A stretch of 64,000 bases of DNA from positions 163,308,001 through 163,372,000 of the forward strand of contig JANJGN010000009.1 in assembly GCA_026770705.1 (NCBI GenBank). Direction: 5' to 3'. This DNA is from Isurus oxyrinchus (lineage: Eukaryota). Positions within the stretch are counted from its first letter, which is position 1. Each line of letters starts with the position of its first letter. A program made the translations under genes and the position numbers. This document shows, piece after piece, positions 1 to 64,000 of the stretch. The notes beneath the pieces were generated by a model. That model did not search any database. It saw only the letters and a program-made list of their open reading frames with translations, and had not been told where the DNA came from.

Positions 1-429
1 GGGGGATCAAAAAAGAGGCGCACCCTTCTGCCCTTGTCCGGCCACTAGTCGGCCAGTTTTTACCTGGCAGGCTAGAGACTTGGCATCGGCCTCCCCAGTG
101 CAGGTAAAATCCCAGTGGTGGCAGAGACGGTCTTCAGAGACTGTTACTTGGCTGCTTAACTGCCTCAGTTGGGCCATGAACAATCCAATGCACAATTCAC
201 AATTCATTGGTTATCTCTTCATTGCCACAAGTTGCAGCCTGAGTTTCACATTAATAAAGATGCACGTTGCTCATACCCCTTTATACTTTCAGCAGATTCT
301 GGGCCATTATATTTTGAGCAATAGTACAGAAAATAAGATATGCCAGAGTCATTCAATATCATCACAGCCTGTGTGATCACACCTCCCAAGATGTCAACAC
401 ACATATCTGAAGACATTGTAAACCCATCC

Positions 430-1337
430 TGTGGTGAAAGTATAATTTTCATAATATTTTTTGGGTTTATTGTGAAGGAGGTTTATGGGGTAAGTATAGT
501 TGGGTCTGTCTGTGTGATTTTAATTACATTTGGAGTCAAGTAGACTGCAAGTTTAAAATCAACAAAAGAAGCTAGGTGCTTGACATACTAATGAGTAAAC
601 ATGGATGCTGGCTTAGCATGTAAGATGTGAAGGGAATTTGCATTTTTAGATAAATGAAGGGATTCGGATTTCAAAGGGATCTTAGTCTGTTTACAACTAG
701 CCAGATAAGCAAGGCTAAGGAGTGTGTTTTTTTCCCCCCAAAGGTTACTGACAATATCGGCAACATGAAAGTTTTTTTTATATTATGAGGCAGGTACAGC
801 TTCAAAGACATATGGAACAATAGAATTTACACATTAAAAAGAAAGAAACATATATAAAGGAGAATAAAAGACTATGTGGAAGAAGGCCATGTAAGGTCTA
901 AAAAGAGTGTATGAAATAGCTTTAATGAAGCCTCCAGGCATTTATGCATAAGTCTGCTATATAACAAAACTGAAGTTGGGGAAAAGCCATTTGGAATTCC
1001 ACTGTCAAGGGGTATTGTTTTAACTTTCTGGTTCTGTTTTGGAACATTGCCTTAAAGGTAGTGTGTAATTGGGATTCAGGTTAATTAGGAATTTTAGGAG
1101 TTGTAATAATAGTGAGTAATTGTAGTCTTATGTGCTTAAAATCTTTAATTTTGTTAATAAATATTTTAATTTAATTTTTAAAAAATCTCTAAAGATGCTG
1201 GTGGACTGTTTATTTCTGAATTCAGTGCACATATCTTCTCGTAATAAAAACAAATTGCAAAAGTATTGTGATGGCGCGATCAAGTTTCCCTTGTGAATTT
1301 GGTCCACCTGGCACAAATCATCTGCCACATCTTAAGA
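430..1337 (+). repeat. 5' LTR of element A
   Basis: Colinear with 9731-10661 (e.g. taattacatttggagt, gaatttgcatttttagataaatgaagggatt) and contains AATAAA signals. Confidence 0.9.
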
Positions 1338-1474
1338 AATTGGCGGTTCTTTGCTGGATATTTGAAATTCCTTGATGGGTTTGGAGTTGGTGAATCTTAA
1401 GGCTATGAGTACAAGAAGCACATTGAATTCAAGAATTGGTGTGTGGGATTTTAAAAGTGGTGAGAGTGCAAAAA

Positions 1475-4400
1475 TGGCTGTATCCATGACTAAGATCTTT
1501 TTGGAAGTAGAAGATATAACTCTGATTGAGGTATATAAAGTATCTAAGGGTAAATTAACAGAATTGGTGGACAAGTTGCAGTTGAGGCTGCCTGTGGGAG
1601 TAAAGGAAGCCAAAATTGTTAAAGTAATAGCACAGTATTTGAAGTTGGAATTGATGCCAGGTGAGTCACGGCTGGTGATAGTGAGACTTCAGTTACAAAT
1701 AAAGAAGCTTTAATTTGAACAAGCAATGGAAATGAGAAAAACTTGAACTAGAGGCAATAGAAAAAGAAAAAGAGAAAGAGAGAGTATTTCAATGAGAAAT
1801 GAAAATGTAAAAACTTGATCTCCAGGGGTAGAAGTTACTAATGGAGGAGAGAGAGAAGGAAAGAGAAAGGGAATGCAGGCTTAAAAAGCTGGACTTTAAA
1901 AAAAGATCTCAGATACTGAGGAAGGTTCTGATAATCGAAAAACCTCCTACCTAAAAACCAGTGGTGCGATATTTAAATCTGTGCAAGCTCTTCCGAAGTT
2001 TGAAGAAACAAATGGCATTCTTTGTTTCATTCAAGAAGATAGCTAAGCAGATGAAATGGCCACGAGAAATCTGGATATTGCTTTTACAGTCTAAGTTAGC
2101 GAGTAGAGCTCGTGAGGTTTACGATTCACTGTCAGAAGAAGTGTCAGTGGATTAATATGCAGTAAAAGAGGATATTTTGAGTGCACATGAGTTGGTTCCT
2201 GAGGTGCACAGGCAGAAATTTAGGAATATAAGGAAACAGCCTGGACAAACTTATACTGAGTTTGAGAGAGTAAAACAAAGTAATTTTGACTGGTGGATAC
2301 GGGCATTAAAAGTAGAGACACCATATGCAGCTCTTAGAGAAGTAACTCTTTTAGAAAAATTTAAAGATTCTATTTCTTTGGTAATGAGAGCTCATGTGGA
2401 GGAACAGAGAGTTAAAATGGTGAGACAAGCAGCAGAGATAGCTGATGATTATGAGTTAGTTCATGGATCTAAACCTTTTTTGTCACCCTTTTAAATCAGA
2501 GAAGGATATAAAGTGGGAAAGTGAAAAGAAGGTGGGTAGTCAGGGAAGAGAAAGAGTGATTGAAAATTCCCAGGAGGCTCTTTCTCAGGCTAAAAAGGAA
2601 GGTGCTGAGAGTAGAAGTGTTACTCAGGAATTGAGGTGGTCCATTGTAATAAGGCTGGGTACACACAATCAATGTGTTGGAAGTTACAGGAAAAATCTGT
2701 TACAGTAATTAGAATGCAGAAAATTTCTGGAAGTAAAATTACTGTGGGTTCTGAGGTCCCGGCATAGGAAAAGACAATGGTTTGTGTACAGGTAAAGTGG
2801 GAAGAATCAGTGATAGGTAAAGAAGTGGGAATGTGTTCAGAATTTACCCAAGGGCATTCTGAAGAGCAGGTTTCAGAGATATTTAAAGATTTTATGTGTG
2901 AAGGGGAAATCTTCCCGTGTGTACAGGGTGGAGCAGGTAAAAGTATTAAAATTTTAAGAGACACAGGGGCTGGTCAATCCTTAATATTATAGATAGGGAT
3001 AATGGTTGTCCAAAGGGAGAAACTATTGCAGTCACACAAAGCTTTTTGTGGTAATAAGCTGGGGAGGGCAAATTTAGCTACGCATGATTTAAGTGTAGGT
3101 GATTCATTTTCAATAAGACAATATCCTTATAGATTATGTACAGTAAAAAGTTATCACAAGTACAGAAAGAAATTGAATTCATGCTTCAAATGACATCATT
3201 GAGTCTAGTTACGGTAATTGGAGTTTGCCTATTGTGATGGTACCGAAACCAAATGGAACACAAAGGCCAGGATTTTCCCCTCGGCGATTTGGGTGTGGGG
3301 CCCGGTCACCGATGGGAAAATGACATGGGATGACATCGTAAGGAACCCCCAACGTCATCCCGGTCCATTTAAATTTTTAAGAAGGTGGACGGATAGCGAA
3401 ATCAGCTGTCTGCCCGCCAACCTGTCAATGGCCAACTGAGGCCATTGACAGGCTATTTAAAGTAATTAAAGGCCTTGCCCATCCAACCTTCAGGCTGGCG
3501 GGCAGACCAGGAGCCCCAGCGTGCTCCAGATTATTGATGAAACTTCATCCACTGGCGGGATGAAGTTTCATGTCCGTATCGTAAAAAATTAATGAAGTGT
3601 ATGTGTTCTTTATTAACATGTCCCATCTCATGTCAGATGAGGGGGACATGTTAATAATTTTTTAATGTTTCTATTTTTAATGTTTTTGACACTGTCAGTG
3701 ATCTTCCTTCAGGGAGAAGTGCGCTCTTTCACACGCATGCACGGAAGAGCACACTTTGACAGCTGGGGATTTCCTCCCCCCCGCACAGAAAGTGCACAGC
3801 GCTTCCTGTCGGGGATGCCGCTGGGTGGGGCCTTAATTGGCCCGCCCACTTAAATAGGGGGAGGGCCCCGTTTCGGTGGCGGGGATCGGCTGCCTGCCCA
3901 CCGCTGAGCCAATGGAGCCCACCCGCCATCCAAGGGCAAGATACTGCCCAAGGAGTGTATGTGGATCATCGAAAGGTGATTGCAGTGACAAAAGCGGATT
4001 CATATCCTATAACATGGTTGGAAGATTGCATTGGGAAAGTAAGACGGTGAAGGTTTATTACAAAGATTGACTTGCTGAGAGGATATTGGCAAGTACTGTT
4101 ATCGGAGAGATCAAAGGAGATATCAGCTTTTGTGATGCCAGGTGGACTATATCAGTTTAAAGTTATGCCATTTGGTATGAAAAATACACCCACAACATTT
4201 CAAAGACTGACAAACAAAGGAATTGCAGGACTGAGCAATTGTGCTGTTTATATTGACGACTTGATAGTTTTCAGTCCAAAGTGGGAGGAGCATTTACAAC
4301 ATCTGGAGGAATTATTTAATCAACCGCAAGAAGCTAATTTGGTGATGAACTTGGCTAAAAGTGAGTCTGCAAAAGTGCAAGTTACATATCTAGGCCATAA

Positions 4401-5050
4401 CATTAGGCATGATAAGGTGGCTCCAAGAGATGTGAAAGTCAAGGCTATCGTGGATTTCCCAGTGGTCTACCACAAAATGAGAAGTTTTGAGATTTCTGGG
4501 CATGAATGGGTTTTACCGGAAATTTGTGCCAAATTTTAGCCAAGAGTTTTCTCCACTGACTGAACTACTATAAAAGCACAAGAGTTTTAATGGACATAGA
4601 AGTGTCAGAAGGCATTTGATAGTTTAAAAACTGTATTGATTACAACACCAGTTTTGGTAGTGTCCAATTATGTCAAGAAATTTAAGCTGAGCATTGGTGC
4701 AAGTGATGTAGGCATTGGTGCTGTACTGTTACAAGAAGCTGAAACTGGAATTGGGAAAACGATGGGGTCCTTTTCGCGAAAGCTGAATGTAATATAGAAA
4801 AATATTCAACACTCGAAAAGGAGACTCTGGGTCTGGTGTTAACGTTGCAACGTTTCAGGGTCTATGTTGCAAACAGATCATCAGGGATAACTACGTATGC
4901 AGATCACAATCCTTTAAAATTTCTGGACAAATTTTGAGACTGGAATGCGAGGCTGTTCAGGTGGAGTTTATGGCTGCAGACAACTAATTTACAGGTTATG
5001 CATGTGGCCGGACCAGAAAATATATTTATAGATGCCTTGTCAAGGGATTA
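1475..5050 (+). pseudogene. gag-pro-RT-RNaseH of element A (frameshifted, integrase absent)
   Basis: Gag KWPREIWILLLQSKL and Zn-knuckle remnant near 2640; protease ILRDTGA near 2955; RT MPFGMKN and YIDD (4072-4539); RNase H ending DALSRD* at 5050. Confidence 0.88.
3265..3949 (+). mobile_element. Harbinger-family MITE inside RT of element A
   Basis: Termini GGCCAGGATTTT...AAGATACTGCCC. Removing it plus 3 bp (aaa/aag) restores the RT frame PKPNGTQRVYVDHRKV. Confidence 0.85.
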
Positions 5051-5580
5051 AAGCTCAAAGGGAAATTGGACATTTAAAACACGGGCCAGAATTTTCATGT
5101 CGGAGTGTGGGGGCGGGTCCTGCACGTTAATGTGTAAATTGATGCGCGGAGGGGTCAGGCGAGCATCCCAACGTCACCGCGCTCCATCGCGATATTTCGG
5201 TGGGCAGACACGCGACGATCTCCGATGCGCACCAGCCGTTAAGTAACGGGCCACCTAAGGCCCTAGAGACACCAATTGATGCCAATTTTTCGGGGCCCGT
5301 GCGATCTTTAGGTCCTTGCAAGGGCGCAGGGGGCAGGCGGGCAGGCCACGTTTTCATAAACCTCATCCACGGGCTGGATAAGAAGGGTGAGTGGGGTCGC
5401 GAGTGCTGTTTGTCAGACATTTAAAGCTTAAATTTACCACTGCTTGCCTGTGTGAGCAGGAATCCTTCAAAACTCTTCACAGCTGCTTGGGCAGGAGTAA
5501 CCAGCTTCAGGTCAGGGCTCTGGAGTAAACGTCATTTCTGGGGCCTTGCTGGTTTTAGGAAGCCTTCCCTTAGCCTGGGA

Positions 5581-6761
5581 ATGGGAGGTGACCTCTCCAC
5601 TAGAGGCACCTCCTCTGAGGGGGAAGGGAGGACGCCAGAAGAGGGAGGATGCCAGGAATCCACATTCAGCCTTTGGGAGGAAAGCAGGCACAAGGGGATC
5701 AGGGCCAGCTGGAAGTCCAAGGTGGAAGGGGCCGCAGAAGACGCCATTGTCCTGCTGCCAAGGTCTACAGGCAGAGAAGCAGCTACCTCAATATGTCTAA
5801 GGTGAAATGCCGAAGGAGGCTCCGTCTCTCGAGGGAGGCAGTGACCTCCATTTGTCAGATGATAGGCCCAGAGATCTGCACCAACTGTGTGGGTGGGCAC
5901 CCCATGCCAGTAGCGTAAAACGGCTGCCCTCAACTTCTATGCCTCCGGCTCATTCCAGGGGTCGGTGGGTGATCTTTGTGGTGTAACAGCTGTCCACACT
6001 TGTGTCAAACTGGTGACAGACGCTCTGTTCAGACGGGCATTGACTTTCATCCACTACTGCTGGGACGAAGCCAGCCAGACTGAGCGAGCCAGAGTCTGGC
6101 CTCCCCCGTGTCCAGAGTACACATGTGGCCATCAAGGCACCAGCAGCTGAGCCTGGTGCCTTCATCAACAGGAAGGGCTTCCACTCCATGAACGTGCAGA
6201 TAGTGTGTGACCATAGGATGCTGATTCTACAAGTCTGTGCAAGGTACCCAGGCAGCTCCCACGACACCTACATCCTCAGACACTCCCAGGTGCCGGGGCT
6301 CTTCAGTGCTCCAGCCCGGCTGGATGGATGGCTGCTGGGTGACAAGGGCTATCCCCTCAGAAGGTGGTTCATGACACCTCTCCACCATCCAAGAACAGAG
6401 GCTGAGCAGCGGTACAGTAGAAGACATGCCTTCACAAGGGCTGTGGTGGAGAGAGCCATCAGTCTTCTCAAGATGTGCTTCCAATGCCTGGACCGCTCTG
6501 GGGGCGCACTCCAGGACCCCCCAGATCGTGTGTCACTGATAGTGGTTGCATGCTGCACTCTGCACAATCTGGCACTGGAAAGGGGGGATGCAGTGGAGGA
6601 AGAAGATGTAGACGCAGTGGCTGCAGCTGCACAAGATGAGTCCAGCAGTGAGTCCGAGGATGAGCACACAGGGAAATGCTGAGGGGGTAGACGCTGACCT
6701 GGGCATACTCCAGGGAGGCAGGGACACCTGGGAGACTTTAATCCAATGAACCTTCAGCTAG
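5581..6761 (+). pseudogene. Harbinger DDE transposase (HARBI1-like), disrupted
   Basis: Motifs ALNFYASGSFQ, NRKGFHSMNVQ, YPGSSHD, LLGDKGY, VVERAISLLK and CCTLHN; frameshifts and a stop upstream; AATAAA at about 6866. Confidence 0.92.
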
Positions 6762-7104
6762 CACAACACAGATGGACCTCCAGGACACGCCAGGTCTGCA
6801 GGCTACAGATGTGATAACTGAGAGCAACATCTGCCTGGTTAGGAACATTAACTATGTGCCTTGTCAATAAAGCTCAATGACAAACAAGTCACTCATAACA
6901 TCAGTGGTTACTGTCCACCTGCAGGAAGTAAGGAATCACCCTGAGCCTCGCTCACATACAAACATTTAATGAATTAACAAAATGAAGCAGAAAAGAAACT
7001 GAATGCAAAGGTGTTCAGCATCACACCGACTTATCATCAACTAATAGCGGGGCAACATAAAACCACCAGTGAGAAACCCGTGGTGTGCCTAAGGTGCCTT
7101 AAGT

Positions 7105-9287
7105 TTATGTTTCCAGGTGCTGCGTCTTGGTGCTCCCCCCTCGCTGGCGCTGGTATCTGAGCCAGCTGCTGACTCTGCTGTCCTGTTGGCTTCGATGACC
7201 TTGGCGGTTGTCCTCTGGCCTGTGGAGCCTTTGATGGCCCCGCCTGGGAGGGAGCGGCCAGTTCCACGATTGGCATCTCCCCAGTCCCCGCAGCCTCATT
7301 AGTTCCCATGGTCACTGTCAGAGGGGAGGGGAAGAGCTGCTACCCCCATCTGGAGCTCCCTGAAAGGGGTCCACAGAGGCAACAAGAGGCTCCAGGGAGG
7401 TCGCATCGGACCTCCCTGCTCACCGTGGATGGATGGGCACCGAGCTGGGATACTTGGTACCCAATCCATCTCCCACACTGGCACTGACCAGCTGAGGTCA
7501 ATGCCGATGTGAGGGCTTGCTGGTCCAAGCGCAACCCCAGGAAGCCCTGATTGTTCTCCTGGAGGAGCCTCTCCATGAGAGTCGCCATTCTCTCCATGGA
7601 GAAAGCATGGTGCTCGGCCATGAGGCTCAATGCATCAGTGATGCTCCGCATGGGCTCCTCCAGCTATGCCACGCATATCCTCATGTATCTCTGCCAGATC
7701 CTCCCATACACCCTGCTGGACTTCCAGCTTCTGCTGCCTCAGGGGCGACTCCAGAGGCCCATCATTAGCCACCGACAGACCATGTGCCTGGTCCCCAGCA
7801 GTCCTCCGACAGCCGGCACCCTGGGCACTCTCCTTCTCGCTTGCACTCAAGCGAGTGTGAAGTGCCCTCACCACCGTGCCCCGGGACACTATCTGACAAT
7901 CTAATTCCCACCGAGGTGCTAATATCTGCACTGGTGCCTGCCTGGCAGAGATGGCGAGATGCTTGTGATTCCATTTCTTTTGGGCCCTCAGGTGTGAGAG
8001 GTGACCCCTCTGCCTCCTCCTCCCAGCCCTGCTCCAGTGATGCTGAAAGGAAGAATAAGGGCATTTGATTCGTTCGAGCAGAGACAATGGCAATATGCCT
8101 GCCTGGCCCCCGGATCAATGTGCACTCATCCTTCCATAATTAATGGTCAACCCATGTTGGAAACTTCAATCACTGAACATTCAACAGTGGAATGGCTGCC
8201 GGGGCACACATGGTGACCTTAGTGCACGGCAATCTTAACCCCCTGTGGCACTCCAGCCGCACCATCACCGGTGGACATGGGCGCATGGCACGTCTCCAGC
8301 TCCATCACCTCCTGCTCGCATCTGGTGCTTATGGTCAACCAGGCCTGGCCTCCGCCAGTCGGCATCCACTCAGACCACGTTGTGTGTGGTCTTCTCCTGG
8401 AAAGGAGAGAGGAGCATTGATTAGTCCAGCCTGTACCTGGATTCCCATCGTATCCCTGCCACCCCCACCTGAGTGGGACATTGCCGGGCTCCAGTGAATT
8501 GTCACCCCGCAGCTGCCGCACATTCACATCAAGAATCCAGGGCTGACCACCCCCTTACCCACATATGGCCTCCATCACATTTGGCACCACACGGTCTAAC
8601 TTTGCAAAGCATGGACGCACAAGCACGTGGAATGCCAAGGGCAGCAGATGGATTGGTGCCCCGCCACCTGGAAGGTCCCCTCCTTGCAGGTCAGCAGCCT
8701 GACTTTGACATGTTTTGCTGTTCCAGCACTGCGCCTGGGTGTAGGTCCTTGAGGTAGCCCCCCAAACAGTACTGGGTGTTAGTCTAACACATGCTGTGGG
8801 TGCAGAGGCCATCTCAGCACTACCCTCTCAGGGTGAACTAGGCATGGGCAATATCTGCTGGCCCACCCAGCGAGGGAAACATGCTATTCAATGCTGCCAC
8901 TGCACTCAGAGTTTGGGGGGGTGGGGGGGGTGGCTGTGTGGGGGCTGGTGGTGGGGTTGGGGAGAAAGCCTACCTGTTGAGTTAAGTGACCTCTGCCAAC
9001 ATGGTACTCACCCTCCCTGAGTACAAGAGGTGGTTGAAACACTTGCGGCACTGAACCCACGTGCATCGTACCACGTCATGGGAGCTGACTATGTCTGCCA
9101 CCTCCTCAGGTAGTGGGGGGCCTCCTCCTCCCATCCCTCAGAACTAGGACCTCCCGCCGTGCTGCCACCTCCTCCAGGAGGGCAGCTAGGCGCTCATCAG
9201 AAAAGCGAGAGGCACCGTGGGCCGCTAACCTACCCTCCTGCCTGGCCTGCTCACCAGCAATGATCTGGGAGCCCTCCCACTGACCAT
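7105..9287 (-). pseudogene. Harbinger Myb/SANT-like DNA-binding gene, about 3 exons, disrupted
   Basis: Exon 1 RFSDERLAALLEEV...WVQCRKCFNHL ending at GTGAGT (9006-9011). Exon 2 from 8396 EKTTHN...TGGG. Exon 3 acceptor near 8043. Confidence 0.75.
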
Positions 9288-9730
9288 GCTGAATAGCCTT
9301 TGAAAGGCTGCCTGCACGCTATTTGAACAGGCCGCCGGGTCACCTTTGGACCGGGCAGCCATTGCATTCCCACCGCCTCCCGCCCACTCCCGCTATCCTC
9401 AGGAGCAGCGTTTATGCAGGGCAGGCCTTAATTGGCCCACCCATGTAAAATGGCGGTGTGGAGCCAATCACAGGCAGCGATCAGCTCCGCACCGGCCCAC
9501 ATCCACTCCCGAACAGCCGGACCGGTGAGGAGAAAATGTATATATTTGCATTTGGATATTTAGGTATGTATATATTTGGATTTGTATATATATTGTTATG
9601 TTTAATGCATGCATCTGGTAATGTAATAGTTTGGGCATATGGATAAGAATAGTACATAGTGTAAGATGGGTTAAAGAAATGAAGCCGTCTTTTAAAATTA
9701 TGACAGTTCATTTTCTCATAAGGATTGAGT

Positions 9731-10661
9731 TGTGGCACAAGTGCAATAATTTTCATAATATATTTCACATTTATTGTGAAGTAGGTTTATGGGGGTAAGT
9801 ATAGTTGGGTCTGTCAGTGTGATTTAATTACATTTGGAGTAAAGTAGACTGCAAGTTTGAAATCATCAAAAGAAGCTAGGTGCTTGACATGCTGATGAAT
9901 AAACATGGATGCTGGCTTAACGTGTAAGGTGTGACATGTAACGTATAACATGTAAGGGAATTTGCATTTTTAGATAAATGAAGGGATTTGGATTTCAAAG
10001 GGATCTTAGTCTGTTTACAACTATCCAGATAAGCAAGGCTAAGGAGTGTGTTTTTGCCCCCAAAGGTTACTGACAATATTGGCAACATGAAAGTTTTTAC
10101 ATTATGAGGAAGATAGTTTCAAAAACATATGGAACAATAGAATTTACATATTAAAAAGAGTAAAGGAGAATAAAGGAGAATAAAAGGCCATCTAGAAGAA
10201 GGCCATGTAATATTTAACATGAGTTTGTGAAATAGCCTGAATGAAGTCTCTAATCTGCTATATAATGAAACTGAAGTTGAGGAAAAGTCATTTGAAATTC
10301 CGCTGTCAAGTGAGTATTGTGTTAACTTGCTGGTTCTGTTTTAAAACTAAAATCTAATTTGGAATATTGCCTTAAAGGGAGTGCCTAACTGGGGGTGAGA
10401 TTATTTAAGAATTTTTGGAGTTGTTATTAGTACTAAGTAATTGTAGTCTTATGTATGTGTTTAAAATCTTTAATTTTGTTAATAAATGTTCTACTTTAAT
10501 TTGTAAAATCTCTAAAGGTCTTGGTGGACTTTTTAACTTCTGAATTCAGTGCACCCATCTCCTTGTAATAAAGACAAATTGCAAAACCGTTGTGATAGCA
10601 TGATCACGTTTCCCTTGTGGATTTGTTCCACCTGACACACATCATCTGCCACGTCATAACA
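9731..10661 (+). repeat. 3' LTR of element A
   Basis: Direct repeat of 430-1337, ending CATAACA. Confidence 0.9.
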
Positions 10662-12158
10662 CTCCTTACAGCAATTGTCCACAGGTCATCAAAGAGACAG
10701 ATATAGAGCTGTGCCATCTATTGCAAGTCTATCTGCAGCTAATAAGCTGCGTAAAGCTGGGACAGCTAGTGACAGCAATGTTCAGCTGAGGCCTCCATTC
10801 TGGAGGCACATGAAGGGAGGAACTTTCTGCGAGTCCATGTCACTGTCAATAATGTTAATAAGCAGGATATTGTGGGGAGTGCACCCTGTGACACTCGAGG
10901 TCCCAACAATAGTGTTCGGCACCCACCCATTGACCACAATTCCTGGGAAGGTAAACTCCTGGGTCAGGCTAATCCACAGATTGTGGGGGGATTCACTGAA
11001 CCATTCCATGTACACCCTACTGAGGAAGGAACTTTGTGACAGGACCTTACGCTGCAACTGTTTCCCTCCGAAGAATGGACATTTCAAAAGCTGCTGAGTG
11101 CACATCCAACAGAAAATGGGTTTGACACAGAACATGTCACTTCACAGGATCTCTATCTATTTGGTCAGGTATTCTTTATGTTGTTAATAAACACTGCATT
11201 AACTGCTTCATCTGTGAATCTAATTCACATACTCTACACTCTATGGGAAGGAGAGAGACGATGAATCTTCCTGACAATTAACACTTGCACAAATTGTTTA
11301 TTTTGCATTCTAGCTCAAGGGTTTTTAACCAGGGGGTCCCTGAAAATGTTTCAAGGGGTCCGTTTTGAATAGGCTGATAGAAACTAAAGCAGGTGATTAA
11401 TGACCAGACCCAGAATGATGCTGTCACCCAGTGACTTCCCCAGGATCTGTTGCTATAATGATCTCCAACTGAGCAGAGTTTCACTTTCTGCTTTATTCGT
11501 TTTAACAGAGTCCCCGAGTGTTCCTCACCCTGAACTAGGCAGGGGTTGAGAAGCAATTCTGAAACAATCCCCCTTCAGTTGGTGAAATACATGATTGTGT
11601 CTGGTGAACAAGGAGAAGCAGATTAAACTGTCACTCAGATTTGTCTATTTATATGTCACCTGAAACATTTTACCTTTACTGCAAAATACCTGATACAGAA
11701 CATCAGGAATTACAGGTATGAGATGAGGAAAATCTCTTCACACAACTGTTCAATCTCCTGAATATAAAGAAAGTTGGAACAAGTACCTCTAATCCCAGGG
11801 ACTTTGTGGAATCTATAATAAACATAATGTGATTTTAGCATAGCTCCATGCAAAAAAAGGGAACATGTTGAGGGAGAGTGAAACAAAAATTCAATATTTT
11901 CAGACCCTTCTAGGAACTGGAACAATTAAAAGCATCAACAGACTCACTCAGAGCCGGATACTAAGTGCCCAAGCAAAATGAGAAAGGGGCCACTGAGAGA
12001 CCAATGGTTCCGGTAAGTCAGGGTCAAGAAACAAGTACAGGGTCCTGCTATTGATACACTCACCACCAACTACAATATGGGAAATGCACATCCCCATATC
12101 AAAGGGTTTAGCAGAGGTATCCTGTTACAACCAGTCCCCGGGCGAGGTTCTCCCAAGT

Positions 12159-13208
12159 TGTTATGCACCCAGGTGAGAGGGGTTGAACTGGTTCTCCGTC
12201 TTTATTCAAATCCCTTGCTTAGTCACAACAAGGTTTAATTTGAAAAGGATCCCTTCCCTCATGGATGCCTTTTCCCAGTCCAAATATATTTTTGTTTTAG
12301 AAGGAACCAATTTAACCAGGCTTTCTTGAGTCAAAGAAAGAGTGAGTTTATTAATTACTAAAACCTAAGAAAAAGAAATAAAAACACAACATAGACACAC
12401 ACAGGTCATAAATGAGAAACTGACTCCCAAAATAAAAGTTAAAAAAGATATACGAATCAGTCTTTGGCCTGTCCGTGGGGAATATAAGGCAAAACATTGC
12501 ACCTGTTAAGTTGGGTGATTCTTCTGGAGCTGACTTTGTCAGTTGAGCAATTGGTTTGGAGACACTTGGTTCTGTAGGTCCTGCCATGTCCTTCTTGACT
12601 GTGAATTTGCTGACTTGTGTCTTGCCTCCAGCCACAGAGAAAGACTTGTTTTACTTGCAAGCTGCAGGGATGTCTGGTTGATCTTCTTCAGCTGTGACCT
12701 GCACAGCGCAGACTCGCACACCAGAACGAGAACACCAGAACTGGCACACCCAGATCAGGTCTGCAGCTGGCTTTTTAAACCCTTTTCTTGTGTATTTCTG
12801 GAAGCCAAAAACAAACATGTTTTTTGCCCTGAATCTGTTATCTTTCAACTTAGATCACTTCCACATTCTGAGATTTAACTCAACCTTAGATGAGTTTCTG
12901 CTGAGGTAATAAGCCTCCATTGTCTCCACATCCACAGGAGGTTAAAGGGCAGTTTTTTTGGCATTGCATCTCTTCCTTTGAAGTGTCTCTGTCTGAAGTA
13001 GGCCTTGACACCTTTAAAATGCAACATTCCATGTTCCCTGGACAAGTCGGTCAAGTGCAATCCACATCGGAATTTTCCGGCAAGTGGTTATTTTATGTTC
13101 TCATTCAGCTTTGGCTTGTACATCCTGTTTTTTTAAAAAAAAACTTATCTTCCTTTAAAAGTTCAATGTGCTTGGAAGTAATTCGGGCTATGATCCGCTG
13201 TCATGACA
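12159..13208 (-). repeat. 3' LTR of element B
   Basis: TGTTATG...CATGACA termini, minus-strand AATAAA signals, located just downstream of the RNase H stop. The left boundary could instead be 12123. Confidence 0.65.
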
Positions 13209-13304
13209 CGTACCCTACACAATGAATGGGAGAAAATATATGATAAAAAACAAACACATTCACACACACTTACATTCTCCTAGCCTTGATCAACATTATT
13301 TTTC

Positions 13305-13478
13305 TGCTCTGACCGGGTCTCCCCTCTCCTTGGATTCACCTAGTTCTGTCGAAGGGTCATGAGGACTCGAAACGTCAACTCTTTTCTTCTCCGCCGATGC
13401 TGCCAGACCTGCTGAGTTTTTCCAGGTAATTCTGTTTTTGTTTTGGATTTCCAGCCTCCGCAGTTTTTTCTTTTTATC
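13305..13478 (+). mobile_element. Penelope-like element terminal fragment
   Basis: gaagggtcatgaggactcgaaacgtc...gatgctgccagacctgctgagtttttccag; near-identical copy at 54701-54794. Confidence 0.7.
13342..13380 (+). ncRNA. Minimal type-I hammerhead ribozyme motif (core variant)
   Basis: AGTT-CTGTCGA-A-GGGTC(atgag)GACTC-GAAA-CG-TC-AACT. Stems I and II pair and stem III is palindromic. The core reads CUGUCGA instead of CUGANGA. Confidence 0.65.
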
Positions 13479-14049
13479 CCTTTAATTCCTGGGCAGGACG
13501 TCCACAATCACATTTGATTTCCCAGCAATCTGGGTGATTTTTAGGTGATACAGTTGGAGAAACAAACTCCAATGGAATAACTGGCGGTCTGTGTCTTAAA
13601 GCTTTCCACAAAGGTTGTGGTCAGTATAGGCTGTGGCCTCTCAGTATCCATTTCAGGCATAAATCTCAAAGTGTTTGAGAGCCAGTAATAAACCGAGGGT
13701 TTCCTTCCCTACTGTGGAGCACCATTTCTGATGCGTGCTTATTTTTTTGGAGAAGTACCGGACTGCTCTCTCCATCCCTGCTTCGTCAGCCCCTACTCCA
13801 CTGTCACTCGCATCACAAGCACAGGTTCACCTATTAAAATGGCTTTCAGCTTTTTGAAAGCTGTCTGGCATTTCTCAGTCTATATTATCTTTGCTTTTTT
13901 CTGTAGTAGGTCTGTCAGTGGGGTGGTGACTGTGCTGAAGTTTGGGACGATCTTGTGGTAGAACCCACGCATCCCCAAGAACCTCATGATTTCCTGGTTT
14001 GTTGTGGGAAAGAGGAACTCCACTACTGCTTGTACTTTTGCAGCCCTGA

Positions 14050-14380
14050 CAGGATGTGGGCTTCACTGGCTGGGTCAGCATTTATTGCTCATCCCTAATT
14101 GCTCTTGAGAAGTTGGTGGTGAGCTGCCTTCTTGAACCGCTGCAGTCTAAGTGGTGCAGGTACACCCACAGTGCTGTTAGGAAGGGAGTTCCAGGATTTT
14201 GACCCAGCGACAGTGAAGGAACGGCGATATATTTCCAAGTCAGGATGGTGAGTGACTTGGAGGGGAACTTCCAGGTGGTGGTGGTGTCCCCAGCTACCTG
14301 CTGCCCTTGTCCTTCTAGATGGTAGAGGTCGTGGGTTTGGAAGGTGCTGTTGAATGAGCCTTGGTGAATTCCTGCAGTGC
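14050..14380 (-). mobile_element. 5'-truncated LINE 3' end inserted in RT of element B
   Basis: Reverse complement of 50163-50490; the Gypsy RT continues on both sides. Confidence 0.8.
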
Positions 14381-15584
14381 ACCTTGACCCACCACGTGTC
14401 CTAGATAGGTCATTTGAGCTTCAGCAAACTCGCTTTTTGCGAGATTGACCACTAGGTCAGCTGACTGTACTTTCTGGAAGAGGGCTTTCAGTTGCTCCAA
14501 GTGTGTTTCCCAGGTGTTGCTGGTACTAAGACATCGTCTAGGTACACTTTGTGATTGGATAAGCCCGCCACCACCTGGTTCCTCAGACTTTGAAAGGTGA
14601 CTGAGGCATTTAGGAGTCCAAATGGCATCACTCGACACTTGTATAACCCGTCCGGAGTTACGAAGGTGGAGATTTCCTTGGCGCGGGCAGCCAAGGGAAC
14701 CTGTCAGGATCTCTTCAGTAAATCTATCTTTGTAATGTAGGCTGCTTTACCTACCCTATCTATACAGTCTTCCAGCCGGGGCATCGGGTAGGAGTCGGCT
14801 CTGGTCACTGCATTAACTTTTCGGTAGTCAGTGCAGAATCTTGTGGAGCCATTCGACTTGGACCTGGGCACAACTGGGGAGCTCCAGCTTCTGCTGCCAG
14901 GCTCTGTTAGTTGGTGCTCCAGCATGTAGTTAATCTCCTCCCGGACCTGGGCCAGAGTCTCTGGGCCTAGAGAATAGGGAAGTTGCCTTAGGGGAGGGGC
15001 CTCCCCCTCACCCACATCATGTAGAGCTAGTGTGGTGCAGCCTGGCTTGTCTCTGCGTAAGCCTTTGAATGTAGACGAGCAGCCTCGTCAAGCCTGCTCA
15101 CTGTTCTGCACTTAGGAAGGGGGAACGAGGCGTCTAAAGCCAGAATTTTACGTTCGGCGTGAGGGCGTGCTTCCCAATGTCTCTGCGCACCCTCGTGATA
15201 TTTCGCTAGGTGGGTGTGCGATGAAGGCAGAGGCACACCCACCATTAATTAATGGGCCAGTTACAGCCCTTGAGACGCCAATTGTCCCAGAGTTTACGTG
15301 ACCCGTGCGATTTTCAGGCCGTCGCACTGGCAAAATGGGCAGGCGGGTAGGCCACAATTTCAAAAACCTCATCCACGGGCGGGATAAAAGGGGTGAGCAG
15401 GCTCGCTAGTGCGAGGTATTTGTACTTTAGCTTATAAGTTGCTGCTTTTGATCTTGTGAACAGGACATCTTCATTTCGCTTCAGAGCTGCTTTGACAGAA
15501 ATAAGAGGCTTCAGTTCAGGATTCCGGAGGATTCATGCCATTTGGGGCCTTCCAGGTATCAGGCAACCTTCCCTTGCCCTGAGA

Positions 15585-16772
15585 ATAGAGACTGTGGTCT
15601 CCACTGGAGGCACCTCCTCTGAGGAGGAAGAGAGGGCCAGAAGGGGGACGAGGCCATGTGTCCTTATTCAGCCTCCAGGGGAGCCACCTGTGGGAGGACA
15701 GGCGCAGGCACAAGGTCCAACAGGAAGTCCAAGGCAGAAGGGGCCGCAGAAGATGCCACTATCCTGCTGCCAGGGTTTACAGGCAGTGATGCAGCTACCT
15801 CAATATATCTGAAGTGCAATGCTGATGGAGGGTCTGACTCTCCAGGGAAACAGTGACCTCCATCTGTCAGGTGATCAGCCCTGAGATCAGCTCCGACTGT
15901 GTGGGTGGACACCTCGTGCCAGAGGCACTGAAGGTCACTGTGGCCCTCAGCTTCTATGCTTCAGGCTCTTTCCAGGGGTCAGTGGGTGATCTTTGTGGAG
16001 TCTCCCAATCAGCTGTCCGCAGTAGTGTCAAGCTGGTGACAGAAGCTCTGTTCAGGCAGCGCCTGACTTTCATTCACTACCACATGGATGAGGCCAGCCA
16101 GGCTGAGTGAGCCAGAGGTTTTGCAGCCATTCCCCCACATCCAGCGTACCATCAGCTGTACACATGTGGCCATCAAGACACCAGCAGGTGAGCCCGGTGC
16201 CTTCATCAACAGGAAGGGCTTCCACTCCATGAACGTGCAGATAGTGTGTGATCACAGGATGCTGATTCTACAAGTCTGTGCAAGGTACCCAGGCAGCTCC
16301 CACGACGCCTACATCCTCAGACACTCCCAGGTGCCGGGGCTCTTCAGTGCTCCAGCCCGGCTGAGTGACAAGGGCTATTCTCTCAAAAGGTGGCTCATGA
16401 CGCCTCTCGGCCACTCAAGAACAGAGGCTGAGCAGCGGTACAAAAGGAGCCACGCTTCCACAAGGGTAATGGTAGAGAAAGCCATAGGTCTTCTCAAAAT
16501 GAGCTACCGATGCCTGGACCATTCAGGGGGCACACTCCAATACCCCCCAGGTCATATGTCATTGATAGTGGTTGCATGCTGTGCTCTCCATAATCTGGCA
16601 CTGCAAAGGGGGGATGCAGTGGAGGAAGAAGATGTTGAGGCAGCTGCTCGGGCAACAGACGATGTGGTGAGTACGAGGACGAGCACGGTCAGGAGGGGAT
16701 AGAGACTGACCTGGCAACCTCCAAGGAGGCAGTGACCCCCGGGACACTTTGATCCAACGACTCTTCAGCTAG
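15585..16772 (+). pseudogene. Harbinger transposase copy 2, disrupted
   Basis: ALSFYASGSFQ, CTHVAIK, NRKGFHSMNVQ, PGSSHD, DKGY and CCALHN; stop and frameshifts present. Confidence 0.9.
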
Positions 16773-17119
16773 CCTACCAGATAAGAACCACCACCACATG
16801 CCAGGACTGCAGGCTCCATACTCGATCCCTGTTAGGACCATTTGCCTGGTGAACAACATGCACCATGTGCCATTTCAATAAAGCTCAATGACAGACAAAT
16901 CACTCATAACATCATGGGTTACCCTGCACCTGCAGAACTAATAAAGCACCCAGAGGCTTGTTGAACAGAAACACATTGAATGATGTGGTGCCTGGCACAC
17001 ATAATACAAATGAAAATGATTGGTGTTATCCATCACACCAATTACCATTTAATGTAAAAGTGGGGGAAAAAATATCAGCTGTGATAAGGCCATGTTATGC
17101 TTAAGGAGCTTTTAAGTTT

Positions 17120-18810
17120 TCACTTGCAGGTGCTACATCTAGATGCTCCCCACTGGCTGGCACCAGCATTGGAGACAGCCTGCTCACTGTGCTGTCTCGT
17201 TGGCCTTGATGATCTTGGCGGGTGTCCTCTGGCCCGTGGAGCCTGTGCTGGCCCTGCCTGGGAGGGAGTGGCCAGTGGCATGGCTGGCATTTCCCCAGTC
17301 ACCACAGCCTCATCAGATGCCATGGTCCCTGGCAGAGGGGCAGAGGAGCTGCTGCCGTCATCCAGAGTGCCCTGAGAGGAGCCCACAGAGATGACAAGCA
17401 GTTCGTACACCAATGTGACGTCGCATTGGTTCTCCCTGCTCACCATTGATTGACGGGCACCGAGCTGGGATACTGAGTACCCAGTCCATCTCCCACATTG
17501 ACACTGACCAGCTGAGGTCAGAATGACCACCTCAGGTCTCAGTACATCCCCCCAGGAACCCCCGATTCAGCTCCTGGAGGAGCCTCTCCATGAGAGTCGC
17601 TACTCTCTCCATGGAGGAGGCATTGCGCTTGGCCATGAGGGTCATTGCATTACTCATGCTCCACACGGACTCCTCCACAATGGAGACCATGGCACGCAAT
17701 CCCTCATGTATCTCTGCCAGATTCCCCCACACACTCTGCTAAATGTCCAGCATCTGCTGCCTCATTGGACGATCCAGAGGCTCAGAGACACCAACTGAGC
17801 ATGTTCCTGGTCCCCAGCGCTCCTCTGACTGCCGATGCCCTGAGCATTCTCTGCCTACGCCTGCACCTCATGCGAGTGTGCATTACCCTCACCAAGGTGA
17901 ACCAAGATACAAGCCTCCGATCTAATGCCCACCGGGGTGTTGGTATCTGCGCTGGTGCTTGCTTAGCTGAGAGGGTGTGCCACAGGCTCCTCAACCTGAT
18001 GGGCTGCTGGTGAGCCTGAAAAGAAGAAAATGGACATGTCATTAATTGAAGTCATTACACTGTTACTGTGCATGCCTGGCACTCGGGTCAGGATGTCCTC
18101 ATCTTTCCATTATCAACGGAGATTCTATGTTCGAGGTTCAGATCAATGTAGAGACTACAGTGGAATGGTTGCAATTACAGACGTTCTGACATCAGTGATC
18201 TGCACTCTCACCTCCCTGTGGCAACCCAAGCTCACCGCCACCAGTTTACCTAGGCGCATGGCATCTCTCCAACTCCAGTGCCTCCTGCTCATATCGAGTC
18301 GGGATAAGTAGGTGGGGTACTCCACCTCCAGTCCCCAACCTCTCTGTCATGTGACAGAGGAGCATTGATGAGTCCGCCCTCTACCTGCAGCGCCATTGTA
18401 GCCTGGCCAACCCCACCTGGGGAACACCTCGCAGGCCTCAGCCGATTCGTGACCCTGGAGCTGCAAGACACTCAGTCCGAGCAGTCAGAGCTCACCCCCT
18501 TGGCCAGATGCTGCCCCATTGACATTTGCCACTCACACTCTCAGACATCTGAGGTCCAAGGGCAGGGGAGGTGGGCAGCTCCTAAATGCTGTGCTAAGTG
18601 ACCCACGCCAACACGGTACTCACCCATCCCGATCGCAGGAGTTCATTGAAGCACTTATGGCAGTGCACCCACGTGCGTCTCTCCGCATCAGGGGTGCCCA
18701 CCCTGGATGCCACCTCCTCCCAGGCGTTTTTAGTGAGGTGGGCGGGACCTCCTCCTCCCGCCTCTGTGGACAAGGGTCTCTCTCCGCACTGCCACCTCCT
18801 CCAGGAGGGC
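17120..18810 (-). pseudogene. Harbinger Myb/SANT-like gene copy 2
   Basis: AWEEVASRV...TWVHCHKCFNELLRS with GTGAGT donor at 18618-18623. Last exon from about 18015 is homologous to copy 1. Confidence 0.72.
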
Positions 18811-19939
18811 AGCGAGACGCTCATGGGAAAAGCGCGGTGCCAGCTGACCCGTTGACCTGCCCTCCCACCTGCCGTGTCCCACACGCTACAATCGCCAGCA
18901 CGAAGCATGGCCGCTTTTGAATCGGCCACTGGGGGGGGGGGGGGGGGGGGGTGTGGTGGACCTTAAATGGCCCGACCACACAAAATGGCGGCGTGAAGCC
19001 AATGGCAGGTGGCAGTCAGCTTTGCGACCGCCCCCCCCACGCCCCCCCACCCTCCCCACCCCACCCCCACCCGCTCCTGCACAGCCCGCCTGACGAGGGA
19101 AAAATCCTGGTCTAAGTTCGCCAGCATCTCTGTGTTGGTTAACCAGGTTGGGGAGGGGGGGGGGGGGTTCAATGTGGACCTCACCCACATTTCTCCCCAG
19201 TTGACCCCCGCTGCTACCTTCATCCACTCGGCCAGTGACAATGGGACAGACCATTACCCACCCCTCTCGGCTGTGACACTGTTTTGTCACGTTGACATGA
19301 CGCAGCCTTTGCTTTTGCCCCCCCAGTTTGGAGTCTCAGGTAGCTCACTTCACCGAGCTCATTTGCTGCTCTGTGCGGACCGCTGTACCAGGATTTTAAG
19401 GACTCACCTTGCATTGGTAGGAGCACTAACACGTGACCTCCTGGCTAAAGTTTCGGGCCCTGGCGTGTTTGTCTGCCTGTTTTCTCATCGCTGTCTGGGA
19501 GATTTTCAAATGATCCTGGGCCACATCACAGGCTCTCGTGAGTTGTCCTTGGAATGTTGTTACACAGTCTAACACAAACTTCCTGCCTCTCCTCTAAAAA
19601 CCTGTCCTTGATTAGTTTCAGAGGCTCTCGCAATCGGTGCCTGTTAAGTTAATCAAGTGGAGTCAAACTGATGGATTTCATTGGGCAAGTCCCTGGTACC
19701 AAACAGAAAATATTAATTCATCTCTATCTTTCATTGTAGAAATAATTTTCATAAGGGGAAGATGCTTGTTTTATAAGGGCGCTGCATGGAATTTTTATAA
19801 CATGAGAGGGGAGCCTGTTCTAACTCAAATCACAATTCAGCAGAAATAATTAACTTGGGTCAACATTTCCCATCCGTTCTAACTTTATAACACTCCTGTT
19901 CTCAGAATTTGATATTCTTGTAATGAAAATTAATTTGAT

Positions 19940-20148
19940 TCATTTGTTAAATATAACTGACAGAACTTCACATTCTTAGCGGTCAGATTTCATCAGCTGC
20001 CTTAATGTGGTTTCATGACCTGGCTTCCTGCTATCTTCTTCCTTGTTTAAATTCCTTGTAGCATTTATATTAGACACTTATTTCGATGTGAGAAACAAGA
20101 GCTGAGTGTCTGGAAACAAGTTCTGCCCTGATCTTTGTGAACAAAACG
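19940..20148 (+). promoter_or_regulatory. Putative proximal promoter/5' UTR of receptor gene 1
   Basis: Conserved at 47805-47958 and 63325-63531. Contains E-box CAGCTG (19994), RUNX TGTGGTT (20006) and ETS CTTCCTG (20024). Confidence 0.55.
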
Positions 20149-20185
20149 ATGTGGATTTTGATTCTCCTCATTAGTTCTCTGCCCG
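20149..20185 (+). CDS. Receptor gene 1 exon 1, signal peptide (MWILILLISSLP)
   Basis: ATG, hydrophobic leader and phase-1 GTGAGT donor; identical copy at 63532. Confidence 0.85.
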
Positions 20186-20277
20186 GTGAGTGACAGCCAG
20201 AGCTGGATATTCCGATAATCTTGTTAGTTTAATTCCAGTCTACAGGTTATACAGCGGAGACATGCAAAGTCACCAAA

Positions 20278-20600
20278 GGGGGTCTTGTGGTGTAATGGAT
20301 AGCGTCTCTGTGTCTAAGGGAGAAGCCTCAGGTTCAAGTATCACTTCTGCTCTTGATGGTAATGGAAGGTGCGTTCTAATGTGGCCTAACAGGTAGTTCA
20401 TCAACCTGCAAATCCTACCAACATGCCTAAGGCAAGCGATAAGAAGGGGAGAGACTCTTAGTCAGTCATGCTTGATGTGGAATGGTGCTCCTCATGCTGT
20501 AGTTTCTGGCTCCAGGCTAGTGACATGTTCCAGGGAAAACAGGCTACTGCAAAGAGACATAGGCATGTGCTTTGTCTGCCTCATGTGTCTCTAGATGGGG
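20278..20600 (+). mobile_element. tRNA-derived SINE (old, shared by all three paralogs)
   Basis: A-box TGGTGTAATGG and B-box GGTTCAAGT; paralogous copies at about 47963-48250 and 63680-63980. Confidence 0.55.
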
Positions 20601-22653
20601 GAAGTCTCCTAAGTCATAATGGAAAAAAATACTCAAGCAAAAATAAATGAACAATATTTGTGAAGTATTGTATTACGTTGTGAATATACTATCACACCAT
20701 GGAAATATTTACCAAATAAACTAAACTGCTTTATTAATTGCGAATGGAAAATAAAAGGCAATTTAATTTTTAGAAAGCTATGCCAGCAACATTTTTAAAA
20801 TGAAAGCCTGTTTTAACTGGTATTATTTTTGCCCAATATATACCGAACGCTGCAGTAATAATCCCACATGCAGGACATGTCTCGAGTTTGCAATTGTTTC
20901 TGTTTTTAAAGTACAGTTGATGAAATATTGTTTTGTGAGACCCTTTCAGTGACACCGTTCCTCACCACTATATGCTCAGTCTACATTGCTCTTCCCATAA
21001 GTAGCCTTTTTTGTCATTCTTTAACTTTAAGCAGTTGGATTTTGCTTATCGTTACTGCCCGTTTTAACCATACAATATTACACTGCAATGAAATTTTTGA
21101 TCATTGCCACCACTCCATCATTTATGATGAATCTATTTCCTAACAGGCAATGTTAAACCCTCAGTCCCATCTACTCTAAGGCCACAACTCTGTCAATTCT
21201 ATTACATCAAACCCCCACCTCCGCCCCCTCCCTCCCACCCCCCCCCCCTCCCCCCCCCCTCCCCCCCCCCCCATAATATTTTGTGCCTCTAGTTTCTCAA
21301 TTTTATGCAAAATGCTTTATGTCCTTATGGGCAGACAACTGGAGTTTGTTTCTGTCTGTTTGGCAACTTTCTTTTATTAAACCCTTCTTCTTTCAGCTCT
21401 GATCTCTTTTCCATTCCCTTTTCATCTTTAACCTTCACTCTATCTTCTTCCTTTTCTGACCCTTCTCTCTAGCACTTGAATTATTTTTAGCCTCTATCCT
21501 GTCATTTTACTGCAAACTCTTGCCCCACATAAGTTCCTCTCCCAGCAAGGCCATTGGTCAAATAACTTCAAGTCACGTCCACCCATTCCTCCACAGGCTT
21601 CTCCTCTTCGACACCTGGGCCCACCCAGTGTGTCAGGAATCTCATGAGGCAAATCTCCAGGAAAATAATTACTTTAGTTTCCTTTCTAGTTCTACACTGA
21701 CTACCACGTGACACTGAGAATAATCCTGTGTTAACTGCCTTCCAGGTCCTGCTCATTAATCAATCTCCAAGTTTCTGAATCGTTTTTTTTTGCTGAATCT
21801 TAAATTTCTTCCTTTCTCTGTTTGTGAAGCATGTTCCCTCCCCTTTCCAAATCCTCCTGTTGTACAAGTTGCAGCGAACAAAGTTGAGAAGATGGAAATT
21901 CTGATGAAATCTGCAACACCTCCCACAACACCACGCTTCCAATTTTCCACACCCCCATCATGTCTCTGCCGCAGTCCCAAGGCCTCTTGTTTCCTGCCCC
22001 CGGGCTTCTCATGGCCCAACCCGAGGCCTGTGATTCCTCTGAGTCATCCGAACCTCCCCCCACATTTCCAGTCACTCCCGCAGCAGGCATCTAAATCCCC
22101 ACAGGCTCCAGGCAACCTCCGAGGCCACCTATCAAGTGCTCCAATCCCAAGGTCCGCAAACCTCACCTACTGACATCCCCAAGCCAACCAACGGCTGAAT
22201 ACCCCTGCCTGCCAGGATCCAATTCGTACCCCCCCTCACGTCCCCGCCACACCCTACACTCTCAGGTCAGAGAAAGGACCTATTTGCTCTTGTGGTCTCC
22301 TCCACACTGCTCCCCAACTGACTTCAAGTCAGCTTTGTCAGTCAGGCTTGTTTCTGGGTGCAAAACCTCTTGATGATGCCATACACTGGAGTATATAACA
22401 GTAGGAGGCAGAACCCCAATTTCCAGGGTCCCCACGCTCTACCAGCCCCTGTCAGTGCATCAAGAAAATACCCCAAATATCTCACAAATAAATCATTGCC
22501 TGTGAAGTGCTTTGGAACACTCTGAGGCTGTGATAAGTGTCTATATGAATGATTGCTTTCATCACAAACTTGATGGAATTTAACTCATTAAAATGCATCT
22601 GTTTGAATTAAACAGTTATTTCCTGTTCAATTCCTGAAATGTTCTCTCCTCAG

Positions 22654-22971
22654 TTTTAGGTGCATTGTGGGCAAAAGACAGAGTAACAGGAGTTGTGGGA
22701 AGAGCGATCACAATAGAATGTCACTATGATGCGTGGAGGTACAAGTCACATATAAAATATTGGTGTCGTGGCTGGACTCGCGAGTGTCAGGTTTTAGCAT
22801 CGACAAATTGGCAAAATGGAAGAATATCGATCACAGATAACAAGGCAACAGGAATATTTATTGTTACTATGGAGGATCTTCGCTCAGGAGATACAGGATG
22901 GTACAGCTGTGGTATTGACAAACCTGGCCTCCTCGATTCAATGTTTGCTGTGTGGCTACAAATATCTGATG
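22654..22971 (+). CDS. Receptor gene 1 exon 2, IgV domain (CD300/pIgR/MDIR-like)
   Basis: ITIECHY...KYWC-x6-C...RISITD...DTGWYSCG, with the extra C-C' Cys pair. Phase 1/1 splice sites; alternative in-frame start at 22660. Confidence 0.92.
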
Positions 22972-23389
22972 GTACATTTCTCAGCAGTTTTCTTTATTAA
23001 TCTCTGGTGAAATGTCTGATCAATGTTTTATCTGGGAGGAAACATGACAGCTCCGACATCCCAAAGCCTCTTCATTATTTGTTGAGACATTGGCCTGCAT
23101 ATCCAAGGCGGGTAGGGGTAGTCGGGAAAATTCCTACCTCGGCCCGCCCATCTTTGGTGAAATTGCTGGCAAAGGTGGGATCCTGATTGCTGGGGCGTGG
23201 GGGGCTGGGGGGGGCGGGGGGGGGGGGGGGGGGGGGGGGGCGGGGGTGTGGTGCAGGTTGGAGTTGGGCCAGCCGACCCAGGAAGAAATGGGGAAGCAGC
23301 CGCAGAGGCTGCCGGGTGTGGAGGTGGGCTGTTTAAAAGGTCTGCCTTGGTACCGTGCGGCTTTGTCCCAGTTAAAATCAAAACACAAA

Positions 23390-23745
23390 GATGGACATGA
23401 AAAGGATATTTCCTCTTGTGGGTGAGTCCAGAACTAAGGGGCACTGTTTTAAAATGAGGGGTCACCCTTTTAGGGCAGAAATGAGGAGAATTTTTTTCTC
23501 TCAGAGGGCTGTGTGACTTTGGAATTCTCTGCCTCAGAAGGTGTTGGAGTCGGGGGGTCACTGAGTATTCCTAAGGTGGAGGTAGATGGATTTTTGTTTG
23601 GTAAGGGAATCAAAGGTTATCAGGGATAGATGGGAATGTGGAATTCGAAACACGAAGAGATCAGCCATGATCTCAATGAATGGCAGAGCAGGCTTGAGGG
23701 GCCGAATGGCCTTCATCTGCTCCTATTTCGCATGTTCGTATGTCC
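23390..23745 (+). mobile_element. CR1 LINE 3' fragment
   Basis: Matches the 3' end of the CR1 at 27445-27800 (gaggagaatttttt...gagggccgaatggcc). Confidence 0.75.
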
Positions 23746-24046
23746 CAGGGAGACACAGCTCCTGTCTCATCAGAGTGTTAGACAGATGTTAATGGCACGG
23801 GGTTGTTCCAACTACATGACTAAAGGTGAAAGGGCTCCCCTCTTTTTCCCACTCCTCGGTTGATTGTAACAGGTTTTGAAAGTTAAAAGCATGAATGTAC
23901 CAATTCAGTGTATGTGCTTTTACTGTTTACATGCTGATTCCAAAGACAGACAGATAGTCAGACAGGGTTCCTTAGGTTTAAACAAGAAGGGGATTTGTTT
24001 TTATTACGCTAAAACCCACCTAGGTTAAGATATTTTTTAAAAATAT

Positions 24047-24375
24047 NNNNNNNNNNNNNNNNNNNNNNNNNNNNNNNNNNNNNNNNNNNNNNNNNNNNNN
24101 NNNNNNNNNNNNNNNNNNNNNNNNNNNNNNNNNNNNNNNNNNNNNNNNNNNNNNNNNNNNNNNNNNNNNNNNNNNNNNNNNNNNNNNNNNNNNNNNNNNN
24201 NNNNNNNNNNNNNNNNNNNNNNNNNNNNNNNNNNNNNNNNNNNNNNNNNNNNNNNNNNNNNNNNNNNNNNNNNNNNNNNNNNNNNNNNNNNNNNNNNNNN
24301 NNNNNNNNNNNNNNNNNNNNNNNNNNNNNNNNNNNNNNNNNNNNNNNNNNNNNNNNNNNNNNNNNNNNNNNNNNN
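24047..24375. other. Assembly gap (329 N)
   Basis: Run of N within gene 1 intron 2. Confidence 1.
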
Positions 24376-25149
24376 AGATTAACTTTTGGTCAAATTAAGA
24401 CTTAACAAGAAAAGAAAAATAAATAGAGTTATGGGCTGTAAATCCAGATGCTGTTGTTTGCAACTGAAGCAGATCTTAAAGCTATAGTCCTTGGTTTTCC
24501 TTACAGAAATGCTACTGTGTAACTCATTTTCTTCCGGTAGAATATTTACTATTTGCTGCCCAACTCCGGTATAAGGCAAACAGTCTACAAACTTAGTTGA
24601 GAGAGAGAAACTTTTCTCAAGGAGATTTCAAAAGGTGGTGAGCAGTTTTGGTCATATGATGAGTGCCTATATTGATACACAATGGAAGGCAATTGACAGT
24701 CTGATCATGGTATTGATGGGGATCCCACCAAATGGTCAAACCAATGAAAAACAATAAAAGGTATTAGTTGTTTCTCGCACTTCATTGTGCATAACCAGTT
24801 TCGATAGCTCTCTCCTTGGTTACTGAACCAGTCACGGAGTCAACAAGCCTGAGCTTATTCTTCTTGTAGTTTTGGAGGAATCCCTGACATTGGCAGATGT
24901 GAAATTCTCCAGGAGAGTTGCTTACGCCTGTCCATTGTAATTCATTTTGGAAGATTTCACAAGCTCGACTAAATTGCAGTTGTGAAAAGTCAGGTGACCT
25001 CTGGCAATTATTTTAAACCAGTGTCTTTGTTTCAACGCTTGAAACTACCCTTGAAAATATTCCATTTGTGAATATAGTGATGAAATTAACGTTTAATATT
25101 TGACATCAACACATCTCCATAACAGGTTGATAAGAATCAAAGAGAAATA

Positions 25150-25420
25150 AGAAAATTGATTTAAAGTTGCATGGACAATTGTTCCACCCTAGTTATCAAA
25201 GGTTAAAAGTACTGCTAAAAGATACAAGTGTGGCTGATGAAGTGTGCAAGACTAATAGAAGAGGTTAGTGAAAAGGGTCAACTCTGTAAAATGTTTTGGT
25301 GGACACCATCTCATTTTATTTTAAGCCTCCTATTGGCAGGTGACCTTAACAAAGTAGTTGCCATGGATCTAAAGGTGTTAGACAAAGACAGAAATGTTTT
25401 GTTGCATATGTTATGGACCT
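25150..25420 (+). mobile_element. Degenerate LTR-retrotransposon integrase fragment
   Basis: KLHGQLFHPSYQRLKVLLKD...NKVVAMDLK resembles the integrase Zn-binding region and core start. Confidence 0.4.
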
Positions 25421-25614
25421 AGTGACAGGCTGACAGGGTAACTCAGGCCTTTAGGAGGACAAAGAGATATGGGGATGGATTTTTGAAAGGTTTGGTGTCA
25501 GGGTTAGAGGTAGATTGACGCACAATTTGACACCGCCAGTCTTGTGCCGATTTCCCCACTGCAACTCCTGACCCTGAGACACTTTGAAAGTGGGCAGCTT
25601 GCAGGCAACCAACT

Positions 25615-25890
25615 AACGAACATACGAATTAGGAGCAGGAGTAGGCCATTCGGCCCCTCTAGCCTGCTCCGCCATTCAATAAGATCACGGTTGATCTGAT
25701 TATAACCTCCCACCTACAACCTTTCACTCCATTGTTTCTCAAGAATTTAGCTAGCTCTGCCTTAAAGACATTCAAAGATTCTGCTTCCACTGCCTTTTGA
25801 GGAAGGAAGTTCCAAAGACTCACAACCCTCTGTGAGAAAAAAAATTCTCCTCGTCTCTGTCTTCAATGGATAACCCCTTATTGTTAAACA
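25615..25890 (-). mobile_element. CR1 LINE 3' fragment
   Basis: catacgaattaggagcaggagtaggccattcggccc tail, homologous to 27460-27720. Confidence 0.75.
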
Positions 25891-26344
25891 GTGACCGCTG
25901 GTCCCAACCGAACCAGCAACTTAGGAAATAACATATACCCAAGGGGCCTATTAAAGTCCCATTCCTGCATCAACTGGGATTTCCAGTCGGAAGTGCAGGC
26001 AGACCAATTTGCCCCATCAGGATCATAGATTCCACCCCAGCTGATGAAGTCCTCCAGCATCAGGACCCTGCGCACTGTCCCTGATTGGATGGTGAGCCCG
26101 GTTCCTGGCCTTTAATTCACTGGAGCATTGGAAATTGCAATGGACATGCCTAATGCAGATGTGCAGTGTCAGGACTTGGAACTATCTCCCATATCCAGTT
26201 CCCAAACCTGGTTAAACCTGGAGTGGTAGATGTGAGAATCCAACATGGCAGGCCCTGGCTGAGATGCAGAAGGGCAAAAAAATTGAGGAGTATTTTACAT
26301 TTAGATGTTCAGTCAGTGTCTGAATGTTTGTTTCTTTCCGACAG

Positions 26345-26668
26345 AACCAGTGTCTGTTCCTGTGTTTAGATTTTCATCACCAGCAAATGTCTCATGTTCT
26401 GGGGGTTCAGTGTCTGTCTCCTGTCAGTCTGTCCAGGGATCCCTTCCCATTCAATACACATGGTATGAAAAGATCCTGTCTGAAGATTCAAAGATCTCTG
26501 ACACCAATAAACTGGATCTACATTGTCAATCCTTCAAACAGCAACATCATCAATATTACTGCACAGCCTCAAATAATCAGGGAGAAAAACCCAGTAAAAT
26601 GATTAATGTGTTGGTGATCAATGTAAAAGAAAGGACCTGCAGTTATATGATCCAAATCAGCAGCATTG
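26345..26668 (+). CDS. Receptor gene 1 exon 3, Ig C2/I-type domain
   Basis: EPVSVP...VSCQSVQGSLPIQYTWY...YYCTASN; acag acceptor and GTAAGT donor, phase 1/1. Confidence 0.88.
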
Positions 26669-26899
26669 GTAAGTGGTACTTTATACAAACAATGTGGTTA
26701 ATGATTTTTTAAATTCATGTCTATCCAAACTGGACACAACCTAAGTTGCCTCAGTCACTCTGATCAATTGCAACTGGTCAAATTCCCTCTGATTGGACCC
26801 TGAACAGTTATAAAAAAAGGCCATTCATTTGTATTTTTAATGGAAATTGGATGAAGTCATAAAATATCCCCAAAACATACATAAGTAGTGTAGATGTTG

Positions 26900-27100
26900 G
26901 GGAGACGATGGCATAGTGGTATTGTTGCTGGACTAGTAATTCAGAGACTCAGGGCAATGCTCTGGGGCCCAGGGTTGAAATCCCACCATGGCAGATGGTG
27001 GAATTTGAATTCAATAAAAATCTGGAATCAAGAGTCTAATGATAAACATGAAGGCATTGTTGATTGTTGTAAAAACCCTTCTGGTTCACCAATGACCCTT
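26900..27100 (+). mobile_element. tRNA-derived SINE, 5' part
   Basis: A-box TGGCATAGTGG and B-box-like GGGTTGAAATCCC; related minus-strand copies at 31575-31915 and 56610-56990. Confidence 0.65.
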
Positions 27101-27444
27101 TGGTTCTCACTGGAGGTGGCAGCCTCTCCTGCTTGCAACATAGGTCGTTATAATAAAATAGTTAGAAAATCCACTGCCAATCATTTCCTTTCACTAACGT
27201 CAGATCAAAAAATTGTCTGCTAGATACTGGAAACAACCATTGTCAATATTAGCAGATGATGGTTTAATGTACTCATATGGTTTTCAACTATTTAATTAAC
27301 AGAAAATTTCCTTTAACAGAGGATATCTATATGATATTAACCACTTGTGCACGTTTAATGTCAGCAGTAATTCCTCCGCTAATATTTCCCTGGGTGTTCA
27401 ATGCAGAGCTGAAATTCCTTGTCTGTCCAGGACCAGAAGACCAT

Positions 27445-28970
27445 AAGACCATAAGACATAGGAGCAGAAATTAGGCCATTCAGCCCATCGAGTCTGCTCC
27501 GCCATTCAGTCATGGCTGATAAGTTTCTCAACCCCATTCTCCCACCTTCTCCCTGTAACTTTTGATCCCCTTACCAATCAAGAACCTATCTATCTCGCTC
27601 TTAAATACACTCAGTGACCTGGCCTCCACAGCCTTCTGTGGCAATGAATTCCATAGATTCATCACTCTCTGGCTAAAGAAGTTTCTCCTCATGTCTGTTC
27701 TAAAAGGTCTTCCCTTTACTCTGAGGCTGTGCCCTCGGGTCCTAGTCTCTCCTACTAATGGAAACATCTTCCCCATGTCCACTCTATCCAGGCCTTTCAG
27801 TATTCTGTAAGTTTCAATCAGATTCCCCCCTCATCCTTCTAAACTTCATCGAATATAGACCCAGAGTCCTCAAACATTCCTCATATGTTAAATCTTTCAT
27901 TCCTGGGATCGTTCTCGTGAACCTCCTCTGGACCCTCTCCAGGGCCAGCACATCCTTCCTGAGATACGGGGCCCAAAATTGCTCACAATATTCTAAATGT
28001 GGTCTGATCAGAGCCTTATAAAGCCTCAGCAGCACATCCCTGCTTTTATATTCTAGTACTCTCGAAATAAATGCCAACATTGCATTTGCCTTCCTAACTA
28101 CCGACTCAACCTGCAAGTTAACCTTAAGAGAATCCTGGTCTAGGACTCCCAAGTCCCTTTGCACTCCAGATTCTTGAATTCTCTCCCCATTTAGAAAATA
28201 GTCTATGCCTCTATTCTTCCTACCAAAGTGCATGACCTCACACTTCCCCACGTTGTATTCCATCTGCCACTTCTTTGCCCATTCTCCTAACCTGTCCAAA
28301 TCCTTCTGCAGCCTCCCCGTCTCCTCAATACTACCTGTCCCTCCACCTATTTTTGTATCATCTGCAAACTTAGCCAGGATACCCTCAGTTTCTTCATCTA
28401 GATCATTAATGTATAAAGTGAAAAGTTGTGGTCCCAACACTGACCCCTGCGGAACTCCACTAGTCACTGGCCACCATCCTGAGAAGGACCCCCTTATCCC
28501 CACTCTCTGCCTCCTGCCAGACAGCCAATCTTCTATCCATGCTAGTACCTTGCCTCTAACACCATGGGCTCTTATCTTACTGAGCAGCCTCCTGTGCGGC
28601 ACCTTGTCAAAGGCCTTCTGGAAGTCCAAGTAGATAACATCCATTGGCTCTCCTTTGTCTAACCTACTCATTACCTCCTCAAAGAATTCTAACAGATTTG
28701 TCAGGCGTGACCTCCCCTTGATGAAACCATGCTGACTTTGCCCTATTTTACCATGCACTTCCAAGTATTCTGAAATCTCATCCTTAATAATGGACTCTAA
28801 AATCTTACCAACGACTGAGGTCAGGCTAATCGGCCTGTAATTTCCCATCTTTTGCCTCACTCCCTTCTTAAACAGGGGGGGGTTACATTAGAGATTTTCC
28901 AGTCCTCTGGGACCCTCCCTGACCCCATTGATTCCTGAAAGATCACCACTAATGCCTCCACTATCTCCAC
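27445..28970 (-). mobile_element. CR1 LINE, 5'-truncated, relatively young (348-aa RT ORF at 27814-28860)
   Basis: NYRPISLTS, YLDFQKAFDKV, GVPQGSVLGP and FADD motifs; tandem CCATAAGA tail. Confidence 0.93.
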
Positions 28971-29409
28971 AGTGTAGTGGTTGCTGTGCTCCTGGAATAC
29001 CTTGCCCAGTGGTGGCACAGACCAACTCTCTGGAGGGAACTTTCCTTTTAGTTTGAACAAGGCACAAATGGGGATGGCTGGGTTGCAGTCCTGCAACCTG
29101 AGCCCTTTAAATTCTTTAACAATAACTCTGTACCACCAGTGCCCAGGCGTGGGAAATGAACACAAATTATAAGTAAAACATAGACCACCGTCACTTCTCT
29201 CCTTGCTACCATACAGCCCAAATGGAAAAAAATCAGTAAAAACTAGGAAATAAGAGTACTGGTCCGAACAGTTTTTTTTCCTCCTGGGAGGGGTAAATTC
29301 ATCCAAATCCATTATCCCAAACAAGTCCTGAGGTTCCATTTGAGAAGAGTGCTCTGTTGTTTGACTGCACATGAGAATCAGAGTAACCTGAATATCCAGG
29401 TTATAATAG

Positions 29410-29485
29410 GAGCTGAATATACTTGTGAAGCTTTTGCAATAATATCACCAACAACATCTTCAGGATCTACATCTGTCAGTAAAAG
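29410..29485 (+). CDS. Receptor gene 1 exon 4, Ser/Thr-rich stalk (GAEYTCEAFAIISPTTSSGSTSVSK)
   Basis: Phase 1 to phase 2 exon that exactly bridges exon 3 and the TM exon. The acceptor is weak in pyrimidines. Confidence 0.65.
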
Positions 29486-29967
29486 GTACAATGCTCTCAT
29501 TGCTGATGTTTCCAATAGTACTTCTTTCAAATGAGAGTAAATAATTATCACTCTTGACATAAGGGTTTACAATAATTTCTCAGAATGGAAATAGTGGCTG
29601 GGTTTATATATTGGTACTATGTTAGCCTCTGAACAAAATTGCTATTTTTGTTAGTGGAAATTCAGACTAAGAAGTGAGCATTTTCTGTTTGCCACCCCTC
29701 AGATGGTGCAGTTTTCATTATTCATGTTCATTATGTCACCATTAACCCCACCTCCTGGAGTAGCACCTGTCACACTGCAGCAATGCCAGATTTCCTTCAC
29801 CCTGTGTGTTCTGGACTGTCAGTGACAGGAACATGGCATTCTCTGTCATCTCCCCCTTCTCAGTTGCCCAGTGTTATACATTGTTCTCAAAATGAGAGGG
29901 TTAAAGTTTATCTGCTTCCAGCTGGCTAAGAACTGTCTGTTAGAAGGTGCACAAGGGAACTGTGGGA

Positions 29968-30070
29968 TGATAAAAACAGAAAGTGCTGGAAAAACTCAGC
30001 AGGTCCGGCAGCATCTGTGGAGAGAGAAACAGGGTTAATGTTTCAAGTTGAATATGACTTCTTTGGAACA
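29968..30070 (-). mobile_element. Older Penelope-like terminal fragment
   Basis: Reverse complement of gatgctgccggacctgctgagtttttccag, with a decayed hammerhead. Confidence 0.55.
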
Positions 30071-30420
30071 GTGTGGGGTGATTCTATTCTAAGTTCCTTA
30101 CTCACTGAAGAGATACTTCATCATTGCTATGTTGCATCAGACAGTGGCACTTCCCTCAAATGGCCAGTCACTGCAAAAAATTTTCACTTACGATTTAGCT
30201 TAGCATTACAGTTATACGTTGTGGACATGCTTTAGAAATTTGCTTCATTCGATTTGTATCTAATAACCATGAAGTTTATAAGTAAAACGTTTGTTTTTCA
30301 GCTAAAGCCCCTTTACTCTGCTACTTGCATTGCTATAAAAGATAACAATGTAAAGACCAAATTAATGTTTCAAACATGAATTTCCTTTGAAAGATTTTAT
30401 ATTTCTTCTCTTTTGCTCAG

Positions 30421-30511
30421 TTCCATTGTCTGGGATGTGATACGCTGGGTGCTCATTACACTCCTGGTGATTTGTGCTGTTTCGGGCACATGGTATATGA
30501 GAAAATCAAAG
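30421..30511 (+). CDS. Receptor gene 1 exon 5, TM with Arg (SIVWDVIRWVLITLLVICAVSGTWYMRKSK)
   Basis: Polypyrimidine-CAG acceptor, hydrophobic helix, basic stop-transfer residues and GTGAGG donor; paralog at 55453. Confidence 0.85.
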
Positions 30512-31169
30512 GTGAGGATTTTGGACTTTATAAGATTCATGATGGGCACTTTGTAAGTTCTCAAACACATTGATCACAAATATTGTAAAGATAAACTTGA
30601 GCTGTTGTAAGTATCCACAGGATGAAAGAAAACTTTTTCCAGATTATATGTGTTGGATTTGGCGTGTTCCTGACGTTGTGTGGGAAAGATCGAGTGGATT
30701 GCTTGTCCTGGAGGGTTTCAGACTTCTTGATCCTTATTGTAGCTGCATCCATACAGGAGTGATCAGTCGTTTTAGTCTAGGATAACTTCCAATAATAAAT
30801 GAAAGTTTCACTTTATCACTAAAGATTTTTGTAACACAATGTAGAATGTCCAGATAATCTGTTGAGGCCAGAACACTGGGTGAACTCCTCTACTCTTCTT
30901 TCAATAATGTCAAGGTAGCTTTTCACACCTAAATAAACATATAGGACTCTTCAGATAGTGATTCATCTGACAATAGAGCACGATTTCTGTATGGTGTTGA
31001 AGTGTCAGCTGAGGTAATGTGTTGTAGTCTCTGGCCAAACAGATTCAATCCGGGTGACAGAAATCCATGTGGCAAGTGTTTTATTTCTAACTGATGCCCC
31101 TGGAGTAATTTATCATCTTCAGAACAAACGCAGTGACGCTATGGATTGGATAACCCGCCCATTCTAGAA

Positions 31170-31915
31170 TGTAAATTGTGGGAATGGGATGAGGAACTTA
31201 CATAAGAGCATTGACAGACTAAGTGAATGGACAAATCTATGGCAGACGGAGTTCAGTGTGAGGGAGTGTGAGTTCATCAACTTTGGATCTGAGAAAGACA
31301 AATCAGAATTATTTCTTGGTTGTGAGAGACGAGAAGATACGGAGGAATATTGAGGTTTGTGTGTCCACACATCATTAAACTCTAGTGTACAGGCAGAAAA
31401 AATAATCAAAAAGGCTAATGGAATGTCGGCCTTTATTTTCAGATGGGAATTCAAAAGTGAAGAAGTTGTCCTGAGCCTTGGTCAGAGTCCCTCTGGGATT
31501 TAGCTGTCAGCTTTGGGTATCGAACCACAGGAAAGATATATTGGCCTTGGAACGGGAGCAGTGTCTCTTATTCCTCATCATGGGATGTGGACATCATTTT
31601 CAAGGCCAGCTTTCGCTGCCCATCCCTCATCTCCGCAGCTGAGTGACTTGCTAGGCCATTTCCAAAGGCAGTTAGGAATCAAACTCATTGCTGTGGGCCT
31701 GCAGTCACATGTAGGTGAGACCACATAGGACAAGTGATTTCCTTCCCTAAAGGACATTAGTGAACCAGATGGGCTTTTATGACAGTTGATGATAGGTTTA
31801 TGGTCCCCATTAGACCAGTTTTCAATTCTAGATGCATTAATCAGTTGAATGTTATTAAGTAATTACATTTATATTCAGCGTGAGCCTCTAGATCACCAGT
31901 CCAATGACATGATCA
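31170..31915. mobile_element. Old CR1 fragment (+) with an inserted SINE (-)
   Basis: IDRLSEWTNLWQTEFSV remnant; SINE tail reversed from about 31575. Duplicated at 56200-56990. Confidence 0.6.
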
Positions 31916-33117
31916 CTATTCCTCTATCTCAGCCATATAAATGCACCAGAACGATCGTGGACTAAAGGTGTAAATTATGAGGAGAGGTTGCATAAATTGG
32001 CTTGTATTCCCTTGAACTTGGAGAATGAGGGGGAGCCGAATGAAATATTTAAAAATTTTAAGGGATTCAATATGAAAGGTACAGAGAAACTCCTTGCCCA
32101 TTGGGGAGATTGAGCACCAGGGGTTAAAATCTAAAAATGAGAGCTAAGGCGTTTAGGAATGAAATTAGGAAGCATTTTTTCACACGCATTGTGGTAAAAT
32201 GGAGTGCTAAGTACTTTTAAGAGAATTTAGTTAATCAACCATGTGACTATGTTGGCCAATCGCTACACAGCGTGGGCTACTAAGGTAACTGTAAGTCTAG
32301 AGCTGGAGGTGACTGAAGAAGCACACATGGTGTTAGTGCTCTGTTCTTAGTTCCAATAAACCATCAGTGTTTGTTCAGTTAATCGATCTCTCTCCCTGCC
32401 TATATTGTTTCAAGCACCAACTAATGTGTTAATATCAAGGGCACAGCTAGCGTTCACCAGACAAAGTGATAAGCAAAAACATAAAACTGGCGACAAGGAT
32501 AAACAGGATCCATTAACGACAATGAAAGAAGCTGCTGTAAGCCAGCTACATGACTTCACCACTACATTGAAAGCTGTTTGAAAACGCAGTCTCCTTAATC
32601 ATCGAGTGTGCTGTGGTTTTGGCATCTTGAACCATTCAATCCCGCTTCCAGTGACTGGACTCATTACGTTGGAACGTCTAACATTCTTCTTTACTATTAA
32701 CGACAGAGCAGGGGAGGGCAAGAAGAGGCTGATTCTTTTGCCCAAATGTGGGAACAAAACATATGGGCTGATCTGGAACCTCGTGACACCTAACACCCCC
32801 GACAGGAAGACTTTCGACGAGTTAGTGAACATTGTAAAAAAACACCTGAAGCCAAAGTCCTCAGTCAGGGTGGAGCGTTTTGAATTCATTTCGAGGAATA
32901 GGCTTCCAGGAGGGACAATCGCAGGCTATGAAGCTGCTTTAAAGGAGTTAACGGAATATTGCGAGTTTGGAACTTCAATTAATGACATGTTGAGAGATTA
33001 TTGATATGCAGAATGGGAGATGATGCTATTCAAAAGCGATTGCGATCTGAAACTAATCTAGACTTCAGTAAGGCATTAGAATTGGCGCCAGTCATGGAGA
33101 ACGCTGTTAGCAACTTG

Positions 33118-33739
33118 GGGAGCAGTTTACCCCCGTCGGTGGGGGGTTGAGGGGGGAAGTGTGGGAGTGTATGATGGTGGCCGGATTTCCAATCAGCGCC
33201 CCCAGTCAGGAGGGGGCTGGTGTGCTGCCGTTTTACATGAGCGGGCCAATTAAGGCCCACCCAGCGTGACATCCGCCAGGAAGCGCTATACACTCCCTCA
33301 GCTGGGAGTGTGTGAAAGAGCGCACAAGTCTTCCTGAGGCAAAGTGCTGCCTCAGGGAGGTCGGCTCCCATTCAAACGTTAGCAGAAAGGGAATAAAAAT
33401 ATTTCCTGACGCGTTCCCTCATGTGATGCTTTTATTTAAAAGCCTTCATGACACCCCATCCCGCCCGTGGATGAGGTTTCAAGCCTTTTCCGACACCGGC
33501 CTGGGCACCCGGCCTGTCCGCCAACCTTGGACGGGCAGGTCCACCAATCAAGTTGATTGGTTTTTTAATGGCCTTCATAGGCCGTTGACAGCTGGGCCGG
33601 CGGCTGTGTGCCCGCTGGAACTGCAATTCCAAATGACGTGGGGTGGCATCGGGACGCACGCTCCCGATGTATCCCCAAGTCATTCGACATGTCAGGGAGC
33701 GGCGCCCCTCCCCCACTCGCCGACCGGAAAAAACCTGCC
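33118..33739 (-). mobile_element. Harbinger-family MITE
   Basis: Contains gggccaattaaggccc and other segments shared with the 3265 MITE; interrupts gag. Confidence 0.7.
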
Positions 33740-33995
33740 CACGTTGGGGGCCATGAAAGGTACACAAAATGGTGCCGTCCATCTTGTGGGGCGGGAAGGA
33801 CTGGCAACAGAAAGTTCGAAAATGCCGGACTCTGCAAACGGGCGGAAAATGCCCACTCGGTACAGACCATTGAAGAACAACAGGACGACAGTGAAAACCC
33901 GCCACATTAGTGAGGGAAATGCATCCAGGCAGCCTTCAGGCGATCGACAGTTCAGAAATGTCCAATGTTTTTCCCTGACACTGCAATGATCACAA

Positions 33996-34370
33996 AGGGC
34001 AGAATTTTGCCCTTGGCGGGTGGGCGGACCCCACCAGCTCGGCGGCGGGTGGACAGCCAACCCCCGCCGCCGAAACGGGGCCCGCCGCCATTTTGAGTTG
34101 AGCGACCTGTCCGATGGGAAGCGCTATGAGCTTCCTGTGCGATGGGGTGGGGAGGGATTCCCCTACTGTCAAAGTGCGCTTTGAGGCAAAGTCCTCTCTC
34201 AGCGAGTTTACTGACAGGTAAGAAAAGTCAAAAAGTAGAGAAACATTAAAATTATTAACGTGTCCCCCTCCTGTGACAATGTCACACAAGATGGGACATG
34301 TTAATAAGAAACGCATAAATTTTATTAAATTTTTTAAAAAACGGACATGAAACCTCTTCCCGCCAGTTTA
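33996..34370 (-). mobile_element. Harbinger-family MITE (partial)
   Basis: TIR GGGCAGAATTTTGCCC and the internal palindrome shared with other copies. Confidence 0.75.
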
Positions 34371-35284
34371 CAACCTTCAATGGAATAACTCACATCAAAA
34401 CCTCGCCTCACCACCCCGCCTCTAACCACTCGGCTGAGCGGGTAACCCAAACTTTTAAGTCCAGGATGAAAAAGCTGGACGGGGCTTCCATCAGCAACCA
34501 GGTTGCCAAGGTCCCTGTTCACATACAACGCCACACACGACCACCAGTATTGCCCCTGCTGAATTACTAATGCAGAGACGTCTCTGCACCTGTTTAACTC
34601 TTATCAGGCTAAATTTAGGGGGGCAGGTAGGGGGAATAGAGAGAAGTCAAGGGGCCCAGAAGGGTAGACATGATGGTCATAACCATGAAAGAAAATTCAC
34701 AGTGGGAGACACAGTTCTCATGAAGAACTTTGGAGATGGGCCCAATTGTCTATGAGCTGTGACAGGACCTCTCTCCTATAATGTATAATTAGGCGGCATG
34801 TAGGTCATCTCCAAAGAAGAGAGACAGTTCCACAAGAAGGAGTGCCGTCATCATTTGCATTTGCACGCGGAAAGAATGTCACACAATTTGGAAGAACAAT
34901 TTGGGGCCTATTAGACCCGGGAGAGTCAAAGACACAAATGTGCCCACTTCCACCGAGGAGCCTGGTTGGCAGTTGACCCCTGAGGAGGGGGCTCTTGGAA
35001 AAACCAGCTGAGGCCATTGAACTACAACACTTGGTACATCTGAGGAAGCCTCCTGAGAGACTTGACTTGTAAATAGTTATTCAGGTAAATAATTGGGATA
35101 TTGTGAAGCTTGTCAATTGTACTTTCAAGTAAAGGGGGAGGGATGTGGTAAAATGCGGTGCTATGTACCTTTAAGAAGATGTAGTTAATTGACCATGTGA
35201 CTGTATCGAGCAATTGCTGCACAGCGTGGGCTACTTGGGTAACTGGGAAGTCTAGAGCTGGAGGTGACTGAAGAAGCATACATG

Positions 35285-35938
35285 GGCCAGACATTTTAGC
35301 TCAGCGGGCGGGCGCATGCCTGACCCAACTGAGCGTAAAATGATACGTGATGACGTTGGCCAAGTGTGCTGATGTCACTGTGCAGTCACGCGATGTGCCC
35401 GCCGACAATTAAAAAGCCTATTGAGGCCATTAAGTTATCAATTGTCATTTATTTTTCGCTACCTGTCCAAGCTAATGGTGGGCGAAAAAGCCAAGCGGCC
35501 TTTGCATTTTTTGGCAACCTCATCCATGGGCGGGGTGGGGTTCCCAAAAGCAAATACAAATGAAATAAAAACTTTATTTTTTAATTAAAAACAATGTCCC
35601 TGGGCATGTGACAGAGTCACATGACGGGGACGTGTTTTATTACATTTTTAATTATTAACTTTTTCAGTGTCTTCTTCATCTCCCCGAGGCAGCTCCGTGC
35701 CTCAGGGAGATTATCCCACGCTCTTTTGCGCGCCTGTGCCGAAGTTTGCGCTAAGCCTGCTCACACGCCTGCCCCCCACCCGCCACAGACAGCGCTCAGC
35801 GCTGCCGCTCGCGTGTCACGCTGGGCGGGCTTTAATTGGCCCGCCAGTGTGAAATCGCGGTGCGCTGCCAATCGTGGGCTGTGGCCGGCTTTCCTATTGA
35901 CCCCGCCAATCCCGCATGCCAAGGGCAAAATTGTGCCC
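35285..35938 (+). mobile_element. Harbinger-family MITE in the 3' LTR of element C
   Basis: GGCCAGACATTTT...AAAATTGTGCCC with 3-bp TSD ATG/ACG; the 5' LTR provides the empty site. Confidence 0.85.
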
Positions 35939-36835
35939 ACGGCATTAGTGCTCTGTTCTTAGTTCCAATAAACCGCCAGTGTTTGATCAGTTAATCGGGC
36001 TGTCTGCCTATATTGTTTCAAGCACCAACTAATGTGTTAATATCAAGGGCGCAGCTGGAGTTCACTGGACAAAGCGAACCTGATAATCAAAAACATTAAA
36101 CACACAGTAGGGGAAATCTGGAACTGATCCATCCCAAGGGCTGTGGATGCTGGGTCAATTCAAACTTTCACAGCTGACATCACAAGATATTGGGTAAGGA
36201 TATCGAAAATGTGGATTGGTGTCTGGAAAAGGGCATGAAGCTGCACATAAACCCAACCTTATCTAATTGCATGCTGCAACAGGCTCAAGGGGTTGATTGA
36301 ACTAATAATGCTATGTTCCTATGTAACCCACCAATTATAGAACCCTTTCATGTTTTAATCCAATTTTATCAAAGTGTCGATACAAGACAAGGAAGGGAGG
36401 AAATGGAAAAGGCAGAAAAAAACAGCCCCAGGGATGATTGTTTTTCAATATGAACATGAGGAAACTTAAAATTATGCAGACAGCTCTGAGAGGCTGAGAC
36501 ACAGACACAATGGTATCCTTGCTGGAAACAGCAGTTGGACTGTATAAAATATATTTAATAAAGTAGCCACAGCAATCTACTTCTGCCCATAACACCAGCT
36601 GCAGGGAAACATTACTTACCCATGAGAAAATGGTGTTACATCTATTCAAGAGGAGCACAACTGATAACATTTCCCAGCACACATGCAATGGGTGAGGAGT
36701 GTGATCTCAACACAGCTCCAGTTCATCACAAGCTTTGCCTCAATGTGTTGCGGTTGTCAGAGTTTTGTTCAGAACAGACATGTAAAATAATGCATCGTTC
36801 TCAGTCTCAATTAATCTGATGATTTTCTTTTCCAG

Positions 36836-36871
36836 ACTCTCAGTGAATCAGATCCTCACAGCTTGACCTAA
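36836..36871 (+). CDS. Receptor gene 1 exon 6, short cytoplasmic tail (TLSESDPHSLT*)
   Basis: Strong acceptor ttttcttttccag, phase 0; conserved at 57984-58019. Confidence 0.75.
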   Translation, partial: TLSESDPHSLT

Positions 36872-37273
36872 GAGGGAAAATGAAGATTCAGCCATTGCAT
36901 CGACATAGATGGAACTTTTCATCCTGACCAAATATTCATTATTTATCCAGCTTTGAACATTTCTTTTAACAATGCTACACAATAGAAAGGATTTTGCCAT
37001 TAAATGATTTTGACCATTAAATTAGCAGAGGAATCATAAAGCAAAACAATGGCTGCAAACTTCAAGTTGTATATTTAGATCTTGATAATAATTTATCTGT
37101 TTGCTGACTTAGTGTCTAGACAACTGGATTTCTTGTTTTAAGACAATCAGATTCTGCAAGAAAAAGGCAACTTGAATGAATCAATGGAAACCAGCGGCTC
37201 CAATAATATGTTCCTTGTTTACATGGGATGGAACCTTTATAACTGTGGAATGGGAGACCTAATGGTATAAAAA

Positions 37274-39365
37274 ATGAGCAGAGACAAGTCAAAAGAAAAA
37301 GCTATTATTCGGAAAAATGAGAAACAGACACTGACAAGGGGGGATAGAGAGAACAAATCTAACAGTAAATCAACAGATGAAACTGAAGGTTATAAAAAGC
37401 ATAAAAGGATAAATCTAAAAGCTCTGTATCTGAATGCATGTAGCATTCAAAACAAAACAGATGAACTGAGAGCGCACATAGAAATAAATAATTACAATTT
37501 GATAGCCATTACGGAGACTTGGCTGCAGGAGGACATGGATTGGGATGTGAATATTGAAGGGTACAGGGTACTTAGGAAGGACAGGAAGCGAGGAAAAGGT
37601 GTAGCGGTGGCTCTGATAGTGAATGATGGTATTAGTACAGTAGAGAGGGATGAACTAAGTTCAGGAGGCCAGGATGTGGAAACGGTTTGGACAGAATTGA
37701 GAAATGGTAAACGCAAGAAGTCAGTTGTGGGAGTTGTATACAGGCCCCCTCACAGTTACCACATGGAAGGGCTGAGCATTAAGGAAGAGATAATTAGATA
37801 TTGTCAGAAAGGCATGGTGATAACGATGGGAGATTTTAATTTACATATAGACTGGAAAAGCCAGATGAGCAAAGATAGCCTAGCTGAGGAGTAAATAGAA
37901 TGTTTTCAAGATAGTTTCTTAGGACAGCATGTTCTGGAGTCAACCAGAGTGACTGGATCTGGTATTGTGGATTGAGGTGGGAGTAATTAATGCTCTCATC
38001 GTGAAGATGCCCCTAGGTAGCAGTGACCATAATATGATTGAATTTTACATTCAGTTTGAGGGAGAGAGAAGTGGGTCTGTGACAAAGTTTTTAAACTTAA
38101 ATAAGGGCAATTGTGAGGGCATGAAAACTGAGCTGGCTAAAGTGAATTGGCAAAATAGGTTAAGGGATAGGTCAATTGAGATGCAGTGGCTCATATTTAA
38201 GGGGATATTTCAGAATGCACATTCCAACAAATAAAAAAAGTCCAAGTGACGGACACACCATCCATGGTTAACTTGAAAGGTTAAAGATAGTATCAAACTT
38301 AAAGAAAAAGCATATAATTCTGCAAAGACAGGTGGCAGGTCAGAAGATTGGACAGAATATAAGGAACAGAAAAGAATGACTAACAGAAAAGTGAGTGTTG
38401 GTCCTATAGAAGGTGAGCCTGGTGCATTGATAATGGAAAACAAGGAGAAGGCACAAGGTTGCCAAATTTGCTGACGACACAAAGATAGGTAGAATGTAAA
38501 CTGTGAAAAGGACATAAGGAGGCTACAAAAAGATATAGATAGGTTAAGTGAGTGAGAAAAGGTCTGGCAAATGGAATACAATGTGGGAAAATGTGAAATT
38601 GTCCATTTTGGCAGGAAGAATAAAAGAGAAGCATGTTATCTTAATGGTGAGAGATTGCAGAGCTCTGAGGTGCAGAGGGATCTGGGTGTCCTAGTGCATG
38701 AATCACAAAAGTTTATTCTGCAAGTACAGCAAGTAATTAGGAAATCTGATAGAATGCTATCATTTATTGTGACGGGAATTGAATACAAAGTAGGGAGGTT
38801 CTGCTTCAGATGTGCAGGGCAGTAGTGAGACCACATTTGGAGGACTCTGTACAGTATTGGTCACATTATTTAAGGAAGGATGTAAATGCTATGAAAGCAG
38901 TTCAGAGAAGGTTTACCAGGCTAATACCACGAATGGGTGGATTGTCTAATGAGGAAAGGATGGACAGGCTAGGCTTGTATCCACTGGAGTTTAAAAGAGT
39001 AAGAGGCAACTTGATTAAAACATATAAGTTCCTGAGGGGTCTTGACGGGGTGGTTATCTCTTGGGGAGAATCCAGAACTGGAGGTCACTGTTTAAAAATG
39101 AGGCAACCCCCATTTAAAACAGAGATTAGGTGAAATTTTTTAACTCAAAGGATCGTGTGCCTTTGGAACTCTCTTCCTGAAAAGGTGGTGGAAGCAGAGT
39201 CTTTGAATATTTTTAAGGCACAGGTGGATAGATACTTGGTAAGTAAGGGGGCGATATGATATTGAGGGTGGGTGGGATGCAGATTTTAGGCTACTATCAG
39301 GTTAATTAAATGGCGGAGCAGGCTCGAGGGGCTGAATGGCCAACTCCTGCTCCTTGTTCATATGT
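37274..39365 (+). mobile_element. CR1 LINE, internally deleted (APE endonuclease plus 3' end)
   Basis: YLNACSI, ITETWL, VYRPP, GDFN and SDH motifs; RT core missing; 3' tail near 39360. Confidence 0.88.
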
Positions 39366-40363
39366 AGGTCACCCAAAGGCCTGCACACAGCTAAATAACA
39401 TTCACCAATACCAAACAGCAACAGCAACTAAAACTGTTTACTTCTCATTGTGTTTGTAAGTTTCCAAAGCTGAAGATATCAATCTCTGCTCACATGTGGC
39501 TATTCATTCACCAATGCGCAATCCTGATAGCAATCAAAAGGAATATAATTGAAACAATGCCCTTATGTGCAATACATGGATGGAAGACATGCAAGTTTAT
39601 ATTTAGTTCCCTTGGCAGAAAAGCCTGAGAGGGTGAAAGCTTAATAAGCAGAAGAAATTGCTTTTAGCTGTGCACCATCCCAGACTAAGCCAAGCAAGGA
39701 AAAAGTGTTGTCCTCAGTATGAATGTGATCATAGGAGTGTGGTTTCAGAGGTCTGGCATTAAAGTAAGGAGCCCCCACTTGGCTGATTGCCATGCACTGA
39801 CCTATTCCCCTTTGGGCTTGTGGGTTGTCTGTCTTCCCCCTTCAGGGTGGAGGTCCCAATTCCTGGAACTGACACCCAGTCAAATGGTCGACAGCCTTCT
39901 GGGCCCAGCAGCGCCAAAAGGATTGGTGGCCTCTGATGGGACTGCAGCAAGGCCCTGGCTGGGGGGCTATAGTGGGGTGGGGTGGGGTGTTGAGTCGGTA
40001 GCCTCAATGGACACAGGGGACTCAAAAAGAAGGATACAATCATTCTGACAATTCAGATTTTCACATTTCACTATGCAGGCCCCACATTATTGAGAGAATA
40101 ATTACTTTGTTAATAACTAGAGACATAAGCTTTTGTGATGAATTTAATGGGTATTTAATGGGCAAATGCAACAACTTTATCAAACTCACCGTGAGGTTAA
40201 CAGCGAGCTGGGGGTTTCATGAAGCTAATGGTAGAGTGGCACAAATCAGTCAGTAACTTGTGGCAATTTATAATTCATCTGCACAAGTTGCTGACTGATT
40301 TTCACATTAAAAGAGGTGTGTGTTGTTCATACCCCATTATATTTTCAGTAAGTTCTAGCCCAT

Positions 40364-43300
40364 TGTTATAGAGTTGATTTTCCAGGCAACTTTTCTGGGT
40401 GGAAACATTGAACTTTATAAGACAGCAGCAGCTACATGTGTGTATCTAACTCTATAACTGAAGGAAAATTCCCTGTGCCGCAAACTGATTGGTTTACACA
40501 GATCATGTGATCTTACAACAAAGGATTATTCTTAAAGTTACAATCCTATGCTTATCAAAACTATAATTACTAAATTCCTCCCCCTTTAACTTTTCTGTAC
40601 ATTTTGTATTTACAAGGATGTTTATCTCATGACATTACAATATTTACACAGGTCATGAAACTATAAATTCAATCTTTCAAGTGGTTTCCTGATCCAGGTG
40701 GAATGTCGTAGTTCCATGACTTCCGATTCTTTGGCAGGAACCACATTCTCTGGAACTGCATTAACATCAGGCACCTCATTAGGCACAGGCAGATCAGTGT
40801 CGTCCACTCTGACAGAAATATTGGGCATGACTATCCTTGATTGAACAACTTTTATAGGAAACACAGGTTCAACAATGGCTACAGGTGGAACATTATTTTG
40901 TGAAGTGTCTCCTGTCTTCTCAAATAAATCACATGTTTCCAGGTGATCCGGCCCTCCCCTTCTACATAGCACCACAATGGTCCAGTCACAGAGCTTACTT
41001 TACCAGGTAACTACTTCAAGCCTCCACCGAAATTCCTGACATATATTGCTTCTCCAACAGTAAATTGTCACTCACGGCTATGCAAATCGTGAGTGGCTTT
41101 TTGGTTCCCTTGACTTTTCTCCACCTTCCCCTCCAAATTGGGAATTATCAGGCTTAGTCTTGTTCGGAGACCATGCCTCATCAATAACTCTGCAGCTGTT
41201 GCATTTGAGGTAGTGTGGGGGGTTGTCCTGTAGTGAACTAGGAGATGTGCAAGTTTAGTTTCTAATGATTCACCTGTTAACATTTTCATTCCCACTTTAA
41301 AAGGTTGGAATGCCATTTCCGCCAATCTGTTAGGTGAAGATGGTATGGTGCAATCTTCACGTGGTTGATACCACTTAGGCTGACAAATCTTTGAAATTCA
41401 TTTCTAGTAAATGCAGCACCATTGTCGGACACTATTACATCTGGCAATCCATAGATAGAAAGGCATTGGTGTAATTTTTTTAAAGTAGTGCTTGACATTG
41501 GGGACTTAACCTCATATATGACTAACCACTTGGAATGAGCATCTAAAATCAGTAGAAACAAGGTTCAAAGAAAAGGACCAATGTAATCTATGTGCAATCT
41601 CACCCAGGGCCTACCAGGCCATTCCCATGGGTGTAATGGGGTTGCCACCAGCAACTTCGGTAGCTGCTGACATTGCACACAATGTTTAACCATCTTCTCA
41701 ATATCGCCAATATCGCCATCCAATCCCGGCCACCAAAGATAACTCTGCACGATCATCTTCATTCTTGAGATTCCCGGATAGTAAAGCCATTAAAAGCAGT
41801 TCCCTTCCTTGTGAAGGACCTACCACTCGCACACCCCATAACAGAATACCATCTTGACTGCTCATTTCATACCTGCGGTTGAAAAACGGCTTCGATTCAT
41901 CAGGCCTGGTTCCTGGGACCATCTATGTAACACTTGGTCTCTCACTCGAGGATTGGATCACAATTCGTCCAGGTTCCTATCTGCCTGGCACAGGCTAGTG
42001 AGGAATCCAAAAAAATCATCACTAATACGAGCTGTTGGGGAATTGGGGCATGATCGCTGCTCTCTTGCAGAGGAAGCTGATGTAGGGCATCGGCATTGGC
42101 TATATGAATCCCTGGCCTATGCACAAAAGTTTATTCATATGCTGCTAAAATTGGGGCCCATCTTTGAATTCATGCAGGAGCTATGGGAGGGATAGCCTTT
42201 TCCTCACTAAACAGACCCAAGGGTGGTTTGTGGCCTGATACTATCGTGAAGTGTCGTCCGTGCACGTATTGTTGGAATTTTTTACACCAAAAATAATCGA
42301 CAGACCATCCTTTTTGATCTGAGAATATCCTTTATCGAGTGTCCTGGGTACTTAGCTTCCCAGCCTCTTTATATCATCATCCACCATGTGAGGTAGTGCT
42401 GCTCTCACTCCATAGGGGGGCGCATCGCAAGTTAGCACCAATTCCTTTGTTGGGTTGTAGTGCACTAACAAATTTGAAGAGTGCAAGATCTGTTTGATTT
42501 TCATGAAGGCTTCTTCTCGGGGTGACTTCCAAACCCAACGCTGGTTTTTCTTTAGCAGTGAATGTAGAGGGGCTAGAACCATTGATAAATTTGGTAGAAA
42601 CTGGTCATAATAATTTACCATCCCTAAAAACGATTTAAATTCAGAGACGTTCTTAGGTGCAGGTGCCTCTCTGATAGTTTTAACGTTCTCTTCAACAAAG
42701 TGTAACACTTGGACATCCACCCAGTGGCGCAAATAAATTATTTCATTTGCCTGAAAAGTACAATTATCCTTCTTTAGGTGTGCTCCTGCTTCTAAAAATC
42801 ACTTCAGGACTTCCTCTAGATTAGCCAAATGTTCTGTCTCTGTCAATCCAGTTATTAGCACATTGCCCAGGGAGACCACAACTTGAGGTGGTCCTTGTGG
42901 CAAGCTCATCATCCTCTGAAAAATGGCAAGGCTGAAGAAACACCACAGGGTAGGCAAAATGGTGTACTGATGTAACCCTTTGTGAGCATTTATGGTCACA
43001 ATTTCTTTGGAGGAATCATCCGGTTCCAGTTAATGTTAAGTGTGACCCATATCTAGCTTTGTATACCTTGTCCCTCCTGCTAGTTTAGCATAGAGGTCTT
43101 CAATTCTGGGAATAGGGCACCTGCCCAGTCTGGCTGCTTTGTTGGCCGTTAGCGTCTCGTCCCCACAGATCTGGGTGGTCTGATCCAGTTCCAGGGCAGG
43201 GACTATGGGTGCTGTCCACTCTGAGAACTGAACCGTTTTTTTGATGCCCAGCCTCTCTAGCTGGTTCAACTCAATGCCAACCTTCTCTCTCAGAGCATAT

Positions 43301-43482
43301 TGCTTTCAAAAAGCGAGGAGTTGCTTCCGAATCCATGTAAACCTTGGCCTGTCGGCTTTTGCTTTTCCACAGTTCACCCTGAAGGATGCTGTCATATTTC
43401 TTTAGCAGCTCTGGCAGTCCTCCTGCTCACAACTGGAAGATTTAGGTCTAATTTAATTTCATCTCTTTCAACCAATCACAAC
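40364..43482 (-). mobile_element. Gypsy element D (canonical RT-RH-IN order), 3' LTR 40364-40574
   Basis: EWTAPIVP, KLDM, FLGMVNYY, TCDA, ANADAL, WWPGLD..C..C, HIDY, SDNG and YRTTPH motifs; PPT at 40575-40589. Confidence 0.88.
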
Positions 43483-46172
43483 ATAGGAGGCCCCTCACCT
43501 TCTGCCAGTCACTGCCTGAGCAGGTCAGGCGTGTGCCCACCCACTGAGGTAAAAATGTTGCCCTTAAAGCCTGGCTGCAAGAGCGCTGCTCCGGTTTCTT
43601 ATTGATGACAATGTAACACCATGCTGGTGGGGGCGTAAGGTTGGCCAGCTCACGGTGGGTGCCTCTGTGCTACGTGAGGGCAGCACTGTGCAGCGGCTGT
43701 CAGGGTGGGCTGTACCCTGGTACTGAGACTAGCATTTTGAACAAGGTTGTGGGGGGTCGGGGGAGGGGTGGCAATGTGTTATGGTTGGGTTGGAAAGGGG
43801 GGGTGGGGGGGAGGTATGACGGAGAAATGGGGGCAATAGGTAAGGTGGGTTTGGAAGAGGGGAGAAGGATGAAGGAGACATTGGAGGACTGGGCTATGGT
43901 GTGGCTGAAAGAGTGGCGAAAGAGGCAGTGTAGGAGCTCTCCATGGCAGCAACCCCTGATGTTCATTAACAGGAAAGGTCCCACTCCATGAACGTTCAAC
44001 TGGTCTGAAATCATCAGAAGCACATCATGCGCATTTGTGCCAGGTACCCTGGGCGTTCCTTCGATTCATCCATGTTGAGTCACCTCCAGATGCCTCACAT
44101 ATTCGAAGGGGCTTAGCAACTACAGGGCTGGCTGTTTGGGGATAAGGGATGCCCCCTCAAATGATGGCTCATGGCGCCCATGTGTAATCTTCAGAGTGCC
44201 TCGGGGGAGAGATACAACACGGCACATAGCTCAACACAACGCATCATTGAGCAGAAGCTTTTAGCGGACATTGAGATGTGTGCGTGGTTGCCAAGATCAT
44301 CGTGGCTGCAGGTCTTGTGCTTTGGCGTGACCAGTGAAGGCAGCCATCTCGTTTGGAGAGACAATTACAGCTAAGCCTTCAAGGCTGCTGGGCATGCCTA
44401 ACTCCAGGCTGCCTTGTAAGGAGTAAAGCTTGCTAACGCATTTTGCAAACATTTCCAGGAAAGAGTTTGACCCATCTTCCTGAAATAACACAAGGACAGA
44501 GCAACTATCGTGAGTCAGCTACACATCACATGAATACGAGGTTCACAAAGGGAAGTGATCATTGAGTGGGAGCATGGCTCACCCTCGCAATGAGAGGGCA
44601 CATAGATACATACACACAACGCTTTCAAATGTGAGACCATGCTCATGAACAGCAAATGTATTTACAAAGGTACGAAATACAGACAGTGATTGAAAACCCA
44701 TGACCCAGGAGTAATGTCAAAGTTTGTTAGTTTTTCTAAACCTACAGCTACGTCTGGCAGCAGCCGCAAAATCTGCAGCAGAGATGGAAGCGGCCTGCTG
44801 AATGCTACGCCATGTTGTCCGAGATGACCTTGGCGGGTATCCTCTGGAAGCCCGAGGTCTGGAGGGCCATGGTGTGATAAGGGTCTGCTGCTCAGGGTCA
44901 TACGCACCCTCCTCTGCCTGACCAGCTGAAGTTCATGGGGTCACAAACAGAGGGAATTCAGAATGGCAGGACACCCTTGGAGTGTCCTGTGTGGAGGCCA
45001 GGCTGATGCTCATCCCCCCTGTGGGTGTCTGTGGGCTCCTCCTTGACTCCTTGAATGCAGTGATGATCTTCAGCGAGTGGATCATCATCCTCCTCCTCTG
45101 AGGTGAGCTGTGGGCTGAGGCTTATATTGGCTCTGCTGGCCTGTCTCGGTCTGCTGCTGCCTGTAGAAAGCAGATAGATTTAGTTCACGTGCATGTCACT
45201 CACTTAGAATGTCAGGAAGTGATCCACTCTTGGGGGGATCACCTGTACTGGGTTGCTGGGAGAAGCCGATCTCACCTTCCCCACAGGAGCGATCCCTGCC
45301 CTCCCCTGACAACTCAAATTTGGGGAGTTTAACTAATTTGGTCATCCCTCCTTCCCCCTGAGATCTCTCCCTTTTGTTGTGGGCGAGCTTCTTCTGCATG
45401 AAGACAAATGGTTGCAAAGTGATGAGATGAGATGGAGGACAGGTTGGGGGGAAGCATGCATCCCTGCTGTGTGCCCTGAACCCTCCCCAGCAAGGGCTGA
45501 GGTTGGAGTTTGTGCAGCAGGACAGATGAGATGCTGGTGATGTTAAAGTGTCAGTGAGACAATCTGAGCTGGTGTCCCCCCCCCACCCCCCCACATCTAA
45601 TATTGTGTGAGATCCCTGAGCAGTGTAACCGGTTGAGGTGCATGTCCTCATTGTGAGAGTGTGAGATTGGAGTGCGCTGAAGATTGACATACCCTGGCAG
45701 AACGGGTGAGATCCTTCATCCTCTTCCTGCACTGAATGACGTTTCTCGGGCTGACCTCCCTTGCGACTGCCTCCCAGGCTGACCACAATGAGCCTGGCAG
45801 GTTTCCTGGAGCGATCCCTCGGGTAGAGGACATCCCGGTGGTGGCAGAATCCACGGATGAGGGCCTCAAGGGAGTCATTGCTAAAACTTGGTACCGCCTT
45901 CTTTATGAGTGTATCCATCCCGAGAGGTTTCCTGAACATAGCAGTGCTGGAGACAGTGAATGTGGGTGTTCAGGTGGTGTTTAAGCATGGAGCCTGGACC
46001 AAGGTAATGGTGGGGCAGACTAATCAGTTCCCGACCTGCCATCTTATTTGGAGAGCTACTTGCCCGTGCACAAATAATTAGCTTCTGAGCACAAAATCAA
46101 GCATGATTTCACGCCTCTCCGACCAGCAGGAAATGCACCCACCTGCCCTGGCACCGAGTTTCCAAAATGGAT
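43483..46172 (+). mobile_element. Older, degraded Harbinger copy 3 (transposase 43960-44260 +, Myb gene 45196-45939 -)
   Basis: FINRKG.HSMNVQ, CARYPG and GDKG; Myb PSFSNDSLEAL...QCRKRMKDL and KKLAHNKRER. Ends are approximate. Confidence 0.75.
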
Positions 46173-46239
46173 AACTCCACCCAATGCCTTGAGTGGCTCT
46201 CCTCCCAAATCAGCGTTTCCCTTTCAGCCATGAGGTGGG

Positions 46240-47172
46240 TGTTAGGATACACTAGGTGGCATCTGCCAAGCTGACCAAACCTACCAGGGAAACTTGGCCG
46301 TGCTATCATAACAGCTTTGCAATTTGTACTTATTACGAGAAGGTTTGTGAACTGATTTGGAAGTAATGAGTCTACTAACACCTTTAGAGATTGTAAAAAT
46401 TAAATTAAAACATTTATTAACAAAAGAAAAGAAGAAAACACAAATACAAGATTACAATTAAATGGTTACTTAATATTGTAACAACTCCCAAAATTCCTCA
46501 TTAACCAGACTCCCAATGACACACCCCATTTAAGGCAACGGTCCAAAATAGATTTTAAATTTATAGGCAACCCAACAAGGTTACCACAAGCACCTACTCG
46601 ACAGTGGAATTCCAAAGTCTTTTAAAATAACTTTGGTTACTGGAACAACAGACTTCTGCAAAGTTGCTAGAAATTTCACATGGCCCCCTTTCAGATGCCA
46701 GACGACTACCCTCCCATAGCCTCCCAATCCTTTTTTAAATATATTTCTTCCTCTTTAATCTCTAAATCCCATTGTTACCCCATGTCTTTGGAATTTACTT
46801 TTCCCGTTATATAAAGATATTTCAAGTTGTCATTGTGGCTAGCACTTCAGGTAAAAATCAACGTTATAACCCACCTTATTTATCTTGTTAGATGTAAACA
46901 TACTACGAAACCAAACACCTCTCCACTTACTTCAAAATGCAAATTTCATTCACAATCTATCTGCTGATTCTTTACCCTAGCTCACTCATTCGCATTTCAA
47001 ATGCCCTTTTTACACCTAACCCTTTTGGATAATTTCAACCTTGCAGTACATCCATGGCTAATTTAATTAAATCAGCCACACAGGTACAGAACCATCCACC
47101 CACACACAAACATAAGCCTACTTTACAACATCCCACGATAATATTATGAAAAAATATGATAGTTTTGTGACA
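46240..47172 (-). mobile_element. Solo LTR of the element A family
   Basis: Reverse complement resembles 430-1337 (ttgttaataaatgttttaatttaa, caaattgcaaa, aagtttccc); TG...CA ends. Confidence 0.75.
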
Positions 47173-49444
47173 CGTGGGAATTGCCTTCAGAGTGATGGGC
47201 GGAGTTACACAGCGCCAATGGTAGGGCATTGGCCAGCTTCTTGATGCTCTTGGTGTTTAACCAGAGTGCCATTCACCAGGCTCCCTCGCCAACAACTACA
47301 ACATTGGAAATACTTAGCCCCATATCAGGGGGATAAGCAGAGGCATCCTCATCTTGAAATTGAATCTCATCCCCAGTTACCCAATCACAATTTACTTTCG
47401 ATTCTGTGAATTGAGTTCCTTATCTACCTGAAATCTGATTCATAACTTGCCTGTGAATCTGGTAAATGGGGCAGAGGGAGACCTTTAACCGCATATCAAG
47501 GCGTTCAAATCTCCTCATCCTGATAGAATTGTTGCTCAGCACAAACAACCGGATTCACATTAGTCAAATAAAACAAGCATTTTAATACATCTCTATATCT
47601 TATTGTGGAGATAACTTACATAAGGGGAAAAACAATCACGCTACAGAGGGTTCATTGAACTTTCATAGCAAGAGAGGTGGGCCTGTTCCAACTCACTTCA
47701 TAATTCAGTATTGATAATGAGCTTGGGTCACCATTATCCATACAGTCTAAAATTTTAAAACTCCCATTTTCAGGAATTTATTTTGATGGAAATTAGTTTT
47801 GTTCTTTTGTTAAATGTAACTGACAGAAGTTCAAGTTCTTAGGGGTCAGATTTCATCAGCTGCCTTAATGTGGTTTCATGACCTGGCTTCCTGCTATCTT
47901 CTTCCTCATTTAAATTCCTTGTATCATTTATATTAGATACTTATTTCGATATGAGAAAGTGAGGATAGTGTCTCTGTATCTAGGACAGAAACTCTGTGTT
48001 TGAGTCCCACTTCTATTCTCGATGGGAATGGAAGGCGTAGGCCCAACAGGTAGATTATCAACCTCAAAATCTTCCAACAGACTTAAGGCAGGCGGTAAGA
48101 GGCAGACAGACTCCTGGTCAGTCATGCTTGATGTGGAGTGGTGTTTCTCATGCTGTAGTCTCTGGTTTCAGGCTTGTGACCTGTTCCAGGAATAACACAC
48201 TAGTGCAAAGAGACGTAAGCATGTGCTGTGTCTGCCTCATGTGTCTAGAAGTGGTAATTCTTCTAAGTTTAAAGGAACAAAATACACAGCAAAAATAAAT
48301 GAAGAATATTTGTGAAGTATTGTAATATCTTGTGAATATACTATCACACTGTGGAAATACTTACCAGATAAGCTAAAACAATTTACTAATTATGAATGAA
48401 AAACAAAGGACAATTTATTTATTAAGAGGTGACAAAAGCAACATTTTTGACAGGAAAGCCCATTTTAACTGGTTATTTTAAAAAATATAACCTGATGTCC
48501 AATATACACTGAAGACCACAGTACTGGTAACACTACACACAGAACATGTCTCGAGTTCACAATTGTTTCAGTTGTTTGTAAAGTACAGTTGATGAAATAT
48601 TGTTTTATGAGGCTCTCTCAGTGACACCGTTCCTCACTGGCAGCTGGTTGGTCTACATTACTCTTCCCATAAATAGTCTTTTCCTTTTCATTCTTTAACT
48701 TCTATTTTCTAACAAGGAATGTTAAACTCCCAGTCCCATCTACTCTAAGCCATTACTCTGTTAATTCTATTACATCAACGTCCACATAATGTTTTGTCCC
48801 TCTAGCTTATCAACATGATACAGAATACTTTATGCACTTATTGACATGCAACCGAAGCGTGTTTCTGCCTGTTTGGCAATCTTCCTCTATTCAATCCTTC
48901 CTCTATCCGATTTGATCTGTTTTCCATTCCCTTCTCACTTTTAATCTTTCTGATATCTTTTTTCCTTTTAAGCTCTTCTCACTTGTCCTTTAATTACTTT
49001 TAATCTCTATCCATTTTTTAATGCAAACTCTTTCCCCACAGCATGAGTTTCTCTCAAGACCATTGGTCTAATAACTGTTCAAGTCAAGTCCATCTATTCC
49101 TCCAAAGGCTTCACCCAGGTTCAATGTGTCAGGAATCTAAACACTTTACTCATACATCACCTCTACAGCAAAATAATTACTTTTGCTTTCTTACTATTCT
49201 TAGTCTGACAACCATCTGACACTGGGGATAATCCAATGTTTACTAAACTCAATGTCCTGCTCATTGATCTATCTCCAAGTTCCTGAATCTCCTTTGCTGA
49301 ACCTCAATTTTTTTCCTTTCTATGTTCTTTGTTGTATGAACCGTGTTCCCTTCCCTCTACTAACCCTCCTGCAGTACAGGTTGTAGCCAACTCAGTTGAG
49401 AAGGTGGAAATTCTTTTGATTGTTCTTTTTGTGCTGAATGACAG

Positions 49445-50495
49445 GAGACATACCCAGCACAAAGGAAGATGGTTGTGTATGTTGGAGGTCAGTCATCTCA
49501 GCTCCAGGACATCACTGCAGGAGTCCCTCAGGGTAGTGTCCTCGGCCCGACCGTCTTCAGCTGCTTCATCAATGACCTTCCTTCCATCATAAGGTCAGAA
49601 GTGGGGATGCTCGCTGATGATTACACAATGTTCAGCACCATTCGTGACTCCTCAGGCACTAAAGCAGTCCATGTTCAAATGCAGCAAGACCTGGACAATA
49701 TCCAGGCTTGGGCTGACAAGTGGCAAGTAACATTCACGCCACACAAGTGTCAGGCAATGACCACCTCCAACAAGCGAGAATCCAACCATCGCCCCTTGAT
49801 GTTCAATGACTTTACCATCACTGAACCCCTCATTATCAACATCCTGGGGGATACCATTGACCAGAAACTGAACTGGACTAGCCATATAAATACTGTGGCT
49901 ACAAGAGCAAGTCAGAAGCTAGGAATCATGCGACGAGTAACTCACCTCCTGACTCCCCAAAGCCTATCAAACATCTACAAGGCACAAGTCAGGAGTGTGA
50001 TGGAATACTCCCCATGTTCCTGGATGAGCGCAGCTCCCACAACACTCAAAAAGCTGGACACCATCCAGGACAAAGCAGCCCACTTGATTGGCACCCTATC
50101 CACAAACATTCTACTCCCTCCACCACCGACACACAGTAGCAGCAGTGTGTACCATCGACAAGATGCACTGCAGGAATTCACCAAGGCTCCATCGACAGCA
50201 CCTTCCAAACCCAAGACCACTACCATCTAGAAGGACAAGGGCAGCAGATAGATGGGAACACCACCACCTGGAAATTCCCCTCCAAGTCACTCACCATCCT
50301 GACTTGGAAATATATCGCCGTTCCTTTTCTGTTGCTGGGTCAAAATCCTGGAACTCCCTAACAGTACTGTGGGTGTACCTACAACACATGGATTGCAGCA
50401 GTTCAAGAAGGCAGCTCACCACCACTTTCTCAAGGGCAACTAGAGATGGGCAGTAAATGCTGGTCCAGCCAGTGAAGCCCACATCCCATGAAGGA
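49445..50495 (+). mobile_element. 5'-truncated CR1-group LINE (RT C-terminus and 3' UTR)
   Basis: AGVPQGSVLGP and LADD (ORF 49469-50230); absent at the paralogous position in gene 1. Confidence 0.88.
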
Positions 50496-51558
50496 ATTAA
50501 CAAAAATTGTAGAAGAATCACAATTACATTGCTGCTGTTGAAAAAAAGATTTGCATTTATATAGCATCACTATTGCAATATAGAAAAATCAGCAATATCT
50601 AAAACATAAAACAGAACCACTGATGACCAGATAATCTGATCTTTCAGTCATTGTTGATTGAAGGATAAATGTGGGTGAGTACACTGTCGAGGATTCACCT
50701 GCTCCTCTTCAAAATGCCACCATGGGAGCTTTACACTTGCCTAAGAAAGCAGATAGTGCCTTCATAGGTGTCTGTCCAACCACCACGTAGTGAGAAACCA
50801 CTCACCACCCCATTCATTCCACCTTTCCCCCTGACATCCCCATGAAGTCTGTAACAGCTCCTACAACACCAGGCCTCCAATTTTCCAAGCATCGATCACA
50901 CCTCCTCCGCCCTCCCCAGGTTTCTCATTCCCCCCGGCCTCTCATGGCCCAGCCCAACAACTCCAATTCCCCTGAGTTCTCCAGACCTACCCCAGGGGCC
51001 TAATCACCCCCTCAGGTATCCAATTCCCTACTCTAAGCCTGCAACCATCCTCCTATCACATACACCCTCCCTGAGGCCTGGAAACCTCACTGTCTGAGGT
51101 CCCCAGCCCACCCAACATCTCAACACACCCTCCTGGCAGGATCCATCCCCCACCTCCTTGGGTCAGTGCAAAGACCAAGCACCTCCTGTGGCCCCCTTCC
51201 ACACTGCTCCCCCAACCGACTGCAAAGCAGGCCTGTCAGTCAGGCTGGTTTCCGAGAGGAGGACCTTTCTATGGTGTCACAGACACACTAGGGTTAAACC
51301 CCACAGTGTGAGGCAGAACTCCAATTTCCAGGTTCCCCACACTCTCCCAGCCCCTGCCAGTGGGTCAAGAAAATACCTAAAATATCTCACAAGTAAATCA
51401 TTGCCTGTGAAATGTTTTGGGACACCCTGAGGTAAGTGTCTATATTAACAATTACTTTCATCACAAACTAAATGGAATTTAACTCATTAAAAGCTATCTG
51501 TTTGAATTAAGCAGTTATTTCCTGTTCAGTATCTGAAATGTTGTCTCCTCAATTTCAG

Positions 51559-51864
51559 GTGCATTGTGGGCAAAAGAGACAGTAACAGGAGTTGTGGGAA
51601 GAGCGATCACAATAGAATGTCACTATGATGCAACAGACCAGTCAAACAGGAAATATTGGTGTCACAACTGGAATCGCCAGTGTTATGTTTTCGTAATGAC
51701 AAGCTGGCAAAATCCAAGAATGTTGATCACAGATAACAAGTCACAAGGAATATTTGCTGTTACTATGAAGGAACTTCACTCAGAAAATGCCGGATCGTAC
51801 AGCTGCGGTATTCAACAGCCTGGCAATGATCTCGTGTTTGCTGTAGAGCTACAAATATCTTACG
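51559..51864 (+). CDS. Gene 2 IgV exon (open frame)
   Basis: ITIECHY...KYWCHNWNRQC...YSCG. The upstream acceptor is CAA where gene 1 has CAG; the in-frame TCAG acceptor is intact. Confidence 0.75.
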
Positions 51865-53597
51865 GTACATTTCTCAGCGATTTTCTTTATTATTCTCAAC
51901 TGAAATGTCTGCTCAATGTTTTATCTGGGAGGAAACGTGACAGCTCTGATATCCCGAGGCTCCACAGCAATGCAGAGTCTTGCAGGTAAAGGGCAGAGGT
52001 CGGGAAATCCGACTCATGTTACCCAAACCCAATTCGTCACCTGTCCAAATTTCTGACCAAGAATTTCAACTATTAAGGATTGTGTCAGGTATCACATGGG
52101 ATCTTCAGAGCACTTCCCTGCCTCTGAACTTTTTTAAAATTCATTCATGGGATGTGGGTGTCACTGGCTAGGCCAGCATTTATTGCTCATCCCTAATTGC
52201 CCTTGAGAAGGCAGTGGTGAGAATTAAATATCAAACTGTCAGGTGTTTACATTCAGACTAAACTAAACGTCAGGCAATAACAAAAGCAGTGAACAGCAAG
52301 TTGTTACTGATGGTGTAAACTCTTTGAAAATTATAAAAATAGAATCAATCTACAGAGCTGAACAGGTTTCATAGTCTCCCTGATAGGATGGGTGTGACAC
52401 ACAGAGTCAACAAGATACTTGGGTTAGCCTAACAGAGTTCAACTTTACAAGTGAACTAAAGTGAAATTGTAAAGGTGTTTTGATCGGAAAAGAAGCACTC
52501 TTTTTTAACTGTTGAGACAATTGCCCATAACTTCCAAGCTACCAGGTGTCGTAATGGAGGGCACCCCAAAGATGCAACGGGGAACCATCCCATCCCCCAG
52601 AATTCTCCAGGTAAGGATTGCCCAGCAATTGCCCAAGAAATTTAAACTTCCACTGGGCAGTTGCACTGCATCAGAAACCATCCAACGGTCTGATTCAAAT
52701 CGCAGACTTCGGATCGTTCTGGCTGCCTTACAGGAATAATAACCCAGGAAATGTTAGAAGAATTAAAACCACTTATAACTTCTGGGTATTTGTAGCACTG
52801 GCCCCCCACAGGACTCCTCCCAAACCCCTGACCCACCCACATAACCCCCATGACCACCCGACCCCGCACCCACCCCCCCCCACCCCCCACAATGAACACC
52901 CAACCTCCCCCACTGACCACCCGACCCCAATCCCCCAACCACCCAATTACCCTGCAACCAAGCAACATACACCCCAATCCACCAGGAGCCCCAGCGGAGC
53001 CCCCCACCCCGACTGACCCTTTCCACTGACCACCCAATCCCCATCCTCCTGACCAGCCGACCCCCCGACTGAGGCCCCCATCGACCCCACAACTGAACAG
53101 CCGCCCAACCCCCACCCCGTACTGACCACCCAACATCCCCCCCACCCACACTCCTGCTCACTTACCTTACCTCCGAGTCTCCAGCCCTCGACTAAAGCCC
53201 TGGGGGACCGGGCTGCCCTATGTGGTTCTCACCCCGGCATGAGTCAGAAGGTTGGGTGAGAAAGGAATGGCTGGGTTTCTGGGTAAGTAACTAGGAGCAG
53301 AGCAGCAGTCCGATTCTGACTGCCACTTGGTGCAAGTTCAGGGCCATTATCTTCCTCCCAAGCATATCTCCAGATCAGGATCAAAATAATTTTTAATTTT
53401 GAGAGCTTTTCTTGAGGATTAATCAGGGGCTAATTTTTTATTTTGTGGGGTCTATTTTTTGGTTTTCAGGTATTCCCTCTTCATTCTCATTAACTCCTTT
53501 ATTAGGCGATGCAGTAGTAACGTTACCGTCTGTACTTGTGGTTTTATCAGGATTTATTTCTTTAGATAGATAAGATAGTATAATTACCGAAGACTAT

Positions 53598-54320
53598 GGC
53601 CAGAACTTGCCTGTTGGCGATTTGGGGGCGGGGCCCTCTCGCCGAGGGGAAAATGACGAGGGATGATGTCAGGAGGAACCCCCAACGTCATCCCGGTCCA
53701 TTCGAATCGTCAGGAAGGCGGGTGGACAGCGCAATCAGCTGTGTGCCCGCCAACCTGTCAATGGCCAATTGAGGCCACCGACAGGACAATTAAGCCAATT
53801 AAAGGACCTGCCCGTCCAACGTTAAGGCTGGTGGGCAGGCCAGGAACCCCAGCGGGCTTCTGAAAAAACTGGCGGGATGAGGTTTCATGTCCGTTTTTAA
53901 GAACTTTAATGAAGTTTCTGCGCTTCTTATTAACATGTCCCATCTCGTGTGACATTGTCACATGAGGGGGACATGTTAATAATCTTTTTATTTTTCTGTT
54001 TTTCAAAGTTTTTTAGACTGTCAGTAATCTCCCTGAGGCAGCACTTAGTCTCAGGGAGATGTGAGTTCTTTTGTGCGCATTGTGAAAGAGCGCACTCTGA
54101 CGGATGGGGATTCCCTCCCTTCCCCACCCCCACCCCCCCCCCCCCCCCCCCCCCACCCTCGCACAGGAGGCGCATAGCGCTTCCCGTCAAGCAGCCCGCT
54201 GGGCGGGGCCTTCATTGGCCCGCCCACTCAAAATGGCGGCAGGCCCCCTTTCGGCGGCGGGGGTCAGCTGCCTGCCCACCACCACCAAGCCGGTGGGGCC
54301 CGCACACCCATCAAGGGCAA
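53598..54320 (+). mobile_element. Harbinger-family MITE
   Basis: Colinear with 3265-3949; hairpin at 53927-53982. Confidence 0.82.
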
Positions 54321-54324
54321 TGAG

Positions 54325-54457
54325 TGTTTCTGTGTGCATGTGTATGTGTGCACGTGTCTGTGTGCGTGTGCACGTGTCCGTGTGTGTGTGCACGTGTCCG
54401 TGTGTGCGTGTGTGCGTGTGTGGTGTGTGTGTGTGTGGTGTGTGTGTGTGTGTGTGT
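54325..54457. repeat. (GT)n-rich microsatellite
   Basis: Directly visible. Confidence 0.95.
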
Positions 54458-54700
54458 AATATTTACCTTTTAACCTGAAATCTACAAATGTTTCTGTTAA
54501 CTTACTATGAATAATCTCCCATATTCCATTTCCAAAATGAAAATTCTAAATACCTGGCACTAGGTAGCTTATTAGAAATGAGTCTCAGATGTGCAGCCCC
54601 TGGACTGTGGGAAGGGAGGAGACGAAAGTGCAGGTATTTATCTCCTGAATTTGAATGGGAAGGTGTCTTCCTCCATATTTCCAAAAATAAACATATTATA

Positions 54701-54794
54701 GAAGGGTCATGAGGACTCGAAACGTCAACTCTTTTCTTCTCCGCCGATGCTGCCAGACCTGCTGAGTTTTTCCAGGTAATTCTGTTTTTGTTTT
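54701..54794 (+). mobile_element. Truncated Penelope-like insertion with 14-bp flanking direct repeat
   Basis: ATATTATAGAAGGG at 54693-54706 and 54795-54808; body matches 13351-13444. Confidence 0.8.
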
Positions 54795-55452
54795 ATATTA
54801 TAGAAGGGACCTGTCTCGTGTAAGAGTTTACAGGTTGACTGACTGACAGACATTGCATTTTCACTGTCCACAAATAAGTTTAAGTTGCTGCCAAGTGCCT
54901 TTCTGTGTTCCTTCTCTTGGAAACTCGTCTGAAAATGTAGCATTTGTCAGGGTCTCTAACAAATCTCCTGATTGTTATATTATCCCACAAATAAAGACAC
55001 TTCGTAATATTCTGTGTCAAATGAAATCCTTTCGGAATAAAAATGGGTTCTGCTGTAATCATCAAAATAGATTGAACACATTTCACTTTGCTGAAGCTAA
55101 GTTAACTAAAAGCTGATGGTCTTTGGTTTTAAAATAAACTTATTTTATTTTATTGGAAACTGTCCATTTCATAAAGCGCTTATATATTTGGCATATAAGT
55201 GCATATAGTTTACTGAATCAGAAGGCAAAGCAATAAAAACTCATGTAATTCTGATCTTCACTGTGTGTGGATATACATTCAAAACTCATGAAGTTAATGA
55301 GTCCAATTTAGTTTATTTTTCGAGCTAAAGTCCCTTGTCTCTGTTACTTATATTGCTACAAAAGATTACAGTGTAAAGAGGAGATTAATGTTTGAAACAT
55401 GAAGCAGTCTCAGTTCCTTTGAATGATTTTATATTCGTCCCCTTTTGCTCAG

Positions 55453-55544
55453 TTCCATTGTGTGGGATGTGACACGCTGGGCGATCTTTACCTTCCTGCT
55501 GATTGGTGCTGTTTCAGTCACATGGGTGCACGAGAAAATCTAAG
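55453..55544 (+). pseudogene. Gene 2 TM exon (Arg-bearing, frameshifted)
   Basis: SIVWDVTRWAIFTFLLIGAVSVTWVHEKI*; 92 nt versus 91 nt in gene 1. Confidence 0.8.
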
Positions 55545-57983
55545 GTGAGAATTGTGGACTTTATAAGAATCATGACGGAAATTTGCAAGTTTTCCGTAGT
55601 TATTTCAAAAACATTGATCCCAGATATTGTAAGGAAATCCTGCATTAATGTAGATGTCCACAGGATGAAACAAAGTGTTTTTCCGGTTGATTTTGAAGTG
55701 CTACTGATGTTAAGTGGGAAAGATCAAGTGGATTGCTTGTTCTGGATGGTGTCAGGCTTCTTGATCCTTCCTGTAGCTGCATCCATGCAAAGTGATCAGT
55801 CATTTTAGTCCAGGGTCACTTCCACTAATAAATGGAAGTTTCAATTTATCACTGAAGATTTTTGTAACACAATGTAGAATGTCCAGATAATCTGTTTAGG
55901 CCAGAACACTGGGTGAACTCCTCTACTCTTCTTTGAATAATGTCAAGGTAGCATTTTGCACCTAAATAAACATATAGGACTCTCAGATAATGATTCATCT
56001 GACAATAGAACACGATTTCTGTATGGTGTTGAAGTGTCAGCTGAGGTAATGTGTTGCAGTCTCTGGCCAAACAGGTTCAATCCGGGTGACAGAAATCCAT
56101 GTGGCAAGTGTTTTATTTCTAACTGATGCCCCTGGAGTAATTTATCATCTTCAGAACAAATGCAGTGACGCTGTGGATTGGATAACCTGCCCTTTCTGGA
56201 ATGTAAATTGTGGGAATGGGATGAGGAACTTACATAAGAGCATTGACAGACTAAGTGAATGGACAAATCTATGGCAGACGGAGTTCAGTGTGAGGGAGTG
56301 TGAGTTCATCAACTTTGGATCTGAGAAAGACAAATCAGAATTATTTCTTGGTTGTGAGAGATGAGAAGATATGGAGGAATATTGAGGTTTGTGTGTCCAC
56401 ACATCATTAAACTCTAGTGTACAGGCACAGAAAGTAATCAAAAAGGCTAATGGAATGTCGGCCTTTATTTTAAAATTGGAATTCAAAAGTGAAGAAGTTG
56501 TCCAGAGCCTTGGTCAGAGTCCCTCTGGGATTCAGCTGTCAGCTTTGGGTATCGAACCACAGGAAAGATATATTGGCCTTGGAACGGGAGCAGTGTCTCT
56601 TATTCCTCATCATGGGATGTGGACATCACTGGCAAGGCCAGCTTATGCTGCCCATCCCTCATCTCCGCAGCTGAGTGACTTGCTAGGCCATTTCCAAAGG
56701 CAGTTAGGAATCAAACTCATCGCTGTGGGCCTGCAGTCACATGTAGGTGAGACCACATAGGACAAGTGATTTCCTTCCCTAAAGGACATTAGTGAACCAG
56801 ATGGGCTTTTATGACAATTTATGATAGGTTTATGGTCCCCATTAATTTGGTTTTCAATTCTAGATTCATTAATCAGTTGAATATTTTTAATTAATTACAT
56901 TTATATTCCGCCAGGTGCCATGGTAGAATTTGAGCCAATGATCCCAGCACATTATTGTGAGCCTCTGGATCATGAATGACATTACCAGTACTTCCAATAT
57001 CAATGCTCCAGAATGATACAGATGTAAAGGATTAGATTACGAAGAGAGATTGCACAAATTGGCTTGTATTCCCTTAAAATTTGAGGTTGAGGCGTGAGCT
57101 GATTGGGCTATTAACATTTTTAAAGCATTCAATGTAGTAGGTACAGAGAAACTGTTTGCTCATTGTGGAACTGAACACAAGGGGGCATCATCTAAAAATG
57201 AGAGCTAATGTGTATCAGAGTGGAATTAGGAAGCATTTCATCACACACATAGCAGTGAAAATCTGGAGCTGATCCATCTTAAAGGCTGTGGATGCTGGGT
57301 CAATTCAAATTTTCACAGCTCAGATCACAAGGTATTGGGTAAGGATATCGAAGGATATGGTTTGGTGAGTCGTAAAAGGAGTTAAGTTACGGAAAAACCC
57401 AATCTTATCCAACTGAATGGTGCAACAGTCTCAAAGCGTTGAATTAGCTTTCCCTGTGGCTATGTTCCTATGTAACCCATCCATTATAGAACCCTTCCAT
57501 GTTTTAATCCAATCTTACAAAACAGTCAAGACAACAAATGGAAGTGAGAAAATGGGGAAGGCTGAAAAAACAGCCCCAGGGATGATTGTTTTTCAACTTG
57601 AACATGAGGAGACTTAAAATTATGCAGACTGCACCGAGAGGCTGAGACACAGACACAATAGTATCCTTGCTGGAAACAGCAATTGCACTGTATAAAATAT
57701 ATTTAATAAAGTAGCCACAGCAATCTACTTCTGCCCATAACATCAGCTGCAGAGGAGCATTAGTTACCCATGAGAAAATGGTGTTACATCTCTTCAAGAG
57801 GGGCACAACTGATAACTTTTCCCAACACACATGCAATGGGCGAGGAGTGTGATCTCAACACAGCTCCAGTTCATCACAAGCTTTGCCTCAATTTGTTGGC
57901 ATAGCCAGAATTCTGATCAGAACAGACATGTAAAATAATGCATCGTTCTCAGTCTCAATTAATCTGATGATTTTCTGTTCCAG

Positions 57984-58019
57984 ACACTCAACGAATCAGA
58001 TCCTCAGAGCTTGACCTAA
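57984..58019 (+). pseudogene. Gene 2 tail exon (TLNESDPQSLT*)
   Basis: Paralog of 36836-36871 with conserved downstream UTR. Confidence 0.7.
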
Positions 58020-60039
58020 GAGGGAAAATGAAGATTCCGGGGTTACATTTACATTGATGGAACTTTTCATCCTGATCAAATATTCATTATTCATCCAGTT
58101 TGGAACATTTCTTTTAACATTTCTACATAAAAACTGGATTTTGTCATTAAATGATTTTGACTATTAAATTAGCGGAGGAATCAAAAAGCAAAACAATGGC
58201 GGCAAACTTCAAATTGTATATCTAGATCTCGATAATAATTTATCTGTTTGCTGTGTCTAGACAACTGGATTTCTTGTTTTAAGACGATCAAATTCTGTAA
58301 GAAAATGGCAACTTGAATGATTCAATGTAAACCAGTGGCTCCAATAATATGTTCCACGTTTACATGGGATGGAACCTTTATAACAGTGGAATGGGAGACC
58401 CTAATGGTATAAAAAAATGTACTTTTCTTTACTTTTGCAATCTGATGTGATCTTAATGTTATGATGTTATGATTTTTATTCTTATTTTAGCAAATACAAT
58501 CTACACTTGTGAGGAATTCCCTGTTTCCTAATGACCACAAGCGCAGTTTCAAGCACGAAGCCTGATTCCCTGTTTGACCACCTCCTCTCATGCCCCCTCC
58601 ATTGTCTCTGTGCTGTCAGACTGCCTGTCCAGCTGTTTGTCCAACAGCCAGTCCTGGGTCACCCAAAATTACAGTTACACATTGAGAAGACTGAAGCCAT
58701 TTGCCCCCATTACAAACACATTTCCTCGTAGCCACTGACTCTATCCATCTCCATGTCCAATAGAGCCCTCAACCATGCTGTTCTACCTCCACATTCGACT
58801 ACTCCAATACCATCCTAGTTGGCCTTGCATCTTCCACCCTAAATCAACTTAAGCTCATCAAAATCATTGCTGCCAGTTTTACTATGTTAAAGGCTCTCTA
58901 TCGCTGCAAGTTATTGTTCTTGTCCTTGACCCTACCCAGAAGGTAAAAACAGGTTAGACCAGGTCAAGAGCAGCTCAAGATCAAACTGGCCTGACCAGGC
59001 TGGAACTGATTTTTAACTGGTGTCAGTTGGATTTTACTAGAGGGGGCGGTGCAGTTAACTGGTAATTCTACCAGACTCATCAGAAATCCAGTAGGGACTC
59101 CCAGTTGCTGTATAGGCACCAGGACTCTTCAGCTGGAACCATGGCACCTGTTGTCATTTGGACTTGGAGTCAAAGAGGGACCAATGCAAGTACTGAGGTA
59201 TAAACTCTCATTCAGTGGGTAGTGGGGTCTCAGAAGGTTTCAGTATCAGGCTGGGTACTGAAGCCTAAGCACTCAGTTAGTGGGTAATGGGGTCTGAGAG
59301 GTTCAGGGGTCTATTAGACTTCTCCCCCTCAGTCTCTCATTGGGTGTGTTAACACAGGTTCCCCTCCTTCAGTCTATGACTGATTCCTATCCTCAGACTA
59401 TTACCGATAGCACACAGTGTCACTGGGGTTTATACAGGGGATCATGCCATGGTGTGTCTCTGTGTGGGGTTGGTGTTCTGGAGTTCATGCCCTGATGTCT
59501 CTTACTGTGGATTTGATGTTCTGACATTCCTCTCTCTTGTTTGCATCAAGGTCCCCCCCCCCCCCCTCAGATCCTTTCCCCCTCTGAAGGGTCCAGGGGC
59601 AGGGCTGGAGCAGGCAGTGATGTAGGAGTCGGGTGTAGCGGCCCAGTGGTCACGCAGATTACGTAAAGTATTTGGGACTGGTGGGCGAGGATTGAGAGAA
59701 TGGGCAAGTGGGGAGAGAGTGAGAAGGGGGACAGTGCGAGAGAGTGGGATGGGGGAGAGAGAGAGAGAAAGTGGGAAAGTGGGGGAGAGTAAGAGAGAAT
59801 GGGAGAGGTGATGAGAGAGAGAGAGAGAAAGAGAGACCAAGATGGAAAGGTGGGAGAGCGATAGAAGGCGGGAAACTGGAGACAGAGAGAGAGACAGTGG
59901 GAAATGGGGAGAAAGAGAGTGGGAACACGGTGGGCAGAGAGAGAGAGAAAGTGGGAAAGGGTCAGGGTGGGAAGGCCAGGCAGGGGGATCAGGTCAGGGA
60001 CACAGGCCCATGCAAGCACATTCCTGGCAGGCCTGAGGG

Positions 60040-61366
60040 GGAGGGGATGTGTCCAGCCAGGTATGAGGATTGGGTGGTCCTGACTCCCTCCAGGGGAAGG
60101 GGCTGTAGAAGAGAATTGAAAGTGAGAGGGGGGTGAGCCGCAGACTGCTCCGTTGGTCTCACCAGCTCTTTCACCCCACTCCTCCAGTGAGGGGACTCGC
60201 ACGTTTTCTGGCAGAGGCAGCAACAGCCTCAGAGAAGGCGGCAACTGAGGAGGACACGGCAATGGCTGAAGTGGTGGCACAGAAATGGAGGTGGAGGCTG
60301 CAGGTCTGGCAATACGGCAGAGGAGGAGTTGGCAAAGGCAGCGGAAGCAGAGGTGGTGGTGCAGTTGGCAACAGCAGTGGAGTTGGCTGAGGAAGAGGCA
60401 AGAGTGGAGGAGGCTGAGGTGGAGGTGGTGACTGAGGAGGTTGAGGTGGAGGCAGTGACTGAGGAGGTTGAGGTGGAGTCAGTGACTGAGGAGGTTGAAG
60501 TGGAGGCAGTGACAGAGGAGGTTGAGGTGGAGGCAGTGACTGAGGAGGTTGAAGTGGAGGCAGTGACAGAGGAGGTTGAGGTGGAGGCAGTGACTGAGGA
60601 GGATGAGGTGGAGGCAGTGACTGAGGAGGTTGAGGTGGAGGCAGTGACTGAGGAGGCTGAGGTGGAGGCAGTGACTGAGGAGGCTGAGGTGGAGGCAGTG
60701 ACTGAGGAGGCTGAGGTGGAGGCCGTGACTGAGGAGGCTGAGGTGGAGGCAGTGACTGAGGAGGCTGAGGTGGAGGTGGTTGCCGAGGCGATGGAGGTAG
60801 TGAATGTGGGGGTGGAGGAGGAGACATCAGCAGCGGCAGCAGCAGAGACAGTGACTGAGGCTGAGGAGGGGGAGGCAGCGGCTGTGACAGTGACAGAGGG
60901 AGAAGCAGCGAAGGCGGCAGCAGCAAAGGCTGAGGCCACAGTGAGGGAGGCTGTGGAGAGGGAGCTGGAGGTGGGGGCAGAGGCAGCGAGGAGACGGTAC
61001 GAGACCAGGAGCAGCAACAAAACCTGCCTTGTGGTTTGTGAGGCTCAGGGCAATGGCGACTGTGAGTTGATATCTTCCATGTGCCATGTGTGTGTCTCCG
61101 AGTCAGCGCACCGGACCACACTGCTTCTGCCCGATTATGGTGCTTCAGTGGAGTCCGACACCAGTCCAGTGCCACCCAGCTCCCATTCCCGAGGACAGGT
61201 GATGGAACCTGCCCAGTGCCAGGATGAGCTGCTTGGTAAGATCGGGAGGTGGGAAGTAGAGAAGGCAGCCGACCAGGAAAAGCTGGAGGATATCTCCAGG
61301 ATTACTGACTGTCTCCAAGAAGAAACTCTTGTAGCCTTCAGGCAGGGTATATATATGTTTATATAG
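60040..61366 (+). pseudogene. Decayed TRIM-like exon (RING remnant, acidic repeat, B-box remnants, coiled coil)
   Basis: MCPARYEDWVVL, HQLFHPTP, KTCLVVCEA and ELISSMCHVC..SAHR..LLP, followed by a helical E/K-rich segment. Motifs are degenerate. Confidence 0.4.
60405..60790 (+). repeat. 27-bp minisatellite (GAGGCAGTGACTGAGGAGGYTGAGGTG, about 14 copies)
   Basis: Encodes (EAVTEEVEV/EAVTEEAEV)n within ORF 60329-61366. Confidence 0.95.
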
Positions 61367-61939
61367 CTGCAATTTAAAGTTACCTGCCACATCCCTTTTA
61401 ACACTTTCTAATGCAGCATCGCTCTGATCAGAATCAGATTTATTGGGGTTGTGCAAATGTCTCCCCAGCCTCTGATATAACAATAAAAAGCTGCTTTTTC
61501 CTTTCCAGTTGCAGTAAGAGGAATGTCCCAGCCTCTCAATGTGACAGGGCAGCCCAGGACCATGTCTCTCAGTGCAACACCCAGGAACACACACAGTGCA
61601 GCCCCCACATTGATTGTTCCAGTTAGGGAGGGGAAAGCGTGCATGTGGAGTAAGTGTACAATTGGGAAGATATTGATTCTCACAACATTTCCACGGCTTT
61701 AACTCAAACTTTTATTCTGAGTGTTTTGTCTGTAGTCAATTACAAGCAGCGTAGACAATGTCCGTGTTTTAATTGTGTCTGGCTGTCCTCGTTTTTCACA
61801 ATAAAAGTTGCCAGGCTTTTACTCAACCTTTTATTCTGAGTGTTTTTTCTGAGTTTATGGAGATGTAACCTCGTATTCTGCTGAAACTCAGTTTAATTCG
61901 GAGCACCTTCATACACATTATTCTTCATCTGCAGAGGGC

Positions 61940-63050
61940 ACTAGTGAGACCACATTTCGAGGACTGTACAGTACTGGGCACATTATTTAAGGAAGGATAT
62001 AAATGCATTGGAAGCAGTTCAGAGAAGGTTTACCAGGCTAATACCAGGAATGGGTGGATTGTCTAATGAGGAAAGGTTGGACAGACTAGGCTTCTATCTG
62101 CTGGAGTTTAGAAGAGTAAGAGGCGACTTGATTGAAACATATAAGTTCCTGAGGAGACTTGACAGGGTGAGTGCAGAGAGGAAGTTTCCTCTTGTGGGAA
62201 AATGAGGGGTCACCCATTTAGAACACAGATTAGGTGATTTTTTTTTAACTCAGAGGCTTGTGAGTCTTTGGAAATCTCTTCCTGAAAAAGTGGTGAAGGG
62301 GAGTCTTCGAATATTTTTAAGGCAGAGGTGGAGTGGTACAAATCAGCAGTAACTTGTGGCATTTCACGATTCATTGGCTTTTTTCTTCATCGTCAAAAGT
62401 TGCTGACTGATTTTCACATTAAAAGAGGTGTTTGTTGTTCAAACCCCATTATATTTTCAGTAAGTTCTAGCCCATTGTTATAGAGTTGATTTTCTAGGCA
62501 ACTTTTCTGGAGGGAAACATTGAACTTTATTTACAAGACAGCAGCAGCAGCTACATGTGTGTATCTAACTCTATAACTAAAGGAGAACTCCCCGTGGAGG
62601 TTCCCCATGCTGCAAACTGGTTGGTTTACACAGATCATGTTCTCTTACAACAAAGCATTATTCTTAATGTTACAGTCCCACGTTTATTGAAACTATAATT
62701 ATTATATTCCTCACCCTTTAACTTTTCTGTACATTTTGCATTTACAAAGATGTTTATCTTATGACATTAAAATATTTACACAGGTCATGAAATTATAAGT
62801 TCAGTCTTTCAAGTGGTTTCCTGATCCATGTGGAATGTCATAGCTTCACCATCTCTGATTCTCTGACAGGAACCACAGTCTCTGCAATAACATCAGGTAC
62901 CTCATTAGGCACAGGCAGATCAGTGTCGTCCACTCCGACAGAGACATCGGGCATGACTATCCTTGGTTGTACAATTTTAACAGGAACCACAGGTTCAACA
63001 ATGGCTACAGGTGGAACATCATTTTGTGGGGTATCTCCATTCTTTTTAAA
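61940..63050. repeat. Duplicated block: CR1 tail plus Gypsy D 3' end
   Basis: Paralogous to 38820-39230 and 40230-40925. Confidence 0.85.
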
Positions 63051-63324
63051 ACAATCAGGAGCTTACGGGTGATCCTCAAAGATTAGCAAATAAAACCAAA
63101 ATATTAAGAAATCTCTGTATTCAATTGGACAACTAAATTTCGGAAATGAAAAAAATACTTCTGTTCCTGTGGGGTTTGTGGAAATTGGGAGGGGGTTCCT
63201 GTTCTAACTCACCTCACAATTCAGTATCAATACTAGCTCAGCTCATCATTATCCATATGTTCTAACTTTTTAACATTCTTGTTTTCAGGATTTTAAATAA
63301 TTTCAATGAAAATTAGTTTAGTTC

Positions 63325-63531
63325 TTTTGTTAAATATAACTGACAGAAGTTCAAGTTCTTAGGGGTCAGATTTCATCAGCTGCCTTAATGTGGCTTCATG
63401 ACCTGGCTTCCTGCTATCTTCTTCCTCATTTAAATTCCTTGTAACATTTACATTAGACAATTATTTCGATGTGAGAAACAAGAGCTGAGTGTCTGGAAAC
63501 AAGTTCTGTCCTGATCTTTGTGAACAAAACG
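63325..63531 (+). promoter_or_regulatory. Putative promoter/5' UTR of receptor gene 3
   Basis: Near-identical to 19940-20148; the RUNX-like site reads TGTGGCT here. Confidence 0.55.
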
Positions 63532-63568
63532 ATGTGGATTTTGATTCTCCTCATTAGTTCTCTGCCCG
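63532..63568 (+). CDS. Receptor gene 3 exon 1, signal peptide (gene continues beyond the window)
   Basis: Identical to 20149-20185, with GTGAGT donor. Confidence 0.85.
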
Positions 63569-64000
63569 GTGAGTGACAGCCAGAGCTGGATATTCCAATA
63601 ATCTGAGTTGGTTTAAATCTCGTGCGCTGGTTATATAGCAGATGTTTAAATATTTGGAGACATGCAAAGGCACAAAAGAGGTCTTGGGCACAATGGGTAG
63701 TGTCTCTGTATCTGAGCCAGAAGCTCTGTGTTTGAGTCCCACTTCTGTTCTTGTTGAGAATGGAAGGCGCGTTCTAACCAGGCCCAACAGGTTGATTATC
63801 AACCTGAACATCTTCCAACAGACGTAAGGCTGGTGGGAAGAGGGTTTGAGATCCCAGTCCAACATGCTTGATGTGGAGTGGTGCCACTCATTCTGTTGTC
63901 TCCGGAGGTTAGTGACCTGTTCCGGGGAAAACAAGCTTTGGAATGCAAAAGTAAAATATGCTTTGTCCGCCGCATCCGTCTCTAGATGTGGGAAGTCTCC

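Follow-up and report, generated by a model that had tools for sequence, protein, structure and literature searches.

A predicted MDIR-family receptor gene of the MDIR5 transmembrane class at the edge of a paired receptor array in Isurus oxyrinchus

The window, that is, the whole stretch of 64,000 nt analysed here, contains a receptor gene of six exons (20149..36871, + strand), a remnant paralog and the leader exon of a further gene. The features are:

20149..20185, +, exon 1: ATG and signal peptide, 37 nt, phase 1 donor
22654..22971, +, exon 2: end of the signal peptide and CD300/pIgR-type V domain (V-set E 7.5e-10)
26345..26668, +, exon 3: FCRL-like C2 domain (best PDB match FCRL5)
29410..29485, +, exon 4: stalk, 76 nt, with C232 and a Ser/Thr-rich stretch
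30421..30511, +, exon 5: transmembrane (TM) helix W256-D-V-I-R260-W, then 18 uncharged residues, then RKSK
36836..36871, +, exon 6, coding part: short Tyr-free tail and TAA stop, kept in paralogs and MDIR5
36999..37021, +, 3' UTR: two ATTAAA hexamers, candidate poly(A) signals
51559..58019, +, remnant paralog: leader exon deleted, C2 and stalk not found
51559-51864, +, V exon of the remnant paralog
55453-55544, +, Arg-TM exon of the remnant paralog, 92 nt, out of frame
57984-58019, +, tail of the remnant paralog
63532..63568, +, leader exon of the next array gene (gene 7, ITIM-type paralog, 395 aa), which extends past the window

AG acceptors and GT donors are present throughout the receptor gene, the cumulative exon phases are 1,1,1,2,0, and the coding total of 882 nt specifies 293 aa without internal stops. 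The six-exon model of an earlier sequence-only reading was reproduced in splice sites, phases and length, and the translation likewise yielded the proposed TM start WDVIRW and the Tyr-free tail RKSKTLSESDPHSLT. The Arg260 codon is located at 30443-30445, and exon 1 with its flanks is 96% alike to the leader of the next gene at 63532. For exon 2, a second in-frame acceptor at 22660 would lead to a protein of 291 aa. The acceptor at 22654 is favoured because its upstream AG is kept in 27/27 modelled genes of the array described below, because skate MDIR2, 3 and 5 show P-V-S-G-A at the leader-V joint, and because a contig alignment from sequencing run X4 begins at 22653.

The exon model is not a product of chance, since named proteins align with the translation of the joined exons in the same order from V through C2, stalk and TM to the tail. 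Identical residues were found at 156/264 aligned positions in skate MDIR5, 197/267 in Mustelus P0015 and 173/264 in Heptranchias P0020. The stalk of exon 4 matches those of P0015 and P0020 and is also backed by Cys covariation: C136, which is present in the Isurus gene, is accompanied by a following stalk Cys in 32/33 cases. The V and C2 exons were found joined within a single contig in two cases (X3 record 16, X4 record 23), both contigs coming from one sample of a related organism with guessed RNA status; the stalk-TM and TM-tail joints, covered by none of the contig rows listed, rest on protein alignments. The sequencing-run search with the receptor sequence listed no RNA run holding the gene itself; shares ranged from 0.04 to 0.20, and the sources are therefore considered to be related organisms. 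The remnant paralog at 51559..58019 is likely a pseudogene.

In the V domain, C35 and C98 form the canonical pair. The extra pair claimed from the sequence is present as C50-x6-C57 in the C-C' region, which fits the Cx6-7C motif of the CD300/pIgR/TREM group within the range given in bioRxiv 2022.04.21.489081. Beyond the core, four Cys in extra positions or in the extension belong to the C2 domain, C136, C179 and C217 in exon 3 and C232 in exon 4. The best PDB sequence matches were pIgR and CD300f for V (37 matches) and FCRL5 for C2 (19 matches), and no chain of LILR, KIR, GPVI or FcalphaRI was among these 37 V-domain and 19 C2-domain matches. An alignment-based AlphaFold model, which is that of the skate relative P0087 and not of the Isurus receptor itself, matched mouse CD300lf with a TM-score of 0.83-0.85 over the target at 40% identity. 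A single-sequence model reached a pLDDT of 43 and was too poor to be used. The PDB matches and the fold of P0087 support the assignment of the V domain to the CD300/pIgR type. Mammalian CD300 and pIgR/FCAMR share with the Isurus receptor the V domain with the extra Cys pair and the occurrence of paired members with ITIMs or charged TMs; the Isurus receptor differs from this family by the additional FCRL-like C2 and by an N-terminal Arg in the TM instead of a central Lys.

Comparisons with skate proteins identified the gene as a further member of the MDIR family, previously known from skates, and predict an intact type I membrane receptor of the MDIR5 TM class. Its V domain is 58-63% identical, at full coverage, to MDIR2, 3 and 5, to which the comparison applies, since MDIR1 and MDIR4 were not among the skate MDIR matches retrieved. 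MDIR1 is known to have a charged TM. The C2 domain following V is of the MDIR type and aligns colinearly with MDIR5 and MDIR2. Compared with the final V-C2-TM-tail unit of MDIR5, identity is 59% end to end over 264 positions, and TM and tail belong to the same class. MDIR5 of clearnose skate (ABC86800.1) shares the leader, V, C2, stalk, the W-x3-R-W TM and a short tail with ES(D/E)P, but it contains two V-C2 units, whereas the Isurus receptor has a single one, and shows KxxR where the Isurus receptor has DxxR. MDIR2 of the same skate has the same V-C2 layout and 152/282 identical positions, but an ITIM-type tail. An MDIR-like multigene organisation is also evident: the cluster gave 38 matches for V and 34 for C2, and it contains both ITIM and Arg-TM genes. 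PMC3031540 describes the MDIRs as a multigene family of large size, in which some forms bear ITIMs and others a charged TM. The chondrichthyan receptor of activating-type architecture postulated from the sequence is borne out; its likeness to skate MDIRs had been put too weakly, the gene itself being an MDIR.

The array extends over 0.95 Mb, and all of its 27 modelled genes are open, 15 with an Arg-TM and a short tail and 12 with an uncharged TM and ITIMs. ITYA(A/V)V and VIYSGV occur in every one of the 12 ITIM-type tails. The Isurus receptor is the outermost intact member and also the most divergent one, its best V+C2 match being 84%. Unlike the skate MDIRs, it belongs to an array whose 27 genes are nearly identical and result from recent expansion. 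Identical V-exon DNA was detected on both types of genes in two groups (10I, 18I, 21I, 22R, 29R, 31R and 19I, 24I, 25R), and trees reject a single clade of Arg-type genes (p-AU 0.002 for V, 0.003 for C2). In three pairs of an Arg-type and an ITIM-type gene, 98.6-99.0% identity begins at the promoter and continues until roughly 0.9 kb of the stalk-TM intron, where homology ends; in a fourth pair, identity is 98.8% and then 96.5% across an indel. Assembly duplication was considered as the source of the shared V exons; against it, the compared copies show about 1% divergence over their whole length, and N runs are absent from the array outside the window, although local mis-phasing between array units may have played a part. 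The array shows, in a shark, activating-type and inhibitory receptors that are paired and share identical V exons, as in mammalian KIR, LILR and CD300 loci. Literature searches on MDIR, NxxR and fish CD300/pIgR-like TMs, run in a collection with few subscription titles and lacking the first description of MDIRs, listed no paper on this array or motif.

The Arg is invariant in this TM class. With the Arg position masked, R was recovered in 36 of 47 alignments crossing the site; the other 11 were weak (E >= 0.14) and represent signal peptides or ITIM-type TMs. Replacement of Arg by Lys was seen in none of the 36 aligned TMs of the class. W occupies R-4 in 33/34 shark and ray TMs and is also found at R+1, while R-3 is K in 17, N in 5, S in 4 and D in 3 of the 34, D being the residue of Isurus. 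Tyr is present at R-7 in 18/34 relatives, none of which has DYT; the Isurus receptor has Ser at this position, compared with Tyr in 11/14 other Arg-type genes and Cys in the rest. YxxI/L/V is absent from 24/25 terminal Arg-type tails. W-x3-R-W TMs also follow V domains in CD300/pIgR-like (CMRF35-like) proteins of sturgeon and gar (P0115, P0121, P0123, P0122), which differ by a V-only ectodomain without C2 and are database models; in their relatives P0118 and P0119, the TM is uncharged and the tail contains Tyr. Since skate MDIR5, sturgeon and gar have W-x3-R-W in common, this TM appears to be old and native to the family. At E <= 10, neither the TM exon (against PDB sequences) nor the TM and tail part of P0020 (against seven candidates from shorter proteins) gave a match, and an ESM Atlas search gave scores of 0.81 only, below the usable level.

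The sequence-only reading had proposed a new joining of a CD300-type domain to an LRC-type TM. TMs of LRC receptors are characterised by NxxR, DYT at the N end and an acidic residue at the C end (PMC6557307). R260 is followed by 18 uncharged residues as in the LRC module, but Asp is found at R-3, SSI in place of DYT, WYMRKSK after the TM, and the C2 is FCRL-like, not LILR-like. LILRA, NCR1, FcalphaRI, GPVI, OSCAR and Xenopus FCRL/SLAM resemble the Isurus receptor in the outer-TM Arg, the short tail and the ITIM paralogs (PMC6557307, PMC2413239); the Isurus TM has invariant Trp flanks and none of the three signature elements, and its ectodomains are not of the LRC type. With the signature absent, and W-x3-R-W already present in skate MDIR5, sturgeon and gar, the proposed joining is not supported, and "LRC-style" is an analogy only.

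On present evidence the gene probably encodes an activating partner in a paired MDIR array, signalling through its Arg on the Asp pair of FcR-gamma or CD3-zeta. This reading starts from exon structure, family, array make-up, shared ectodomains, Arg invariance and adaptor TM exons as observed. Adaptor-coupled activation is likely because the Arg is invariant in the TM class and adaptor TM exons with Asp are present in the Isurus genome, two FcR-gamma-like (L082, L083) and one CD3-zeta-like (L081). That the Arg couples the receptor to FcR-gamma is plausible, and the paired array and these adaptor exons strengthen the case. The receptor would be expressed on leukocytes and bind a ligand with its V domain; by analogy with CD300 and pIgR, lipids, Ig or microbial surfaces may serve as ligands. 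The Arg would dock on the Asp pair of the FcR-gamma (or CD3-zeta) dimer, and the resulting three-helix Arg-Asp-Asp assembly could initiate ITAM/Syk signalling. Recombination upstream of the stalk-TM intron may combine one ligand-binding head now with an activating, now with an inhibitory tail. According to PMC1440944, the choice of adaptor depends on the charged residue, FcR-gamma pairing with an Arg near the N-terminal end of the TM and DAP12 with a central Lys, surrounding residues mattering little; FcalphaRI with a poly-Leu TM keeping only the Arg showed about 11% of wild-type assembly there, so that context does count for FcR-gamma. FcR-gamma is also the partner of those Xenopus FCRL receptors whose TM has an N-terminal Arg (PMC2413239). 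The poly-Leu result weighs against coupling through the Arg, as do the missing LRC consensus around it, Ser at R-7 and the gene's status as the most divergent copy of the array.

The receptor could instead be a non-signalling MDIR, acting as decoy, tether or competitor of the ITIM paralogs, with the Arg as an interfacial anchor that binds no adaptor. Trp on both sides of the Arg and the frequent Lys at R-3 resemble an aromatic belt with snorkelling basic residues, which could place the Arg at the headgroup interface, and the lack of NxxR points the same way. MDIR5 was reportedly listed in the original MDIR paper as free of activating or inhibitory motifs. This alternative is nevertheless rather unlikely: the missing Lys replacement is expected of an Arg-specific FcR-gamma site (PMC1440944), the 20 residues from W256 to W276 suggest that the Arg would lie roughly one helical turn deep in the bilayer, the array retains 15 Arg-type genes in intact form alongside its 12 ITIM genes, and the motif persists in sturgeon and gar.

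Activation through DAP12 or DAP10, or Arg-independent FcR-gamma binding, appears improbable. In mammals, DAP12 is the usual adaptor of activating CD300 and TREM receptors. NKp44 is a DAP12 example (PMC6514059). In catfish, the charged TM residue of LITR 2.6b is dispensable for adaptor binding; the receptor binds FcR-gamma with or without its Lys, and once the Lys is neutralised it binds DAP12 as well (PMC4810170), which also counts against coupling through the Arg. On the other side, the Isurus TM has no central Lys, and an N-terminal Arg does not match the position of the DAP12 Asp (PMC1440944). A search confined to the DAP10 family gave one marginal match among 59 candidates (E 0.41), rejected as spurious because its sequence does not look like an exon of this family.

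It is very improbable that the gene is silent or that splicing carries its V-C2 exons over to the following gene, with a longer modular receptor as the product. This might be suggested by the white shark model P0011 (an orthologous-looking V-C2 joined straight to the next V, with an ITIM tail at the end), by the multi-unit MDIR3 and MDIR5 and by the lack of an Isurus read among the run matches listed. On the other side, all splice sites and the frame are intact, C136 goes with its stalk Cys, and pN is below pS relative to paralogs in both the C2 exon (0.100 versus 0.183) and the TM exon (0.073 versus 0.132). Gene models that run together neighbours of a tandem array are, in addition, frequently mistakes of prediction, and database models often fuse or miss genes of the present kind, as in P0011 and P0071.

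The occurrence of the Arg-TM class in sharks, rays, sturgeon and gar makes the question of the adaptor used by cartilaginous-fish receptors directly testable. A wider proposal is unlikely, namely that W-x3-R-W docks on FcR-gamma, dates back to the origin of jawed vertebrates and is native to the CD300/pIgR lineage, possibly as the ancestor of the NxxR helix of LRC and Xenopus FCRL/SLAM receptors, and that the array is a KIR/LILR-like paired system in which identical ligand-binding heads are swapped between activating and inhibitory tails; if so, cartilaginous fish would have their first activating receptor-adaptor pair open to testing. The gene alone is an ordinary member of a little-studied family; the array and the TM class add to its value.

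Positive selection on V was considered but is not supported: pairwise pN/pS was 1.86, yet tree-free counts were 1.33 (95% 0.77-3.06) and, without the Isurus gene, 1.71 (0.95-4.38, p 0.066). Regarding synteny with mammalian CD300/PIGR, a scan of 90 of the 453 flanking ORFs revealed an IL10-family exon on the same contig, 14.5 Mb away, and one AHCY-family fragment flanking the cluster.

The six exons proposed by the sequence-only reading at window positions 20149-36871 were borne out: their splice sites are canonical, the phases run 1,1,1,2,0, and the 882 nt make an open frame of 293 amino acids. Exon 2 was identified as V-set by Pfam (E 7.5e-10); its predicted acceptor at 22654 is favoured over an in-frame one at 22660, since paralogs, skate MDIR proteins and a contig of X4, a sequencing run of a related organism, agree with the former. 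Exon 3 matched an Ig-like family slightly below the curated cut-offs, and exons 4 and 5 gave no match in the Pfam search. Among the contigs listed, two that come from a single sample of a related organism (RNA status a guess) carry V and C2 exon sequence together in one record; they differ from this gene by 3-7%.

This gene adds a new member to a known family, the MDIRs, described in passages of PMC3031540 as multigene activating and inhibitory receptors resembling CD300, TREM and pIgR. Searching longer proteins with the V exon yielded 106 matches among 124 candidates, every named one from a shark or ray, including skate MDIR2, MDIR3 and MDIR5 (58-63% identity). The spliced protein is identical at 156 of 264 positions to the last V-C2-stalk-TM-tail portion of MDIR5, which shares its TM class (W-x3-R-W with a short tail without Tyr), whereas in MDIR2 and MDIR3 the TM is uncharged and the tail is of ITIM type. 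The nearest PDB sequences were pIgR and CD300f for the V exon and FCRL5 for the C2 exon, and the V domain predicted for the skate relative P0087 (model pLDDT 76.6) superposes on CD300lf. In the skate database model P0096, an MDIR5-type receptor is fused to a TRIM69-like gene, which suggests a TRIM gene beside the skate cluster.

The window corresponds to 163308001-163372000 of contig C9 in the shark assembly G000. Of 39 genome matches to the V exon, 38 lie within 163.13-164.45 Mb of this contig, as do all 34 to the C2 exon. Exons from the fetched region, 163.048-164.510 Mb, were sorted into 38 units, of which 27 were modelled: number 5, which is this gene, and genes 7-32; outside the models stand unit 6 (a remnant in the window), the divergent or partial units 1-4 and 33-38, and a V-less ITIM-type fragment at about 163.46 Mb. 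All 27 modelled genes have open frames, 15 with an Arg-containing TM and short tail (Arg-type) and 12 with an uncharged TM and a tail carrying two ITIM-type motifs (ITIM-type). The Arg-type and ITIM-type copies compared are not exact assembly duplicates, because they differ by about 1% all along.

Ectodomains are shared between the two types. V-exon DNA is identical across some Arg-type and ITIM-type genes, and 14 of the 15 Arg-type genes have a best ITIM-type V+C2 match of 92.9-100%; in this gene it is 84.4%. A single Arg-type clade was rejected for V exons (p-AU 0.002) and C2 exons (p-AU 0.003); the trees required six and seven label changes, respectively, not fewer than in shuffles. Across the four Arg/ITIM pairs that were examined, the homologous stretch extends from the promoter and breaks off about 0.9 kb inside the stalk-TM intron. 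On the simplest reading, repeated crossover or conversion would shift ligand-binding heads between two tail cassettes. Two Arg-type genes, at 163695101-163716280 and 164121147-164142656 of C9, are V-C2-C2 (duplicated C2 exon, 418 aa, open) with a stalk otherwise found in ITIM-type genes, which points to recent crossover.

The TM was recognised by an Arg pattern in 34 of the 106 V-matching proteins. Trp occurs at position -4 from the Arg in 33 of the 34 and Tyr at -7 in 18, while position -3 is K in 17, N in 5, S in 4 and D in 3. Because the pattern itself demanded the Arg, the test was repeated with this position masked: Arg occupied it in 36 of 47 spanning alignments, the other 11 being weak matches to other segments. 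With a V exon from the distal part of the cluster as query, 23 proteins were found. Five of them, one from whale shark, three from sturgeon and one from gar, have W-x3-R-W TMs; two others, from sturgeon or paddlefish, have an uncharged TM and Tyr tail. Judged from the sturgeon and gar sequences, the W-x3-R-W module is older than the shark/bony-fish split and native to the CD300/pIgR-like lineage. The paired array and this old helix are noteworthy, yet consistent with known paired-receptor patterns.

The distal group itself (164326581-164472056 of C9; L068-L080, L133-L134) consists of divergent V-only genes, 29-43% identical to this gene's V, with a layout nearer to bony-fish CD300/pIgR-like genes; two have W-x3-R-W TM exons, at 164334721 and 164432328.

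An LRC-style TM had been claimed for this gene. As defined in parts of PMC6557307, PMC2413239 and PMC4536121, which also place it in Xenopus FCRL and SLAM receptors, the LRC type combines NxxR with a DYT consensus and acidic residues at the C end; in this gene the Arg position alone fits, and the other features are absent. The helix would work like an NxxR TM, a putative likeness rather than an established identity.

The most likely mechanism, and a fairly probable one, is predicted adaptor coupling, in which the receptor Arg would couple to FcR-gamma or CD3-zeta. It is preferred because, as outlined in PMC1440944, FcR-gamma is chosen through an Arg in the N-terminal TM segment and DAP12 through a Lys at the centre of the helix; moreover, adaptor exons with Asp are present, the tail is short and paralogs carry ITIMs. 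Passages of PMC6514059 likewise pair the Arg of NKp46 and NKp30 with CD3-zeta or FcR-gamma. In G000, two FcR-gamma-like TM exons (L082, L083; top PDB match FcR-gamma, E 2e-10) and one CD3-zeta-like exon (L081) were found, each with the Asp. Points against such coupling are that this gene lacks NxxR, that the Arg could sit interfacially, and that in the catfish LITR described in part of PMC4810170 the charged TM residue was dispensable. L082 and L083 lie on two small unplaced contigs (C1723, C1648) of near-identical sequence, either a duplicate gene or two haplotypes.

V-exon differences between paralogs concentrate in loop regions, and the excess of replacements in the V exon among paralogs was not significant. 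An additional disulfide between C136 (C2 domain) and C232 (stalk) is predicted as likely, because the first Cys goes with a following stalk Cys: it was found in 32 of the 33 C2 domains that precede such a Cys and in 34 of the 83 that precede V or C2, counts that leave out 22 unclassified C2 domains and whose rows are not independent. One V lineage (genes 10, 11, 13, 18, 21, 22, 23, 26, 29, 31) is marked by YWCC, an extra Cys beside the C-strand Cys, giving the V domain an odd Cys count.

The remnant paralog at window positions 47580-58416 is likely a pseudogene. Its promoter is retained, the leader exon is deleted (junction near 47960), the V exon is divergent and intact, no C2 or stalk exon was found in this interval, and the TM exon is out of frame by one extra nucleotide. 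The white shark model P0011 uses a V matching that of the remnant. Intron 5 of this gene contains an insertion of about 3.9 kb (32190-36094), missing from the neighbouring paralog; its ends (32190-32487 and 35144-36101) resemble each other, and it looks like a decayed LTR element. On the cluster's contig and 14.5 Mb from it, at 148590788-148749216 of C9, an IL10-family exon and a weak V match (31%, E 5.7e-4) are separated by about 160 kb; this is a candidate for synteny with the mammalian PIGR/FCAMR locus. Directly past the cluster, an AdoHcyase-family fragment (E 7e-8; L137:7184-7594, about 164.507 Mb of C9) is a possible synteny marker.
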